IMG/VR virus record: IMGVR_UViG_3300030104_006589
Span: 62,001 to 126,000 of that record
Strand: one strand, 5' to 3'
Length of the DNA stretch: 64,000 nt
Source: an uncultured virus (IMG/VR IMGVR_UViG_3300030104_006589)
Taxonomy: Duplodnaviria > Heunggongvirae > Uroviricota > Caudoviricetes
Part shown: piece by piece, positions 1 through 64,000 of the stretch
Layout of the letters: each line of letters begins with the position of its first letter
Position numbering within the stretch: the stretch's first letter is position 1
Program-made: the position numbers and the translations under genes
Notes under the pieces: generated by a model
The model's database searches: none
What the model saw: the letters and a program-made list of their open reading frames with translations, nothing else
What the model was told of the DNA's origin: nothing

Positions 1-994
1 TATTTTCTGTTAGTAACTCGCAAAAATCCTCTGTTGGCTTAATCCATGCGCCTTTCTTTTCTACAAACTCCCACGCATAAAGCAAGTCTACAATTTCTTT
101 TTCAATCCAGATGGAGTTGCCTCCTGACCGATTATATCTAACGGGATAAGTTAAGCTGACATTAGATTTTTCATTAGGAGATTTGCATATCAAGACTTTT
201 GCAAAATGCCCAATGATTGGATTCTTTTTTTCGTCAATAGTTTTTAAGCTAGGATTTTGCAGAATAAGATCGGATTTGTATCTAGGCTGAAATTGAATGA
301 CGCTATTAGCGTAGTGCTGTAAAGCATATCCCCCTGTTGCTACAGACTGTCTAGGGGGTTCTTTGGAGTATTGATCTCTCATCTCTGACCTTACCTGACT
401 AATAAAAATAGCCATATGCCCCCTCTTGCCTAAAGCAATGCTGGTTTGTTTGCACCAAGTAGATGCAATGCTAGCTCCTGCGGCTATTTTGGCAAACTCA
501 TCAAAACCTTTAGATGCATCATTTTTAGCAACTAAGCCATCTACAGAATCTAATATAAAACAATATTTATGTTTATTCTTTTCATTGTCAATGAGTTGCT
601 TGATGCAAGTCATTGCTGTTTCGTAGATATTTGTTTCCAAAACAAAACAAGTGCCATCTACCCACTCATCTGCTGACCACACAAATTTGACCCCAGACCT
701 TTCCCTTACTTCTTTACCTAATCTGCCTTCAGCTTTGATATATAAGCCTCTAGGTTTCTCTATTGTATTTAGAAAGTTCTTCATAACCTCTAAAGCCTCA
801 GAGGTTTTTCCACCTTCTGTCAAACCAGTAAAACGATGTAACCCAGGTCCAAACCCTCCATTCATGCATAGATCAAATTGAAGAGAGCCGCTAGAAACTT
901 TGTAATCGCACTCGTCTTCAAAGTTGTAATGATCGCTTTTGTTCGATTTCAAGAAATTACCTAGAATATCGTTTGGGTCTGGTCCTTCACTCAT
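1..994 (-). CDS. RecA/UvsX-like recombinase (partial, runs off the left edge)
   Basis: Manually translated from ATG at 994: MSEGPDPNDILG...SSGSLQFDLCMNGGFGPGLHRFTGLTEGGKTSEAL (Walker A), FILDSVDGL (Walker B), FISQVR, TGGYALQHYA, typical RecA-fold motifs. Not in the ORF track because it is truncated. Confidence 0.85.
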   Translation of the reverse strand, partial: MSEGPDPNDILGNFLKSNKSDHYNFEDECDYKVSSGSLQFDLCMNGGFGPGLHRFTGLTEGGKTSEALEVMKNFLNTIEKPRGLYIKAEGRLGKEVRERSGVKFVWSADEWVDGTCFVLETNIYETAMTCIKQLIDNEKNKHKYCFILDSVDGLVAKNDASKGFDEFAKIAAGASIASTWCKQTSIALGKRGHMAIFISQVRSEMRDQYSKEPPRQSVATGGYALQHYANSVIQFQPRYKSDLILQNPSLKTIDEKKNPIIGHFAKVLICKSPNEKSNVSLTYPVRYNRSGGNSIWIEKEIVDLLYAWEFVEKKGAWIKPTEDFCELLTEN

Positions 995-1334
995 TTAAAA
1001 AATCTTTTATTGTTTTATTTTTAGGAGGGACAACCGCATCCTCTCCGAACTTTTCTCCAATATGATAAACCTCATATTTAGATAAATCAACCCTAAAGTT
1101 GAAAGCTCTGAATTTTTCATCTAGGGTGGACTTTAGTTTATCGCTCACTAGATAAGCCAGTGAATCAAACTTCTTCCCAAAGCTGACAATATTCATAAAC
1201 TCTAAAGAGTAACGCTCACATAAATCATTGAGCATTTTCATTTCCCTAGCAAAAAAGGGTCTTCTTCCTTTATCGGGAACTTCCAATAAACGAAAAATAA
1301 TCTCTCTTTTGTTTGGACCTTTAGACTTTGCCAC
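987..1334 (-). CDS. hypothetical phage protein (115 aa)
   Basis: ORF overlapping both neighbours in operon fashion. Confidence 0.7.
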   Translation of the reverse strand: MAKSKGPNKREIIFRLLEVPDKGRRPFFAREMKMLNDLCERYSLEFMNIVSFGKKFDSLAYLVSDKLKSTLDEKFRAFNFRVDLSKYEVYHIGEKFGEDAVVPPKNKTIKDFLNE

Positions 1335-2380
1335 TAGGGATACATAACAGGTCCAGCATCCCTGTCAACCATTTTTTTCACAAGCTGTATAAAGTCACAA
1401 GTAGGTTCCCACCCTAATTCTTCGCGAGCTTTTGTTGAATCTCCCCACAATAAATCTACTTCCGCTGGTCTATAAAAATCTTTATTAATTTCCACAAGAC
1501 AATCCTTTCCGTGAAAATATTTTTCATCAATTCCCTCCCCTCTCCACTCAGACACAGATCGGTGAAAACCAACCAAATTAAATGCTTCTACTACAAACTC
1601 TCTAATTGTATGTGTTTCATTAGAGGATAGCACATAATCTTTCTCTTTTCCTCTCTCTTGGTTTAGCATAAGCCAAACCCCCTTTATGAAATCTTCTGCA
1701 TCGCTCCAATCTCTTTTTGCATCTAGATTTCCCAATTGCAGAGGCTTAATGACTCTGCCTGTTTCAAACTCTTGGAGAATTCTGGCTACATTTTTTGTTA
1801 TCTTTCTAGTAACAAACTCTTCACCTCTACGGACTCCTTCATGATTAAAAAGCCAACCCTGCACTGCATAGAGGTCGTATGAGTCTCTGTATACCTTAAT
1901 TAAGTGACGAGCGGAGCATTTAGAAGCTCCATATGGGCTTCTGGGGCGCAGTGGGTGCTCTTCGTTCTGTGGGGCAAAGACTACATCTCCAAACTCTTCA
2001 GAGCTTCCTGCGTTGTAATAACGGCAATGTGGGGCATGACGACGAATTGCTTCTAGTTGGTGTAATACAGCCATGCAGTTGGTTTGCATGTGGTTGAAGG
2101 GCATATCCCAACTACTACCCACAAAAGAATTGGCTGCAAAATTTATAAAATAATCAGGTTTGTGTTTGGCTATAACTTTTTCTGTATTTTGCGGATCAGA
2201 AACATCTAAATCAATAAGAAAAAACCTATCGACATTTTTTAAGTGTTTGATGTTATCGTGATTCTCTACACTCAACCTGCGAACACCCCCAATAATTGTA
2301 TGCTCTGTATTTTTAAGCAGATAGTCCACCATGTGGCTCCCGTCTTGTCCTGTAACGCCTGTAACGATTATTTTTTTCAT
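1334..2380 (-). CDS. gmd: GDP-mannose 4,6-dehydratase
   Basis: GVTGQDGSH, AANSFVGSSW, SSEEFG, PRSPYGASK, LFNHEG..RGEEFVTRKIT, LGNLDAKRDW, FYRPAEVDLL. Confidence 0.95.
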   Translation of the reverse strand: MKKIIVTGVTGQDGSHMVDYLLKNTEHTIIGGVRRLSVENHDNIKHLKNVDRFFLIDLDVSDPQNTEKVIAKHKPDYFINFAANSFVGSSWDMPFNHMQTNCMAVLHQLEAIRRHAPHCRYYNAGSSEEFGDVVFAPQNEEHPLRPRSPYGASKCSARHLIKVYRDSYDLYAVQGWLFNHEGVRRGEEFVTRKITKNVARILQEFETGRVIKPLQLGNLDAKRDWSDAEDFIKGVWLMLNQERGKEKDYVLSSNETHTIREFVVEAFNLVGFHRSVSEWRGEGIDEKYFHGKDCLVEINKDFYRPAEVDLLWGDSTKAREELGWEPTCDFIQLVKKMVDRDAGPVMYP

Positions 2381-3225
2381 TTATTTTTAATCCAATCTTC
2401 TAAATTGTTTTTTGCTTGCCAGCCCAAATGTTTTTTAGCTAATTCAGCATTGCATTCGACGCTTTGAGCTTCTCCTTTTTTGTCTTCAAGGTAAGTTATA
2501 CCAAATGATGGTTTATAAAGTTTTGCCGCTTCATTTAGAGAAAACTTTCTGCCCCTTCCTAATTCAAAAATTATTCCATAGCTCTGGGTTTCCCATATTT
2601 TAATCAACCCTGCCACTATATCATCGACATGGGTGAAATCTCTCTCCTTGCTTCCATCACCGTAAATAGTTAAAGGTTTTTTCTCTCTATGAGCCTTATC
2701 CCACCTTGCTATTACAGTAGCATATTCTCCATCCTCTATGTGGTTGGGGCCATAAACATTATAGAACCTCGCTATACTTTGTTTTAAACCATAAATTTTA
2801 TCAAATAGCATACAAAGCTCTTCTGAAGAGTCTTTAGTGAATGTATAAGGGTTTTTAAACTTGCCGCTGTGGTGAGAGGATGAACCAGAAAAGATTACAG
2901 GGATTCCAAAAGCAGAACAAAGCTGACAAATGTTAAATGTTCCAACTACATTTGAATCAAAGTATTTTTTAGGGTTATGAAATGATGGTTGTATACGAGC
3001 AAGTGCAGCTAAATGAAAAACCACACTAGATCCTTGTATCAGGTTTTCTAATGCATCATAATTAGAAATATCTGCTTCAACATACTCTGCTCCTTTGACA
3101 TGATTTGTTACAAGCCCTGTGGAGTAGTTATCAATAGAAGTAACATCATACCCCAAAGAAACTAATTTTTTACATAAATTATAGCCTATAAAACCAGCGC
3201 CTCCTGTAACAATAGCTTTTTTCAT
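2377..3225 (-). CDS. NAD-dependent nucleotide-sugar epimerase/dehydratase (extended SDR)
   Basis: TGGAGFIG, FHLAA, YxxxK (YTFTK), RFYNVYGP, IYGDGSKERDFTHVDD. Confidence 0.9.
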   Translation of the reverse strand: MKKAIVTGGAGFIGYNLCKKLVSLGYDVTSIDNYSTGLVTNHVKGAEYVEADISNYDALENLIQGSSVVFHLAALARIQPSFHNPKKYFDSNVVGTFNICQLCSAFGIPVIFSGSSSHHSGKFKNPYTFTKDSSEELCMLFDKIYGLKQSIARFYNVYGPNHIEDGEYATVIARWDKAHREKKPLTIYGDGSKERDFTHVDDIVAGLIKIWETQSYGIIFELGRGRKFSLNEAAKLYKPSFGITYLEDKKGEAQSVECNAELAKKHLGWQAKNNLEDWIKNK

Positions 3226-4133
3226 GAATTAATATACCAACTGTATGTTTTCTCCAGACCTTCTTTTAGAGAGGTTTTTGCTTTAAAATTAAATTCTTTT
3301 TCTGCTTTAGAGGTATCTAGGCATCTGCGTGGTTGGCCATTTGGTTTGCTTTTATCGTAAATAATATGACCCTCATAACCTACAAGTTCTGCCACTTTAG
3401 TCGTGAGGTCTTTAATTGTTATCTCTGAACCAGTTCCAATATTGACGGGTTCCGATGAATTATAATTAAGTAAAGCTTTTTCAATGGCTTCGGCACAATC
3501 ACCTGCATAAAGAAACTCTCTAGAAGCAGAACCATCTCCCCACACAGTGACGCTTCCTAAGCGGCTAGTTTTAGCGTTGTGAAATTTTCTTATTAGTGCA
3601 GGTATAACATGTGAGCTTTCAGGATCAAAATTATCATATTCTCCATACATATTAACGGGAATTAAATGAACGAAATTACTTCCATACTGCTCTTTATAAG
3701 CCTGACAACCCACTAACAGGCTTTTTTTTGCAATTCCGTAAGGAGCGTTTGTCTCTTCGGGGTAACCATTCCAAATATTCTCTTCTTTAAATGGAACCTC
3801 AGTAAACTTAGGATAAGAACAAACACTGCCCAGCGTAATTAGTTTATCTATTTCATGGTGATGAGACATAGATAAAACGTTTAAACTCATTAGAGAGTTC
3901 TGAAGGAAAAAGTCTGCTGGAGATTTTTGATTGGCTCCAATGCCTCCACATACAGCCGCAAGATGAATAATTGCATCGGGTTTAAATTTAGAAAGATAAT
4001 TGTGAAGGTCTACTACATCTAGCACGTTTAACTCAGAACTACTTGGAGTCATCAGTTCGTAGTCGTCTTTTAATCTTTCTGTTAAATGTTGACCCAGAAA
4101 ACCTTTAGAGCCTGTAATAAGTATTTTTTTCAT
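3222..4133 (-). CDS. fcl: GDP-L-fucose synthase
   Basis: HLAAVCGGIGAN, LGSVCSYPK, PEETNAPYGIAKK, PVNMYGEYDNF, SHVIPALIRKF, WGDGSASREFLY, KPNGQPRRCLD. Confidence 0.93.
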   Translation of the reverse strand: MKKILITGSKGFLGQHLTERLKDDYELMTPSSSELNVLDVVDLHNYLSKFKPDAIIHLAAVCGGIGANQKSPADFFLQNSLMSLNVLSMSHHHEIDKLITLGSVCSYPKFTEVPFKEENIWNGYPEETNAPYGIAKKSLLVGCQAYKEQYGSNFVHLIPVNMYGEYDNFDPESSHVIPALIRKFHNAKTSRLGSVTVWGDGSASREFLYAGDCAEAIEKALLNYNSSEPVNIGTGSEITIKDLTTKVAELVGYEGHIIYDKSKPNGQPRRCLDTSKAEKEFNFKAKTSLKEGLEKTYSWYINS

Positions 4134-4144
4134 TTTATTTTAAT

Positions 4145-5107
4145 TTAAATTTTAGAGAGAAAGACCTCATTGAATTTTTGCATAACTTTTTCGGGCGTAA
4201 AATTGGCATACGCATTCCAGTCTTCGTTTGGTTTTTTTTCAAAACTTTTCATAATTTCTAAAACCGTTTCTTCATCCTCGTAATATATACCTTTTTCTCC
4301 AAGGGTGCTAATGTGGTTTCTTTCGGGAGAATTTTTAAAGGTTATAACGGGTTTATTGCAAAAAGAATATTCTGCACAAGCCATTCCAAAAGACTCTCCT
4401 ATGGTGCGAGCGTGGATCATTGCATCCGCTGTATTTATAAATTTTCTTTTAGTATCTAAGTCGGCAAAGGGTTCAACAAAAATAACTCTCTCATGACTAA
4501 TGAATGGGGGTGTTTGAGCGAAAACAAAATAAACATCTTCTCTCAAACTTAGAAGCTTAATAATTGCACTATTTACAAAAGGAATGTCCCAACCATAAAA
4601 ACCCCCTAAACGAGAAAAGACAGTGGCAGAACTAGGGATTTTTAAGGCATCTCTATAATCTTCGGAATTCTCAGGAAGATGAACTATATAGGGGACAAAT
4701 GGATGCTCCCCATTAGAGGAGTGGCTAGAAAGCCACTCAGAAACATAAGCATACACGCTTCCATGAGGGTCGTTTTCACACCCTACTACATGCGTAAGCA
4801 TTGGAATATTTTTTACCAAACGACCATCATCTTTTTTTCCACATTTTTGAATATAAACTGCGTCAGCTTTAATTTTCTGAAGAACATTTTCTAAAGCAGC
4901 CATGTCTTGACTCCCATCTAATTCAATCACCTCCATGGAATTTTTGAATTTTTGCATAGCTAAAGGGTGAGTCCCTTTGTGTCCTTTATCGCAAATCATA
5001 TATGATTTGTTTCCGAGAATGACTTGATTGAAGTGGGCGTAATCATAATTGCTTACGCCTGTTCCTTGAATGTCAAGGTGGGGCTGATAGAAAGCTATTT
5101 TTTTCAT
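4145..5107 (-). CDS. glycosyltransferase (GT-B fold, GT4-like)
   Basis: C-terminal HARTIGESFGMACAEYSFCNKPVIT (ExFG...E motif). Confidence 0.75.
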   Translation of the reverse strand: MKKIAFYQPHLDIQGTGVSNYDYAHFNQVILGNKSYMICDKGHKGTHPLAMQKFKNSMEVIELDGSQDMAALENVLQKIKADAVYIQKCGKKDDGRLVKNIPMLTHVVGCENDPHGSVYAYVSEWLSSHSSNGEHPFVPYIVHLPENSEDYRDALKIPSSATVFSRLGGFYGWDIPFVNSAIIKLLSLREDVYFVFAQTPPFISHERVIFVEPFADLDTKRKFINTADAMIHARTIGESFGMACAEYSFCNKPVITFKNSPERNHISTLGEKGIYYEDEETVLEIMKSFEKKPNEDWNAYANFTPEKVMQKFNEVFLSKI

Positions 5108-5129
5108 TTATTAATTAGATTTAAGATTA

Positions 5130-5816
5130 CTAGCCCCACGAATCAAACGTAAAGGGATCTCCTTCGGCATCAGTAGAATTCTCAAACCATTTAAAATTTT
5201 GGTTTTCAATGGGCCAGTTTAGTTTGTCTAGTCCTTGAAATTCTAGATTCAAAAATTTCCCCATTTCAGGAATACAAAGTTCGGGGCGAGTGGTTATTTC
5301 TTCATAGCTAAACATATACCACGGATATCCCTGAGTGGGAACGTTTTGATAAAAATATGACATACCTTTTTTTATCATCTGAAGGTGAGTATCTATTGAA
5401 TCAGGAGGGCCATGAGAGGCATCCCCTGACCGCGAGTATTGCTGTAAGCGCGATTTGGTTACTGCCATCCAACTCCTAGTGATCCCCACAAAAACGGGTA
5501 AATAGTCTCTTTTTTTTAGAAATTCTATTAAGCACGGAATGTCAATCATTCTATCTTGATCCTTCATCCACTTGGGTTGGTGATTTGGAAAAAGCCCTGA
5601 AGGTAAAGACCACCTCATCATTATTAAATCTTTATCTAAATCACAAACCGATCCATCAGACACCTTCCCTTCAAGATTAAAACATTTTAAAAAAATTTCC
5701 GCCAAAAGCTTTGTTCCGCTTATTTCTGGCCCCAAAACTATATAAGCCCTCCTTTTCTGGTTTAGGATGGAGTGGGTGTTTTTTACGAAGGAGGGGGGTA
5801 AAACATTATCTGTCAT
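5130..5816 (-). CDS. putative sulfotransferase-like P-loop protein
   Basis: N-terminal VLGPEISGTKLL (PAPS-loop-like), later ITRSW and SYEEI...PE motifs; lies in the glycan operon. Confidence 0.5.
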   Translation of the reverse strand: MTDNVLPPSFVKNTHSILNQKRRAYIVLGPEISGTKLLAEIFLKCFNLEGKVSDGSVCDLDKDLIMMRWSLPSGLFPNHQPKWMKDQDRMIDIPCLIEFLKKRDYLPVFVGITRSWMAVTKSRLQQYSRSGDASHGPPDSIDTHLQMIKKGMSYFYQNVPTQGYPWYMFSYEEITTRPELCIPEMGKFLNLEFQGLDKLNWPIENQNFKWFENSTDAEGDPFTFDSWG

Positions 5817-5846
5817 CGGTTAATTATATATATGCCAAACGTTTTT

Positions 5847-6569
5847 TCAAAACACTCCTCCGTGGGTTTGACGATGGTTATCATCATTTAAAGTGGTTGT
5901 ATAAGTTCCGTTTTCTGAACCTTGCACCACCAAGGGAGGTTCCCACCAATAGGTTTTAATGTCATGCTGATGAAGCTGACAAGCAAGCTCCCAATCACTA
6001 ATGGTATTAAATGGCTTCATTGTCGAAATAATTTTCTGCGCCTCCTCTTTTCTTAAAATATATGAATCCCCTCCTCGCGATGCGGGGTGAGTTACGGGAT
6101 ATGAATGTATTCCTTGTCGGAGCAAATGTTGTGGAACCCGCAAATTAGCGCAGCAACCCATAAAGATTGCACCCCAATCATCAGGCGTTTGAGATAAAAA
6201 ATAATTAAATTTCTCAGGAAAGTTTTCCACAAAGAAAACATCGTCTTCTAAAATAAGACCATAATTTGAACAGTTTTCTGCTATCTTCTTAATGCCTAAA
6301 TAGTGTTTGATGGTGCAAGATATCTCTGCTAAGTTGAGTTTTCTAAAGGGATTTTGTTCTGCACCCCAGAGAGGGTCAATTTTTGAGTTATATACCTCTT
6401 CGTTGGCATCATACCATTCATCTATAACTTCTTCAGAAAGATCTTCTTGGTCAAAAGCTGTTACTAATTCATAATCTATCCCAAAATGATTGAGAGATTT
6501 TTCTATGTTTTCTCTTCTCTCTTTGAGTTTTGTATAATGTAGCACATAAACCTTATCGACATTTATCAT
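5847..6569 (-). CDS. glycosyltransferase family 25
   Basis: KVYVLH...ERR, EISCTIKH, LILEDD, SYIL...A. Confidence 0.85.
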   Translation of the reverse strand: MINVDKVYVLHYTKLKERRENIEKSLNHFGIDYELVTAFDQEDLSEEVIDEWYDANEEVYNSKIDPLWGAEQNPFRKLNLAEISCTIKHYLGIKKIAENCSNYGLILEDDVFFVENFPEKFNYFLSQTPDDWGAIFMGCCANLRVPQHLLRQGIHSYPVTHPASRGGDSYILRKEEAQKIISTMKPFNTISDWELACQLHQHDIKTYWWEPPLVVQGSENGTYTTTLNDDNHRQTHGGVF

Positions 6570-7483
6570 TTTAAAATAGTGTTGTAAAAAAAGTTCAAAA
6601 CAGAATCGGGGTGAAATTCTTTTTTTATTTTACCCTCTTTAAATAAGGGTTCTTGAAAATAATCTTTATATAATTTTTCATCTTGGTCCACCTCCTTTAC
6701 CCTCTGTAGCAACTGTTCAAGTGAGTCAAAATTATTTAAATTTAAAAAAGCCTTCTCGTTAAAATCGTGGGAAAATTGCTCATCAGAATAATAAATCGGT
6801 ATAGTCCCAGAAGTTTTAGCGTGGAAAGGTTTTTCTGTATAATAACCTCGCCGCTTTCTATTTTCAAAACAGATGGAAAAACGATAATTTTTTAAGTTAT
6901 TATATTTAATGGATTCCCCGTAAGACCAATTATTAAAAGGTTTGCCGTATCCGTCTACTTGTTTATATAAGGAAAACAGATTATAGGTTTCTATTCTTTT
7001 TTGTGTGGGGTTACTAAACACGAACGCGCAAAACTTATCTTTAGGGTGAGAGATAAATTCATTACTTTCTATCTTTGAGGGGGGAAGGATAAATTCTGGG
7101 TTACCATAACCACCTTTACCAAACCAATCAATGTGAAGAACCCAGAGAGGTAATCTATAATGGCGCGGATCTTCTGAAAAATCAAAGGTAAAAGCAAAGT
7201 CGCACTTGCCTATGCTATAGTGCGCTTGGTGATTAGTCATTCTTATAGACTCATCGGAATCAAAATTAGCAGAAACGCTTTCTCCCGTAAAGAAAATCTT
7301 TTTGCAGCGGTGGTTTTTATATTTTTCTCTTTCTCCTATATTAGAATAATCTACCGAAAAAAACAGAAGGTCGGGATCTTCCTCGTCTATAACCACTTCG
7401 TCATGGCTCGATAATAAGTGATAAAAATAATTATTTTTTTTGTCAAAATCAAACCAATAGTCTACAAAATTTACTTTTATCAT
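6566..7483 (-). CDS. alpha-1,3/1,4-fucosyltransferase (GT10)
   Basis: KIFFTGE, KFCAFVFSN, YRFSICFEN...GYYTEKPFHA...TIPIY (GT10 motif). Confidence 0.88.
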   Translation of the reverse strand: MIKVNFVDYWFDFDKKNNYFYHLLSSHDEVVIDEEDPDLLFFSVDYSNIGEREKYKNHRCKKIFFTGESVSANFDSDESIRMTNHQAHYSIGKCDFAFTFDFSEDPRHYRLPLWVLHIDWFGKGGYGNPEFILPPSKIESNEFISHPKDKFCAFVFSNPTQKRIETYNLFSLYKQVDGYGKPFNNWSYGESIKYNNLKNYRFSICFENRKRRGYYTEKPFHAKTSGTIPIYYSDEQFSHDFNEKAFLNLNNFDSLEQLLQRVKEVDQDEKLYKDYFQEPLFKEGKIKKEFHPDSVLNFFYNTILK

Positions 7484-8295
7484 AACACATATTTCTTTTC
7501 TTTTAATTCATAAATGTCTTTTTCAAAGTAAGGATAAAACATATAACTCTTTCCCTTGAATTTATCAACTTTAGCAGCTTGCTTATTACTTTCGGTCCAT
7601 GGGTGTAGTTGACTTGGGTGGTAATATTTTTCTTCTATAATAGAGCTTGCTATATTGATATCTAAAGAAGGGTCTGGAAATGTTTCAGAATAAAAACTAT
7701 TAGATACTAGATAACTTGTTGCAGTCATTGGGTCAGGATGCAATGAGTTGTGCATTCTTTTATGCACGGGATCGTTGATGGTGGAACCCTCCCAGTTAAA
7801 CATTAATTGCCTATAAAAATAATCACTAGCTTGTAAGCCAAAAATAAATCTTTCGTCCCATATTCCAACCTTTTTTACTGCCTCAACTGTATAACTACAT
7901 AAAGCGTCTCCATGACCATTTTGAACAAAGTCAAAATTACAGTGCAAGTCTTTGAGCTTTGAATACCAGTCGGGTTGAAGTAGAACGTCATCCTGTAAGG
8001 TAATAACGAGATCAGATGACGGATCAGTCAGGCTCTCAAATCCTAATATTAGAGCCTGATTCCAGTTTCTACCAATATGTCCTGTAGAGAAATCTGGGCG
8101 CAAAACATTATTTAACAAAGTAACCTTGTCTTTGAATTCTCCATCTATGTGTATATTGCTATGATTATTAATTATAAAAATTTCACAATCTCCATTATTA
8201 ATAAAAGGTTTAGCATCGCTTTCGAAAAGACCGCGAAGAGTTATATTTAATAGATTAGCTCTATTGTAAGTAAGTATATATATTTTACTCTTCAT
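7480..8295 (-). CDS. glycosyltransferase (GT-A fold, GT2-like)
   Basis: YILTYNR, LQDD (DxD-like), KVGIWDERF. Confidence 0.75.
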   Translation of the reverse strand: MKSKIYILTYNRANLLNITLRGLFESDAKPFINNGDCEIFIINNHSNIHIDGEFKDKVTLLNNVLRPDFSTGHIGRNWNQALILGFESLTDPSSDLVITLQDDVLLQPDWYSKLKDLHCNFDFVQNGHGDALCSYTVEAVKKVGIWDERFIFGLQASDYFYRQLMFNWEGSTINDPVHKRMHNSLHPDPMTATSYLVSNSFYSETFPDPSLDINIASSIIEEKYYHPSQLHPWTESNKQAAKVDKFKGKSYMFYPYFEKDIYELKEKKYVL

Positions 8296-9361
8296 TTAAA
8301 ATCTTTTTAATGTAGCCTTGATCTAATGTGTCTGAGCTTATTGTTAATCTAATCCAATTGTCTCTGTAATCGTGAGGAAGTTTTATTTTGTTCTTAAAGT
8401 TAAGATTGTGTTTTTTGAATATTTTAGTGGCTTCTGAGTTGTTTGATTTGTCGTTAAAGTGAATCCAATTACACCCGCCAGAGATAACATCATATCCATT
8501 TTTTTCTAACTTTTTAGCTAAAGTTTGACGCTGAAATTTTACAGCATCCGTATAGTCTTCTAATAAAGATAGGTTGTTCATTAGGGCTAAGCCAAATTTA
8601 ACAGAAGCCCCAGCAACGGGAAAACATAAGTTTAATTTATCCAGCAACGTAATATTTTTTTCAGAAGAAAATGCACAACCTAATCTCGTTCCAGCACCAC
8701 CAAAAGATTTGGAGAATGTTTGAATAACAATAAGGTTATCATGTTTCTTGACTAGCGCGGAAATAGAGTAAGCAGCATAATCAACGTATGCTTCATCTAC
8801 CAAAAGAAGTATATTTTTTTTCTTTAGAAAAATCAACAAATCCTCTAATTCGTGTCTATGTTTGAAGTCTCCAATTGGGCTATTTGGGTTTGCCAAAACA
8901 ACTAAACTAGTTTTGTCATTAACCGCTAATTTTATGTCCATTAAATCTAGCTTTGGCCCTTCAACAGAGACATATTTAACTTGATTTAAAGTGCTTCCCA
9001 CCATTTTAGCAAACACATCATACATGGGAAAACAGGGAGATGATGTTACTATATTGCTATCTTTATTAGAGGTTAGTTCAAATATTATTTTTATTAAAGA
9101 TTCTGAGCCATTACCAAGTAAAACGTTTTGTCTCTCTAGATTGTTGTGTTGTGCGAGCTTAACACATAGGAGATCATATTGACTGAGAGAGGGATAACAA
9201 ATAAAATCTTCTTGATCCAGCGAAGATAAAAATTCATTAAAAAATTTATCGGGGAAATTAACCACCCTTTCAGACATATCTAATCGCAAATTTTCTTTTC
9301 GTGTCTTGCGATAATATTTTTTCCGTTCAATTTCGGAAACATGACTGTTGTGTTTAAACAT
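8285..9361 (-). CDS. PLP-dependent aminotransferase/decarboxylase class I/II (HisC/CobD-like)
   Basis: GNGSESLI, LANPNSPIG, VDEAYVDY, TFSKSFGGAGTRLG. Confidence 0.88.
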   Translation of the reverse strand: MFKHNSHVSEIERKKYYRKTRKENLRLDMSERVVNFPDKFFNEFLSSLDQEDFICYPSLSQYDLLCVKLAQHNNLERQNVLLGNGSESLIKIIFELTSNKDSNIVTSSPCFPMYDVFAKMVGSTLNQVKYVSVEGPKLDLMDIKLAVNDKTSLVVLANPNSPIGDFKHRHELEDLLIFLKKKNILLLVDEAYVDYAAYSISALVKKHDNLIVIQTFSKSFGGAGTRLGCAFSSEKNITLLDKLNLCFPVAGASVKFGLALMNNLSLLEDYTDAVKFQRQTLAKKLEKNGYDVISGGCNWIHFNDKSNNSEATKIFKKHNLNFKNKIKLPHDYRDNWIRLTISSDTLDQGYIKKILNEE

Positions 9362-10298
9362 TTTGAACCTGTAATTCTTTTAAGATTGGGGTCAGTTCTT
9401 TATAAGAACAATTTTTACAATGTTTTGTTGGTTGATTTGTCTCACATCCTTTTTTAACGTTTTGAAAATCTTCAGAAGATCGTATCTGTTCTAAGTTATG
9501 CGTAAACAAGTTTCCAAATGATCTAGCTCCAGTATTCATGCAGCACATTAACACTCGGCCATCTACAGTGGTATAAAGACCCTCCTTAACCCAGAAACAA
9601 TCAGGGAATTCCCAACTTCCTTTCCCCATTATTTTATCGGCCCAGTTTTCTTTTAGGTAATTTAGTTGATCTCTGGAATATCCAGAAGTTTCAATGTTAT
9701 CAGAAATAGAATCATCTTCGCCCCAAAGTTGAGCTATGTTTAATCTAAGTCTTCCAAGATTGTAATCTTTTCTTAATTTGTCTACCTTTGTGATGTCTTC
9801 AATATTGTAAGCGTTCACAACATAATTAACAACTATGTCACAATTTCCCCTATCTACAGTTTGGAGATTTTCTAAAAAAGAAATTAATTTTTTCCATTTA
9901 GCTGGAGACCTGTCTCTCTCATAACTCTCTTCGTATCCGTCGATTGATAGATAAAGTTGATCTAAATTTTGGATAGCCCTCTCAAACTTATCTCTCATTT
10001 TGGAGCCTTCCTTGATGGGGTATTGGCAGTTAGTAGCTACAATCACAAAACATTCGGGAAATGTTTTTTTAAATTCTTCTGTTACTTTGTCAAATTCAGG
10101 GTGCAGAAAAGGCTCTCCCATACCCATAAGTTTACAATTTTTTAAAGGGTGATGTTTGATTTTGGAAAGAAGAATCTTCCAGTTTTCTAGGGGCATATGC
10201 TTTAGCGGGCCGATTACCTCGTTCCTATTACAAAAAGAACAATTGAGGTTACAATAATTTGTAGTCTCTAAATAAGCATATGATATTGGAGCATTCAT
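9354..10298 (-). CDS. radical SAM protein with SPASM/Twitch domain
   Basis: CNLNCSFC (CxxxCxxC), GEPFLHP, C-terminal C...DGRVLMCC...HCKNC. Confidence 0.9.
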   Translation of the reverse strand: MNAPISYAYLETTNYCNLNCSFCNRNEVIGPLKHMPLENWKILLSKIKHHPLKNCKLMGMGEPFLHPEFDKVTEEFKKTFPECFVIVATNCQYPIKEGSKMRDKFERAIQNLDQLYLSIDGYEESYERDRSPAKWKKLISFLENLQTVDRGNCDIVVNYVVNAYNIEDITKVDKLRKDYNLGRLRLNIAQLWGEDDSISDNIETSGYSRDQLNYLKENWADKIMGKGSWEFPDCFWVKEGLYTTVDGRVLMCCMNTGARSFGNLFTHNLEQIRSSEDFQNVKKGCETNQPTKHCKNCSYKELTPILKELQVQNV

Positions 10299-11350
10299 TC
10301 TATATAGGGATTTAGTAGAGAGTTTCTTGGGATTGATATAGCCTTACATGACGGATACGGATTTGTTGGCGCAAAGTCATTAACCAGAATTCTCTGAGCG
10401 TGATTACAACCAGAAATAATGGTTTTGTATTTAATATTATATTCGGATAAAGTTTTTTTAAACTGGTTTAAATATTTCTCTTCTCGGGCTGTAATAAAGA
10501 TAATTTCTGCCCCAGTATCGCTTAGATTTTTTAATACTTTAAAATTTTCTACAATCGGTTCAAAGGTTTTTTCCCACGTTCTCTTGCCATATTTACCAAC
10601 ATTTTGCAAAAAAACGCCATCAATATCAAAAAGGTAAGTTTTAAATTTGTTTTGTTCCGCTCTCCAGTCCTTTAATGTTCCCCAATCTCTCAGGGAGGAA
10701 GCGGAAACCTTTTCAAAGATTTTATTTTTATTTTTTATGAGGTAGGATATGATATGACTAACATAGAATTCATTGTGTTGGTCAAAAATTGCGCTTTCGC
10801 TTATTTCTTCATAGGATTCCTTAAAGTCCTCTGCATGACAACTATATACTCCCGCGCATAAAGTGTTGGAAACTAGCTGTTTTTCAACGATGTCATTAAT
10901 AATATTGTCAGAATTAAAAATAAGAAAACTTTTATTCTGTAAGTTTTCTATTTTGCAATCAGACCCAATATCTAATCCGACAATATAGTTGTTATTTTCT
11001 GTAGGGTTAAATTCAACAGAACAATCTGAGTCTTTTACACAAATAGACCCCTTTATGTTTAAGTCTACAAGCGTTTGGTAAACCGTTTCAGAAGAAGAGG
11101 AGGTTGGATGATCTAAGATATGAACTTCTACTTTTGACCCAAAAACTTGATTGAGTATTAGCTCGGCATCATAGTCGTCACAATGAGATCTCAAAATGGT
11201 GATAACTATGCGGTCAAAGCTATGACGATTCATACACCCAACGGATTTTTCAACCATAAGTCTACCATCTGGGTGACTTAGCATCCACTTAGGTTTCATA
11301 TTTGGAAAGCGAGAGCTTTTACCTGCGGCTGGAACAATTAATGTTTTCAA
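10295..11350 (-). CDS. sugar nucleotidyltransferase-like domain fused to HAD phosphatase-like domain
   Basis: N-terminal VPAAGKSSRF..KPK and DWGT; C-terminal FDIDGV, ITAR, RILVND. Confidence 0.82.
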   Translation of the reverse strand: MKTLIVPAAGKSSRFPNMKPKWMLSHPDGRLMVEKSVGCMNRHSFDRIVITILRSHCDDYDAELILNQVFGSKVEVHILDHPTSSSSETVYQTLVDLNIKGSICVKDSDCSVEFNPTENNNYIVGLDIGSDCKIENLQNKSFLIFNSDNIINDIVEKQLVSNTLCAGVYSCHAEDFKESYEEISESAIFDQHNEFYVSHIISYLIKNKNKIFEKVSASSLRDWGTLKDWRAEQNKFKTYLFDIDGVFLQNVGKYGKRTWEKTFEPIVENFKVLKNLSDTGAEIIFITAREEKYLNQFKKTLSEYNIKYKTIISGCNHAQRILVNDFAPTNPYPSCKAISIPRNSLLNPYIE

Positions 11351-12132
11351 AATTTTTGTTTTTTCAACTTTAATAATTTACTGTGAATGAAGTTTTCTTC
11401 TTGTTTTTTACAATAGGGAATTATTCTCAACAGGTTTAGTATAAGCATTTTATATGATGCAGTCAACATGTTTGAGGATAAGTTTTCCTTCATTAAGTTA
11501 TGAAGGAATAGCAGGTTGATGAAAGGTGAGGTGGTGTTTTTTCTCCATGACCACCCCACAATAGTGTCCTGCATAAGTTTTGAATAATCTAAAACTTGAG
11601 AGCTTGTAAATGAATCTAGAAAATCAATAAAATATAAGTCACCATCTCTTATCATTATGTTTTCAAATGTCAGATCTCCATGACTATATGATTTATGGAT
11701 CTTATTCCAATCAAAGTCTAAGCACCACTCTTTGAAAGGTTGATATTTAGAGTCAATTTGTAATTGATCTACTTTTTTTTCAACATCCTGCTCTATTGTT
11801 TCCTCTAAAAAATTATTTTGATTTACAAACTCAAGTATTTTAAGAAAGATAGACTTTATGTTTTTGTGGTGTTCTTTTTCTACAAAATTTGAAAAGGATT
11901 TACCCTTTATAAATTCCATGTCAAAAGAAAGATTTTTTTCTATATGAAAAGTATTAAAAACTGTAGGACTTGCAATTAAGTGATGTTTGAATCCTTTTTG
12001 TTTTCTGATTTGCCTTAAAAGTCTGTCGTTATATTCTGGATTAGCTGAAACTTTTCTGACGAAGAGTTTTTCTTTATCTTCAAGCAGAGAAATTTTACAT
12101 CCTGAATACCCCTTAAGCTTTATGCTTTTCAT
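11347..12132 (-). CDS. APH/choline kinase-like phosphotransferase
   Basis: GYSGC, HGDLTFENIM, FIDFLD. Confidence 0.8.
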   Translation of the reverse strand: MKSIKLKGYSGCKISLLEDKEKLFVRKVSANPEYNDRLLRQIRKQKGFKHHLIASPTVFNTFHIEKNLSFDMEFIKGKSFSNFVEKEHHKNIKSIFLKILEFVNQNNFLEETIEQDVEKKVDQLQIDSKYQPFKEWCLDFDWNKIHKSYSHGDLTFENIMIRDGDLYFIDFLDSFTSSQVLDYSKLMQDTIVGWSWRKNTTSPFINLLFLHNLMKENLSSNMLTASYKMLILNLLRIIPYCKKQEENFIHSKLLKLKKQKF

Positions 12133-12970
12133 TTAGGAATGTTTTTAAGTCCAAAGAGCTTGGGTCAAAATCTTGCCAAATATCAGCATATAACTGCTCC
12201 GACAAATCTAAATCTTTGAATTCTTTCCAGTCATCAATGATTAAAATTGGTATACCCAGTTTTTTGAATGTCTCCACACCACTCCAACGAGTAACAATAG
12301 GAACACTTTTCATATAAATAGCTTCCCAGGTTTTGTGACAATCAACACCGTTTCCGACTGGAGACACTGTAAATCGTGAAGAAGCTATATTGGTCAAGTA
12401 TTTTTCCTGTGTGGAATTAACAAAGGAGTCATGATCTTCAACTATGGCAGCATTAGGATATTCTGTTTCCAAAGATGTGCCTAGCTCTTCCAGACAATAG
12501 TTTCTAGCCTTAGGATTTGTTGACGTATTAAAATTAACATAAACATCTTTAGTTTTATCTGTTTTCTTGGCTATTACTTTTTTGAATCTATCTTGATTTC
12601 CGTGAGACCATTTTGGGTTTGCTATACCGATTGGAATAGGAGAAACCTTGGGGTGGTCACACACTAGGTTTTGAGCATACCAGTGTGTCATATTAGGAAA
12701 AAGCTCCACTACCGCTTCAATATATTCATCTGTAAAATTTATATCTGAATTGTGAGTGAAAAGAACAAACTCGGAATCTCCTACAATGTTTATATCTTTG
12801 AATACTTGCAGAAACTCAGGAATGCAAAAAACATAATTGTTTCCAGCAGATTTGTTGTGTTTTACAGAAAACTCAGGAGTTCTTTCGTCTTTATAATCTA
12901 CCAATTGTAGCCAGCACTGTTGTTTAAAATATGTTCCGCAGATAAAATTCATTGTATAGCTTTCTCCCAA
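12113..12970 (-). CDS. exostosin (GT47)-like glycosyltransferase
   Basis: SRFTVSPVGNGVDCHKTWEAIYMKSVPIV. Confidence 0.7.
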   Translation of the reverse strand: MGESYTMNFICGTYFKQQCWLQLVDYKDERTPEFSVKHNKSAGNNYVFCIPEFLQVFKDINIVGDSEFVLFTHNSDINFTDEYIEAVVELFPNMTHWYAQNLVCDHPKVSPIPIGIANPKWSHGNQDRFKKVIAKKTDKTKDVYVNFNTSTNPKARNYCLEELGTSLETEYPNAAIVEDHDSFVNSTQEKYLTNIASSRFTVSPVGNGVDCHKTWEAIYMKSVPIVTRWSGVETFKKLGIPILIIDDWKEFKDLDLSEQLYADIWQDFDPSSLDLKTFLNEKHKA

Positions 12971-13800
12971 AATTTTTCGGATGCAATTTCACACCCCTCT
13001 TTAAATGTTTCGTAACCTTGTTTTTCAAATTCTAAATAAGCCCCTATTTTGGAGGTATCTCCTATAATCTCCTCTACTCCACAAAGTAAAGCTTCTCCTA
13101 TCATTCTACAGAAAGGTTCGTTTACCACTGGAGAGTGAAACACCGCATTAGCTTGTTGAAAAACCAAAGCGGTTTCATGGTGTTCACAAGCTCCCATAAA
13201 CGAAATATTTTCCTCCCCGTCAAAGAGACTGTTTGGATTGTTGTCTGACCAACCAAATACTTTGATCTGTCTGTCAGGATTATTACGAGCGAACTTGATT
13301 AAGTTATTTAATCCTTTGAGTGGGTGAAGATAGCCGCAATAAACTACATCATAAATTTTTTTTTCTTCTTTCTTCTTAAAAATAGAAGTATCTATGGGGT
13401 CATAAACTATTTCAACGTTTTTAAAGTAGTCTCCATATAGTTGCTTAAAGAAGGAATAATGAAATTCAGTTAAAAAGAAGTTCTTTTTTGAATTATTAAA
13501 TAATATTCTTCTCTCTCCAGCGGAAAGATAAGAACATGAATCGTGTTCTAGCCTTACTGAGTTAGGCAATCTTTCTATCATATTAAATTTGGCAGGAGCA
13601 ATTTTACTAATTGCCTCTAAATTAGAATTAACAACCAAATCGTATGAACTTAAAAAATCAACAATAGAGGAATTGTGATGATGCTCATGGATCTCATATC
13701 CAAGTTCTCTACCCTTTTTAATAATAAGGGAATTGCTTACTTGCGCCCCTCCTTGCTTTTGATCGAGAGTAAAATCAGATATGAATAAAACCTTCATCAC
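12949..13800 (-). CDS. glycosyltransferase GT4-like
   Basis: YCGYLHPLKG, EPFCRMIGEALLCG. Confidence 0.8.
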   Translation of the reverse strand: MMKVLFISDFTLDQKQGGAQVSNSLIIKKGRELGYEIHEHHHNSSIVDFLSSYDLVVNSNLEAISKIAPAKFNMIERLPNSVRLEHDSCSYLSAGERRILFNNSKKNFFLTEFHYSFFKQLYGDYFKNVEIVYDPIDTSIFKKKEEKKIYDVVYCGYLHPLKGLNNLIKFARNNPDRQIKVFGWSDNNPNSLFDGEENISFMGACEHHETALVFQQANAVFHSPVVNEPFCRMIGEALLCGVEEIIGDTSKIGAYLEFEKQGYETFKEGCEIASEKFWEKAIQ

Positions 13801-13827
13801 ACAGTATAGTGTGATTATAGATTAAAG

Positions 13828-14247
13828 TCAAACTTCTTCTACTGTGGGGGGATAAAAGATTTTTTCTCCTTCGGAATCAGAGATTTCAGACAATAACAGG
13901 TCTGTTCTAGCAGAAGTAAAGTCTAGGTTTGTAAAGTTCCAGAAAGGATCTGCCGATTCTTGATCGTGAGTTCTATCGGTCCCCTCAATTACATCAACAT
14001 CATGGAATTTATAATCTTCTTTTACTGTTCGACCAGAAGATAAATCCAAAAACATATTTACCCTAGCCATAGCCCATTGAGCAGTAGTTTTTTGAGGTTG
14101 CCACATGGTATGAGTGGCTTTTTCTCCTCTTTTGTATATTCTTATTAGCTGATCTACACTAATTTTAGAGTCGTTTTGCTTATTAAACTTCAGAACTTTA
14201 CCAACAAGGCATTTGTAGATTTTGTCTGAAAAAGTAAGGTTCATCAT
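13828..14247 (-). CDS. hypothetical phage protein
   Basis: ORF with IYKRG...WAMARVNMFL motif; GTGTAA motif 7 nt upstream. Confidence 0.65.
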   Translation of the reverse strand: MMNLTFSDKIYKCLVGKVLKFNKQNDSKISVDQLIRIYKRGEKATHTMWQPQKTTAQWAMARVNMFLDLSSGRTVKEDYKFHDVDVIEGTDRTHDQESADPFWNFTNLDFTSARTDLLLSEISDSEGEKIFYPPTVEEV

Positions 14248-14282
14248 AAAAAAATTACACTTTTAATTATTAAAAATGAATA

Positions 14283-15929
14283 TTAACCCTCACAAGATGA
14301 ACAGTTCAATATTGATCTGGCTAACTCTTGGCTTGGGTTGGCACTTCTTTGGTAGTAGAAACTTTTAATCCCCTGCTCCCAGCCAAAAATCAAAAGTTCG
14401 CTTACTTGTTTTGGTGGACATTTGGGAGCTATCATAAGATTTAAGCTTTGACCTTGATCAATATACTTTTGTCTCTGAGAGGCTTGAATTACAATTTCTT
14501 TTTGAGAAATTTCTCCAAATGTCTTAAATACATCCTTTTCTTCTGAAGTCAGAAAATCTAAATGCTGAACTGATCCTCCTTTTTGAAGAATTGATTTCCA
14601 CGTTGTTTGTGTATTTTTCTTCTTCTCTTCTAGAAGTTTTTCTAAATGTGGGTTTTTGTAGGTAAATTTGCCTTTAGCTAAATCTTTAGTAAAATAATTA
14701 CTGTTTAACGGTTCGATAGAAGGAGAGACTTGCCCCAAGATGAATGAACTTGAGGTAGTCGGAGCAATTGCCATTGTGGTCATATTGCGACGATCATAAC
14801 CCTTGAGGTGTTCGGGTTCTCCCAAAAGAATAGAGAGTTCTTTGGTGGCTTCTTCACATTTTTCTCTAATTGTTTTATGGATTTCTGTATTAAGAAATTT
14901 AGCTTCCATACTTTCAAAAGCTATCATCTCTTCCTGTAGAAATGAATGCCAGCCCAATACTCCCACTCCCAAGGCTCTTTGTTTTTTAGCGAAATTATGA
15001 GAGGACTCCATGAAAGGAATACCGTCTGTCTTTTTGACATACTCCTCCATTACAGCATCTAGAAAATAAACCAGAGTTTGCACTGCATCTGTCTCTTTTA
15101 TCTCGTTCCACTTGACCAAGTTTAATGAGGAAAGACAACAAACAAATGATTCGTCTTGAGAGGAGTGTAAAAATATTTCACTGCAAAGATTTGATGCGCT
15201 AATTTTTAATTTTTTATCTTTGTAGGCTTTAGGAGCTTGCTTATTGGCAGTGTCAGTAAAGAATAAATATGGATAGCCTGTTTCAAATCTTTTTCTTATA
15301 ATTGAAGCCCAAGTTAATCTTTTTTTTCTATCTCCCTCTATAAGAGATCTCATCCATTCGTCGCTAATACAAACAGCAAAGGACATTTCTTGAATGGGGT
15401 TTCCCTCACTCCTTATTCTGAGAAATTCGTTAATATCTGGATGCTCTACTGGAAGGTATGCCGCAAAAGAGCCTCTTCGAACATTGCTTTGAGAAACAAC
15501 AGAGGAGACTTTATCAAAAAGCTCCATGAAATGCACAGGGCCACTAGATGTTCCCCCCGCTGAAATTTCTACACCTCTACCTCTAAGTTCTCCAAAGTAA
15601 GCAGACGTTCCTGCTCCATGTTTAGTCTGCATTCCAACCTCCGCTTGCTTTTCTAGAATTGCATCCATTCGATCCTCAATGAATACGCCATTACAAGAAA
15701 TTGGTAGTCCTCTTTCTCTCCCGAAGTTTGCCCAAATAGGACTGGCTAGTGAATAAAATCCGCGAGAAAGATAATCTTCAAACTTTTCAGCAAAACCTTT
15801 TACTTTTAAGTATTTTTCGGCAGCAACAGCAATGTCATAACCTCTTTCTTCGGCAGATTCCCCTGTTTGTAAATACCCTCTTTTTAAAAAATCGCGAGAG
15901 TCCTTGTTAAGCCATTTATATTTCTTCAT
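14283..15929 (-). CDS. nrdA: ribonucleotide reductase class I alpha subunit (no ATP cone)
   Basis: PISC, RRGSFA, ASNLCSEI (catalytic NxCxE), VCCLSS, IAPTTSSS, KSFYY, C-terminal CSSCEG. Confidence 0.95.
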   Translation of the reverse strand: MKKYKWLNKDSRDFLKRGYLQTGESAEERGYDIAVAAEKYLKVKGFAEKFEDYLSRGFYSLASPIWANFGRERGLPISCNGVFIEDRMDAILEKQAEVGMQTKHGAGTSAYFGELRGRGVEISAGGTSSGPVHFMELFDKVSSVVSQSNVRRGSFAAYLPVEHPDINEFLRIRSEGNPIQEMSFAVCISDEWMRSLIEGDRKKRLTWASIIRKRFETGYPYLFFTDTANKQAPKAYKDKKLKISASNLCSEIFLHSSQDESFVCCLSSLNLVKWNEIKETDAVQTLVYFLDAVMEEYVKKTDGIPFMESSHNFAKKQRALGVGVLGWHSFLQEEMIAFESMEAKFLNTEIHKTIREKCEEATKELSILLGEPEHLKGYDRRNMTTMAIAPTTSSSFILGQVSPSIEPLNSNYFTKDLAKGKFTYKNPHLEKLLEEKKKNTQTTWKSILQKGGSVQHLDFLTSEEKDVFKTFGEISQKEIVIQASQRQKYIDQGQSLNLMIAPKCPPKQVSELLIFGWEQGIKSFYYQRSANPSQELARSILNCSSCEG

Positions 15930-16900
15930 TAAAAAAGGTCGTCAGCATCAAATGTTTGAGAATTCTTAGAATATTCCACGGGTCTAGAATGGAAGAAATC
16001 AGTGGCATTATTGCCCAATAACTCTTCTTCGAACCACATTGTATCTTCCAATAAAGAAGTGTCAACCTCAAACGCTGAATCAAAGCCAATTTTTTCTAAG
16101 GAGTCATTAATTCTATTTTTTATAAACTCTTTTAGAATATCGGCGTTGAGACCTTTTTCATTAAATCCATTTACCATCCAATCAACAATATTACTTTCTG
16201 CAACAAAAGCAGCTTTGGCTTCTGTAGCAACTCTTTCCTCAAGTTCCTCATCAAAAAGTTCAGGATGCTCGCTACGAATAGTGTTGATTATTTTAATCCC
16301 AGCCAGCGCATGAATGTTTTCTTCATTCCTAGTATATTTGACTTGCTGTCCAGTATCTTTAAGAACATTCCTATAACGATTAAACCAGTTAATAATATAA
16401 AACTGCGAAAAGAGAGAAACATTCTCCACAAAAAGCGTGAAAAGAATGATTGAATAAACATATTGTTTTTTGGAATCTTTATAAAATTTGTGATTATATT
16501 TACGCAAATATTTTACCCTACCCTCAATGAAATCAAGCTCTAGATTTTTTTCGAAGATGTCCTCCAAGCCCAAAACCTTGAGGAGTCTCTCATAAGCATT
16601 ATTGTGAATAACCTCCACGTTGGCCATAACATATCCAAGGTCGGTTAAGCTTGGGTGAGGAAGATTATCTCCGAGCTTGCTCCAAAACTTCTTAACGGCG
16701 ACTTCAATTTGTCCAATAGCGGAGAGAGTCCTGATAATCATCTCTTTTTCATCCTCAACCAAATGGACATTAAAATCCTGAATATCACTGCTAAAACTAA
16801 ACTCTTTATCGGTCCAAAACCCGTTGTGCATTGCCTCAATAAACTCCTGCGCCCATGGATAGTGATCGGGCTTTCTCGATACTTGCTCTTCAAAAATCAT
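15929..16900 (-). CDS. nrdB: ribonucleotide reductase class I beta subunit
   Basis: FWTDKE, EVIHNNAY, VENVSLFSQF, RNEENIH, DFFHSRPVEYSK; start placed at ATG 16900. Confidence 0.95.
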   Translation of the reverse strand: MIFEEQVSRKPDHYPWAQEFIEAMHNGFWTDKEFSFSSDIQDFNVHLVEDEKEMIIRTLSAIGQIEVAVKKFWSKLGDNLPHPSLTDLGYVMANVEVIHNNAYERLLKVLGLEDIFEKNLELDFIEGRVKYLRKYNHKFYKDSKKQYVYSIILFTLFVENVSLFSQFYIINWFNRYRNVLKDTGQQVKYTRNEENIHALAGIKIINTIRSEHPELFDEELEERVATEAKAAFVAESNIVDWMVNGFNEKGLNADILKEFIKNRINDSLEKIGFDSAFEVDTSLLEDTMWFEEELLGNNATDFFHSRPVEYSKNSQTFDADDLF

Positions 16901-16966
16901 CTTAAAGGATTTTACACTTAGGGGCAATGTCGTGTCAAGTCAATTAGAAAAATTCCGAAAATTAAT

Positions 16967-16994
16967 TTGACAGATTGAAATTGACCCATATAAT
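16967..16994 (+). promoter_or_regulatory. consensus sigma70-type promoter
   Basis: TTGACA-N16-TATAAT in the divergent intergenic region. Confidence 0.75.
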
Positions 16995-17152
16995 ATACCG
17001 TGAAACGGGACAACGGCGATTAAAACCCTAACGTAATAGATTAAGTATTACGTTATTCTTAATGTAAAACGTTTTATAAATATATTATTAATATAATAAT
17101 CAGAATTTATTTTTTTTTGGAAAAAGGCAAAACAGATGATATAATGGGTCCA

Positions 17153-17725
17153 GTGCAAAGCGACTTGACTCTAATTTCTAAAATTCAAGACGATAACGAT
17201 CAAGACAGCCTGTTGGAGATCATTGATCGTCATTCTGGTATTTTCCACTCAATGGTTAATTACTTCATGTCTCACCCCCAGAATGCTGTTGATAAAAACC
17301 AACTAGTAGGAGAGAAAGACTCGACCATTTATTCCGCCGCTTTAAACTATAATCCCGATAAGAAAACAAAATTTTCTACCCACCTAGCTAATCAGACTAA
17401 ATGGAAATGTCTAAACATTCTCAATAAAAAGAAAAAAAATAGAGAAATTTTTATTGATGACGAGAATACCTACATAGAGCCACAGTGTGACAGTTTCATC
17501 TACGATATAAACAAAGGAGAAGCTCTTTCTGTGTTTGAGTCTTGCCTTGAGGAAGAAAAAGACGAAAGGGTGAAAAAAATAGTTGACATGCGATATGGCG
17601 GGCTTAATAATAAGCTCACACCTTGGAGGTTTATAGCACAAGAGCTTGACATGAGCATTCAGGGCTGTATCAATATTCACAATAGATTTATTAACAAAGT
17701 TAAAAAAGAAGGAAAATATGTATAA
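17153..17725 (+). CDS. sigma70-family sigma-factor-like protein
   Basis: Region-2-like AALNYNPDKKTKFSTHLAN; region-4 HTH MRYG...PWRFIAQELDMSIQG. Start uncertain: in-frame GTG 17153 lies 7 nt after TATAAT; the ORF is open from 17117. Confidence 0.75.
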   Translation: MQSDLTLISKIQDDNDQDSLLEIIDRHSGIFHSMVNYFMSHPQNAVDKNQLVGEKDSTIYSAALNYNPDKKTKFSTHLANQTKWKCLNILNKKKKNREIFIDDENTYIEPQCDSFIYDINKGEALSVFESCLEEEKDERVKKIVDMRYGGLNNKLTPWRFIAQELDMSIQGCINIHNRFINKVKKEGKYV

Positions 17726-18077
17726 TTCAATCACAGCCGCAGCCTATTTAGTTAAAGACCCTGAAGCCAGAACCACAAGCAATGGTAAAAAAGTTGTCAA
17801 TTTGAGAGCGGGAGTTTCAACCTCAAACGCTAAAAACAAATGTTTTGTTGACATTGAGTATTGGGATAAGACCGCAGAGATCGCGGAAAAATATTTAACC
17901 AAGGGAAGAGAATTTATTGTTCAAGGAGAACTCTGCATGTCATCTTGGGAAAAAGACGGCAAAAATTTCAGTAAATACTATATCCGTGGCAAAGACCTTC
18001 AGTTTTTGAGTTCTGCGAAAAAGTCAGACTCAGGAACTGAGCAATCTGAAGAGACCGAAGACTCAGTTCCTTTTTAA
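17718..18077 (+). CDS. ssb: single-stranded DNA-binding protein
   Basis: LVKDPEAR, WDKTAE...YLTKG...VQGEL...WEKDG, acidic tail ending DSVPF. Confidence 0.92.
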   Translation: MYNSITAAAYLVKDPEARTTSNGKKVVNLRAGVSTSNAKNKCFVDIEYWDKTAEIAEKYLTKGREFIVQGELCMSSWEKDGKNFSKYYIRGKDLQFLSSAKKSDSGTEQSEETEDSVPF

Positions 18078-19156
18078 TGAAACTTCTAATAGAGGCTCCA
18101 CTTAATGGCTTAAGCCTCGGCAATGTTACTTTTAATATTGTCAGAGAACTACAGAAGAAAAATGTAAGTCTTGGTTTATTTCCTACTGGTGATATAGACC
18201 TTAGTGCTTACACTCTTACTGATGAACTTAAGGCATTTATAGAATCAGCTATAAATGATAGGTTTGATTTTCTGAATCCAGAAATACCAAATTTAAAGGT
18301 TTGGCATATTAATGGTAGTGAAAACAGAAAAAATAAAAATCAGTATCTTTATACTTTTTATGAGTGCAATCAACCCACTGCGACAGAAATAAAAATCTGC
18401 GAAGCTCAAGAGAAAGTTTTCTTTAGTTCTTCTGAGGCGGCATCTCATTTTAAGTCGAGTGGTGTTTCAAAGGGAATGCATATTCCTCTTGGGTTGGATG
18501 AAGATTTTAAAAGAACCGAAAAAACCTATCTTAAGGACGTTGTTCACTTTGGTTTAATGGGTAAGTTTGAAAAGAGAAAGCATACTCAAAAAATAATCCA
18601 AACATGGCTGAAGAAATACGGTAACAACACAAAATATCAACTTACTTGTTGTGTTACTAATCCATTCTTCCAACCCGACCAAATGCAAGGGATGCTCCAA
18701 TCGAGTCTTGAAGGGAAAAGTTACAACAATATTAACTTTCTTCCAAAATTAGCGAAGAATGATGAGGTAAATGAGCTTTTAAATTCAATTGATATTGACT
18801 TAACTGGACTCTCTGGAGGAGAGGGCTGGAATCTGCCTTCTTTTAATGCTACGTGCTTAGGGAAATGGAGCATTGTTTTAAATGCAACCTCTCATAAAGA
18901 TTGGGCTAACGAAGAAAACAGTATATTGGTTAATCCATCCTCCACGATGCCTGTTGCTGATGGAGTCTTTTTTAATGAAACCATTCCCTTTAACCAAGGG
19001 ACTTTTCATAATTGGGAGGAAGAGGAAGCTGTGGCGGCAATGGAAAAAGCTGAGTCTAAAGTTGGTCAACTTAACACAGAGGGACAAAAATTAGCAGACA
19101 AATTTACCTACAGTAAAACAGTAGACTCTCTTTTAGACTGTATTTATAGCAGTTGA
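18077..19156 (+). CDS. glycosyltransferase GT4-like
   Basis: GKFEKRK, LSGGEGWNLPSFNATCLGK. Confidence 0.78.
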   Translation: MKLLIEAPLNGLSLGNVTFNIVRELQKKNVSLGLFPTGDIDLSAYTLTDELKAFIESAINDRFDFLNPEIPNLKVWHINGSENRKNKNQYLYTFYECNQPTATEIKICEAQEKVFFSSSEAASHFKSSGVSKGMHIPLGLDEDFKRTEKTYLKDVVHFGLMGKFEKRKHTQKIIQTWLKKYGNNTKYQLTCCVTNPFFQPDQMQGMLQSSLEGKSYNNINFLPKLAKNDEVNELLNSIDIDLTGLSGGEGWNLPSFNATCLGKWSIVLNATSHKDWANEENSILVNPSSTMPVADGVFFNETIPFNQGTFHNWEEEEAVAAMEKAESKVGQLNTEGQKLADKFTYSKTVDSLLDCIYSS

Positions 19157-19189
19157 AGAAAGGCATATTTTATGCTATAATATAAGTAT

Positions 19190-19525
19190 ATGAATACTTT
19201 AATTAACACACTTTTTAATGATTTAAATGTTTTATCCCCTAACGATTTAATGATCCGCAAGAAGTCTTGCGTTTCTGATAAGGGAGATGTATATACAGCG
19301 GAGGTTGAGTTAGCTGGATTCGCAAAGAAAGATGTTTCCATTCAGGTTTCTGACGGAGTGTTGCAACTTCAAGCTAAAAATAAAGAGCGATCACAGAAAT
19401 TTAAATTACATTTAAATGATCTAGTGGCAGAGGATCACATTTCCGCTGATCTTAAAAACGGACTTCTTAGACTTACCCTTCCTAAAAAAACCGTTGCAGA
19501 GGCTCGGGAAATTCAGATCAAATAA
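19190..19525 (+). CDS. small heat-shock protein (Hsp20/alpha-crystallin)
   Basis: ELAGFAKKDVSI...DGVL, ISADLKNGLLRLTLPK. Confidence 0.9.
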   Translation: MNTLINTLFNDLNVLSPNDLMIRKKSCVSDKGDVYTAEVELAGFAKKDVSIQVSDGVLQLQAKNKERSQKFKLHLNDLVAEDHISADLKNGLLRLTLPKKTVAEAREIQIK

Positions 19526-19908
19526 TGCCTATTTATGTTTACAAACATCCCGAACACGAAGAATACCGTGAGGTTTTCCAAGGGATGAATGACGAACATG
19601 TTTATCAGGAGGACGGCGTTGAGTGGCAGAGGGTTTTTTTGTCACCCAACGCCTCGATAGACAATTCGGTGGACCCTTTTAGTAAGCAACAATTTATTGA
19701 TGCTACCTATAATAAAAAGGGAACTCTGGGGGATATGATGAATTTATCAGCAGAACTTAGCGAAAAGAGGGCTGAAAAAATGGGAGGAAAAGATCCCGTA
19801 AGGGAAAAGTTCTATGATAATTATGCAAAAGAGAGAAATGGAGCAGAGCATCCAAACCGCAAAGGTAAAACTTACGAAAGTAAAAACGTAAAAGTGGAAT
19901 ACGATTAG
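19525..19908 (+). CDS. FmdB-like hypothetical phage protein
   Basis: MPIYVY N-terminus typical of FmdB-like proteins, but lacks the Cys pairs. Confidence 0.5.
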   Translation: MPIYVYKHPEHEEYREVFQGMNDEHVYQEDGVEWQRVFLSPNASIDNSVDPFSKQQFIDATYNKKGTLGDMMNLSAELSEKRAEKMGGKDPVREKFYDNYAKERNGAEHPNRKGKTYESKNVKVEYD

Positions 19909-20984
19909 TAACTGCTTCCACTAATTTTTAATCCTTTTGTGTCGGTCACTTCGAAAGTAAATTCAGCATCAAAGCTCATTTGTCCATTAACGGGCATCGA
20001 ATAATTATAGGAAGATAGTTGGGCATCTTCGATCTTATAAATTATTTTTTTATCTCCTGAAGTTGATAAGGTTAAGTCAAAATCATAACTAGAGTTGTTC
20101 TTTAAAACTCCAGTCATTTGACCACTATCAAAACCTGAAACCAAAGAGGAAACGGCAAAAGATCCTTGCGCGGGCAGTTGAGCTTTTCTGCCATAAACAA
20201 AATCACTTCCCAAGCCATAATTAGCCACTCTGCCCAGATTTACAGACATATTTACAGATTGAACAAAATGAGTTCCAGAAAGCCTCTGTCCTCCTACTTG
20301 TAAATTTTCTAAATTTACAGTGCTGGCAGATCTAGAGGGATTTGGAATTTCAGGCTTAGGCAATCCATTATCAAAATTAAATAGACACAACCCCACTTGA
20401 TTATTATTGCCGCTTTCTAAGTTAATAGCGGGAGATTGCATACTAGTCCCAGTTAAATTTTCATACTTCATATTAGAACAAACATAAGAAGTAGAAACCG
20501 TTGGTAATGAATTTATCGAATAAGAAAGCGCATAAGAAGAGGGAAAACAATTTCCGAATGCTATACCTTCCCAACCTGTAAGATTAAGGTCTAACCCGAT
20601 GCTGGCAACTGGCGGTAGCGCATCGTCTTCTTGATTAGGTGTATTTAAAACATAAAAATTAGTATTAGCATCTAAATACCCTGAAAACATTGGAACAAAA
20701 CGCGATATGGACGTTTTACAAAAACAACCATAATATTCATTTTCTAGTAAAGGCTCTGGAATATAAGAAAAATTTAATTGAACGTCAGGTTGGCGGAAAA
20801 TATCTGTAGAAGCGTAATTCTTACTTCCTAGTTGTTTTGTGTTTTGTTGAGGAAAAGAAACAGAATAGTTACAATTCTGAACAAAATTATACAGGTTTAA
20901 ATCTATATTTGATACAGAAAAGGCACTTGTGGAATTTTGAACGCCCACAATCGCATTATTGCTTTTTAAAATATTCCTTGCCAT
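19905..20984 (-). CDS. tail-tube-like structural protein
   Basis: Aligns by eye with 34037..35212 (VQNCNYS/VQSANYS, PDVQLNFSY/PTVNVDFSY, GNCFPSSY..LPT/GNCYISDY..LPT). Confidence 0.65.
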   Translation of the reverse strand: MARNILKSNNAIVGVQNSTSAFSVSNIDLNLYNFVQNCNYSVSFPQQNTKQLGSKNYASTDIFRQPDVQLNFSYIPEPLLENEYYGCFCKTSISRFVPMFSGYLDANTNFYVLNTPNQEDDALPPVASIGLDLNLTGWEGIAFGNCFPSSYALSYSINSLPTVSTSYVCSNMKYENLTGTSMQSPAINLESGNNNQVGLCLFNFDNGLPKPEIPNPSRSASTVNLENLQVGGQRLSGTHFVQSVNMSVNLGRVANYGLGSDFVYGRKAQLPAQGSFAVSSLVSGFDSGQMTGVLKNNSSYDFDLTLSTSGDKKIIYKIEDAQLSSYNYSMPVNGQMSFDAEFTFEVTDTKGLKISGSSY

Positions 20985-20985
20985 C

Positions 20986-21957
20986 TTATGTTCCTGTTGG
21001 GATTACTCCAAGCGGATCTTCTATAAAGTTTACAGTTATCGTATTGGAATTGTGATATTTCCATTCGTGACTCCACTCGGGACAGTAATAAACTTTAGGT
21101 CTATTATATACAGAGGGTATTTGGTGTTCAAATCTGCGATATCCGCCCTTGTTTTCTAGGAAGTGAAGTATGGATTTAGTTTGATGATCACTTATATCAC
21201 TAAAAGTATAATTCATTTCAAAAGCCGCAATATTAGAATTTGTTGTGAGTCTTTGTGTGAATGAATTTTTGTAAGTTAATACATCAGCTTTAATTGGAAC
21301 ATCGTTTTGAACTCCAATATCAGGCTCAAAGAAAAATTTCTTAGTCCACATAGAAGATGCTCCAGTTGGGCAATTGAGGGAATTTCCCGCATGATCTCCA
21401 GTGCAATAATAAAAGTTATCTAATTTGTTTGCGTTTTCTGTTCCGTCTGGGTTTTGCCCCGAGTAAACTACATCATACTTCTTATATGTAGACCCTGGAA
21501 CCCATCCTTGGAATGGTGAATTAACAAACGTTCCACCCGACCAATTAAGCAAAGTTGGAGCTTCATCTATGTTTATTCTAGAAGCCACTTCGAAGTGCTG
21601 ATTGTTTACAAAATTAATTGCGTAATTATCACAATAGCCAGTGACCGTTTGATATATTCCAGAATTATCTGGAGTAAATTCCAACTGTCTATCTCCCGAC
21701 TTACTCTCAAAAAACGTAGCTAATTTTCTAGCGCCCTGTTCATTAACATCATATCTAACGCTAAAAGTCGCAGTTAAACTGTTAACTGAAAGCGGAATTA
21801 AATTGTAATAAAAATCATCAGTTTCATAACTATGATTGTTTCCTTTGAACTCCACCTTGGAACCATAAACGGGAGTATAGGACATTCCCGACAGTTCTGC
21901 GGGAACTGTAATTCCTGAGATGTTTTCATCTCTATTATAAAATAATGCTTCGCTCAT
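20986..21957 (-). CDS. minor tail/tail-tip protein
   Basis: Position after tape measure; two similar halves (FFESKSG / FLENKGG), resembling lambda gpM-like distal tail proteins. Confidence 0.55.
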   Translation of the reverse strand: MSEALFYNRDENISGITVPAELSGMSYTPVYGSKVEFKGNNHSYETDDFYYNLIPLSVNSLTATFSVRYDVNEQGARKLATFFESKSGDRQLEFTPDNSGIYQTVTGYCDNYAINFVNNQHFEVASRINIDEAPTLLNWSGGTFVNSPFQGWVPGSTYKKYDVVYSGQNPDGTENANKLDNFYYCTGDHAGNSLNCPTGASSMWTKKFFFEPDIGVQNDVPIKADVLTYKNSFTQRLTTNSNIAAFEMNYTFSDISDHQTKSILHFLENKGGYRRFEHQIPSVYNRPKVYYCPEWSHEWKYHNSNTITVNFIEDPLGVIPTGT

Positions 21958-22763
21958 TGATGACCAATATAGTTGAGAGTTAAACGAGCATTACCCGCAG
22001 CAGTAGAATTTAACTGTTCACCAACCAAAGAAGCGTTTGGAATATTCAGCGACTGAAGTGTTGTCCCGTCTCTTCCTTTTATTGTGAATGTTACAGTTCT
22101 GTCTATTTTTTCTCCTAAAAAATTATAACCGCTTTCTAAAAAAGTATCATCCACCTCTATCTGAACGCTAGCTGTATAGGAAATTGGAGGAATATGTTTA
22201 ACACTAACGGGATCTTCAGATCCTATCGTGTAGTAGGGCTTTTTATTTGTTCTTAGTGAGTAATCAAACCCTATAACTCGATTTGTTGTGCTATTGTCAC
22301 AGGTAGCAGTAATTGAACCCTGACTCGGAACAAAAATGTTTGTATTTGTTGTTCCAGTGGCGTTTATTCCGCTTGCCATTTCCCCATAAACAGTGAAGTT
22401 GGCATTTACTTGAGGAATACTTCCAACCGCACAGTTAACAGAATAGTTATTTAAGTAGCCACTTTCAAAACCATATGAAGTGTTGTTGTTATAGTTAAAG
22501 CTACCCTTCATAACTTTAGACGCTCCCGTAAAATCTAAAACGGGATCATTATAAATTAAACGACGAGAAAAAGAAACAGTCTGAGACGTTGCCCCACCAA
22601 TAACAGTAAAACCGTTTTTGTATCCAAGTGGATTAGTAGTTCTTGCGTTATTGTTATAAGCTATATCTATCGACTCAACCCCTGACAACTCCCTAGCTGA
22701 CAGTGTTGCCTCTTGCCCAGAAATGAAAAAGTGAGCATCGTAATTTGCCGTTGATCCATACAT
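21954..22763 (-). CDS. tail-tube-like structural protein
   Basis: Directly downstream of tape measure; SGYLNNYSVNCAVGSIPQV resembles the tube motif. Confidence 0.55.
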   Translation of the reverse strand: MYGSTANYDAHFFISGQEATLSARELSGVESIDIAYNNNARTTNPLGYKNGFTVIGGATSQTVSFSRRLIYNDPVLDFTGASKVMKGSFNYNNNTSYGFESGYLNNYSVNCAVGSIPQVNANFTVYGEMASGINATGTTNTNIFVPSQGSITATCDNSTTNRVIGFDYSLRTNKKPYYTIGSEDPVSVKHIPPISYTASVQIEVDDTFLESGYNFLGEKIDRTVTFTIKGRDGTTLQSLNIPNASLVGEQLNSTAAGNARLTLNYIGHQ

Positions 22764-25700
22764 TATGCGTTAGCTTGTCTTAATGATCCTCCGAGTCTCT
22801 TCTCTTCATCAATAACTTGTCTTACAACATCTCTAATTCTGACTGCCAAGGATTGTTCTCTATCACTACCGTTGCCATCTTGCTCTGTTGAGCCGTCTGA
22901 ATTGACAGTAATATTAATAGTGCTTTCTCCTCGATTTTCAGAAACATCAATAAGTTCATCAAGTCTATTGACTACTTCTCCGCTGTCTCCTCCTGCTCCA
23001 GAATTCAATGCAGCCAAGTTTCCTCTACCGATGTTTTGTGTAGCAGCAGCGTTCATTACAAACTCACCACCCGACAACATTGTTGGAACCGTGTCTACTC
23101 CTGCGGCATAAGGAACGGAACCTCCTGTAGCTCTTTTAAAAGACCCAAACCCGCCATGGAAAAGATCTTGCTGCCTCTCGTTATTGAGAGCGTCATTCAA
23201 TAAGAAGTCAAAGTTATTTGAGGGAAGCCCTTCGACTCTCGGACCAAATCCCATATTAGGTCTATTAGATAGTGATTGAAGTTGAACACCACCTCCCGTC
23301 ATGCTGAACATTCCCTGTCCAACTCCACCCGCTCTACTGAAGGTGCTAGGGTCACGCATTCCAATGCTGCCGTCTTTTCTTTTAAAGAATAAATCGGATG
23401 GGGCTGGACCTTCAGGTCTACCCCTAAATATTCCGCCAAGACCACCAAACTTTTCTCCCCTAAATTCAAATCCCGTAAAGCCAGATTTAAACGCCTCTCC
23501 ATATCCCGCTCCTGCGGCGCGAGCCTCACCAAAACCTTCCGCAAAAGAACCAATTCCCGCACTTAAGACAGCCATTCCTATAGAACCCAAGAGAGCCTTT
23601 CTTTGTGCTTTCTTTTGTTCTTCATACTGTTGTAGAGCTTGGTAATGCTGAGAGTAAGCTCCAAAGGCTTCCTGTTTAGATTGTTGTTCTCTTCTAGATG
23701 CTGGGTCTCTAGCTATAGCCCTTCTTGTCATCCTTACGCTTTGTGGTTCTAGAGCTATTCCAGCAAAATTATTACCGCTAACTATCTCATCTCTAAATCC
23801 TGACGTTCCATACTGAGTTGAAAAACTTAACAAGGCTCTTGAGCCACTGATAGCCCCTTGTCCAAAACTTCCTGGGGTAAACAACCCTCCTCCTTGCATT
23901 GTTTGGATTGCCCCTCTGTTAAGAGCAGCCATAAAGTCGGGTCCATATCTTTCTACAGCCCCCCTATTCATTACAAACTCTCCACCTGTAAGCATAGTTG
24001 GAATATCGTCACGAACTCCAGAACCTCCATTTATCATTCCTCCTTTATTCCTATTAAGGAACGACATTCCAAGACCAGAAGTGAAGTTTTGCATTGCGGC
24101 TCTCATGTTAGCGCGAGCCATATCCAAGAAGAAATCAGCGGCAGCTTTTCTCAACGTGGAACCTAAGTCCTCTCCTTTTGCAATGGCATCTACGAGACCA
24201 TCTGAAATTTTATTAGTAAATGAAGTTGCAGATCTAACCAATCCGTCAGTCAAGGTGTTTTGAATCTCAGCCTGACTAAAGACAAAAGCGTCTTCCATCT
24301 TTGCGGCAAGACTGTCATTAACTTCTAAACGCTCTTTTTCTAGTTGAAGTATTTGTTCCTTAATTTGTCTTACTTTTTCAGAATCAACCCCTTCCGCCTT
24401 CATTGCATCGGCAAGTTCAATTTGGAGTTCCATCTGTTGGCGAACAACATCATCCTCTCTCTCAATAGATCTTCTACCTGCGCGAGTTCTGCTAAGGAAT
24501 TTTCGATCCTCTCTTTCTTCTAGCACCGCATTGGCTGTTGCCCTAGCTGTATCTCCAGAGCTTCCACTCCCCTCTCTCCTCTCATTTGTTTCGAGCATCC
24601 TGTTCAAACTCGAAATCATATCGGAACCAGACCTAGCAAACAAAAAGTCAAATTTTAGTTGTTCTGTTGCTTGGCGCAAGCTTTGAGAAAAATCACTTAA
24701 CAGTCGGCTTAAATTTTTGAAATTGTCAGCCAAGCCAATGCTTGTATTGTTTATTCCTTTAGCTCCTTCGGCTGCTAAACCAGTTGTTTGTAGATTGACG
24801 ATTGCTTCGGTAATGGCTTGAACCAAGTTCTTAAATGCCTCTGATTGTTTCGGATCTTTGAGGTTTATCCCCAACTCTGCTGGATCTTTTAATCTATCCT
24901 GAACTTTTTGCAAACGAGCAAGCTCGGGTATATTTTCATTTGTGAGAATTGCATTAATTGTTTCAAAACCGCCAGAAAGACCTTTAAAAGTCTTTAAAAA
25001 GTTTTGAACTTCTGTGTTGGCATCCTTTACGGCTTTTATTTGCTCATCCGATACCTCTAAATCTTTTAATTCGTTAAGAAGTTTTACTTCTTGTCTTCTA
25101 GTTGTTACTGGATCTGCTCCTCTTTGACCTCGATTCCTTACTTCGCTTAATTCGGTTTCAATTTGAATTCTCCTTCTTGCGCTTTTGGTCGTTTTATCAA
25201 AGGCTTCTTTTCTCGCTGCCAAAGTAAGCTCTGCCCTTGTCTCCTTTAAAATATCAAGAGTTTCTTGATCTAGTTTCTTCTGCTTAAAGCCAGCTTCTAT
25301 GTTTTTATCCCTTTCTTCTTTTTGGCGAATTAAGTTGGTTATCATGGCCTCAAAGACCTTATTTAGCTCTGTAGCCTCACCACCTTCCGCATCAGCCAGT
25401 TTTAGAATTTCAGCAAAAAGGTCTTTTCTTTTACCTGAGTCCTGTAAATCTTCAGCACTCATTGACTGAATTTTTTCCCTAATTTTATTTCTCTGTTCTT
25501 CGCTTACCTCTAACTGTTCGCTGGCATTAATTTGTTTTATAACCTGCGCTCCGATGTCTATATTTAATTTTTTGCTATTACCCTCAAGGGATATTTTTTT
25601 CTGCAAATCAAGCAAGCCTTTAGCACTAAGAGTGTTTAAAGCTTGTCCTGTAGCTAAGTCTTTTTCACTTTGGGAAATTCTCTGAGATTTAATTTCATTA

Positions 25701-28700
25701 ATTTTAAGCTCAGTAGTTAATTGAGCTTGGGCAATATCTGCCCTCATCTGAGCTATACGCTCTAATTTTGAACCGCCTTTCGTCGTTTCTTGTTCCAGCA
25801 GTTGTTCAGCCATTGCTTTTGCTGATCCTTTTTGAAGAGTAATTCCTCTTTGTTTAGCTCCTTCTTCAAATTGTGTAGCAAGTGCAGTAACTATTCCAGT
25901 TGTTTTTCCTCCAACCATCTGACCCATTCCTTGTCCACCCCCCATTGGATCAAAGGCTCCCATGCTACTCAGTGTCGTTCCTTGACTCTCTGCAAATGCC
26001 CTCGCCCTTCCTAGTGAAGCAAGTCTTGCTCGGTCTTGAGGACTGACCTGATTAATTAATTGTTGTTGTATTCCTGATACATCAACATTTGATAAATTGG
26101 CAAGCGCGGTTCTTCTATCCCGCGCTTGCTGCATAGTTAATTTATTTTGAGTTGTAATAGTAGAAGGGCCACCATACATTGATGTAACTCTTCTGGTGGT
26201 CGTTCCAGCTTCTTTCCTAAAAGATTCTAATATTTTATTTATATCTTCTTCAGATCTTCCAGCTAGAACGGCTTGCTTAACTAGTTCAGATGTTTGATCT
26301 AGTTGTTTCTGTTCAGCTTTGTTAGATATACCCGCAATGCCAGTTTTACCTATACTCTTCCTAACTCTTTCCTGAACCTCTTCTGATCTACCTTTGAGAC
26401 CCTCTTTAAATTCATCTGGAACTTTTAGTTCGCTTAATTCTTTAGCTGCTCTTTTTGATGAATCTGCAATCAAATCAGCGCCTCTTTTGTATTCGGCAGC
26501 CGTTCCCGCATTAGCATCTCGTATCATATTGAATATTTTTACTGCACCCATTACAGCACCAGCAGCAAGTCCCACAGGACCAGCAAACCTTAACAATGCA
26601 CCACCAACGATCTTTAGAGGCCCAAGAATACTTAAACCCACACCTCTTGCAGCTAAACCCGCTCCTCCTCTTGTTAATCCTCTTAATCCGCCTCTTCTTG
26701 CAGCAGCTAAATCACTTCTTCCAACTACGCTTGCCGCTCTACCGCTCGACATAATCTGCGAGCCAGTCCTTCCACCAACGGTTCCCCTTCCGATTAAATT
26801 TCGTCCAATATTGCCCATCCCTCCAAATGCGGAACTAGTCATAAACGCAATCATGGCAATATTTAGAGCTTGCATGGTCGCGGCTACCATTTGGTTTTTC
26901 TCAGTAACCTCTCCCAGAACTCCAGACAACATGCCAAAAGCCCCTTGAAGAACGAGCAACTTGGTCATGAAGCCGCCAAATCCTGAGTCCATTCCCCCAT
27001 CACCCCCTCTTCCCTTGGCAAAGTTTGGAATTGCACCTGTGGGTTCGTCACGCATATTCGTGACAGCTAAGCCCATTGGGTTTCGAGAATTTCTAAGAGA
27101 TGAGTCTTGATTTACTCTTATCTGATTAACTGGAACCCCTGCGGCAGACTCTCTTTGTATTGCGTCCTGCAATGGGCTTGCGCTATAATTCGGAATGAAA
27201 CCTCCTGCCGCTCTTTTTACTCCAAATCTTTTGTTTGGATCTTTTCGAGCTAAGGATAAAATATAAGAGGTTTCTTTTCGGTCATTAAGAGCTTTAGAAA
27301 TTATGGTTCTGACGGCATCGTTTGATGCTGTTCTTTTTGCGTCTGCTCTTTGCAAAGCATTAGAAAAACCAAATGAACGTTTGAATGCATTATCAGCGGT
27401 TCCACCTTCTTCAAAATCAAAAGGCGCTCTTTCCCCGACATGACTCTTGAATTCATCTATCGCAGCCGCTCCCTTGGTAACCAAGTTCACTGCCGACTCA
27501 AAAATTCCACCCTCGACTGAACTTGAGAATAAAGCAGAAGATCCTCCTTTGCCCGTTATTGATCCAAGCTTTCCTTTTATTTTGGTAAGCTCATCGTTTT
27601 TAAAAGTTTTACCTACAAGATCAGAACCATACTTTAAAAGACCTGAGGCAAAATATCTTCCTATTTTTCTTCGGTTCTCCGAAGGATTCATGCCTCCTTT
27701 TTGGTTCTTTTGCATATCCTGCAAACTCCTTATCTGGATTCCGCTGAATTGAAGGTTTGAAACACCCCTTCTTTGAAGCATTCTAGCCCCAAGGCTTTTT
27801 TCACCAGTGATATTCATACTGGCGGTATCTGTAACCTTTCCTGGGAATAGAGCAGCTACTCCATACCTTTGAGCGGGGACATTTAAAACGGTGCTGGCTC
27901 CAAGCAAACCAATTGCAGCTTGTTGTCTGCGAGGATCTCTTGATTTTTTAGCAGCAGCCTCAATGACTGTCTGGCTTTGCCCTCTTAAAGCCTTGGTATA
28001 ATCGGCTACACTTCTAACCCTTGCAAAATTAGGAATATACCCCGCTGCTCCAGCGCCAACTCTTCTCGCCCCCGCAGGAAGACCTGTAGTTTGAGCCATT
28101 TCTTGAGTAAAAATTGCTGAACCTCCACCCGCATAATTAGGAACTACAAATTCGCTATTATTAGCGATCATTGTCCCTTTTTCTCCACCACCGAAAGCAA
28201 AGTTAGGAATGGTTACGGGGCGAGCATCTGATGGTGCTCCACCTACTCCCCTGTTAATATCTCTTTGTTCAGCCAATCTTGCCGTCTGAGGAGAATCCCC
28301 TCCATAACCCCTAACTTGGTTGTAATTAGGAATAAAGCCCATTGCTCCTCGCCTCGCCCTCGCACCTCTTGTCCCCGCTACAACCCCAGGAGTTATACGA
28401 GATGCAATACCCTGCATCTTAACCATTGTTGCTAGCTGTTCATTTAAAGCAACTGTAAAAAACTTAGTTTGAGCCACACGTTTCTGCTCTGTGGTCAACG
28501 TGCTATTTTCAATAGATAAAATTTGTTGCTGAATACCCTTATTGTTTAAAAGGGTGGATGCTATTTGTCCCTGTGTAGCAGCAAGGTCTTTTGCTGTCTT
28601 ATTTAACCCAAAGAAAGTTTGTAACGAAGTAGTTCCAAATTTAACCAGATCAATAGTTAACTTTGCAATAATAGCACCAAAGATAGCTAATCCAGGTCCA

Positions 28701-29977
28701 CTAAGAACATTACTAATGCCCTTAACAATACCTCGCGCTAAATCACTGCCTAGACCCTCGCCTTCTAAAACGTCTTTAATGTTACTCACTAGAGAGTTAA
28801 AGAAACCAAGGATATTCTTCAAGCTGTCTGTTACGCCAATTTCACCAAGAGTATTCGCCAGTTCTTTAAGGTTGACTGTTGCTTGGTTAATAGCAGTTGA
28901 TAGAGTTTCGTTGAGAGCAATATTTCGACCATAAGCCTCATTAGTTGCTGCCGCTGCGATTTCAGTGACCTTAATCGCTGTAGAAGTTTTTTGACTATAA
29001 TCATCAAGGATCGCCAAAAATGGGGCAATCTGGAACTTGCCAACTAGGTTCTCAGCAATTTGTAGTCTTCGTGCGTCAGGAAAGTTTTCTAAAGCTTTAG
29101 CAAGATTTTGAATTAATTGAGTTCCGCTTAGCACGTTTCCAGAAACGTCACTAATTTGAATTCCAAGATTTTGCATTGTCCGTAACTTGTCAATGCTTTG
29201 TATCCTTGTGAAAATTGTTTTGAAGGAGTTACCAATGACCGCACCTCCTCGGGCAGTCTTTTCTTGAACAGCAGTGATCACACCAACCAATTCATCCAAA
29301 CTAACTCCAGCCTGAATAGCAACCGCTCCTGAACGCTTAATGCCCTCAATCAAGTCTCTTTCCGAAACCGCTGCGCTCACAGCAGCCGCCGAAAGCTTGT
29401 TGAGAACTTCTGCGCTTGTTACTCCCTCTCTGTTAAAAGAGTTAATCGCCGCAGTAAGGCCAGCCACAGCTTCTGCCGCCCCCAGCCCAGACAAACGACT
29501 CAAGATTAGAGCATCATTCAATCTCTTTTGAACCTCTTCAGCCTTCAAACCTTGACGACTGAGTTCTAATGCAGCATTTGCAACAGTATCAAAAGACTGT
29601 TCTGTATTTTTAGCTACATCAAAAATTTCTTTTTTAAATCTACTTAATTGTTCACCAGTTTGTCCCAAGATGCTGTTAATCGCAGTCATCTGCTTCTCCA
29701 CCTCAATGGTGGTAGTGATCAAATCTTTAAAGCCTTTTGTGACGGCTGATAAAACTCCTACAGAAGCTCCGAATGCCAACACCCTTGCGTTGGCGGCTTC
29801 CATGGACTTGGTGAACTGGTCTGCCTTGCCAGTGATACGACCCAACGGTTGAGACAGACTCTCAACGCTTTTGGCGCTTGATCCTAAATTTATCTGAAGA
29901 TTTTTACCCGCTTTTTTGGCCGCAGCCTGAATGCTGGCTTCTAATCCTGTTACTGTTGCTGGTATCTGAAGTGGCAT
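22763..29977 (-). CDS. tail tape measure protein (2404 aa)
   Basis: TP901-type N-terminus (ELSRQG, GGAVIGNSFKTIFTRI), long helical Ala/Gly-rich body, C-terminal DDIPTMLTGGEFVMN and DTVPTMLSGGEFVMN. Confidence 0.93.
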   Translation of the reverse strand: MPLQIPATVTGLEASIQAAAKKAGKNLQINLGSSAKSVESLSQPLGRITGKADQFTKSMEAANARVLAFGASVGVLSAVTKGFKDLITTTIEVEKQMTAINSILGQTGEQLSRFKKEIFDVAKNTEQSFDTVANAALELSRQGLKAEEVQKRLNDALILSRLSGLGAAEAVAGLTAAINSFNREGVTSAEVLNKLSAAAVSAAVSERDLIEGIKRSGAVAIQAGVSLDELVGVITAVQEKTARGGAVIGNSFKTIFTRIQSIDKLRTMQNLGIQISDVSGNVLSGTQLIQNLAKALENFPDARRLQIAENLVGKFQIAPFLAILDDYSQKTSTAIKVTEIAAAATNEAYGRNIALNETLSTAINQATVNLKELANTLGEIGVTDSLKNILGFFNSLVSNIKDVLEGEGLGSDLARGIVKGISNVLSGPGLAIFGAIIAKLTIDLVKFGTTSLQTFFGLNKTAKDLAATQGQIASTLLNNKGIQQQILSIENSTLTTEQKRVAQTKFFTVALNEQLATMVKMQGIASRITPGVVAGTRGARARRGAMGFIPNYNQVRGYGGDSPQTARLAEQRDINRGVGGAPSDARPVTIPNFAFGGGEKGTMIANNSEFVVPNYAGGGSAIFTQEMAQTTGLPAGARRVGAGAAGYIPNFARVRSVADYTKALRGQSQTVIEAAAKKSRDPRRQQAAIGLLGASTVLNVPAQRYGVAALFPGKVTDTASMNITGEKSLGARMLQRRGVSNLQFSGIQIRSLQDMQKNQKGGMNPSENRRKIGRYFASGLLKYGSDLVGKTFKNDELTKIKGKLGSITGKGGSSALFSSSVEGGIFESAVNLVTKGAAAIDEFKSHVGERAPFDFEEGGTADNAFKRSFGFSNALQRADAKRTASNDAVRTIISKALNDRKETSYILSLARKDPNKRFGVKRAAGGFIPNYSASPLQDAIQRESAAGVPVNQIRVNQDSSLRNSRNPMGLAVTNMRDEPTGAIPNFAKGRGGDGGMDSGFGGFMTKLLVLQGAFGMLSGVLGEVTEKNQMVAATMQALNIAMIAFMTSSAFGGMGNIGRNLIGRGTVGGRTGSQIMSSGRAASVVGRSDLAAARRGGLRGLTRGGAGLAARGVGLSILGPLKIVGGALLRFAGPVGLAAGAVMGAVKIFNMIRDANAGTAAEYKRGADLIADSSKRAAKELSELKVPDEFKEGLKGRSEEVQERVRKSIGKTGIAGISNKAEQKQLDQTSELVKQAVLAGRSEEDINKILESFRKEAGTTTRRVTSMYGGPSTITTQNKLTMQQARDRRTALANLSNVDVSGIQQQLINQVSPQDRARLASLGRARAFAESQGTTLSSMGAFDPMGGGQGMGQMVGGKTTGIVTALATQFEEGAKQRGITLQKGSAKAMAEQLLEQETTKGGSKLERIAQMRADIAQAQLTTELKINEIKSQRISQSEKDLATGQALNTLSAKGLLDLQKKISLEGNSKKLNIDIGAQVIKQINASEQLEVSEEQRNKIREKIQSMSAEDLQDSGKRKDLFAEILKLADAEGGEATELNKVFEAMITNLIRQKEERDKNIEAGFKQKKLDQETLDILKETRAELTLAARKEAFDKTTKSARRRIQIETELSEVRNRGQRGADPVTTRRQEVKLLNELKDLEVSDEQIKAVKDANTEVQNFLKTFKGLSGGFETINAILTNENIPELARLQKVQDRLKDPAELGINLKDPKQSEAFKNLVQAITEAIVNLQTTGLAAEGAKGINNTSIGLADNFKNLSRLLSDFSQSLRQATEQLKFDFLFARSGSDMISSLNRMLETNERREGSGSSGDTARATANAVLEEREDRKFLSRTRAGRRSIEREDDVVRQQMELQIELADAMKAEGVDSEKVRQIKEQILQLEKERLEVNDSLAAKMEDAFVFSQAEIQNTLTDGLVRSATSFTNKISDGLVDAIAKGEDLGSTLRKAAADFFLDMARANMRAAMQNFTSGLGMSFLNRNKGGMINGGSGVRDDIPTMLTGGEFVMNRGAVERYGPDFMAALNRGAIQTMQGGGLFTPGSFGQGAISGSRALLSFSTQYGTSGFRDEIVSGNNFAGIALEPQSVRMTRRAIARDPASRREQQSKQEAFGAYSQHYQALQQYEEQKKAQRKALLGSIGMAVLSAGIGSFAEGFGEARAAGAGYGEAFKSGFTGFEFRGEKFGGLGGIFRGRPEGPAPSDLFFKRKDGSIGMRDPSTFSRAGGVGQGMFSMTGGGVQLQSLSNRPNMGFGPRVEGLPSNNFDFLLNDALNNERQQDLFHGGFGSFKRATGGSVPYAAGVDTVPTMLSGGEFVMNAAATQNIGRGNLAALNSGAGGDSGEVVNRLDELIDVSENRGESTINITVNSDGSTEQDGNGSDREQSLAVRIRDVVRQVIDEEKRLGGSLRQANA

Positions 29978-30010
29978 ATCCGTAAACCTTTGTTTTATTT
30001 ACACAAAGAT

Positions 30011-31000
30011 TTACACATCATGCCCAGCTAATCGCATCATTTGTTTCATATCCAGCTTTCCACCATGCTTTTCTGCTTCTTTGCTGAAATTTGCTTTTTC
30101 TGCATCTCCACCCAGATATTCCACATCTTCTTTTGTAGCACCAAAAACCATCGACACATCTGCATCATCTCTAAGTCCACTTTTAGACTTACTTGAGTCT
30201 TTGTTTCTTTGGGCTTCCGAATAAGCTAAGAGTTGTTCTGGATTATCTTTAATCTTATCAGGAATATCTTCTGTATATTGAAAAATATTAAAAAACATCT
30301 TTCCAAAAAGAACTACTTTTAGCTGAAATATAGTAAGCTCAGTAATTGACTTCCTATAAAACCCCGCCGCATCTTCGCACAAAGATAAATACATGCTGAA
30401 AAATGGCCTCAATACCGCTTCTTGTATTCGGGCATCTGTTAATCTATAGTGTATGTCAGAACTAATCTCTGTAATTTTAGATATTTCCCACGACTCTAAA
30501 TTTCCAAACTCTTCCTCGGTATATAAATGTTCGGTAAGCTCTCTGTTTTTAAACAATAAAAATCTTAAAATCTCGTCTCCGCTTCTAACTGTGGCATAAT
30601 CTTCTGCGGTTTTACCCATAACTTCCGCCCTTTTGCTCTTTAGCTCGGCTAACTCATTACTTCTTTCTTTAATGGTTTCCCGCATAACTTCTTGTTGTGA
30701 GGGCAGAAAAACACTTTTAATGGTTGTTTTTAAATTTTCTAATTCAAATTGTATACCTGCTATTTTTGCGTCATCTTCTTCGGACCATATTCCCTCCTCA
30801 AGAATATATTTTATTCGCTCCTTTTCAGTATCTAATCCCTTTGCCAGAGCCAAGTCTTTGTATTTTTCATAATACTTGTGAAGATATCTTTGATCTCTGA
30901 TATTCATGTGTTTTACAAACACATCTTTATCATTAATCGTTGCCTCGGTGTAGCCATCAAATGCTTCACCTATTAGAGAGATATAGAACTCCTCCTTCAA
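30011..31000 (-). CDS. probable tail assembly chaperone
   Basis: Immediately upstream of tape measure; acidic helical protein; TTG start overlaps the previous stop. Confidence 0.5.
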   Translation of the reverse strand: MKEEFYISLIGEAFDGYTEATINDKDVFVKHMNIRDQRYLHKYYEKYKDLALAKGLDTEKERIKYILEEGIWSEEDDAKIAGIQFELENLKTTIKSVFLPSQQEVMRETIKERSNELAELKSKRAEVMGKTAEDYATVRSGDEILRFLLFKNRELTEHLYTEEEFGNLESWEISKITEISSDIHYRLTDARIQEAVLRPFFSMYLSLCEDAAGFYRKSITELTIFQLKVVLFGKMFFNIFQYTEDIPDKIKDNPEQLLAYSEAQRNKDSSKSKSGLRDDADVSMVFGATKEDVEYLGGDAEKANFSKEAEKHGGKLDMKQMMRLAGHDV

Positions 31001-31752
31001 AGATCACCTTTTTCCATGTCCTCAATAAGTTTATTAAACTCGTCTGGACTTGAAGCTTGATTGAAAAACCAGAAAGCTAAGATGGTAGTAACTTTCTTTG
31101 TTATGGCTTCGTATAAGTCTGTTAACTCATCCTCTTTTACATAGTAATCTTCCATTTTTTCCTCAAAGGTTTCTCCTTTAAAATATGGAATTGGCTCATC
31201 TTCATCTTCATTTTGGATATGAGTAAGCATCAAGGTATACCATAAAAGAAGCCTGTTTTGAGCTTTAACGTCAGCAGTATGATCAAACAACGATTGCATT
31301 GCAGATTCCGCTTCTACTATTTGACGCTTGGTTTCAGCTAGCTTGGTCTTGGTTTCCTCAAACTTTTTCTCCTGCTTTTCGTTTCTTTTTTCAACAATTT
31401 CAAGACGAGCATACTCATTTTGAATATCAAAAATTTCCCTATAAAGCTTTCCGTAGTCCTTTGCATCATCCTCACTCCAAACACCCCCTGTATCACTGTA
31501 TTTTTTATACAACATAGCCTTGGTTAAAATTCCCCTTTTAACACAACGACTCATTTCTACTGAATATTCTAATTCAGCATCCTCCAACTGCCTTCTGGAA
31601 GGACGTTTGATTCTAACTTGAACAGGAACCTTTTCCTTGACTCTTTTGGTAACAGTAGTCTCTTCTCCTGTTTTTTTATTTTTTCGGGTGTGAGTCTTCT
31701 CGACTTCTTTTTCTTCTTCTAAACCGAATGAATATAATTCTTTAAATTTCAT
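30997..31752 (-). CDS. probable tail assembly chaperone
   Basis: Gene order before tape measure; coiled-coil; GGVWSEDD shared with GIWSEEDD in the next gene. Confidence 0.5.
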   Translation of the reverse strand: MKFKELYSFGLEEEKEVEKTHTRKNKKTGEETTVTKRVKEKVPVQVRIKRPSRRQLEDAELEYSVEMSRCVKRGILTKAMLYKKYSDTGGVWSEDDAKDYGKLYREIFDIQNEYARLEIVEKRNEKQEKKFEETKTKLAETKRQIVEAESAMQSLFDHTADVKAQNRLLLWYTLMLTHIQNEDEDEPIPYFKGETFEEKMEDYYVKEDELTDLYEAITKKVTTILAFWFFNQASSPDEFNKLIEDMEKGDL

Positions 31753-31756
31753 AACC

Positions 31757-32050
31757 TTAATCCTTTTTAAAAATAAAACTTACTGTGTAATTATTGAGAG
31801 ACGAATCCAAATTTCTAATAGATTCATTTCCAATATCTAAAATTCTTTTTCTAATCCAATTTACTTTTTCTGGGGTAAAGTGGTTAGCTGTATCAATAAC
31901 GGGATGGTAATCAGGCGGAATATGCTCATATAGTTTGTCGTAGTGAAAATCATGATCCTTTTTCATGTCCTCCACCATCATAAGCATCATTTTAAAAAGC
32001 CTAGAAATCTCGTCGTTTGAGCTTTTGCTTAAATTTTTTTTCGCGTCCAT
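31757..32050 (-). CDS. hypothetical protein
   Basis: 97-aa ORF at the head of the chaperone/tape measure operon. Confidence 0.65.
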   Translation of the reverse strand: MDAKKNLSKSSNDEISRLFKMMLMMVEDMKKDHDFHYDKLYEHIPPDYHPVIDTANHFTPEKVNWIRKRILDIGNESIRNLDSSLNNYTVSFIFKKD

Positions 32051-32095
32051 GCCTTAATCCTATCTTATTATATAATTAAAAGTGTAAAAATCAAT

Positions 32096-32561
32096 ATGGC
32101 AGGGTTTTTATCACAAGATCAAATAAACAAAGTCCAAACCTTAATGGGGACTTTGCATACTACTTTTGCTAGGACTATCACTGTTTATAAGAATGCAAAG
32201 AAGACGCTGATAGCATCCACAAATTCTTGGAATTCGCTGTATGGGCGAACCAATACTGGCTCTAATAGTTCTGTAGAATACACCACGGTATCCTCAACCT
32301 TTGAGGCTAGAATCTATTATGATGACATGGATACTGAATATTTTACNNNNNNNNNNTGAACAAGCAGGAACACAAAACAAAGTTGTAGTTCCCGATGGCA
32401 CAGTCAGAATTGTAGTAAAACAAGATGCTTATGACTACCTTAATGAAGCTCGCAGGGTAGAATTTGATGGCACAAAATTTATTATCGAGAGCGATGGTAA
32501 ACCTAGAGGTTTTACTTCAAACCAGTTTTATACCTTCGTTCTAAGCCCCGTAGACTCCTAA
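32096..32561 (+). CDS. probable head-tail joining protein, interrupted by an assembly gap (N run 32347-32356)
   Basis: Two ORF halves flank the N gap; ends in TAATG coupling to the next gene. Confidence 0.6.
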
Positions 32562-33142
32562 TGGCTCTTCCACTAGATGTTAAAAATGCTCTTTTGCGTC
32601 AAGTCCCAAAATTAAAAAGAAAGGACATAGAGGCTCAAGCTAAAGAGAAATTTAAAAAAATTAAGGCAGAAATGATAAAGGAGTTCTTGGATAATCCAAT
32701 TACTCAGGAGATTATGGCTGGCCCTTCAGGGGTCAATATTAGTGGAACATTAAATGGGGTGAGTAATCTTTTTGCTTTTATTGGATTTAATGAAGGAGAA
32801 GACCCAATAGCTCCAATATTACTTATCCTTGAAAACGTAGATATGCAGTATAATAGAGAGTTAAGAAGAGGAAAACCTGGAGTAATGTTCAAGGTCAACC
32901 TCCCAACCGCAGAAGATATCTTTGCTGTAACCCCCCTTCCGTGGGCCACAGGGAGAAGTTGGGCAGAGGGAATTGAGAGAGGACTCTCTGGTTTGGGCTA
33001 TTTATTGAGAAAAAACAAGGGTAGATCGGGTGCGGCAGTTCAAAGTCGTGTAAGAAAGGTGAGAGGCGGCAAGTTTAGAAACAGCCCATACATCTCTAGT
33101 TTGCTAAAAAAATATAGACAACGATTCAAGGATCTTAAATGA
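32561..33142 (+). CDS. probable neck/tail-completion protein
   Basis: Basic protein located between the head-joining and tail-tube genes. Confidence 0.5.
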   Translation: MALPLDVKNALLRQVPKLKRKDIEAQAKEKFKKIKAEMIKEFLDNPITQEIMAGPSGVNISGTLNGVSNLFAFIGFNEGEDPIAPILLILENVDMQYNRELRRGKPGVMFKVNLPTAEDIFAVTPLPWATGRSWAEGIERGLSGLGYLLRKNKGRSGAAVQSRVRKVRGGKFRNSPYISSLLKKYRQRFKDLK

Positions 33143-33987
33143 TTGAACAATTCCAACATAAGTTAACTACTTCTTTTTTCCTCTGGTTTGACAACTTCTT
33201 ACTAGAAAAGGGAGAGGCATATACAAATAGCACAGGCGAATTCTTCTACTACGATGATCCTCGTCTTGATGCTACTTATAAAGCCTATGGAAGTCCCTAT
33301 AAACAATGGGTAACGGATTCCTCAATTACAGACGCTATTATTCCAACGGGAGTATTTATTAATGATAGTTTTTCAGGAAGAGATGACGGAGTTGTATTAG
33401 ACTTCGATAATGGAAGAGTTTTGGTTTCGGGATCAGCAACAGACTCCTCTATTACTGGAGAATTTGCGGTTAAGGATTTTAGTGTTTATCTAACTAATGA
33501 TACAGAAGATGACTTAATTGTAGAAAACAAATATACCATTAACTCAAGACTCCCATCTGGTCCATTAACCTACATTCAACCTTATGATGATGTAGTTCCC
33601 GCAGTTTTTCTGTCTATCGCAGACGTAGAAAACAAACCTTTCGCTTTTGGCGGAATGCAAGACACCTGTATTCAAGCAAAAGCCGTAATAATGGCAGAGG
33701 ACACCTACCAATTGGATGGAGTAATGTCTATATTTATGGACTCCGTTAACGAAGTTATTACCTCTATTCCTATGAGTGGATATCCAATCACTGAGCTTGG
33801 GGATTTAAAAGGAAATAATTTTAATTACACAGGTGTAGAAGCAGATTATGAGGGAGAAACAAAGTTTTTTGTGGATAAAGTTAAGTGTTCAAAGTTGAGC
33901 GATAGAACGAAGAATGTTTTAGCGAATGAATTATATGTAGGATTTATTGATTTTGACATACAACAACACAGATATCGCTTCTCTTAA
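33139..33987 (+). CDS. probable tail terminator/structural protein
   Basis: Acidic beta-rich protein directly upstream of the major tail gene. Confidence 0.5.
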   Translation: MIEQFQHKLTTSFFLWFDNFLLEKGEAYTNSTGEFFYYDDPRLDATYKAYGSPYKQWVTDSSITDAIIPTGVFINDSFSGRDDGVVLDFDNGRVLVSGSATDSSITGEFAVKDFSVYLTNDTEDDLIVENKYTINSRLPSGPLTYIQPYDDVVPAVFLSIADVENKPFAFGGMQDTCIQAKAVIMAEDTYQLDGVMSIFMDSVNEVITSIPMSGYPITELGDLKGNNFNYTGVEADYEGETKFFVDKVKCSKLSDRTKNVLANELYVGFIDFDIQQHRYRFS

Positions 33988-34036
33988 TTTCATATTTTCG
34001 TATTAAAAATGTAAACAACAGAAAGAATCTTTTATC

Positions 34037-35212
34037 ATGGCCAATAGAAACAGAGTAATTTACCAATCAGAGGGTCTATATGTTAGTAAAAACGCTGCTA
34101 ACACAACAGCAGCAAATCACGAACAATTAGAGCGTGTCCAAAGTGCTAACTATAGCTACACAATTAACAGACAAGACGTTAACCAATACGGAGAGCTTGC
34201 AAGGCTTGACTCTATTGTATTAGATCCGCCTACTGTTAATGTTGATTTTAGCTATCTACTTACTGATAGTTACAACGAAAGAGCCTTGGGTTTCTTTGTT
34301 CAGCAGAGTGGAACCGCAGACGCTCTCGTAGGCGTTCCCAGCCAAACAGCAAATGCAGAAGGTAACTTTGCCTCTGGTCATATGGTGGCTCACTCTGGAG
34401 TTAATGTTTTTATCGTTACTTCTCCTGATGGAATTGATCTTAATAAAGATCCATCTGAAGCTTTAGACGCTTCCGACACCATTATTGGCATTGGTAACTG
34501 TTACATTTCCGATTACTCTGTAGACCTTTCTGTAGGAGCACTTCCTACAGCTTCGGTTACTATGGAGGGGGCAAACATGAACTCCAACACAAGTGGAACT
34601 AATTTTGCCAGCCCCGCAATTAATCAGGAAGATGGCAACGCACTTCCCGCCGCACATGGTATGATTGTTGCCCTTCCAAACCCATCGCAAACTCCAGGAG
34701 GAGCACCAGCGGCCAGCAGTAACGCAATTGTTAACGCATTGCGCCCAGGAGATATTACCTTAGATTTTTCTAATGTTTCAGGAGAAACAATAGCGCAGTT
34801 AAATGGAGCGGGTGCAAATCACGTTCAAAGTGTATCACTTTCCCTTCCTTTATCGAGAACTCCAATTCAAAGGCTTGGAAGTAAGTTCCCGTTTGCTCGG
34901 GCTGTTGATTTCCCTGTAAACGTTAGCCTTTCCGCCAGTGCTATCCTAAATGATACGGAGCATAACAACCTTGCAAACGTTCTGGAATCTGGTGCTCAAA
35001 CCATATCAATTAACATGAAGGACTCTAATGGCAACACCGCTATTCGATACCACCTTAAGGAAGCTAAGCTTGACAGCGAATCTTTCTCTTCAAGCATCGG
35101 AGCTAACAAGTCAGTCGATTTAACCTTCTCCGCGCAAGTTGGTGGACCAGAGGACCAGACCGCTGGTCTCTTCATGAGCGGATACAATGGAAACAAGATC
35201 TTCCAAGCTTAA
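34037..35212 (+). CDS. major tail tube protein
   Basis: 391 aa, Ser/Ala/Asn-rich, RVQSANYSYTINRQDVNQYG and internally repeated tube fold; gene order. Confidence 0.72.
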   Translation: MANRNRVIYQSEGLYVSKNAANTTAANHEQLERVQSANYSYTINRQDVNQYGELARLDSIVLDPPTVNVDFSYLLTDSYNERALGFFVQQSGTADALVGVPSQTANAEGNFASGHMVAHSGVNVFIVTSPDGIDLNKDPSEALDASDTIIGIGNCYISDYSVDLSVGALPTASVTMEGANMNSNTSGTNFASPAINQEDGNALPAAHGMIVALPNPSQTPGGAPAASSNAIVNALRPGDITLDFSNVSGETIAQLNGAGANHVQSVSLSLPLSRTPIQRLGSKFPFARAVDFPVNVSLSASAILNDTEHNNLANVLESGAQTISINMKDSNGNTAIRYHLKEAKLDSESFSSSIGANKSVDLTFSAQVGGPEDQTAGLFMSGYNGNKIFQA

Positions 35213-35217
35213 GATAA

Positions 35218-35430
35218 ATGAGTGGTAAAAAAGACCTACTTGGCGACGAAGATATAAAAGACACTTCTCTTGCACCTGTAGAAGAGAAGAAGGTCGAGAA
35301 GCCCAATCCTTCCCCCTCTAATGAGGGGCGCGACCCTGACTGGCCAGAAGGCTACAACGGGAGAAGAAAAGATAGGGTTTTAAATGACGGCCACGACTGG
35401 AAAGACTTCTTCTCTGAAGAGGACGAGTAG
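35218..35430 (+). CDS. small acidic hypothetical protein
   Basis: 70-aa ORF filling the gap after the tail tube gene. Confidence 0.55.
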   Translation: MSGKKDLLGDEDIKDTSLAPVEEKKVEKPNPSPSNEGRDPDWPEGYNGRRKDRVLNDGHDWKDFFSEEDE

Positions 35431-35433
35431 TCC

Positions 35434-35919
35434 TTAGCGATATACTAATCCTATTCCGCTCGCATCTATTCCTCCCAGTTGTCTGGGCTGAGCTTGATAT
35501 ATGTTGTATTGTGCCGCCATTCGCGTCACCTTCTCCATACAATCGCTTGCCATGCCTTTATAGACCTTTGACACCTCATTGCGATTAATGAACGTCACAG
35601 AGCTTTCTCCGTCCCTTAAAGACAAAACGTTGTCTCCACTCACACTTGAGTCTACGATGCCTCTGAGGGCATTCCTCGCTTGCTTATTGTAGTAATTAGA
35701 AAGATATAGCTCTTTGAGGACGTTTTGTGCCTCTGTATCCATTACTCCATACATTCCACTGGCATTTGCGCCACTGAAATCTGTGTATAGGTAAGTATTA
35801 ACTTGTCCTAGATTTTCATATAACCACCCGCTTACATTGGCTACGGTGGCAATTCCTGTATCACTGTCAAACTCAGTGACTACAATCCCTGAAGCAAGGT
35901 CTTCTAATACGTTCGGCAT
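35434..35919 (-). CDS. probable head-tail connector
   Basis: Downstream of the capsid genes; GTGTAA motif upstream. Confidence 0.5.
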   Translation of the reverse strand: MPNVLEDLASGIVVTEFDSDTGIATVANVSGWLYENLGQVNTYLYTDFSGANASGMYGVMDTEAQNVLKELYLSNYYNKQARNALRGIVDSSVSGDNVLSLRDGESSVTFINRNEVSKVYKGMASDCMEKVTRMAAQYNIYQAQPRQLGGIDASGIGLVYR

Positions 35920-35938
35920 ATAGTGTATTACACACTAT

Positions 35939-36388
35939 TTAGCTATTTAACCAATCTAGAAGATCTTTATGTTGTGGGTTATTGGGATCTAACTGAATGG
36001 CTGGAACAGGTTGCGGAGCAGTAAAGATATTACCCCTGCTCTGATAACGATTAAATTCTTTAATAATATTATCAACGACAACGTTTTTGTCATAATAAGG
36101 ATTTACCCCAACCTTTTTGGAGAAAGATTGAAGGTCAGCCTTGCTCATTTTGTCAAGCCTCTCCTTCAAAGTATCTAAATCATTAGTGCCAAAAGAATTA
36201 GTTTCTCCCGTTCCAAAAATAACTTCCACCTCTTTAAATAGCTCTTTATAGCGAGCAGTGCTGGTTTCTCCTTTAGCTCTGAGATCTTCTAACTCCTCCA
36301 GAATCCCACGTTTCGCGGGCTGCTCTTGCCCCGTAGTTACCTCTTTAAATGGGGCTTGCTTCTTTTTAGCTGCTTTCTTCTTAGCCAT
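35939..36388 (-). CDS. hypothetical virion-module protein
   Basis: 149-aa ORF after the major capsid gene. Confidence 0.65.
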   Translation of the reverse strand: MAKKKAAKKKQAPFKEVTTGQEQPAKRGILEELEDLRAKGETSTARYKELFKEVEVIFGTGETNSFGTNDLDTLKERLDKMSKADLQSFSKKVGVNPYYDKNVVVDNIIKEFNRYQSRGNIFTAPQPVPAIQLDPNNPQHKDLLDWLNS

Positions 36389-36420
36389 ACATTATTATAT
36401 ACACCCAGTTAATAAATTAC

Positions 36421-36456
36421 AAAAAAAAAGCCGCCCCCCGAAAGGGACGGCTTTTT
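36421..36456 (-). terminator. intrinsic terminator after the major capsid gene
   Basis: Minus strand GCCGTCCC-TTTCG-GGGGGCGGC hairpin followed by a long T run. Confidence 0.85.
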
Positions 36457-36474
36457 CGTGATTAACTAGGTCTA

Positions 36475-37647
36475 TTAAGGACCAACGATGGTTCCGCACA
36501 GCACTCTGTTGTCGAGAACTACGCGACCCTCTTCGATAGAACCGAAGTAGCCGATCTTGTTCTGACGGATGCTATACTGATCGTCAGCGATGAGACGCAT
36601 CTCACTTCCGCTATCCGAATCCGTTGCAACAGCACGGATAAGTGAGTCGCGAGTGCGGTCAACGCCCACAACGATCTCATCAGTAGTGCCATCAAATGCA
36701 GCCTTACCACCACCAGCACTAACTCCAAACTTATCGTATTGAGTTGCACCAGCAGCAGTGCCAAAGATAGTGTTAAACTTCTGGTTCACTCCCATCTCGT
36801 TATATTCCAAGATGTTGAGGCCCATAAAGCTGGTTTCACCACCACCTCTATAAAGCTCTTCACGGAGGGACTCAGGAGCCGCAATAGGAAATGCGGTTTC
36901 CCCATCTCCAGCGGCTGCGTTTCCTTGACCACCCCGTGTGTTTACAGGATTGTAAGCCATGGCGCGAATCTTACCTACAATCTCAGGGGAGACAATAATG
37001 TCTGTAATTCCCTTAGTGCGAGTAGTAGGAGTTCCTGCGATCCATGAACTATTGATCCTTTTTGCAAGAGTGAACAAGTTGTTAATGTCAGCCATTAAAA
37101 ACTGTGATGCCGTGTCGTTCCATTGAACCTGCTGATTGAGGTAGTTTGGTGAACTCTTAATAGTTGCGTTAGCAAGAGAAGTCATAAGCAGAGTAGCGGA
37201 AGTGCGCTCCTGCTTAAGAAGAATTTCTTGTGCAACGCGAGTAAAAGTTTTACCAACAACGTCCATGCGGCTTTTGGCAGCATAACGGCGATCAAAATCA
37301 ACCGCAGAGTCAAGGCTGTAAGTAGCCAGCTTCAATTCAGAAGCGGTAGGCAGCACTTGGTTACTGGGAAGACCACCTGCATGACTCTGACTCCAAACCC
37401 TGACGTAATCTTCGTCAGCGATGTCGTAGTAGAGATCAAGAGGGATGCTTGGGTTGTCATCAGCATCAAATTGAAGTGATTGGAACAGATTGCTCACTGT
37501 AGGAGCGTTATTGAGAACTTCGGCCAAAACTGGACCGATGAACTCAGCAAGTGCAACCTGAGCCTCATATGCAACGTTACGGTTGCGAGAAGCCATAGCT
37601 TTTACAAGCTCGACTTGTTCTGGGGTTCTTTTTAAAGTAATTTTCAT
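36475..37647 (-). CDS. major capsid protein (HK97-fold, inferred)
   Basis: 390 aa; position after scaffold and decoration genes; strong terminator downstream; GC-richer codon usage than neighbours. Confidence 0.8.
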   Translation of the reverse strand: MKITLKRTPEQVELVKAMASRNRNVAYEAQVALAEFIGPVLAEVLNNAPTVSNLFQSLQFDADDNPSIPLDLYYDIADEDYVRVWSQSHAGGLPSNQVLPTASELKLATYSLDSAVDFDRRYAAKSRMDVVGKTFTRVAQEILLKQERTSATLLMTSLANATIKSSPNYLNQQVQWNDTASQFLMADINNLFTLAKRINSSWIAGTPTTRTKGITDIIVSPEIVGKIRAMAYNPVNTRGGQGNAAAGDGETAFPIAAPESLREELYRGGGETSFMGLNILEYNEMGVNQKFNTIFGTAAGATQYDKFGVSAGGGKAAFDGTTDEIVVGVDRTRDSLIRAVATDSDSGSEMRLIADDQYSIRQNKIGYFGSIEEGRVVLDNRVLCGTIVGP

Positions 37648-37667
37648 AATATAAAATCCTTTCTTAA

Positions 37668-38330
37668 TTAGTTGCAGTCAAAAGATACAACGATATAATC
37701 ACCAGAGAACTGGTCAGTAGTGATTCCGACATTAGAGCGAGTTCCAGTTCCAAGAACGGAGCCGAAGATAAAGCCACCAGTAACTTGAGCAGTAGCATTA
37801 TTAGCTGTAGGCCGCTCGATACCAGTGATCTTTCCTGCATTCGACTGTGACATAAGAATGCCATTTCCTGGAGTATATGCAGCCGCTGTCCCATCAAAAG
37901 CATCAGAGCTTAGGGTCACAATCCCTTTAGTAAGAACAGGGACTGCTTGACCTGGAAGCAACGCTTGAAGCTCTTCGGCCTTTTGTGGGTTATAGAGAAG
38001 CTTTTCTCCGTTTTCGTCGTTCTTGGCTGTCTGGTAAAGAGTTAATCCCAATGGGATCTCTCCAGAAGTCGCGCCAGTAATTTTAAGGTTTACTTCTGGA
38101 TACATCTTGTTGGTTCCAATAAAGGGATAGTCGGTGTTACCCAAATATGCCCTGTTCTGGTATTCAACAGGATCTGCATCAAAGTTACCTTCCGCCACCT
38201 TCACAAATACGCCAGCATCGCCAGCGCCTGTTCCAGTTGTGCTATCGAGAACGTCTACTTCCAAAACGGCGTAGAGGTTCACGACATCGTGATCAGAATA
38301 TTGTCTGAATGGTAGAATTCGTAATGCCAT
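37668..38330 (-). CDS. probable capsid decoration/cement protein
   Basis: Gly/Thr-rich 220 aa between scaffold and capsid; PGQAVPVLTKG. Confidence 0.6.
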   Translation of the reverse strand: MALRILPFRQYSDHDVVNLYAVLEVDVLDSTTGTGAGDAGVFVKVAEGNFDADPVEYQNRAYLGNTDYPFIGTNKMYPEVNLKITGATSGEIPLGLTLYQTAKNDENGEKLLYNPQKAEELQALLPGQAVPVLTKGIVTLSSDAFDGTAAAYTPGNGILMSQSNAGKITGIERPTANNATAQVTGGFIFGSVLGTGTRSNVGITTDQFSGDYIVVSFDCN

Positions 38331-38342
38331 AATTTTAGTTTG

Positions 38343-39833
38343 TTAAGAAATTTCAATGTTGTCGCGAGAAAATGCAGCCTGAAACTTCTCACGCAAGCTA
38401 GGCTCCTCTGAAGCAATCGCCTCATTAGAGTTTGCTACGGGAGCATCTGTAGTTTCAGCGGCATCCAAGGCTTCCTCCACATCTACCTCCTCAGTAGAAG
38501 CAGTGGAAACTCTTTTGGCGACCTCTTCATCAATACGGGCTTGGATTTGAGCATCAAACTCGGCTTGGACCTCTTTGTTCTTGTGTTTCCACAGAACTTC
38601 AAGTTTAGAAGCAAATGCCTCATAAGCCTCTTGATTCTCAAGACTCTTAAGCTCGGATGCAAGGAATTCACGATCTTGATCGTCAAGTTCAAACTTTTGA
38701 TCAACGTCTTCCATGCGCTGATTGAAAGAAGCTACGGCTTCATCGGCTCGCTTCTCATTTTCAAAATGAGAAATGCGCTCATTAGCAGCACCAAGCTTTT
38801 CTTCAAGTTCAGCTACAGAAGATTTAAGATCTTCGTATTCCTTCGTTTTACCTTCTTTAGCTAATCGCTCTGCCTCAATATCTTTGCGATATTGCTCGTC
38901 GCGTTGGCGAATAGCATCTGCAAAAGTATCGGTCATTGAAGCGACTGCCTCTTTTGAGAATTTCTTCTCATTAAGAAGATCCTTTAGTTCGTTAAGAGTC
39001 TGTTCAAGTTCCATATCAATGATGTTCTTTTGGTTGTTTACATTTAAATTATTATTTTGTGAAATTTTATCCCGTTTATCATTTATAAAAACTTTGCTCT
39101 TTTCTGGGGTTTCTCCATACAGACCTTTAACTTCTGCTGCTGGGTTTAAAGTATAAGCTATGCCCAACGGGTATATATTACCTTGAATTAAGCGATAAAT
39201 GCTCTCCCCATCTTCTGTTTTTCCAGATCCTCCATAGCTTCTAAGGTATCCTTGTAACTCCATTATTTGATCAGGATTACTGATAATTTTAGCTTCACTT
39301 AGAACATCACTACCCACAGCTAAAACAAAATCATTGAATCCCACCTCCCAGCTAGCAGATACTTTTTGAAATGCCGTATCATCAGGATCAAGAGACTTCT
39401 CCACCAATTGAGTAAAGCTAGGATTAACTGTTTTATACAAAACAGCACCCAAAGCGATATTAAAAGGTTTTTTAGTTAATTTGGCCTCATCGCTAGCTAA
39501 AAGCCTATTATTTCCAAACTCACTATAACCAGCAGAAACAATATGTCCTACAACCTTCTGCTTGTCGTGTTCAATGTTTGTGGGCTTATGAACAAAATTA
39601 TTTGTATATTTTAGGGCTGTGGAAGTATCCATCCCATCCCCATTTTTATTAAACTTATTAACTACTGCCGCATTGAAAGCCACCCCCAAAAGATCCATGT
39701 TTCCATCATAATCAATATCTTTAGGGACAAGAGGAGCTAATGACTCTAAAGAAGCTTTAGAAATCAATGAGGACTCACTAATTTCGCAAGCCAATAAGGG
39801 ACAATCAAAGGTTGTAGTGTATTTGTAATCCAT
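38343..39833 (-). CDS. prohead protease fused to coiled-coil scaffold
   Basis: N-terminal NKNGDG...KPTNIEH...VVGHI...SASWE; C-terminal acidic coiled coil starting near MELEQTLNELK. Confidence 0.75.
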   Translation of the reverse strand: MDYKYTTTFDCPLLACEISESSLISKASLESLAPLVPKDIDYDGNMDLLGVAFNAAVVNKFNKNGDGMDTSTALKYTNNFVHKPTNIEHDKQKVVGHIVSAGYSEFGNNRLLASDEAKLTKKPFNIALGAVLYKTVNPSFTQLVEKSLDPDDTAFQKVSASWEVGFNDFVLAVGSDVLSEAKIISNPDQIMELQGYLRSYGGSGKTEDGESIYRLIQGNIYPLGIAYTLNPAAEVKGLYGETPEKSKVFINDKRDKISQNNNLNVNNQKNIIDMELEQTLNELKDLLNEKKFSKEAVASMTDTFADAIRQRDEQYRKDIEAERLAKEGKTKEYEDLKSSVAELEEKLGAANERISHFENEKRADEAVASFNQRMEDVDQKFELDDQDREFLASELKSLENQEAYEAFASKLEVLWKHKNKEVQAEFDAQIQARIDEEVAKRVSTASTEEVDVEEALDAAETTDAPVANSNEAIASEEPSLREKFQAAFSRDNIEIS

Positions 39834-40042
39834 TATTTTTTATCCATCCAGCTTTCAGGAAGGGCGCTTTCAGCCCCTATTTTTTTAGCTCTTTGAATTA
39901 GCTTTCTTTTAAATTCCTCAAAAGTCATAGAGCCTTCATATCTCCCCCAACTACTTACAGCATTTTTTACATCCCTAGCTGATAAAACGGGGAAAGACCT
40001 CCTTTTGGGATCAAGAAAATCGCTATCTTTTAGCTCGCTTCT
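39833..40042 (-). CDS. start-less 69-codon frame, candidate -1 frameshift extension of 40030..40569
   Basis: RSELKDSDFLDPKRRSFPVLSARDVKNAVSSWGR...LPESWMDKK*; opens at an A9 run; stop overlaps the protease ATG (TAATG). Confidence 0.7.
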   Translation of the reverse strand, partial: RSELKDSDFLDPKRRSFPVLSARDVKNAVSSWGRYEGSMTFEEFKRKLIQRAKKIGAESALPESWMDKK

Positions 40043-40569
40043 TTTTTTTTACCAAACCTTTCCGCAGCAATGTCTGTAAGCATTTGAGCGTAGCTTTTCT
40101 TAGGGGTAACTTTCTTTTTCATATCTCCCCCACCATATCCACCATCAGCTTCTTTTTTGCCCTTTTTACGAAGCAACTCAAAGTCTTCCTTGCTAATCTT
40201 GCCATCCTTATTCTTATCTAAACCAGATTTTTGTTTGCTGGACATGTCTGCTTTGGCTGGCTTACCTTTATATTCACCTTTTTTAGCCACTTGAGCTTTC
40301 ATTTTTTCTTCAGAGTCCTTGTCAAACTTCATATCTTTCTTTAAAGCTTTTTTCTCCGCGTCTTTTTTCTCTGAAGGAGCACCCTTATCTAGCTTTTTGA
40401 TCTTACTCTTATCGTCTTTGATAGCGTCCTTCTCATGCTCGACTTTTTCCTTTTTGGTGTCTTGCTTGAGTTCTTTTTTGTCAATTTTGTCGTATTGTTT
40501 CTTATCTAGTTTCGCTTCAATTTCTTCAGCAGAAATAGATACTTCGATGTAGGAGTTACTCTCTTTCAT
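40030..40569 (-). CDS. Lys/Asp-rich head-module protein with EF-hand-like loop
   Basis: DKNKDGKISKEDF; lies between portal and protease. Confidence 0.7.
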   Translation of the reverse strand: MKESNSYIEVSISAEEIEAKLDKKQYDKIDKKELKQDTKKEKVEHEKDAIKDDKSKIKKLDKGAPSEKKDAEKKALKKDMKFDKDSEEKMKAQVAKKGEYKGKPAKADMSSKQKSGLDKNKDGKISKEDFELLRKKGKKEADGGYGGGDMKKKVTPKKSYAQMLTDIAAERFGKKKEAS

Positions 40570-42523
40570 GGCTATGATATAAAATGGCTGATGGATATGT
40601 TTCTAAAGTGTGTTCGGCAGAAATATCTAAAACTTCTTTCAAAGTGTCTAAATTTTCTATTTCGTTAAAATCCTTTACACACGATTCTAGAGTTTCTCCC
40701 CAATATTCTTTAGACTTGGAGCAGACGATAGATTCGCACAAATTACTTGCCATTTCCTCTTGGTCGCTAGTAAGCTCCTTTGTTTTTAGCTTTTTAGTTA
40801 ATTTAGCCTTTGCTTCGTGAATTAATCCGTCTATATCATAGATAGTCTTTTGGATGCTTGCTCTGGAATATTTTGCGTTTGCAAGGGGAATATCTGTTGT
40901 TCCTTCTGGCCGTCCACTAGGTTTAGGCGGTCCTTTTGTCTTGCCGTTTGGACTAAAAACAGGAACCCCTCCAACTATTGGGTTGTAGTAACCCTGTTCC
41001 CTCTCTTCAAGAAACTCTTTCTGAGATTTATTAAGCTCATCAGGTTCAGGGAACCTGCCATTGTGGAACATCTCCATGCCTTGTTTGGGGGTAATGATAC
41101 CCAACTCCATTAATCTAGTAGATGCCTTCATAAGCTGCACCTCATCCCTCATGTCAATATCTTTCATTCTCGCCTCAGGCCATGAACGGAAACCTAAATC
41201 TTTAGCTATTCTCTTGATCTCTCTGTTTAAAAATTCATTTAAAAAGCCATAGCGGGACTCTTGTAACCTATCAATAAAGATTTGAGCTTTTACCTGAGTA
41301 GAGTTAAACTTCTCTTCCCCTACCACGATATTCTGGAGACCTTGCTTTATGTCCTCATTTAAAATTTGGTATTTTTCTGGACCTAAGACTAGGTTTAGTT
41401 CGGGAATAATAAACTCGGCTTTCGTGGTATAATCGGAAACTAAGACCCTACCAACGCTTTCGTTTTTAAATAAGTTCTGCATCGCAGCAAGGTTGTTAGG
41501 ATTAACTCCCCCCTTATCTGGATCAGCCCCCATTGTAATAAGCAAGATTACATTTTCAACGGTTCTAGTGATAGCTTGATCCATTTTCTTAAGCTCCATC
41601 TTCGCATTGATGTCCTCAAGAACTGGAAAACCAAATGGAACCGCAAATGGCTCATAATCCTGTTTCTTATAAAAAGAAAAAGAAAGCTTTTGGGGGTCAA
41701 GGTTTAACTCTATACCCCTTCTTGTATAAGATCCATCTCTGATAGACTCTTGCGCCTCTGGCTCTAATGCTTCAAAAATTCCAAAATCCTCGTCTGTTTG
41801 TGGGTTCGCCAGTCTAGCAATTTCATATTCAGATAAAACTTTTTTGTAAACTCCCCCATTTGTAAAACCTGTAGCTCTAGTTGCTATGATGTCATAAGGA
41901 TTAAGCAAAACATAACGTAAAGGAATTTTATTGGTAGATGGGTTTATTGATCCAACCTGATTTATTAATTTTGCGTAATCTCCCGCTTTAAATTTACCGT
42001 CTACCCGATACAAGAAAATGTTTCCACTTCTGTAGTATTCCCTGAAATACTGATCCTTTAAGTTAATAATATTAACTCTTTTAAACCATTCATAAAAAAA
42101 CTCCCTGCTTTTCTTGGTTCCTCCCTCTAGGTAAATGTCGGTATTGGTAAATTCCGACATGATGTCTACCGCATTTCTAAAAACCGCAACATTTGCATAA
42201 GCTTTTTGACACAGTTCAATAGCATCGCGACAAGTAACACCATCAGCCGCATATTCGTATGGTAACATTCCAACACGAATACTAGCAAACCTATCTATGG
42301 GATTACGGAACGCTACCCTGTTTGTTCTTGATCCTTTAAAACTCTGATTCGTAAGCCCCTGCCTTCTTGCTTTCGAAACCTCTTCATACGAAGCATCTGC
42401 GGTATAAAATGGCTCCCCCATAAATTCTGGAGAGACATCTTGCTCCTGTGGACGAGAGGGATGATCTTTGGGGTTAAACTGGTTCCAATACTCTGAACGT
42501 TTTGTGTATTTTCTCTTGGCCAT
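40556..42523 (-). CDS. portal protein
   Basis: 655 aa directly downstream of the terminase; AYANVAVFRNAVDIMSEF, YFREYYRSGNIF. Confidence 0.8.
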   Translation of the reverse strand: MAKRKYTKRSEYWNQFNPKDHPSRPQEQDVSPEFMGEPFYTADASYEEVSKARRQGLTNQSFKGSRTNRVAFRNPIDRFASIRVGMLPYEYAADGVTCRDAIELCQKAYANVAVFRNAVDIMSEFTNTDIYLEGGTKKSREFFYEWFKRVNIINLKDQYFREYYRSGNIFLYRVDGKFKAGDYAKLINQVGSINPSTNKIPLRYVLLNPYDIIATRATGFTNGGVYKKVLSEYEIARLANPQTDEDFGIFEALEPEAQESIRDGSYTRRGIELNLDPQKLSFSFYKKQDYEPFAVPFGFPVLEDINAKMELKKMDQAITRTVENVILLITMGADPDKGGVNPNNLAAMQNLFKNESVGRVLVSDYTTKAEFIIPELNLVLGPEKYQILNEDIKQGLQNIVVGEEKFNSTQVKAQIFIDRLQESRYGFLNEFLNREIKRIAKDLGFRSWPEARMKDIDMRDEVQLMKASTRLMELGIITPKQGMEMFHNGRFPEPDELNKSQKEFLEEREQGYYNPIVGGVPVFSPNGKTKGPPKPSGRPEGTTDIPLANAKYSRASIQKTIYDIDGLIHEAKAKLTKKLKTKELTSDQEEMASNLCESIVCSKSKEYWGETLESCVKDFNEIENLDTLKEVLDISAEHTLETYPSAILYHSHERE

Positions 42524-42571
42524 AGATTTAATTCATATTACACCCCAAAGTTAACTTTCAACTTTTAAAAG

Positions 42572-44437
42572 TTAAGAAATGAACATTGGAGTAAAGGTGG
42601 CTTGGGTGCTGTTTATGTTTTCCGAGTTCATATCGTAGAAAACATTCATAGCCCAATTACCTAAAACTAATGCAGAATAAGAGTCTTTTCTAGCTTTATC
42701 TGCACCACTTTGCTTTCTTAAGTTAGGGGGTAAATCAAAACTTTGTGTCCCTTGCAAAGAAGTTGTAATTTGTATCAAAGCACATTGAACCTTAATTAAG
42801 TCCATCATGTCCTTTTGGTGTTCTACGAAGTCGATCATTCTTGCCCCATCTGTGCCTCTCTCGTTGGGATCATTTCTAATAAATTTTAATTCTTTTATAG
42901 GCACTCTAGACTTCCTTTGATTGTTGTAATCATCGTTCATCGCGGCTCCTGCAAAGAATATCCTCTTATGGTCAAATGCGGCTTGGAGAGACTCATTGGC
43001 AATCCTTATCCATGCAGATGTTGGTTTTCTCAAAAAGACTATGTTTTTGCTACTCAAGTTGTATTGGTTTTTAACTCTCCTTAAGTTTTTCTCGTAATCC
43101 TGCACTTTATCTAGGTCAGCCTCAATAACTCCTAATTTTAAATTCTTTCTTTTAAATATATCACTCTCATTACAAGAATTAAGAAATTGAACTCCTCCAT
43201 TGTAGTCTCCCACTACCGCAACAATATTAAAGTGCGTTAATAGGTAAGCAGTATATTTTATATGGGTTTTAAGGTTGGCTCCAGATAGAGCGTAGCTATG
43301 AACAACTGTTCCTTTTCGGGTATCGCGATTTAACTTAATAACTAGCATCGCAAAATCGTCAGAGCTTTCGCTTTCCGACCAAGAAGGGTCAAAAGCTAAA
43401 ATGTATTCGTCTTTTGGGTTGCCTACTACCTCTACACATTGACCCTCTCCATCTGCCAGAGTGCATTCCGCCATTTTGCTTACTTTAAAATATCCTGAAC
43501 TGTCATCTGTAAATATAGCTCCAAATTCCCTCTCAAACTGAGAATCGCTCATTGTCGCTTTAGATTGGCTTATTAAGTTTTGATCATAAAGCTGCTCTGG
43601 AGCGCAATCATAACTAAAGTGCATAATAGTTCTATGTGCTCCATCTTGTTTGTTTTCATTGAGAATCAAGCTCTCATATTGCTGATATATCTTATAAAGG
43701 TATTCGAATTTGTAAGAGGCAGAAGACAAACCAATGATTTTGTTGTTTGGCCAGCGCCTTCTATCCTCCTCCTTCATCTTACCTTTGGCGATCATTTGAG
43801 TTTCTAAATCATATACTTCTTGTCGCTCTGTAGGGTTCTCTACCACAGAAAGGAAGGGAATAATAACTTCGTTATAGATTTTCTCAGGCATCAGCAATAA
43901 CTCATCAATAATCATTCTTTGGAAACGAAATCCCCTGAGTTTCTCACCATCTCCTAGTGGCAGGGCGCGAATACTACTTTGCCCAATCTCCATCACCCAC
44001 TCATCATTCATCTTTGAGACTCTAGTAATGCACTGTGAAAAAAATGTAGCCTTGGGGCTTTTAGAAATATCTTCTATCTTTTTGAAGATCATCTTTGACT
44101 GCCTGAAAGACTTAGAGAGAATACCTATCTGAACACCCTGATTCAGAATAGCGTCTAAGAGCGCGAAAATGCCCGTAGAGAAGCTTTTAGACATTCCCCG
44201 ACTCCATATGCCCAAAAAGTAGTCAGACTCCATCATGGCCTTAATAGCCATATGCTGAAATGGAAATAACTTGACTCCAGTGAACAATTCACATGCAAAG
44301 GAAGGATTTTCCCTAAGAAACTTATAAAGCAAAAGTTTTGCTTCAGTTTCCTCTAAATACCCCTCTTTGTCTAGAAGTAGCTGATTTATATCTTTGAACT
44401 CTCTGTGGAGTTTCTGTATTCCTGTTTCCCAAGCCAT
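42572..44437 (-). CDS. terminase large subunit
   Basis: LFPFQ, SRGMSKS (Walker A), LRGFR..MIIDE (Walker B), FEREFGA, RNase H-like FDPS...DDFA and KDSYSAL; start placed at MAWETG. Confidence 0.9.
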   Translation of the reverse strand: MAWETGIQKLHREFKDINQLLLDKEGYLEETEAKLLLYKFLRENPSFACELFTGVKLFPFQHMAIKAMMESDYFLGIWSRGMSKSFSTGIFALLDAILNQGVQIGILSKSFRQSKMIFKKIEDISKSPKATFFSQCITRVSKMNDEWVMEIGQSSIRALPLGDGEKLRGFRFQRMIIDELLLMPEKIYNEVIIPFLSVVENPTERQEVYDLETQMIAKGKMKEEDRRRWPNNKIIGLSSASYKFEYLYKIYQQYESLILNENKQDGAHRTIMHFSYDCAPEQLYDQNLISQSKATMSDSQFEREFGAIFTDDSSGYFKVSKMAECTLADGEGQCVEVVGNPKDEYILAFDPSWSESESSDDFAMLVIKLNRDTRKGTVVHSYALSGANLKTHIKYTAYLLTHFNIVAVVGDYNGGVQFLNSCNESDIFKRKNLKLGVIEADLDKVQDYEKNLRRVKNQYNLSSKNIVFLRKPTSAWIRIANESLQAAFDHKRIFFAGAAMNDDYNNQRKSRVPIKELKFIRNDPNERGTDGARMIDFVEHQKDMMDLIKVQCALIQITTSLQGTQSFDLPPNLRKQSGADKARKDSYSALVLGNWAMNVFYDMNSENINSTQATFTPMFIS

Positions 44438-45353
44438 CTTTTTTAAGTTGTTTATCCCAAAAATACTGAACATCCACTGTCCAAAGTTTTTTCCCTAAAA
44501 CAAGAATTTTGGGTATTATCTCTTCGCTTTTAGCCCTAGACCCACTAAACACAAATTGACAACAATCTGAATAGTCAGCTTGTATCTCTCGCATCCTATG
44601 GTAAACATAATCTAAGTTAAATTTTTTGTATCCCGCTTTATTGTTTGCCCACATTTTATTAAATGCTGTCTCAGTGACTACAAACAACATACATCCCATT
44701 GATCTACACCTTTCTAACTCTTTTACAAATCTTGAATAACCATTTGTAATTGTAGCACAGAAATCCTGGTAAGATTTCCTATCCACGAATGTATAGTCAT
44801 ATAAATCTCCTCCAACAGCGTAATCTCCCACATCCAACTTCAAAGATTCAGAATTCTTGAAATACAGGGGTTTCTGTTCTCTTGTATCTATCAGTATAGG
44901 TGTATCTGAATAATCGTTTTTAAATTGATTTGGTAGTTGCCCCGAAAGCATGGGCAACATACCAAATTGTTTACAAGCTTCGCTATAACTACCAAAAACC
45001 TCTTTACAGAGATCTACATCGGGTAATCCTGCTGTTTGTAGATAAATGGAAGGTGGCCCCCCCTGTAGCCTCTTGGCTTCCTTTTTTTCTTTAAAAGCTT
45101 TTATAATATATTCTTTAACCTCTGACCGTGGTGCTGTTTTGCACCATTTTTTCATATTTCTTTTATTAATAAAGTCAGCAGCGAAATACTGATCGTATTT
45201 TTTAAACTCGATCAGTTCTCCAGTTAGTTTGTCTTTCCTTGCATAATTATCCACATAGTAATCTCCAAGGAGTTTACCGTGTTTCTTTATGTGTGCGTGG
45301 AGACTTCTTAATGAATCAAAAGACTCGCCACACTCTTTGCAATCATAAGACAT
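44343..45353 (-). CDS. C2H2 zinc finger + ERCC4/XPF-type nuclease
   Basis: CKECGESFDSLRSLHAHIKKH; IDTREQKP...LDVGDY...VDRKSYQDF...ELER. Confidence 0.82.
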   Translation of the reverse strand: MSYDCKECGESFDSLRSLHAHIKKHGKLLGDYYVDNYARKDKLTGELIEFKKYDQYFAADFINKRNMKKWCKTAPRSEVKEYIIKAFKEKKEAKRLQGGPPSIYLQTAGLPDVDLCKEVFGSYSEACKQFGMLPMLSGQLPNQFKNDYSDTPILIDTREQKPLYFKNSESLKLDVGDYAVGGDLYDYTFVDRKSYQDFCATITNGYSRFVKELERCRSMGCMLFVVTETAFNKMWANNKAGYKKFNLDYVYHRMREIQADYSDCCQFVFSGSRAKSEEIIPKILVLGKKLWTVDVQYFWDKQLKKDGLGNRNTETPQRVQRYKSATSRQRGVFRGN

Positions 45354-46392
45354 CTTGCTGACCAATTCCTAAAACTCTTGCTTTCCATTCAGCCATTCCT
45401 TCTAATCTTTCGGCTTCTTTCTTTACTGCCTCTTTTTGCATCTCTGCTATCCGTGCCATTGTCTTTCTTTCTTCTTCTTCTTGAAAAAGTTGAACAATAG
45501 ATAAAAACGAAGCATTTTCCTTCTGCATCTTCTTCATCCTCTCACCCCGATCACCTTGAAGCTTCTTAGTTAAGTTCTCGATGCGAGTTTCGCATTGATG
45601 ATACTCAGAACTCTTAGCTTTGATAATTTCTGCCAAGCGAATAGACATTTCCTGCTGCTCATCAGCCTCATCAAACATATTATTTAATTTATTAAGGTGA
45701 GCACTAATAACCTCCAAATTAATTACCTCCTTGCACACATTTAAATACAAATTAATTTCATCCGCAGTCAAGTCAGGCTTATCCCACGTTAAACGTATAA
45801 ACTCATGCTCAAAGAGGACTCGATCCTCTTCGTTGAGATAATTGTTAATAATTTTTAGAAATCTAGAGTTCGACAGGTTAACCATAAGTTTTTCAACACA
45901 AACTTGTTTTTGCCTGTTAAGCTTTGGTTCATCTAAGCCTAAACCTGTAGCATCATTGATTTTTTTGATGATTCTAGAGGGAGCCTTAGGTGAAATGTAT
46001 GAACTCAACGCCCCGCTGTCTTGTGATGGCAATATATCTGGATTAACAGAACGAATTTCAACCAGCACCGCTCTTTGCTCGGCACTAAGAGGGGAAACCC
46101 TGCGATCTGGAAAAATAATTCTAGCTATCTCTAGCGAGGACAGTCCCGTGTCGGCTTGTTGTAAAATAAATTCAGTTTGTTCCTGCGTGAACTCAATAGT
46201 CTCTGCTGGTGGACGACTTGTCGTTCTAAATTCTATAGCATTTTCTACTAAAAACTTTCTAACAGCCCTACCCTCTTTAGATCTTCCGTCTAAAGAATCG
46301 TCTTTAAAGCATTGCTTGGTTAAATCAATGAGGTTTGGAATTCTTGAGGCGTTTTCCCTTAAAAATTCTTTCTGTTCGTTACTCAGGTCCAT
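45343..46392 (-). CDS. hypothetical protein with HTH and coiled coil (possible terminase small subunit)
   Basis: GLSSLEIARIIF HTH-like motif; upstream of the terminase. Confidence 0.5.
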   Translation of the reverse strand: MDLSNEQKEFLRENASRIPNLIDLTKQCFKDDSLDGRSKEGRAVRKFLVENAIEFRTTSRPPAETIEFTQEQTEFILQQADTGLSSLEIARIIFPDRRVSPLSAEQRAVLVEIRSVNPDILPSQDSGALSSYISPKAPSRIIKKINDATGLGLDEPKLNRQKQVCVEKLMVNLSNSRFLKIINNYLNEEDRVLFEHEFIRLTWDKPDLTADEINLYLNVCKEVINLEVISAHLNKLNNMFDEADEQQEMSIRLAEIIKAKSSEYHQCETRIENLTKKLQGDRGERMKKMQKENASFLSIVQLFQEEEERKTMARIAEMQKEAVKKEAERLEGMAEWKARVLGIGQQDVL

Positions 46393-47053
46393 TTCCTATG
46401 ATATCGTTGTCTTTTAGGATTTCTAAGGCTGTCTCTAGAAACTTTTTCTTTAGGTTCTTAACTTGACGGTAGCCAAGCTTTCTTTTTTGTGGGGATATTT
46501 TGTATCCCATAAATTTCGCTACGTCCTCTTCAGTCTTATCTTCAAAATATAGCATCCGATAGGCAACATAGTGAGTTTCACTTAACTTTATCTCCATATA
46601 GAGATCCAATCTCTTTAGAGAGCCATTGAAGTCAAAGTCTGTGTATTCCCTCCCCCTAACCTCTTTAACAAAGTCTTCTGTAGATAAAGGGATTTTTAAT
46701 TCCAACCCCATTTTCTTGGTCTTTTCCCATTTTGAACAAATTGGGCAGGTCGATGGATCATGATCAGCAAACTGATACTTTGGACAGGGGTTAACATAAT
46801 TCCCGTAGTGATTCCTTATGAGGTTACGCATCTGGTTTGAGATGATGCGCCCTATCCATGGCTCAAGGGGTCTTTCTTGATCCCACATGTGCCATTTCTT
46901 AGCAATATGTAATTTTATAATCTGCTCTACATCTTCAAAGTCAAACCACCTAACTGCTCTTAACCTCCATTTATACTGCTGTTTTTTAATTGCAGCATCT
47001 ATGATGTCAGAAAAATCTTCATAAGTATATTCACCTTTGTTTTTTCTTTTCAT
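46379..47053 (-). CDS. ECF-like RNA polymerase sigma factor
   Basis: FEDVEQ...WDQERPLEPWIGRIISNQMRNLIR (region 2), KTEEDVAKFMG (region 4). Confidence 0.78.
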   Translation of the reverse strand: MKRKNKGEYTYEDFSDIIDAAIKKQQYKWRLRAVRWFDFEDVEQIIKLHIAKKWHMWDQERPLEPWIGRIISNQMRNLIRNHYGNYVNPCPKYQFADHDPSTCPICSKWEKTKKMGLELKIPLSTEDFVKEVRGREYTDFDFNGSLKRLDLYMEIKLSETHYVAYRMLYFEDKTEEDVAKFMGYKISPQKRKLGYRQVKNLKKKFLETALEILKDNDIIGNGPE

Positions 47054-47366
47054 CAATAAATTCATTAACAGACAGAGTTTTACTCTTCTCTTTCGGAGAA
47101 GGTTCTGACTCGCCTATTAGTGAACCTAAAGTAGTTGTTGTGTGTTCTATATCGTATTCAACTTGGAAGTTTGAAACATGAGGAACTGACTGTGCGTCAG
47201 TTTCATCAGAAGAAACAACTACAGATTTTTCTAGAGCAGGTAATTCTGCCGCAGTGTTGGTAGAAACAGATGCGTTTAACTGTTGACCGCACTTACCGCA
47301 AAAATTTGGTTTGGCGTGAGCGTATTCAATTTTGGTTCCGCAACTATGACAAAATAAGTGAGCCAT
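47031..47366 (-). CDS. zinc-ribbon protein
   Basis: FCHSCG...KPNFCGKCG. Confidence 0.75.
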   Translation of the reverse strand: MAHLFCHSCGTKIEYAHAKPNFCGKCGQQLNASVSTNTAAELPALEKSVVVSSDETDAQSVPHVSNFQVEYDIEHTTTTLGSLIGESEPSPKEKSKTLSVNEFIDEKKKQR

Positions 47367-47487
47367 CTTATATATTTATATGGTTTTAAATCGTTTTTTC
47401 AAAAATAAACAAGGTCTAGTCCTATATATGGTAAAAAAGCTGTTCGCCGCTAGCGCGTTGACATATGCTCTTGTTTTACATATACTA

Positions 47488-48204
47488 TTACACTTTCTTA
47501 TGAGTTTCTAATTTTGAAATAATAAATTTTAAGATTTTACTACGGACAATATCAGAACGGGTAAATTTAAAGGAATGAATTCCATTTTCTTCTGACTTCT
47601 CATCAGAGAACAGATCGAACATTTCTGCAAATCCTGTTTTCCCATTAATATCGCTTTGCATAAAGTCTCCACAAATAATCAGCTTGCTATCTTCCCCTAA
47701 GCGGGTCACTAGGGTGGTAAGCTCCTTGAAAGTAAAGTTTTGTGCTTCATCAGCCACAATTAATTTATTGCTCCAGTTCGCTCCTCTTAAAAAGTTTATA
47801 GGAACGGCAGAGATACGACCTTTCTGTTTCAAGAAGGCGGTGTCACCCTCGAAAACAATTTCCTCTAATTTGTCATATAGAGGCATCAAAAAGGGATTAA
47901 ACTTCTCTGCCATATCTCCAGGCAAGCTACCTAATCCTTTATCCGCACTTTCTGCAATACTCCTTACATATAATAATTCTTTTTCAGTGTCTTCGGCCAT
48001 TAGCCTTAGGCATCCATACAGAGACATGTATGTTTTACTTGATCCTGCTGGACCAGAAACGAAGAATATTTTAACTTCGGGGTCCAGAAGGGTTGACAAG
48101 AATCGCCGCTGACGAGCAGTGAACTTGAAGTCCCTCTGCTTGAATTTGATGGAGTGATGGAAGTGCGGCTCCAACTGTATATTAGACAATTTTTTAAGCG
48201 CCAT
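47488..48204 (-). CDS. phoH: PhoH-family ATPase
   Basis: GPAGSSKT, LGSLPGD, FLRG, DEAQN, TRLGEDSK...GDFMQSD, DIVRS. Confidence 0.92.
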   Translation of the reverse strand: MALKKLSNIQLEPHFHHSIKFKQRDFKFTARQRRFLSTLLDPEVKIFFVSGPAGSSKTYMSLYGCLRLMAEDTEKELLYVRSIAESADKGLGSLPGDMAEKFNPFLMPLYDKLEEIVFEGDTAFLKQKGRISAVPINFLRGANWSNKLIVADEAQNFTFKELTTLVTRLGEDSKLIICGDFMQSDINGKTGFAEMFDLFSDEKSEENGIHSFKFTRSDIVRSKILKFIISKLETHKKV

Positions 48205-48228
48205 ACTACATAGTATGTTACACTTAAA

Positions 48229-49077
48229 TCAAAGTTTAATCTGTTTTATTGTTGCACTTGTTTCAACAACGCCTCCTTCTTGTGCCGAGTAAGTTTGCGT
48301 TAGAACTGTAGAACCCTGATTAAAATTGATCATGCTGCCAACATTATCAAAAGGAGTAGTGCTACCGACCCCCACAAGGTGAACAGTAAGGTCATTGTTT
48401 AATTTGTTTCCACTATAATCAATAAGTTTATTAAGCCCTGTAGAAGTAATTGTTAACTCTTGCTCCACTCCATCTAGCAACATCTTAGAGGCGTTAATCG
48501 AACCAAGTTCAAAAGTCGGAGTTCTGTCGTATTTTCTGCTAAAAGACATTTTAGCATTTGTGGCGTTTAGGACTCCTGCATTATCAGTAATATTAGCAGT
48601 ATGACCGTATGCTACATCATCTCTATCCAAGGGAATTGTAGATCCCCCGTAAGGATTTGTATCTCCTGTAATTTGCCCACCCGTGGCAGGTTCTAAAGAA
48701 ACAAAATCAGCTTGAAGGGTTACAGGAGCAAATGGCTCAATATTGACACCAACATTACTCGCATAACACTTTTTATAATCTCCACTTCCTACTCTTATGC
48801 ATACAAAGTTATCTTGGTTAGCATCTAGTAAAAATCGAAAAGCATCCACTTGACCCGACTCCAGAATACAAGAAACAGATATACTTGCGCTCAGTGGACC
48901 CGAAAATTTAAATTGATCAGTAATAGCAACATTTTTGCCGAGATTTCTTTTGGGAGCGGTAGCGGTGTTGTAATTTACGTTTACATTGGTCGCGGTAACG
49001 TAATCTTGAGATTCATTAACTGATGAAGCCCCAACCGCACTAATGTAAACAGGAAATTCGCTATAAGGTAGACTCAT
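48229..49077 (-). CDS. tail-tube-like structural protein
   Basis: Beta-rich, Thr/Ser/Asn-rich; CYASNVGVNIEPFAPV resembles the tube motif; GTGTAA upstream. Confidence 0.5.
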   Translation of the reverse strand: MSLPYSEFPVYISAVGASSVNESQDYVTATNVNVNYNTATAPKRNLGKNVAITDQFKFSGPLSASISVSCILESGQVDAFRFLLDANQDNFVCIRVGSGDYKKCYASNVGVNIEPFAPVTLQADFVSLEPATGGQITGDTNPYGGSTIPLDRDDVAYGHTANITDNAGVLNATNAKMSFSRKYDRTPTFELGSINASKMLLDGVEQELTITSTGLNKLIDYSGNKLNNDLTVHLVGVGSTTPFDNVGSMINFNQGSTVLTQTYSAQEGGVVETSATIKQIKL

Positions 49078-49097
49078 TTGTTATTGTTACACCTGTT

Positions 49098-49259
49098 TCA
49101 CTGGTTACCTACTACCATAAGGCCAAAATTAGCTGTAGCGTAAGAAATCCAGACTATCCCCCAGCCATAATCTTTTTTCATGAAATATGCGGCCCCCACT
49201 ACTGCATACATGATGCCCGCAATCAAAGGCACATACTTTGTTATATCATCAAGAGTCAT
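49098..49259 (-). CDS. small membrane protein (two hydrophobic segments)
   Basis: MTLDDITKYVPLIAGIMYAVVGAAYF...WGIVWISYATANFGLMVVG. Confidence 0.6.
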   Translation of the reverse strand: MTLDDITKYVPLIAGIMYAVVGAAYFMKKDYGWGIVWISYATANFGLMVVGNQ

Positions 49260-50505
49260 GAGTTTTAAATCTTTCGGGATAGAGACCCTCAAGTTTCTGG
49301 TAATGTAACTTTACTTCATTTAAATCAAGATCACGACTATCCCTGCCCATATTCTCTTTAGCGCAGAGAGGTCTTAAATTACTCCAGTGATTAGGTCCAA
49401 TCTGCTCATCACCTTCGGCTCCTTTAATATAAAAAGGATTAATATGTTTATACTCCTCCCACAAACAAAGAGGAATAAGGTGATCTATATGCCATGCGCC
49501 TTCATGATCTAGATTTGAACCAGCACCATAATTCTTTTCATTCATCCAATCTTCTGACAAATCTTCAAGAAGCTCTACAAGTTGTTTACTAGTAACTTGC
49601 GTCCTTTTGTTCCATAACGATGGGCTTTTTCCCCCAAAAGCAGTTCGTATGTAATGTTTTAATCTATTTCGTATTCTTCTGGCATAGATGTATCTAGGAT
49701 TTTTTTCTAACTCTCTTCTTCTTTTTTTTGCTTCGGGGCTTTTAGCCCTAGCAAGGCAATACTCCTTATTTTCTACATAATATTTCTTAGCTCTTGCCCT
49801 TTCGCAATCTAAACACTCCCATGAATTACCCTGCTTATTGTCTCTGAAATCATCCCAGTTTTTAACTAATCCACACCTTACACAACATCTTTTCTTTTCA
49901 ATTAAATGGTTTCCAAATCTAGGTTCTCCATTCTCTGCAAATCTAACCCAACCTTCTTTATGTAATTCATTTAACCTCTCTTCGCTTAACTCATGTTTCT
50001 TATTTCCCATATAAGATATCTGCCTAACTCCATTAATCATGTCTTGCGGGAGTTTAAGTAAAGCTTCAAAATCTTTCCTTAAGATAAATATAGTTTTTTG
50101 TAAATGGAGCTTCATTCCATCAGGAACACCCATTTCAAACAAAAAATTCCCATTTCTAATTTTTATCCAATCTTTCCCCTTTTTTGCCCTATCTTTCCCT
50201 TTTAAAGTGGTGTTTACAATGCCTTTCTCGGCAAGAATGTCCACCACTTGGTGCATATTTAAAATTTCATCTCTTTTTAATTTGCAGGTATTCCAAAATT
50301 CTTGCTCAAAGTCTTTTGCATATAGCTCTATAGAAACGTGATAAATGAGGCCGTTCCGATGCATCAAGCTTTCGGGCTTATAACAGTCTTCGCAAATGTC
50401 TCTATTTATCTTAAAATTTTGCTCAAACCAAACACCTTCTTGGATCTTCTGTTTGATCAAGAAGCTTTTTCTTTTTTTGTTTTCCCCACATATTATACAA
50501 CTCAT
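49249..50505 (-). CDS. HNH-type endonuclease
   Basis: CVRC...CLDC zinc motif; WHIDHLIPL...NHWSNLRPLCAKEN. Confidence 0.78.
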   Translation of the reverse strand: MSCIICGENKKRKSFLIKQKIQEGVWFEQNFKINRDICEDCYKPESLMHRNGLIYHVSIELYAKDFEQEFWNTCKLKRDEILNMHQVVDILAEKGIVNTTLKGKDRAKKGKDWIKIRNGNFLFEMGVPDGMKLHLQKTIFILRKDFEALLKLPQDMINGVRQISYMGNKKHELSEERLNELHKEGWVRFAENGEPRFGNHLIEKKRCCVRCGLVKNWDDFRDNKQGNSWECLDCERARAKKYYVENKEYCLARAKSPEAKKRRRELEKNPRYIYARRIRNRLKHYIRTAFGGKSPSLWNKRTQVTSKQLVELLEDLSEDWMNEKNYGAGSNLDHEGAWHIDHLIPLCLWEEYKHINPFYIKGAEGDEQIGPNHWSNLRPLCAKENMGRDSRDLDLNEVKLHYQKLEGLYPERFKTHDS

Positions 50506-50795
50506 CCGTTTATTTTTGGGGCATTGGATATTTTTTCAATTTTGTTTATGAGAATTTTTTTGCTTATCTGAGGAATGAGAAATAGGAGGGGGTGTGCTGT
50601 AGCATTTACGTTTAACGGTTCACAAGAACGTCATTGACAGATTGATAAATACCTCCCCCCGCCGCATTAACGCGAAAAACCGCTAAAAATTTTTGAGAAA
50701 TAGGGGGGCTTGTCAAGTGTTTTTTTTACAGAAAAAAAATGTTTTTTTTGTTTTTTTTACTTGCTTTTTCTGTGAAAGTATGTTATAGTTACTAC

Positions 50796-50996
50796 ATGAA
50801 AATTACAGAAGATCAAATCAACAAGTTCGTAGAAGATAATGACATGATGCCGCTTGGCGGCGATATGTTCGAAGATGCTGGCGGTCATGTCTGGCATGAA
50901 GCCAACATCATGGACGAGATCGAAAGATCTCAGCCTCTTAATAACCTTTTCGGTGATGTCGCGGGTGCGCTTAATAAGCTCACCATAATAAAGTGA
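50796..50996 (+). CDS. small early protein
   Basis: MKITEDQINKF...; ATG 6 nt after TATAGT. Confidence 0.75.
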   Translation: MKITEDQINKFVEDNDMMPLGGDMFEDAGGHVWHEANIMDEIERSQPLNNLFGDVAGALNKLTIIK

Positions 50997-51040
50997 AATA
51001 AAATCTTGCATTAAATCAAAATCTAGACTATAGTTACATC

Positions 51041-51247
51041 ATGACTGACAGCGAAAAGATCACCAAACTAATCGAAGCAAATTCAAGACTACGCGGAGAA
51101 ATCTGCGGGGTATCGGGGCAAGTCTCTGGTATGTCAATGTGGTGCAACGATGCCGAGGCATCCGTATGGCTCAAGAAGGTTGAGGGCAGACTAGACGAAG
51201 CTCTCAAGCAAGACGACAAGGCGGTTTCTAAAATCATCTTCGGATAA
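51041..51247 (+). CDS. small early protein (paralog of 53568..53765)
   Basis: Own promoter; shared GVSG..S....W and LDEA motifs. Confidence 0.75.
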   Translation: MTDSEKITKLIEANSRLRGEICGVSGQVSGMSMWCNDAEASVWLKKVEGRLDEALKQDDKAVSKIIFG

Positions 51248-51299
51248 AATAAATCAAAATAATCCTTGCGTTTAACTCAATAACTGGTATACTACTAAC

Positions 51300-51533
51300 A
51301 TGATAAAGCAATTCAAGAATGACAATGGCGAGATCGTTGACTGCGAAGAGATCGCTACCTGTTACCCATCTCATGCATGGTGGGAACTTAACAAGAAGCA
51401 ACGCCAAGAAGCTGCCGACAAGAACAACAACGGCGAACTCGGCAAGAAGGGACGTTTCTACAACTCAACTAATGGAGTTGAGAAGTGGGTAGACACCGAG
51501 GCAAGGGTATGGTGGTCTGAGGACTGCCGATAA
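51300..51533 (+). CDS. small early protein
   Basis: Own promoter, ATG 6 nt after TATACT. Confidence 0.75.
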   Translation: MIKQFKNDNGEIVDCEEIATCYPSHAWWELNKKQRQEAADKNNNGELGKKGRFYNSTNGVEKWVDTEARVWWSEDCR

Positions 51534-51572
51534 TAATCTAACAAAACAAAAAAACAAACTACTACCATCATC

Positions 51573-51815
51573 ATGAAATCATTCCTTAAATCATACATTG
51601 CACACACACAACTTTCTTTACTGCTTTGCAGTATACTAAACCTTTCGCTTGTAGTCATAGCTATCTGGCTAGGACAAGGCGAGGCACTAGCTAACAGCAT
51701 ACGAGGCTGGCACGGTGGCGATGTTCTAACTGTTATGTTTGGGCTTCCGTTAGTGTGGGGCTTCATTAGTGCAGTGTTAGACACAGGCATCAATATCTTT
51801 CATCAGAAATTCTAA
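51573..51815 (+). CDS. small membrane protein
   Basis: Two hydrophobic helices. Confidence 0.65.
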   Translation: MKSFLKSYIAHTQLSLLLCSILNLSLVVIAIWLGQGEALANSIRGWHGGDVLTVMFGLPLVWGFISAVLDTGINIFHQKF

Positions 51816-51828
51816 CAAAACAACAACC

Positions 51829-51948
51829 ATGGACAAGCGAGCACAATCCAAACACCGCAAGCAACTGAAGCGCAACCGCAAGAATAAAATCATTCGGATG
51901 CAGAAGGTTGCCGAGAAGCGCAGAGAAAAACTTCAAAAAACAACTTGA
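51829..51948 (+). CDS. 39-aa highly basic peptide
   Basis: MDKRAQSKHRKQLKRNRKNKIIRMQKVAEKRREKLQKTT*; below the ORF-track cutoff. Confidence 0.55.
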   Translation: MDKRAQSKHRKQLKRNRKNKIIRMQKVAEKRREKLQKTT

Positions 51949-51981
51949 CAGGTAGTAGAGTTAAGAGTAAGTAAAAACCCT

Positions 51982-52061
51982 CGTAACTCGTTGGTCATCA
52001 ACGAGTTACGCAGGGCGGGCGATCCCGCGCTCCGTAAGTCGTTAACAGTCAACGAGTTACA
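51982..52061. repeat. double-palindrome element copy 1
   Basis: CGTAACTCGTTG-GTCAT-CAACGAGTTACG, 22-bp GC spacer, CGTAAGTCGTTA-ACAGT-CAACGAGTTACA. Confidence 0.95.
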
Positions 52062-52141
52062 CAGCTTAACACGCAGAAAAAAAATACAATAAAAACACAA
52101 AAAGAACTTGACTTTTATCTCAGCCTGTGGTATAGTTAGCC

Positions 52142-52369
52142 ATGCTTACTTCATATGACCTTTGTGTTTCCGCTGTCCGTTTCATCCGCTTCGACGTTTC
52201 TAAGGCTCATCGCTACGCGATGCTTGTCGATGCCTTCGATGGCGTTGCTGATGTCGATAATCACACCATTCAAAAGGTGTTGTTGTTGGCATACGATGCC
52301 CGCGATGCGGGTGACGACATCCGCGACTTTCGCGGCACTTGCGAGTTCATCCACAGGATGGCTTGCTAA
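52142..52369 (+). CDS. small early protein (paralog of 53815..54129)
   Basis: Own promoter; DIRDFRGTCE motif. Confidence 0.75.
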   Translation: MLTSYDLCVSAVRFIRFDVSKAHRYAMLVDAFDGVADVDNHTIQKVLLLAYDARDAGDDIRDFRGTCEFIHRMAC

Positions 52370-52426
52370 GTGAAAAAAAACGAAAATAAATCTTGCTTTT
52401 ATCTCAAATTCGACTATACTACTACT

Positions 52427-52720
52427 ATGACAAATCAGGAAGCTTACAACCACGGTTACAACGGCACTCTCACCCTCGACGAGCTTATGGCTCAGTTTGA
52501 GGCTCCCGCCTGTCACGCATACGATGAGCCGCCGCAGTTCTCTGCGTGGCGGTCAGGGGCGCAGGATGCCGCATATGATGCGGAGTCTGATGCCACCGAG
52601 TGCGACATGGAGCCTGATGACTTCATGACTGACGGCGAGGCTGATGCCGATGCCCTCGCCTCCGCTGGCTATGGCACGGATGAGGATTATGGCTTCTATG
52701 GCGACGAGTGTTTCGCGTAA
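52427..52720 (+). CDS. small, very acidic early protein
   Basis: MTNQEAYNHG...DADALASAGYGTDEDYG; ATG 6 nt after TATACT. Confidence 0.78.
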   Translation: MTNQEAYNHGYNGTLTLDELMAQFEAPACHAYDEPPQFSAWRSGAQDAAYDAESDATECDMEPDDFMTDGEADADALASAGYGTDEDYGFYGDECFA

Positions 52721-52727
52721 GAAGCGC

Positions 52728-52807
52728 CGTAACTACCTAAGCCTCAACAAGTTACGGAGCGCGGGCCAGCCCGCCCCGCGTAAGTCGTTGACACTCAACA
52801 GGTTACG
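52728..52807. repeat. double-palindrome element copy 2
   Basis: CGTAACTACCTA-AGCCT-CAACAAGTTACG, 22-bp spacer, CGTAAGTCGTTG-ACACT-CAACAGGTTACG. Confidence 0.95.
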
Positions 52808-52922
52808 CAAGTTCTTACAAAAAACCTTGTCAAGTAAAAAGTGAAAAAAAATCACAATAAAAAAAGAAAAAAAAAGATAAAAAGCCCTTGACTTTTGTTT
52901 GATTGTGTGGTATAGTTACCAC

Positions 52923-53192
52923 ATGAAAATGATTAACTTTCCTACTCTTATCGCTGATGCCCTTCGTAACGCTCCACGCTACGCGCATGAGGATGCCCCT
53001 CTGTTGGTCGCTCAACTTGTGCGCGACTTCCCTATCATTCGCCCCGATGTAGTCGAAGAGGTTGTGAGCATGGCTTGCGACATGATCGGCAACTCTAACT
53101 TTCGGGCTAACCTTGAGCTTGAGCGCAACCCCGATGTGATGAGCATCATGCACATCTGCATGATAAAGCACAACGGTAGCGTTGAGTGCTAA
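52923..53192 (+). CDS. small early protein
   Basis: MKMINFPTL...; own promoter. Confidence 0.72.
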   Translation: MKMINFPTLIADALRNAPRYAHEDAPLLVAQLVRDFPIIRPDVVEEVVSMACDMIGNSNFRANLELERNPDVMSIMHICMIKHNGSVEC

Positions 53193-53254
53193 AAAAAGAA
53201 AAATAAATCATCTTTTCTCTTTACTTTACCCTAAATCTATCGTATACTACCAGC

Positions 53255-53506
53255 ATGACAGTTAAGAAAGACCGCCCCTACTACGTTATCCTTACAGGTG
53301 AGATCGCCAAGCCCGTTGTGTTTGGTGGTAGCCACAACCTGCGTTTTAGCGAGCGCATAATGAAAAACCCGCTCGCCTTCCCCAAGGGAGCATGGAAGAC
53401 CATGATCACTTTCCCTAACGAGGAAGCCGCTTATGCATCAGAGTATAAGCAGGGTCTTGAGATCGCAAACGGTCGCTTTGAATGGCGACCTCTCAGCAGG
53501 GGATAA
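53255..53506 (+). CDS. small early protein
   Basis: Own promoter, ATG 6 nt after TATACT. Confidence 0.72.
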   Translation: MTVKKDRPYYVILTGEIAKPVVFGGSHNLRFSERIMKNPLAFPKGAWKTMITFPNEEAAYASEYKQGLEIANGRFEWRPLSRG

Positions 53507-53567
53507 AAAAAGAAAAAAAAGCATCTTTTCTCTTGCAATAATTCAAATCATAGAGTATAGTTACATC

Positions 53568-53765
53568 ATGACAGAACAAGAACAAATCGACCAACTCAAA
53601 GACCAAATCTTTAAACTCCAAATGGTAATGAAAGGAGTTTCAGGCATCGCCTCCGCAGGTGCTTCATGGCAGGAAACCTCTGGCTTTAACAAGCAGACCT
53701 TCAAAAGAATCGAGAGCCAACTTGATGAAGCAGTCGAGGAAATCAACATGACCCCGACCCCATAA
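53568..53765 (+). CDS. small early protein (paralog of 51041..51247)
   Basis: MTEQEQIDQL...GVSGIASAGASW...LDEA; own promoter. Confidence 0.75.
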   Translation: MTEQEQIDQLKDQIFKLQMVMKGVSGIASAGASWQETSGFNKQTFKRIESQLDEAVEEINMTPTP

Positions 53766-53814
53766 AACCAAAAATAAATCTTGCGTTTATCTCAATCTCT
53801 ACTATACTAAAATC

Positions 53815-54129
53815 ATGACAGTTAAAAAACCAGCATTCATCTACTCCGTAATCGTTGAAGTTCTCAAGGCGGCTCGCACTGGTGAGCAGTCGGCTCATAT
53901 AGAACTAGAAACAGTTGACAGCTACACAGCCGCCGTCATTCTCGATATGTGTAACTCCGCAACCGCTGACGCTAGCGATATCCACGACTTCCGTGGAGTC
54001 TGCGAGAACATACTGAAAACAGTCTTGCGCTTGCGTAGGGACACCCGCCCAGACATTCACCCGCTCTGCCGTGCCAATCTCATGAAAGAGGACTTGATGA
54101 TCTCCACCGACGACCTGACCGTGGCGTAA
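53815..54129 (+). CDS. small early protein (paralog of 52142..52369)
   Basis: DIHDFRGVCE motif; own promoter. Confidence 0.75.
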   Translation: MTVKKPAFIYSVIVEVLKAARTGEQSAHIELETVDSYTAAVILDMCNSATADASDIHDFRGVCENILKTVLRLRRDTRPDIHPLCRANLMKEDLMISTDDLTVA

Positions 54130-54155
54130 AAAAAAAGAAAAAAACCGCTTGACAG

Positions 54156-54235
54156 CGTAACTCCTTGACGCTTAAGGACTTACGCAGCGCGGGCCTCCCC
54201 GCGCCGCGTAACTCGTTGATACTCAACGACTTACG
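54156..54235. repeat. double-palindrome element copy 3
   Basis: CGTAACTCCTTG-ACGCT-TAAGGACTTACG, 22-bp spacer, CGTAACTCGTTG-ATACT-CAACGACTTACG. Confidence 0.95.
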
Positions 54236-54336
54236 ATACTTACTACTCTATTTACCTATTTATATTCTGACCTGCGACCTGCAAAAAAAAACAAAAAAAG
54301 CCTTGCGTTTCCTCCAGCCTGTGGTATAGTTACACC

Positions 54337-54489
54337 ATGACAATCGAAGAGCTAGCAAAGCAAGACCCCCGCGAAATGTTCACCCACGACCCCCGTGAGC
54401 TTCAGGAGTTGCTCGCGGAGGTTCACGATGAGTTGGGGGATCGCCACCCCAGTTTCTCCACCGACAACGACCAACCTACTACCGACTAA
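54337..54489 (+). CDS. 50-aa acidic peptide (duplicate of 55823..55975)
   Basis: MTIEELAKQDPREMFTHDPRELQELLAEVHDELGDRHPSFSTDNDQPTTD*. Confidence 0.8.
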   Translation: MTIEELAKQDPREMFTHDPRELQELLAEVHDELGDRHPSFSTDNDQPTTD

Positions 54490-54493
54490 AATC

Positions 54494-54733
54494 ATGAGCC
54501 AGAACAACATCTATAAGATGACAGAAATCGAGCACCAGCAGAACCCGCCTTCGTGCGGGGGCAACTGGGAGTATGGGTCTGTGACCCGTGTGTGTATGTC
54601 GCGCTCGCCCAAGGTGGCGTTTGCGATGAGTGGCGACATCACCGTGCGCTATGAGGGCGTGGACGGTGTGCCTATCATGCGCGAGCGGGTGTTCACCAAG
54701 GGCGGAAAAGAGATCTGGCGCAAATACGACTAG
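54494..54733 (+). CDS. small early protein
   Basis: MSQNNIYKMTEIEH...WRKYD*, begins just after the previous stop. Confidence 0.7.
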   Translation: MSQNNIYKMTEIEHQQNPPSCGGNWEYGSVTRVCMSRSPKVAFAMSGDITVRYEGVDGVPIMRERVFTKGGKEIWRKYD

Positions 54734-54749
54734 GCCGCGTAATAACCCG

Positions 54750-54829
54750 CGTAACTCACTAAGCGTCAACGAGTTACGCAGCGCGGGCCAGCCCCTCCTC
54801 CGTAAGTCGTTGATACTCAACGACTTATA
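54750..54829. repeat. double-palindrome element copy 4
   Basis: CGTAACTCACTA-AGCGT-CAACGAGTTACG, 22-bp spacer, CGTAAGTCGTTG-ATACT-CAACGACTTATA. Confidence 0.95.
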
Positions 54830-54933
54830 CTAGTTTACCTTTCTATTTGTCTATTTATATCCTGACCTACAGTCTAGAAAAAAAAAGAATAAAAAATGCT
54901 TGCAAGTTTCTAAATCTGTGGTATACTACCCTT

Positions 54934-55149
54934 ATGATAAATCGAAAAGACCAAATCCACGCCACACTTTACAACGCCGCCATTGACGGTGCTTTCTCTC
55001 TCTCTGTCGAAGATGGAGAGATTGTTGCTACTGACCTCTTGTGGGCTAACGCCGCCGACAAACCACCTAAGTTTGTTATCCGCTTTGTAGGTAGTGACAT
55101 CTCTGATGTAGATGTCGAGATTGATAACGGAGTTAGAATGGGAGCATAG
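54934..55149 (+). CDS. small early protein
   Basis: MINRKDQIHATL...; own promoter. Confidence 0.72.
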   Translation: MINRKDQIHATLYNAAIDGAFSLSVEDGEIVATDLLWANAADKPPKFVIRFVGSDISDVDVEIDNGVRMGA

Positions 55150-55151
55150 TT

Positions 55152-55457
55152 ATGAAAACAGACAATAAGCAAAAAGAAGAAGTTACTTTGGAGCGCAGGA
55201 TCTGTGATCGCTGTAGAGATGTTGATGGATTAACCTTCGGTTACATCGGTAACTTTGAACGCTGGGGCGATGACCGAAAGCTTTTCATCTGGATTGATGA
55301 AGACGACATGAGAGAGAGGAATGGTAATCACGCTAATCTCTGGGAGTGTGTTGCTCGCGATCTTGATGTGAAATCTGCCTGTCTTGCTTTTGCGGCAATC
55401 AAAGGTTTTCAAATGGGTAAAACTTATGCTGATATCAAAATCAACAAGAAGTTCTAA
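55152..55457 (+). CDS. hypothetical protein
   Basis: 101-aa ORF coupled to the previous gene. Confidence 0.7.
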   Translation: MKTDNKQKEEVTLERRICDRCRDVDGLTFGYIGNFERWGDDRKLFIWIDEDDMRERNGNHANLWECVARDLDVKSACLAFAAIKGFQMGKTYADIKINKKF

Positions 55458-55524
55458 TGATTGAAATAATAATAGCACCAATCTTTTCTTTTCTTTTCCC
55501 TATAATAATAGCTATAATAATCTT

Positions 55525-55689
55525 ATGCATGAACCGATAACAGAACTACAAAGAGAACTAGGCGACCTTGAGAGAAACATCAGGTTTCTTCAACCAGATA
55601 AAATGAGGTGGACTCATAACCGCAAAGCACTAATTGATCAATTAGACTGGATAAAAGAACTAGCTCGCAGAATAAGGGACTCTAAGTAA
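55525..55689 (+). CDS. 54-aa hypothetical peptide
   Basis: MHEPITELQRELGDLERNIRFLQ...RIRDSK*; ATG 6 nt after TATAAT; stop inside element copy 5. Confidence 0.6.
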   Translation: MHEPITELQRELGDLERNIRFLQPDKMRWTHNRKALIDQLDWIKELARRIRDSK

Positions 55690-55759
55690 CTGATACTTAA
55701 CGACTTACAGGAGCGCCCCCGCCCCGCGCCCGTAACTCGTTGAGCGTCAACAACTTACG
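55681..55759. repeat. double-palindrome element copy 5
   Basis: TCTAAGTAACTG-ATACT-TAACGACTTACA, 21-bp spacer, CGTAACTCGTTG-AGCGT-CAACAACTTACG. Confidence 0.93.
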
Positions 55760-55822
55760 AAGAATCGTAAAAAAACATAAAAAAGCTCTTGCGATTTCTC
55801 CAGCCTGTGGTATAGTTCCACT

Positions 55823-55975
55823 ATGACAATCGACGAGCTAGCAAAGCAAGATCCCCGCGAGATTTTCGACCACGACCCTCGCGAAATTCAAGAACTCCTC
55901 GCGGAAGTCCACGCGGATCTGGGCGACCGCGATCCACGTTTCTCCACCGACGAAGATCAACTCCCTACTGACTAA
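55823..55975 (+). CDS. 50-aa acidic peptide (duplicate of 54337..54489)
   Basis: MTIDELAKQDPREIFDHDPREIQELLAEVHADLGDRDPRFSTDEDQLPTD*. Confidence 0.8.
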   Translation: MTIDELAKQDPREIFDHDPREIQELLAEVHADLGDRDPRFSTDEDQLPTD

Positions 55976-55980
55976 AAATT

Positions 55981-56196
55981 ATGGAATGGAAACCTACACC
56001 TACGCCAAAAGCTCCCGCTATCGAGGGCTTTCTCACTGCCATTAACGGCATTCACCGCTGCGATGCTATCGAGCGGAAGACTTGCGCCACTTGTGGCGCG
56101 AGTGTCACCCTCGACTCGTTCAAGGACGAGTTGAGCCTGAAGGAGTTCCACATTTCGGCCATGTGCCAGACTTGTCAGGACTCGGTTTTCGGGTAA
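55981..56196 (+). CDS. small zinc-binding protein
   Basis: CATCG...SFKDELSLKEFHISAMCQTCQDSVFG. Confidence 0.75.
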   Translation: MEWKPTPTPKAPAIEGFLTAINGIHRCDAIERKTCATCGASVTLDSFKDELSLKEFHISAMCQTCQDSVFG

Positions 56197-56200
56197 CCCG

Positions 56201-56279
56201 CATAACTTGCTAAGTCTTAAGGACTTACGCAAGCGCGGCGGGGGCGCAGCCGTAACTCGTTGAGAATCAACGAGTTATG
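56201..56279. repeat. double-palindrome element copy 6
   Basis: CATAACTTGCTA-AGTCT-TAAGGACTTACG, 21-bp spacer, CGTAACTCGTTG-AGAAT-CAACGAGTTATG. Confidence 0.93.
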
Positions 56280-56464
56280 AAGGAAGTGAAAAAAAATGAA
56301 TTTTAATGCAGAAAGTGCTTGCTTATTTGTCGAAATGCTGTATAATGTGGCTCGTAACAAGTTAACCAACCTACACACCAACCATGCCACTGAACTTCCT
56401 TAGAAAGAAAAAAAAGACAATAAATTCACTTGCAATCCCTGTGAATTCGATTATAGTTAAGCCT

Positions 56465-56755
56465 ATGCAAATACAACGCCCAACACAAGACAGAGAGCTT
56501 CGGCTCTTCCCTCAAAACCCCGTCCATCTCGCATCTAACCTTACAGGTAAAACTGTTCGGTATGAGAACTTTCACAACAAGTCCTCCGTTGCTGATCCCA
56601 AGGTTCGCACCTTCAAGATCAAATCCATCGAGGATGTTTGCAAGTCCGAGGCAAGCGGTAGCAGATATGTAACCGCAAAAGTCCAAGACGTTGATGACGG
56701 AGGGACTGAGAAATACAGAAATCTTATCCTTGACGGGATTGAGGTGATCGTGTAG
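56465..56755 (+). CDS. small early protein
   Basis: MQIQRPTQDREL...; promoter TTGCAA-16-TATAGT just upstream. Confidence 0.7.
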   Translation: MQIQRPTQDRELRLFPQNPVHLASNLTGKTVRYENFHNKSSVADPKVRTFKIKSIEDVCKSEASGSRYVTAKVQDVDDGGTEKYRNLILDGIEVIV

Positions 56756-56865
56756 GTTACCCCACAACAGGGGAGCGAGGGGAGGAAAGCCCCAACGGAG
56801 TGCTACCACCCTCGTTCCCCAACTTTTTCCTTTACAAATAATAAACAACATACTAAATTAGCATC

Positions 56866-57087
56866 ATGTCTAAATCATCTGAATCACTTCGCATTGAAGT
56901 CAAAACACAGGAACAAGCTGCATTGCTTAACTATGCACTTGGAATCACCCATCAACACCTTTCAAGCCGTCTTGAGGAGGTCGAAGATGACAAGCTCGAC
57001 ACCTTCATGGATAACATTAAGTGGACACGCAAACACGCAAAGTCTCTTAATGACAAGTTTTCTCTTAGTGAGTTACAGAATTCCTAG
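56866..57087 (+). CDS. small early protein
   Basis: 73 aa; promoter TTTACA-17-TAAATT. Confidence 0.7.
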   Translation: MSKSSESLRIEVKTQEQAALLNYALGITHQHLSSRLEEVEDDKLDTFMDNIKWTRKHAKSLNDKFSLSELQNS

Positions 57088-57094
57088 CTTTCTA

Positions 57095-57480
57095 GAAAAG
57101 GTCGCGCATTGGCGGGGGCAGAACCGCAAAGCGATACAGGATAACCTGAAGCCCTTCGACCTCCAACAAACAAAATTGTTGGTTAAAAAGCCAATCACTG
57201 CAATAGGGTGCAGCCTAAAATCCCCTAATAACAACAACCCCGTGAATTGTCTGTGACTAGCGGGGGGCTAAACACACAGACGCTCCCAGTGGTGGGCAAT
57301 ACCGCTAGGTGGTAACAGTGACCAGACCCTTAATTGACTGGCACTCGTCAACAAGCCGACTCTCTCCCGCCACGCTTTACTAGTCAGCCTCTGACGGGAG
57401 GGAGATACCACTTTCTTTGCTGATGCGTAGTAGCCCCGCTCCCCTTTTTGTTTGCTTATTGTTTTAAGGGGGGCGGGGTT
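57095..57480 (+). ncRNA. candidate structured ncRNA with pseudoknots
   Basis: GC-rich intergenic stretch with many complementary segments (see findings); directly upstream of a tRNA. Confidence 0.5.
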
Positions 57481-57488
57481 TCGCTTTG

Positions 57489-57564
57489 GGGAGTGTAGCT
57501 CAATGGTCAGAGCACACGACTCATAATCGTTAGGTTGCGGGTTCGAATCCCGCCGCTCCCACCA
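57489..57564 (+). tRNA. tRNA with CAT anticodon (Ile2 or elongator Met)
   Basis: GGGAGTG/CGCTCCC acceptor, anticodon loop CTCATAA, GGTTCGAATCC T-arm, encoded CCA; 76 nt. Confidence 0.92.
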
Positions 57565-57641
57565 CAACTCATTGATACTGAAGGACTTAGGGCTGCGCCC
57601 CCGCCGCGCAGCCGTAACTCGTTGAGAATCAACGAGTTATG
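57563..57641. repeat. double-palindrome element copy 7 (abuts tRNA CCA)
   Basis: CACAACTCATTG-ATACT-GAAGGACTTAGG, 21-bp spacer, CGTAACTCGTTG-AGAAT-CAACGAGTTATG. Confidence 0.93.
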
Positions 57642-57746
57642 AAGGAAAATCATGCACACTTTCCTAGCCCTGTCAAGCAGAAAAAAAAATAAAAGAAAAA
57701 GCAAAAAAAGGGTTGCACAAAATGAAATCTGTGGTATAGTTCTTGC

Positions 57747-58511
57747 ATGTTGATACTCGCTAAAAACAAAGTCGAGTCCGAGCAGTTGGCCGAGGTGCCG
57801 ACTCCTTCCGCTACGGACACTCACACTCCAATTCCTCACGCGCTTCTCGCTGATCGCACTCGCAACGTCATTGCGACCGCTGGTCTTGAGATCACTCAAG
57901 AGGAACACGCGCTTGCGCGTAATGGCCTTCGCTACTTCGGAGGGTTCGCCCTGAAGGGACAAGGCATCGAGGGCGATGATCGCCAGTTGGTGCTTGGTCT
58001 TCGCAACGCACACGATAAGTCCTTCGCGGCTTCCGTCTGCATCGGCAACCAAATGATGGTTTGCGAAAACCTTTGCTTCTCTTCGGATGTGAAGCTCGCT
58101 CGCCGTCACACGGTGAATATCCTTCGCGACCTTAACACGGTTCTTTCTTCCGCTGTTAGTCGCGTTGTGTCTCACTGGCACGACATGGGCAAGCGCATCG
58201 CCTCCTACAAGGAGACGGAGCTTTCCAAGGAACGTGCTTCCGATCTGGTCGTTGACCTTGCGGAGATGGGTGCGTTTCCCGCTCGCTCCGTTTACAAGGC
58301 GGTGCAAGAGTTCCGCAACCCTCGCCATGAGGAGTTCAAGGGCGGTTCGCTCTGGACGCTTTACAACGGGGTGACCGAACACCTCAAGGGTGGCGACCTT
58401 TCCAAGTTGCCACAGCGCACGATGACCACTCAGTCTATCTTCGACAAGATCGCGGGACACGCTCCTGAGATCGTCGAAGTTGAAGCCGAGGCGGTCGCGC
58501 TTCCCGCTTAA
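57747..58511 (+). CDS. DUF932-like protein
   Basis: TDTHTPIPH, LGLRNAHDKSF, MVCENLCF, RRHT, SLWTLYNGVTE. Confidence 0.8.
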   Translation: MLILAKNKVESEQLAEVPTPSATDTHTPIPHALLADRTRNVIATAGLEITQEEHALARNGLRYFGGFALKGQGIEGDDRQLVLGLRNAHDKSFAASVCIGNQMMVCENLCFSSDVKLARRHTVNILRDLNTVLSSAVSRVVSHWHDMGKRIASYKETELSKERASDLVVDLAEMGAFPARSVYKAVQEFRNPRHEEFKGGSLWTLYNGVTEHLKGGDLSKLPQRTMTTQSIFDKIAGHAPEIVEVEAEAVALPA

Positions 58512-58540
58512 CCCATAACTGGCCCTGCCGTTAACCTACC

Positions 58541-58572
58541 AAGCCCGTCCCCGAAAGGGGGCGGGTTTTTTT
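58541..58572 (+). terminator. intrinsic terminator
   Basis: GCCCGTCCCC-GAAA-GGGGGCGGGT followed by a T run. Confidence 0.85.
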
Positions 58573-58599
58573 CTTGACATGGGTTTTAGTAAGAAGTGT

Positions 58600-58678
58600 T
58601 GTAAGTCGTTGATACTCAAGGACTTACGGGCGCGGGGCGGGGGCGCAGCTATAAGTCCTTAAGCGTCAAGGAGTTACG
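58600..58678. repeat. double-palindrome element copy 8
   Basis: TGTAAGTCGTTG-ATACT-CAAGGACTTACG, 21-bp spacer, TATAAGTCCTTA-AGCGT-CAAGGAGTTACG. Confidence 0.95.
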
Positions 58679-58742
58679 CATAATCGTCATTTTTTAATCA
58701 TTTAAATGTTGACTGGCTCGGTATTTGTGATATATTTGGCGC

Positions 58743-58997
58743 ATGGCTAACTCCTACAGCATCCAAAGAACTGATACAAATAGAATCCCCGCCCCGTTTG
58801 ACTTTACGTTTGAGTGGGATAATGGAACAGAAAGAACATTTATAGTTGTTTCATTGCATGGCGCAAAGGCACTAGCCGAAACATTTAGAAACTTCGGTTA
58901 CGAAGAGGAAGAAGGTAGTGTTAGGTTTGCTTCAGATGCGCGAACTTTGGAAAGGCTTTCACCGATTGCGAAGTTGGCGAAGGGGAATAAAAATTAA
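58743..58997 (+). CDS. small early protein
   Basis: 84 aa; own promoter. Confidence 0.72.
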   Translation: MANSYSIQRTDTNRIPAPFDFTFEWDNGTERTFIVVSLHGAKALAETFRNFGYEEEEGSVRFASDARTLERLSPIAKLAKGNKN

Positions 58998-59037
58998 TTT
59001 TAATTGACAACACCCGCTTTTGTGGTATACTACGCAC

Positions 59038-59724
59038 ATGTCAAAGCTCCTTAACTCTGGAAACTATAAAACCCGCAAGGGCGAAAAATACGGTTGGAAG
59101 ACCTATGGCTTGCACCTTGCACCATTTAACTTATCAGGAAAAAATGTTTGCTCTTCTGCTACTGTTGGTTGCTCTACTGCTTGTCTCAATACTGCTGGCC
59201 GTGGAATCATGCATTCCGTTCAAGATGCCCGAATTAAAAAGACGAGAAGGTTTTTCGAAGATCGGGATGGATTCCTATCGCAGTTATACAAAGAAATCCA
59301 AAGCTCGGTTAAAAGCGCAACGCGAAAGGAATTAAAGAGTTGTTTCCGCTTGAATCTCACAAGCGATCTCCCGTGGGAGGGGTTGGTTGTAAAATACTTT
59401 CCAAGGCTACAGTTTTACGACTATACCAAACACCTAAAAAGATTCGTTAGGTTTCTGGAGAGTAAGTTCCCGTCCAACTATCACCTCACATACTCCCGCA
59501 GTGAAGAGACTCCTGATACGCTAGTAAAGAGTTTGTGTGCAAGTGGTGGCAATGTCGCCGTGGTTTTTCGCAATCACCTTCCCGAAAAATGGCTTGGACT
59601 TGAAGTGATCGACGGGGATGATTCCGACTTGCGCTTTGAGGATGGCAAGGGTAAGATTGTTGGGTTACTTGAAAAAGGACTCGCTAAAAAAGACAAGACA
59701 GGATTTGTTGTTGAACCAGAATAA
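59038..59724 (+). CDS. phage gp88-like protein (Cys-cluster, radical-SAM-related fold)
   Basis: NVCSSATVGCSTACLNTAGRG, RLNLTSDLPWE, FYDYTK, NYHLTYSRSE, IDGDDSDLRF. Confidence 0.78.
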   Translation: MSKLLNSGNYKTRKGEKYGWKTYGLHLAPFNLSGKNVCSSATVGCSTACLNTAGRGIMHSVQDARIKKTRRFFEDRDGFLSQLYKEIQSSVKSATRKELKSCFRLNLTSDLPWEGLVVKYFPRLQFYDYTKHLKRFVRFLESKFPSNYHLTYSRSEETPDTLVKSLCASGGNVAVVFRNHLPEKWLGLEVIDGDDSDLRFEDGKGKIVGLLEKGLAKKDKTGFVVEPE

Positions 59725-59728
59725 ACCA

Positions 59729-59887
59729 ATGAAAGAAGAACTCCAAGAAATACTAGACGACCACAGGTCACAGATAATTGATATGCTCAAGGAAGATGCA
59801 CAAGAGGCTCTCGTTGTAGATGTCGAAGCGAACCTCGACCGCATGGTAACCGAAATAAACGAATTGTTAGGCTCTAGTTACGACTAG
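59729..59887 (+). CDS. 52-aa acidic peptide
   Basis: MKEELQEILDDHRSQ...GSSYD*. Confidence 0.62.
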   Translation: MKEELQEILDDHRSQIIDMLKEDAQEALVVDVEANLDRMVTEINELLGSSYD

Positions 59888-59890
59888 AGC

Positions 59891-59969
59891 CGTAACTCAC
59901 TCAGGGTCAAGGACTTAGGGCTGCGGCCCCGCCGCGCAGCCGTAACTCGTTGAGGTTCAACGAGTTATG
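59891..59969. repeat. double-palindrome element copy 9
   Basis: CGTAACTCACTC-AGGGT-CAAGGACTTAGG, 21-bp spacer, CGTAACTCGTTG-AGGTT-CAACGAGTTATG. Confidence 0.93.
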
Positions 59970-60039
59970 CATGAATAAAAAATGCATTTTTAATAATAAA
60001 AAAGGTTGCATAAGTCTGAGCGTGTGTTATACTACCCCT

Positions 60040-60186
60040 ATGGAAAAAATAACAGCAAACGATGTTTTACACTGGCATGGCTCAGACCATGACATTAAAG
60101 AATTAGCTCAAGTGATCGCACACATAGTGAATGGTGATTACGATATAGAGCTAGCCAAGCAGGAAATTGAAATGTTAAAAGATTAA
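60040..60186 (+). CDS. 48-aa early peptide
   Basis: MEKITANDVLHWHG...; ATG 6 nt after TATACT. Confidence 0.68.
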   Translation: MEKITANDVLHWHGSDHDIKELAQVIAHIVNGDYDIELAKQEIEMLKD

Positions 60187-60191
60187 GTAAA

Positions 60192-60566
60192 ATGGGACTA
60201 GATCAATACGCAAAAAAAGTAAAGAGAGAATTCAATCATGAGACTCTCACCGAGACAATCACAAAAACTGAAATCGCTTACTGGCGCAAACACAATGCGC
60301 TAGAAGGTTTGATGGCAGGGCTTTACCGAGAGAAGACAGGAGATGAAGGGGAGTTTAATTGTAAAACTCTTACTCTTGATTCTAACGACCTAGACAATCT
60401 TGAAAAGGTTGTAAAGGGTGGGGATCTTCCTGAGACAGTAGGTTTCTTTTTTGGTGATTGCACCAAGGACAACGAGGAATACAAAGAAATAGACCTTGAG
60501 TTTATAGCCAAGGCTAGGAAATGTCTTGCTAATGGGTTTGATGTAGAATATACTTCTTGGTGGTAA
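60192..60566 (+). CDS. conserved phage hypothetical protein
   Basis: MGLDQYA...EIAYWRKHNAL...GFFFG...YTSWW, a recurring phage family motif. Confidence 0.8.
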   Translation: MGLDQYAKKVKREFNHETLTETITKTEIAYWRKHNALEGLMAGLYREKTGDEGEFNCKTLTLDSNDLDNLEKVVKGGDLPETVGFFFGDCTKDNEEYKEIDLEFIAKARKCLANGFDVEYTSWW

Positions 60567-60567
60567 G

Positions 60568-60744
60568 ATGGAAGAACGACCCTACAAAGTATACCTGAGA
60601 GAGATCCACTGGCAGGAAGCTGTCGTGGATGCCGTGAGCCGAGCCGATGCCATTCAGAAAGTATTGGATGGTGACGGTCAATACGGGAACGGCACTAGAT
60701 ACGAAGAAACCTGCGAGGACGGGCATAGAGTTGAAGAGATATGA
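60568..60744 (+). CDS. 58-aa hypothetical peptide
   Basis: MEERPYKVYLREIHWQEAVVDAVSRADAIQKV...; ATGA overlap with the next gene. Confidence 0.65.
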   Translation: MEERPYKVYLREIHWQEAVVDAVSRADAIQKVLDGDGQYGNGTRYEETCEDGHRVEEI

Positions 60745-60956
60745 ATATAATCAGACACATAAGCCCCGATAATAGATTTTTATATAATATAAAATACAAT
60801 GATGACTACACTCTTGATACTATCGGCATACATCTTCTTTTACCCGAAGGCGTATGGAGTCCTGCGGTTTCTCCAGAAATGTTCCCGTCATCACAATTGG
60901 AATCTATCAAAGAAATGTGTTGCGAGCTAATCCGTCGAGTTATATCCTCTGAGTAG
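60741..60956 (+). CDS. hypothetical protein
   Basis: 71-aa ORF coupled to the previous gene. Confidence 0.6.
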   Translation: MNIIRHISPDNRFLYNIKYNDDYTLDTIGIHLLLPEGVWSPAVSPEMFPSSQLESIKEMCCELIRRVISSE

Positions 60957-61026
60957 GATATAAAAAAATGCAGGAAATTTGGATAATATTTTTAGTTTTA
61001 GTAACCTTAACAATTTTTTCATTAGG

Positions 61027-61245
61027 ATGGCTATAAAAGGAAGACCAGCAGGAACAGGAGGCATCTATAAAAAAAGAGAAACCCACAATAAGCAAGTTTC
61101 ACATAGCGACCGACAAACGCAATACATAACCCACCTTTCTAAAAGCGTTGGTGAGGCTTGCGACAGGTGGCTAGATAAGAAGGGACTGAAGGGTAAAAGC
61201 TGGAAAAAGCAGAACGACGAAATGTTTAAGAAGAAAGTTTCATAG
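61027..61245 (+). CDS. basic hypothetical protein
   Basis: MAIKGRPAG...KKKVS*. Confidence 0.6.
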   Translation: MAIKGRPAGTGGIYKKRETHNKQVSHSDRQTQYITHLSKSVGEACDRWLDKKGLKGKSWKKQNDEMFKKKVS

Positions 61246-61362
61246 TGAGGAGTATGACTCTGGTTAGGAATAGAGTGTAAAGAGAACTTACAACGGGGTG
61301 TATAGGGTTTCTGACGATTGCCCTTTGGTCGCCCTCATTGAACACCTAGCCAGAGTCCCACT
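61244..61362. ncRNA. candidate small structured RNA
   Basis: GACTCTGGTTAGG (61256-61268) pairs with CCTAGCCAGAGTC (61345-61357); AGTG/CACT termini. Confidence 0.4.
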
Positions 61363-61365
61363 AAA

Positions 61366-61521
61366 ATGAAAAAGAAGAAAACAAAACTGCCGACTAACTC
61401 CCTAGAGGGACGGAATATGGTGCGTCACCAGATGCCACCACCGACCACTAGTCACACGGATAAAAAGAAGCAGTTAAATAAGAAAGGTTGTCGTAAGTCG
61501 TTGGGCCTCAACGACTTATAG
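61366..61521 (+). CDS. 51-aa basic peptide
   Basis: MKKKKTKLPTNSLEGRNMVRHQMPPPTTSHTDKKK...; ends inside element copy 10. Confidence 0.5.
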   Translation: MKKKKTKLPTNSLEGRNMVRHQMPPPTTSHTDKKKQLNKKGCRKSLGLNDL

Positions 61522-61570
61522 CTTCGCGGCGGCTTTCGAGTCGTAAGTCCCTAAGTATCAATGAGTTACA
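61492..61570. repeat. double-palindrome element copy 10
   Basis: CGTAAGTCGTTG-GGCCT-CAACGACTTATA, 21-bp spacer, CGTAAGTCCCTA-AGTAT-CAATGAGTTACA. Confidence 0.92.
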
Positions 61571-61647
61571 GATGATGATTTAAGGATAAAAAAAACCGCA
61601 CTTTCGTGCGGTTAGGTTATTTGATTATTAAGGCTTTAACCTACAAC

Positions 61648-62172
61648 CTAAGCTTGGATTTTATATGGACTGCTATCAGTGTTATTAACTTGAGTTGCTA
61701 CAACCTTGAGCTTACCGAATGTATGTGCCTTCTTACCTCTGATCCACCTAGTAGACCAATCTTTAATCTTCGGCTTGCGGTGGTATGTGCTATATACTTC
61801 ACCTGTATCTTTATGCACTACTTTATATTTGCCTTCTATTGTATTAACATTGCCACCTCTATCCTTGGGCTTGTAGCACCGCTCAGGTCGTGCGCCCACC
61901 TTGACGCACATCCGCTTCCACACAGCATCGTGTCCATGCCCCCGCCCCGTAAGGGCGTGGGCAATCTCATGGAGAACAACGTCTTTACTTTCTTCGATTG
62001 TATTAATCAGAGCAAGCTTCTTTGTAACACCAATTTCTCTTTTATGGTATCTGCACTGACCATATCTACGGACAGCTTTATTGTCCCAAACAAACTTCCA
62101 ATTTTCTTCTATTAGCCCCCACTTCTCCATTTGCTCCATAGCAAACTGATGTATTTCTATTAGTTTATTCAT
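61648..62172 (-). CDS. SprT-like zinc metalloprotease
   Basis: RRYGQC, VVLHEIAHAL...GHDAVWKRMCVKVGA.PERC. Confidence 0.88.
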   Translation of the reverse strand: MNKLIEIHQFAMEQMEKWGLIEENWKFVWDNKAVRRYGQCRYHKREIGVTKKLALINTIEESKDVVLHEIAHALTGRGHGHDAVWKRMCVKVGARPERCYKPKDRGGNVNTIEGKYKVVHKDTGEVYSTYHRKPKIKDWSTRWIRGKKAHTFGKLKVVATQVNNTDSSPYKIQA

Positions 62173-62243
62173 AGTGCGCCTAGTATACTACAGATTATAG
62201 TTGTTGCTATTAAAAATAAAATCCACCACTGAAAGAACGTCAT

Positions 62244-62534
62244 TTACTGTTCGATTAAATGCTCAACGTGGTTCATGAAATATCTCTCCATATCTGCTAG
62301 TGCTTGCAGGTGCTTCTGCCTCTCCTCTAGTGCAAGACTGTAGGAGGAAAGGGTATAAGGCATGGCATCAATGTCCTGCACATAATAATCTCTGCTGTGA
62401 AATTGGCAAGATTGAATTGCCTCTTTCACCTCATTGATTTTGCCAAGGATTCTGGTGTTGCCCTCTAATAGCATCTTTTTACCTGTGCCATTAAGGTGAA
62501 CTGTGGGGAGTGGGTAGTTTACTTCTTCAGTCAT
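62244..62534 (-). CDS. small early protein
   Basis: PTVHLNGTG...HSRDYY; promoter TTGACA-16-TATATT 6 nt upstream. Confidence 0.75.
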   Translation of the reverse strand: MTEEVNYPLPTVHLNGTGKKMLLEGNTRILGKINEVKEAIQSCQFHSRDYYVQDIDAMPYTLSSYSLALEERQKHLQALADMERYFMNHVEHLIEQ

Positions 62535-62762
62535 GCGAGTAATATACCACCACCTTCGGTGGTGTCAACAATTAAAATGAATTAAAATGCCAGCAAATCA
62601 AATAAAATATAAAATGAAATTACAAAAAACAACAAATATAAAAATGCTTCTATCCTGCTCATGCTTATTAAGGTTTTTCGCCGTAAACTGGGCTTTTTTT
62701 TATGTCGATTAAATGTTGAATTATCGACACGATTTATTTATATGTATACTATATACACATAT

Positions 62763-62883
62763 ATTATTAAGCAAAATATCCGACAACCTACATTATTAAG
62801 CCAAATCAAAATAAACCTGCATTATTAGGGCAAAAATTAGACAACCTAGAATCAACTAAAATCAACCAAAATCAACTAAAATT
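62763..62883. repeat. three 29-bp imperfect direct repeats followed by three 10-bp repeats
   Basis: ATTATTA.G..AAA.......AACCT units at 62763, 62792, 62821; AATCAACYAA x3 from 62850. Confidence 0.75.
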
Positions 62884-63155
62884 AAGTTTTATTTAGTGCA
62901 ATTGCCTAGAGTCATGGGGAATTCCCTCGGGGAGAGAAGGTTCTTATTTGTATTTTTACAGAGAGGGGTATAGGCACACACCATTTCTTTTATTACTGTA
63001 ATTACTATGAAACCCTTTATTTTATAGTATTCTCTTTTGTATTTACCCCTATGTATTTCTTATAGCCCTCTATTGTATTCTATTCTTTTTAATTCTATTT
63101 TAATATTATTTAATAGTTTATATTAATTTAAATGTATTCTATTATAAATTATATA

Positions 63156-63332
63156 TTAATCGTCTAGTAAAGGAGGTAGTGGAGGAGCTTCTTTAGCTAT
63201 ATCTAAAGGCATATTATCTGGGTATTTTACCTTCCCTTTAAACGGCTTCTTTACTTCTTTTTGTAGCCCCTCTAACTCACTATAAACAGACCTTCTATTA
63301 TTCTGCTTCTTCCTGCAATCTGATTCTTTCAT
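63156..63332 (-). CDS. small hypothetical protein
   Basis: MKESDCRKKQ...PPLLDD*; overlaps the HNH gene end. Confidence 0.4.
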   Translation of the reverse strand: MKESDCRKKQNNRRSVYSELEGLQKEVKKPFKGKVKYPDNMPLDIAKEAPPLPPLLDD

Positions 63333-63840
63333 TACATTCTTTCCTTGCAAACTCTCCAAAATATTTTATCTCTCCTTCACTGCGAGCTTGTATAGCGTCT
63401 TCTTTATTAATAAAGCTTCCTAAATGCTTACTTTCCCCGTTGACCTTAATCCTTGCTAGCCATCTTTTCTCTCTTTTATTCCAATGAACTCCTTTAAAGC
63501 CACTGGTATTGTTTTTATTTAAACTTGCATTTATGATGTTCTGCGAGGGAGTAGCTAATCTAAGGTTTTTAATTCTATTATCTAATCTATTACGATTTAT
63601 ATGGTCTACTTGCTTTTGTAAGGGGTCTACACCATGATATATGTAATAAGCAAGTCTACTGCATAGATAGAACTTTTTCTTGTATCTTGTTTGCAGATAA
63701 CCCACACCGTTATCTCGTCCCACTGTTTTACCTTCAAGGTTACGAAACGGTGTTTTCTTCCAAATAAGTATCCCTGTATTTGGATTATAATCTATATTTT
63801 CTCTTAGTTCTTCTAGTGGTGGTAATGGTTTATATCTCAT
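63298..63840 (-). CDS. HNH homing endonuclease with AP2 domain
   Basis: YNPNTG, VDHINRNRLDNRIKNLR, NTSGFKGV.W...W.ARI...HLGSF. Confidence 0.92.
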   Translation of the reverse strand: MRYKPLPPLEELRENIDYNPNTGILIWKKTPFRNLEGKTVGRDNGVGYLQTRYKKKFYLCSRLAYYIYHGVDPLQKQVDHINRNRLDNRIKNLRLATPSQNIINASLNKNNTSGFKGVHWNKREKRWLARIKVNGESKHLGSFINKEDAIQARSEGEIKYFGEFARKECNERIRLQEEAE

Positions 63841-63851
63841 ATTAAATTATT

Positions 63852-63927
63852 TGGTAGCGGGAGTGGGACTTGAACCCACACTTTAGCGATTTTAAGTCGC
63901 TTGCCTCTGCCATTGGGCTATCCCGCC
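63852..63927 (-). tRNA. tRNA with TAA anticodon (Leu), short variable loop
   Basis: GGCGGGA/TCCCGCT acceptor, AGCGA-CTTAAAA-TCGCT anticodon arm, GGTTCAAGTCC, ACCA end; 76 nt. Confidence 0.9.
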
Positions 63928-64000
63928 AGTCTGCTACCATCGGGCGGCAGAAAAAAACATTAGAATTAATATTATTAACACCAACCAAATTGCAAATCCG

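Follow-up and report, generated by a model that had tools for sequence, protein, structure and literature searches.

The early region of this uncultured marine phage raises the question of why one repeat recurs between its genes, and whether the copies are integron-like recombination sites that move gene cassettes, as a first, sequence-only reading proposed, or sites of another kind. The window, by which we mean the whole 64-kb stretch of DNA analysed, holds ten elements of 79-80 bp, all within 51982-61570, and each consists of a 29-bp palindrome (A), a GC-rich spacer of 21-22 bp and a second 29-bp palindrome (B); the starts and dimensions given in the sequence-only reading were recovered for all ten. 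The consensus CGTAASTCGTTG-N5-CAACGASTTACG, with at most 3 mismatches, gave 13 matches, all between 51982 and 61520, and none in 100 dinucleotide shuffles (chance expectation 0). An nhmmer profile made from the ten copies found exactly ten places in the window, matched on both strands at each because the element is quasi-palindromic, and it had no match in the first 50 kb at E<=1e-3, where the earlier reading had likewise seen none. The distance between the starts of A and B is 51 bp in copies 1-4 and 50 bp in copies 5-10, and both palindromes are imperfect, the upstream A being more degenerate than the downstream B.

Each copy (no strand assigned) lies at or just after the end of a gene, a tRNA or a terminator, as had been claimed. 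Six of them start 4-34 nt past a stop codon, namely element 1 (51982..52061, with A 51982-52010, the GC spacer and B 52033-52061), element 2 (52728..52807, A 52728-52756 with a degenerate inner arm, B 52779-52807), element 3 (54156..54235, A 54156-54184, B 54207-54235), element 4 (54750..54829, A 54750-54778, B 54801-54829), element 6 (56201..56279, A 56201-56229, B 56251-56279) and element 9 (59891..59969, A 59891-59919, B 59941-59969). Two overlap a stop codon: A of element 5 (55681..55759, A 55681-55709, B 55731-55759) covers the stop of a 54-aa ORF, and A of element 10 (61492..61570, A 61492-61520, B 61542-61570) codes for the C-terminus and stop of a 51-aa ORF. Element 7 (57563..57641, B 57613-57641) comes directly after tRNA-Met (CAT, 57489..57564, + strand), its A abutting the tRNA 3' end, and element 8 (58600..58678, A 58600-58628, B 58650-58678) begins 32 nt after a canonical intrinsic terminator with a 12-bp stem and T-run (58541..58568, + strand), which stands between the DUF932 gene and the element.

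Downstream of copies 1-9 we found, in agreement with the earlier claim, an A-tract and then a sigma70-type promoter, while element 10 is followed by no promoter and by a bidirectional intrinsic terminator (61594..61613, no strand assigned) that closes the early region. On the + strand, the promoter after element 1 (52108..52136, TTGACT-17-TATAGT, TG-extended) starts its -35 61 bp from the centre of B, and its ATG lies 5 nt past the -10, which makes a leaderless mRNA probable. The other + strand promoters, with their distances from the B centre to the -35, are at 52888..52916 after element 2 (95 bp), 54303..54330 after element 3 (TTGCGT-16-TATAGT, 82 bp), 54900..54927 after element 4 (85 bp), 55789..55816 after element 5 (44 bp), 57713..57740 after element 7 (86 bp), which drives the DUF932 gene (57747-58511), 58709..58736 after element 8 (45 bp, computed by script) and 60006..60033 after element 9 (TTGCAT-16-TATACT, 51 bp). 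Element 6 is followed by a + strand promoter-like site recognised by inspection (56319..56346, TTGCTT-16-TATAAT), which has no ATG behind it, and by a second promoter at 56430-56457. The window has about 18 early promoters and 10 elements, and therefore 1-4 promoters per inter-element unit, which refines the earlier picture of nine modules with promoters of their own. The promoter-proximal palindrome is set off from the next -35 by whole turns of the helix: the distance from its centre is periodic at 10-10.5 bp over 89 pairs (R=0.37, p=4e-6) and over 57 clustered representatives (R=0.32, p=3e-3), and it falls within 2 bp of a multiple of 10.5 in 35/57 representatives against 38% expected, in statistics drawn from sequences that are related to one another and from promoters called by regular expression.

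The palindromes are conserved as sequence rather than as structure. The half-site is kept over 285 unique copies while the pairing of the arms is mostly at chance level; among 394 unique palindromes, the Watson-Crick fraction equals the independent-arm expectation at 9 of the 11 mirrored position pairs and is slightly above it at 6/24 (0.57 vs 0.50) and 9/21 (0.64 vs 0.54). All four half-sites have C or G at position 6/24 (A or T in no more than 9%), and 169/394 palindromes hold the non-complementary C:C or G:G there. Together, these observations point to a protein site on double-stranded DNA and not to a hairpin. Moreover, no pairing of palindrome A with palindrome B was found among the unique copies. 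Some symmetric co-variation was seen inside the palindromes (A 11/29, 0.60 vs 0.48; A 14/26, 0.56 vs 0.44; B 64/76, 0.73 vs 0.67), and thus a hairpin or cruciform may contribute, or one arm may be corrected to the other.

The half-site pattern, TAA-N4-TTGA-(T 45%)-(W 80%), agrees with the E. coli IHF consensus (TAAnnnnTTGATW / WATCAAnnnnTTR, PMC10380432), a match made post hoc and with a consensus that may not be that of the host. Each palindrome carries two inverted IHF-like copies with the central W common to both, and its conserved 29 bp come close to the 33-bp footprint given for IHF in that source. The phage site differs from IHF sites as described there in being fully symmetric, with two consensus copies sharing W, and in having further conserved bases (CGA inside N4 and CG at the ends) for which that consensus does not account; such symmetry suggests a site suited to a homodimer rather than to the E. 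coli heterodimer.

When phages and bacterial genomes were scanned, the same element was found in about 100 IMG/VR phage contigs, in relatives it kept to the early regions as in the window, and bacterial chromosomes were found to carry the single palindrome. The 26-nt pattern is present in 45 stretches of bacterial species genomes, against a chance estimate of about 0.3, from Fibrobacter, Verrucomicrobia including Akkermansia, Gemmatimonadota, Latescibacterota, Bacteroidota, Spirochaetes and others. At no more than 3 mismatches, two Fibrobacter genomes, Akkermansia and one Verrucomicrobiae have 10-14 sites each (reversed control, 0-1); near-exact copies are rare (5/201 sampled Verrucomicrobiota genomes at <=1 mismatch). 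Most of the bacterial sites precede genes, dnaA and parB for example, and we saw them upstream of dnaA, between parA and parB, after mnmG, beside a plasmid RepA gene, between a tRNA or tmRNA and an integrase gene, and upstream of an IS transposase promoter; of 42 intergenic settings, 14 were divergent, 25 tandem and 3 convergent.

Several explanations have to be weighed against these data. That the elements act as RNA, as three 3'-end hairpins that terminate or attenuate transcription, are processed by RNase III/E or stabilise the 3' end in the manner of the PeSL stem-loop, would suit their place at the 3' ends of units, the ability of the palindromes and of many GC spacers to fold (-10.4 vs -8.9 kcal/mol for shuffled spacers), the weak co-variation at 2-3 positions, the bias in orientation relative to genes (44 same, 13 opposite, 51 ambiguous) and the spacers of some relatives, which are true GC terminator hairpins with a tetraloop-like loop and T-run. 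We nevertheless consider it unlikely, because on average about 2.6 of 13 stem pairs are not Watson-Crick, pairing is at chance level at most positions and mismatches of the A:C type outnumber those of the G:U type (304 to 212 in the 394 palindromes). The elements are not the terminators: all ten lack a T-tail on the + strand, and separate canonical hairpin-plus-T terminators adjoin elements 8 and 10. In addition, contigs from RNA libraries read through elements 6 and 7 (DNA carry-over possible), no Rfam family matches, and hairpins leave the helical phasing with the promoter unexplained. Still less probable, and very unlikely, are selfish repeats of the REPIN, BIME or MITE kind mobilised by a transposase such as a RAYT; the elements do lie in intergenic DNA as pairs of inverted palindromes, the Akkermansia palindrome adjoins a second, REP-like palindrome and one Fibrobacter genome has five Y1 transposase genes, but A and B do not pair, the GTAG or CGTC tag is lacking, neither the complete relative nor Akkermansia nor the other Fibrobacter genome yielded a Y1 transposase, and the elements keep to the early region in phase with promoters.

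Cassette exchange, integron-like or of a new type, through a recombinase or structure-specific nuclease that has escaped recognition, draws on the strongly mosaic gene order among relatives, on a DUF932 cassette that is flanked by elements in every map covering both its sides, and on B of element 8, which is an exact reverse complement of A of element 3 over 28 nt between unrelated flanks. It could also account for the closest relative, where the element orthologous in position to element 8 agrees at only 57/80, no closer than paralogues, despite flanks that are 85-91% identical, and an endonuclease VII-like gene (49249-50505) and an ERCC4 nuclease gene adjoin the early region. We judge it very unlikely all the same. 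The sequence-only reading had noted that no site-specific recombinase is encoded in the window, and indeed Phage_integrase and Resolvase domains and Y1 transposases were not found in its ORFs of at least 150 aa; nor was a tyrosine or serine recombinase or Y1 transposase found beyond it, in the relatives including the complete one. Novel gene junctions were nearly as common without an element (18/31) as with one (28/36), therefore the breakpoints are not specifically in elements, and just 2 of 5 indels between the window and its closest relative abut one; the joints seen in metagenome contigs are unreliable, being supported by 20-37 nt of repeat. The proposed likeness to integron attC sites holds for imperfect inverted repeats at gene-cassette borders and fails elsewhere: no integrase was detected, each cassette comes with promoters of its own, sequence and not structure is conserved (the opposite of attC) and the geometry is fixed where attC varies in length. 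An operator for an unrecognised phage-encoded regulator seems possible though rather doubtful; the regulator could be an early protein or one of the virion, and would switch early transcription off or set its order, with a roadblock, a stoperator or the phi29 p4/p6 nucleoprotein complex as models. The stoperators of L5-type mycobacteriophages are short, asymmetric and bound by the phage repressor, in temperate phages; like the elements they repeat a single protein site many times in short intergenic phage regions, whereas the sites in the elements are long, symmetric and paired and occur in bacterial chromosomes too. The behaviour as double-stranded sites, the confinement to early regions in the window and in relatives, the many early ORFans that could hide a DNA binder, and the several early genes that travel with the elements, DUF932, GP88 and the 96-aa ORF (56465-56755) among them, fit such a regulator. 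A phage-specific protein does not explain a palindrome beside core genes in bacteria of several phyla, the motif persists among phages with almost wholly different early genes, and HTH, HU and ParB families were not detected in the window or the complete relative.

We favour, with about an even chance of being right, a boundary and upstream promoter module built on a host architectural protein of the IHF/HU type and PeSL-like in context; judged from their sequence, the elements resemble places where a DNA-bending protein of the host would dock, not integron-type recombination sites. Searches found no integrase, resolvase, HU/IHF or ParB gene in relatives G001-G003 (one of them 100% complete), no RAYT gene in G002 and G003, and no DNA-binding family among the early ORFs of the window, most of which are ORFans, therefore a host protein is the simpler source. 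On double-stranded DNA, the element would offer a dimeric protein that bends DNA, most likely a nucleoid protein of the IHF/HU type, two palindromic sites of 29 bp held apart by the stiff GC-rich core of 21-22 bp. It stands at the 3' end of one early unit and ahead of the next host-type promoter, with the proximal site whole helical turns upstream of an A-tract-assisted, probably leaderless early promoter. Once bound and bent, the module may act as part of the architecture upstream of the promoter, by wrapping the DNA towards RNA polymerase, and as a boundary insulating adjacent strongly transcribed units. The earlier suggestion that early DNA carries tandem sites for a dimeric protein is the one that the evidence favours, but not in the form of a rigid dimer of dimers, against which the A-B centre spacings argue: 50 bp in 117/220 copies and also 41-42, 48, 52 and 58 bp, they are not a helical series. 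Further, the 80-bp repeat in ten copies, like the conserved promoters, could offer homology for ordinary recombination, so that gain, loss and swapping of cassettes would be helped as a by-product and without a dedicated recombinase.

Two known systems come near this arrangement. Previous studies described PeSL (promoter-early stem-loop) cassettes in T4-type phages (PMC2839356; PMC4122927), and as described there they share with the element a composite intergenic repeat of GC-rich core, AT-rich tract and strong sigma70-type early promoter (PMC2839356), a position in the gaps between small ORFan genes of a hyperplastic region, and relatives that vary by gene insertion, deletion or replacement. 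The comparison with a PeSL array made in the sequence-only reading stands for context and reshuffled order and not for breakpoints; moreover, in the phage element two long palindromes, conserved in sequence and not behaving like stems, enclose the GC core, which has no T-tail, the terminators are separate, and the carrier is a siphovirus-like marine phage unrelated to T4. In E. coli, BIME-1 or RIB/RIP elements have the order REP, IHF site, REP, and a role as topological insulator was proposed for them (PMC3333891). As presented in that source, they too lie between genes where a transcription unit ends, and as mosaic repeats they join palindromic, GC-rich DNA to sites of the IHF type; the element described here has the inverted order, IHF-like site, GC core, IHF-like site, without GTAG-tagged REP or RAYT, and it resides in a phage in phase with the downstream promoter.

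Ten repeats of 79-80 bp, each made up of a palindrome A, a GC-rich spacer and a palindrome B, occupy 51982-61570 of the window (elements 1-10, with starts at 51982, 52728, 54156, 54750, 55681, 56201, 57563, 58600, 59891 and 61492). The sequence-only reading had confined the repeat to this region, and the searches agreed: its consensus, with up to 3 mismatches, had 13 matches in the window, all within 51982-61520, and 0 matches in 100 dinucleotide-preserving shuffles of the window, and a profile of the ten copies, run on the 64-kb window at E<=1e-3, matched at ten places and nowhere else. Every place was detected on both strands because the whole element is quasi-palindromic. A repeat search separated the copies into two sub-families, elements 1-4 and elements 5-10, in which the two palindromes are 51 bp and 50 bp apart, respectively, from start to start.

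The early region around the elements consists of about 30 small + strand ORFs (from about 50.7 to 61.6 kb), nearly all without Pfam or PHROG function, which are driven by about 18 closely similar promoters with an A-tract followed by TTGAC/TTGC, 16-17 nt and a TG-extended TATAGT/TATACT. Since the ATG lies only 5-7 nt past the -10 hexamer in at least 15 early genes (50760-60050, + strand, e.g. TATAGTTACACCATG), the early mRNAs are probably leaderless. Each unit between elements has 1-4 promoters of its own, and the elements were found at unit ends only. The claim that they close genes, a tRNA or a terminator was borne out: six elements start 4-34 nt past a stop codon, elements 5 and 10 overlap the stop codon, element 7 abuts tRNA-Met, and element 8 follows a canonical terminator. 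At gene joints lacking an element, the end of the first gene directly overlaps the promoter that follows. Rfam matches in the window were limited to two tRNAs, neither of them on an element, and the sigma54 promoter motif had 28 matches (25.9 expected), none tied to the elements. At 50000-62000 the G+C content is 47-48%, against 33-40% for most of the window. Between tRNA-Met and a 73-aa ORF there is a GC-rich non-coding stretch of 400 nt (57088-57490) whose folding is somewhat stronger than that of shuffles (z -2.2); contigs of one RNA library cover it, and it had no Rfam match. A Protein Atlas search with a 96-aa early ORF returned viral hypothetical proteins only. Internal genes of the early units mostly miss a Shine-Dalgarno sequence.

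The repeat is not restricted to this phage. A search of IMG/VR for its 26-nt core pattern gave at least 176 stretches, and about 100 IMG/VR contigs of 4-177 kb carry it among the matches listed. Many element-bearing contigs are related to the window (65-91% DNA identity in a few early genes), and in many relatives the element-bearing regions are syntenic with the window's stretch of genes from PhoH through the endonuclease VII-like gene. Among three related phage records, the elements cluster at 24.0-27.0 kb and 140.3-143.0 kb in G002 (100% complete), at 25.5-32.4 kb in G003 and at the contig start in G001. We extracted 285 unique elements with complete flanks from the loci, and the order of palindrome, GC-rich spacer (83% GC) and palindrome was kept across them; the palindromes were 50 bp apart from centre to centre in 117 of 220 copies, with further classes of 41-42, 48, 51-53 and 58-60 bp. 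No description of the element was found in the literature searched; for the palindrome 12-mers, the retrieved text of PMC6050381 matched at a PCR primer, and the retrieved parts of the other matching papers were on unrelated subjects.

Whether such a palindrome acts as a hairpin or as a double-stranded site can be judged from the way its arms vary. In 394 unique palindromes, the Watson-Crick fraction equalled the expectation for independent arms at 9 of 11 mirrored position pairs and was slightly above it at 6/24 (0.57 vs 0.50) and 9/21 (0.64 vs 0.54). In an alignment of the elements that forced no base, all four half-sites have C or G at position 6/24, in roughly equal shares (A/T 2%, 3%, 4% and 9%), yet C:C plus G:G combinations made up 169 of 394 palindromes. 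Each half-site thus keeps a G:C pair at this position and sets its orientation independently of the others, which argues for read-out of double-stranded DNA and not for pairing. Single-step departures summed to 304 A:C-type and 212 G:U-type mismatches, the opposite of RNA-stem tolerance. In the unforced alignment, symmetric variation was in real but limited excess at 3 of 16 pairs (A 11/29, A 14/26 and B 64/76), and there was no such excess at B 61/79 (0.44 vs 0.43); since expectation is exceeded at those three pairs, hairpins, cruciforms or correction of one arm by the other during replication may make a minor contribution. Pairing of palindrome A with palindrome B was at or below expectation, which excludes a long hairpin of the REPIN type; REPIN/RAYT systems combine paired REPs with a RAYT gene, whereas PF01797 (RAYT) was absent from G002 and G003.

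Transcription termination was considered for the same elements. The GC spacer folds modestly better than shuffled spacers (-10.4 vs -8.9 kcal/mol; better in 64% of copies), and in some relatives it is a textbook terminator hairpin with a T-run. However, an intrinsic terminator is a GC hairpin followed by a T-run, and no element of the window fits this: none has a T-tail, no + strand terminator was called on any of them, and the only canonical + strand intrinsic terminators, at 58541-58568 and 61594-61613, adjoin elements 8 and 10. Contigs of two metatranscriptome libraries cross element 6 (56133-56821) and element 7 (57412-57674), which argues weakly against efficient termination, these contigs being possibly DNA carry-over. 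We consider it likely that the elements are protein sites on double-stranded DNA.

A candidate for the type of protein came from the IHF consensus, TAAnnnnTTGATW / WATCAAnnnnTTR, which is given with a footprint of 33 bp in the excerpt of PMC10380432 and whose W/A stands, by count, at the centre of that footprint. The half-site of the palindrome is CG-TAA-STCG-TTGA, then T (45%) and then a central W; TCAA and TTA are present at 91-100% with the right spacing for WATCAAnnnnTTR, the central W at 80% and the preceding A/T at 39-45%. The palindrome thus reads as two inverted IHF-type cores with a common central W, and binding and bending by a protein of the IHF/HU family are putative. The TT and AA steps of the palindrome are 9 bp apart, and the two kinks introduced by IHF/HU proteins are also spaced by 9 bp. 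A symmetric site of this kind would suit a homodimer. In Table 2 of PMC6907758, as parsed, the IHF consensus and the H-NS motif carry each other's label, and the table was left unused.

The position of the element relative to the next promoter also fits a bending site. In the window, the distances from the centre of palindrome B to the start of the next -35 are 61, 95, 82, 85, 44, 86, 45 and 51 bp. Across the family this distance has a periodicity of 10-10.5 bp (89 pairs, R=0.37, p=4e-6), also when similar sequences were clustered (57 representatives, R=0.32, p=3e-3), both p-values being rough, since related sequences were used and promoters were called by a regular expression. Of the 57 representatives, 35 deviated from a multiple of 10.5 by no more than 2 bp (38% expected), and there was no phasing signal at 7, 8, 12 or 13 bp. 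Such a face-of-helix relation is expected of a bending site acting on a promoter, not of a terminator or a recombination site.

The sequence-only reading had proposed that the elements form an integron-like or PeSL-like array for cassette shuffling, or tandem sites for a dimer-of-dimers protein. Early gene order is strongly mosaic among the relatives: two contigs have the homologues of two cassettes in exchanged positions, a 124-aa gene was seen at four separate locations, the window's last early gene comes ahead of the DUF932 gene (57747-58511 in the window) in two contigs, and wherever a map includes both flanks of the DUF932 gene, each flank has an element. The shuffling claim therefore held as far as the mosaic order is concerned, but novel junctions are also common without an element. 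We counted 67 adjacent pairs of window-gene homologues from the 25 contigs with such a pair (43 labelled); 28 of the 36 element-bearing junctions were novel and 8 were as in the window, against 18 novel and 13 as in the window among the 31 element-less ones (odds ratio about 2.5, the events not being independent). Likewise, module order differs among relatives, yet when the window is compared with its closest relative (85-91% identity), which is colinear over 57.6-62.2 kb apart from five gene-sized indels, only two indels abut elements (8 and 9, within a few bases), and the rest lie at promoter/ATG or gene-gene junctions.

There are signs in the sequences that elements were exchanged among copies. 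Palindrome B of element 8 is the exact inverse of palindrome A of element 3 over 28 nt, and the element of the closest relative at the position of element 8 matches at 57/80, no closer than the paralogues, whereas element 9 has a clear orthologue there (72/80). Paralogous early ORF pairs with their promoters were seen at 54337-54489 and 55823-55975, 51041-51247 and 53568-53765, and 52142-52369 and 53815-54129, so promoter-ORF units have been duplicated inside the early region of the window. The early region is hyperplastic in the PeSL sense, as that sense appears in the available portions of PMC2839356 and PMC4122927, and the 80-bp elements and the 45-65-bp promoters would both act as portable homology. 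Many joints in metagenome contigs have one end at an element (for example 54236 to 54839 in two DNA runs, 54827 to 58609, and 61503 to 61604); they were not counted as recombination events, because each side consists of just 20-37 nt of repeat. Contigs that stop at an element or an A-tract reflect breaks in the assembly.

No enzyme for site-specific exchange was found. Integrase, resolvase and Y1 transposase were absent from the window ORFs of at least 150 aa and from the relatives searched, resolvase being absent from all related records searched, and the PF00589 tyrosine recombinase had 0 matches in 44 window ORFs of at least 150 aa and in 3 related records, one of them 100% complete; the search for a recombinase to go with the array thus came back empty. 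An integron encodes IntI with its array; its attC sites keep a folded structure with variable sequence, and its cassettes are promoterless and served by a common promoter. Here, in contrast, no integrase was found in the ORFs and relatives searched, the sequence is kept while arm pairing is mostly at chance, and the units have their own promoters, so the integron-like reading is not supported. Exchange could also proceed without a tyrosine or serine recombinase. Two elements would then be brought together by a dimeric protein that binds such sites, the palindromes would extrude or neighbouring structure-specific nucleases would cut them, and whole promoter-gene cassettes would be swapped, inverted or lost. 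The nucleases in question are a 418-aa endonuclease VII-like protein (49249-50505, - strand), which directly adjoins the early region, and near it an ERCC4-type nuclease with an N-terminal C2H2 zinc finger (44343-45365, - strand). Such protein-guided exchange is viable because cassettes are permuted, one cassette is bounded by elements and halves were exchanged in inverted form between distant copies; nevertheless, we hold it to be very improbable as the role of the elements.

Among known systems, PeSL cassettes share two features with the window, a strong sigma70-type early promoter with an AT-rich upstream tract and a hyperplastic ORFan region that differs among relatives. A PeSL also has a GC-rich stem-loop that terminates upstream transcription; the spacer here is 83% GC, folds modestly better than shuffles and has no T-tail, and RNA-library contigs run across two elements. 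PeSL copies recombine with one another, mini-circles included, and the counterparts here are the junction counts and the signs of element exchange given above. BIME-1/RIB-RIP elements also stand at the 3' ends of transcription units; they have two GTAG-tagged REP hairpins around a linker with an IHF site, whereas here the order is inverted and there is no GTAG. The element joins PeSL-type cassettes and BIME-type mosaics as a variant, and it is a candidate link to an uncharacterised bacterial DNA-binding protein. The combined reading, in which a host protein of IHF/HU type would bind the elements, the elements would act as boundaries and as upstream promoter sites, and recombination would be a by-product, has in our judgement about an even chance of being right. 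If it is true, a large and widespread uncultured phage group (in marine, freshwater and soil settings) assembles its host-takeover region out of one standard module, in which two sites for a host DNA-bending protein flank a GC clamp, in helical phase with the next promoter. This would place a protein-site-based design beside the promoter/stem-loop cassettes of T4-type phages and offer a testable model for non-interference among densely packed, very strong promoters.

The 26-nt pattern was also found in 45 stretches of species-representative bacterial genomes (chance estimate about 0.3), from Fibrobacter, Verrucomicrobia including Akkermansia, Gemmatimonadota, Latescibacterota, Bacteroidota, Spirochaetes, Lentisphaerae and Planctomycetes, and none of these stretches was from Firmicutes, Actinobacteria or Cyanobacteria. 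The stretches L180, L182, L184, L190, L195 and L200, on four MAG contigs with double elements, are evidently phage contigs in MAGs, and the host signal from such contigs, binned into MAGs of four taxa, is unreliable. Two Fibrobacter genomes, Akkermansia and one Verrucomicrobiae genome have 10-14 sites each when up to 3 mismatches are allowed (reversed control, 0-1), and near-exact copies are sporadic, in 5 of 201 sampled Verrucomicrobiota genomes. The palindrome lies 108 bp upstream of dnaA in Akkermansia (L222) and exactly between parA and parB in two Gemmatimonadaceae genomes (L201, L207); the parA-parB gap and the region upstream of dnaA are classic centromere or architectural-site positions. 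Elsewhere the palindrome follows mnmG, separates an integrase gene from a tRNA or tmRNA, or lies next to plasmid RepA or housekeeping genes; in Akkermansia it is also present upstream of argS. With an ORF on each side, 42 sites were 14 divergent, 25 tandem and 3 convergent (homologous loci included), a mild bias to promoter-bearing intergenic regions.

In seven copies, the palindrome precedes the -35 of an IS transposase promoter by 33 bp; the IS, 1552 bp long and encoding a DDE_Tnp_1 transposase, occurs at least 6 times on a Verrucomicrobiae chromosome (L183, L208, L212, L213, L218, L221). An analogy with the IHF site at IS ends (IS10) was rejected, the motif being 203 bp inside the IS, upstream of the transposase promoter. 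A Fibrobacter site with 3 mismatches, 140 bp downstream of an HU gene, was taken as coincidence. ParB/parS or KorB-like spreading, suggested by the parA-parB context, was dismissed with ParB_N missing in the three related phage records, which also lack a phage-encoded HU/IHF. Because these relatives encode neither HU/IHF nor ParB, the putative binder is more simply a host protein. The 29-bp palindrome in culturable Akkermansia and Fibrobacter, near dnaA, parAB, integrase and transposase genes, gives a direct handle on this binder, which could be a sequence-specific nucleoid protein in phyla without a characterised one, and the bacterial copies could hint at the host range of the phages. In Akkermansia (L222-L234 of the genome G007), a second REP-like palindrome of the type TGCATT-N3-AATGCA usually lies 5-25 nt from the 26-nt palindrome; the two make up a composite intergenic repeat, seemingly undescribed, and their pairing resembles the E. 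coli REP-IHF mosaics as these are presented in the excerpt of PMC3333891.

The window is from a large uncultured tailed phage and encodes a terminase, ribonucleotide reductase, PhoH and a 2404-aa tape-measure protein (22763-29977, - strand), whose length would imply a very long tail. Cultured relatives are absent: megablast of 51900-56400 against cultured phages gave no match, and the terminase hits by tblastn were all distant (phages of Clostridium, Bacillus and Lactococcus, <30% identity). Marine metagenomes from several studies contain the window, with up to 0.93 of the sampled words. A 14-kb sugar-nucleotide/glycosyltransferase block (1-13800, - strand), unusually large for a phage, holds a GDP-mannose dehydratase, two epimerases, an aminotransferase, a radical SAM/SPASM enzyme and at least 5 glycosyltransferases, among them a fucosyltransferase. 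Between the early region and an HNH gene with tRNA-Leu, an AT-rich non-coding stretch (62750-62890) has iteron-like direct repeats, three AATCAAC(T/C)AAA units at 10-bp spacing and ATTATTAAGC units at 29/58-bp spacing, and may be a replication origin.
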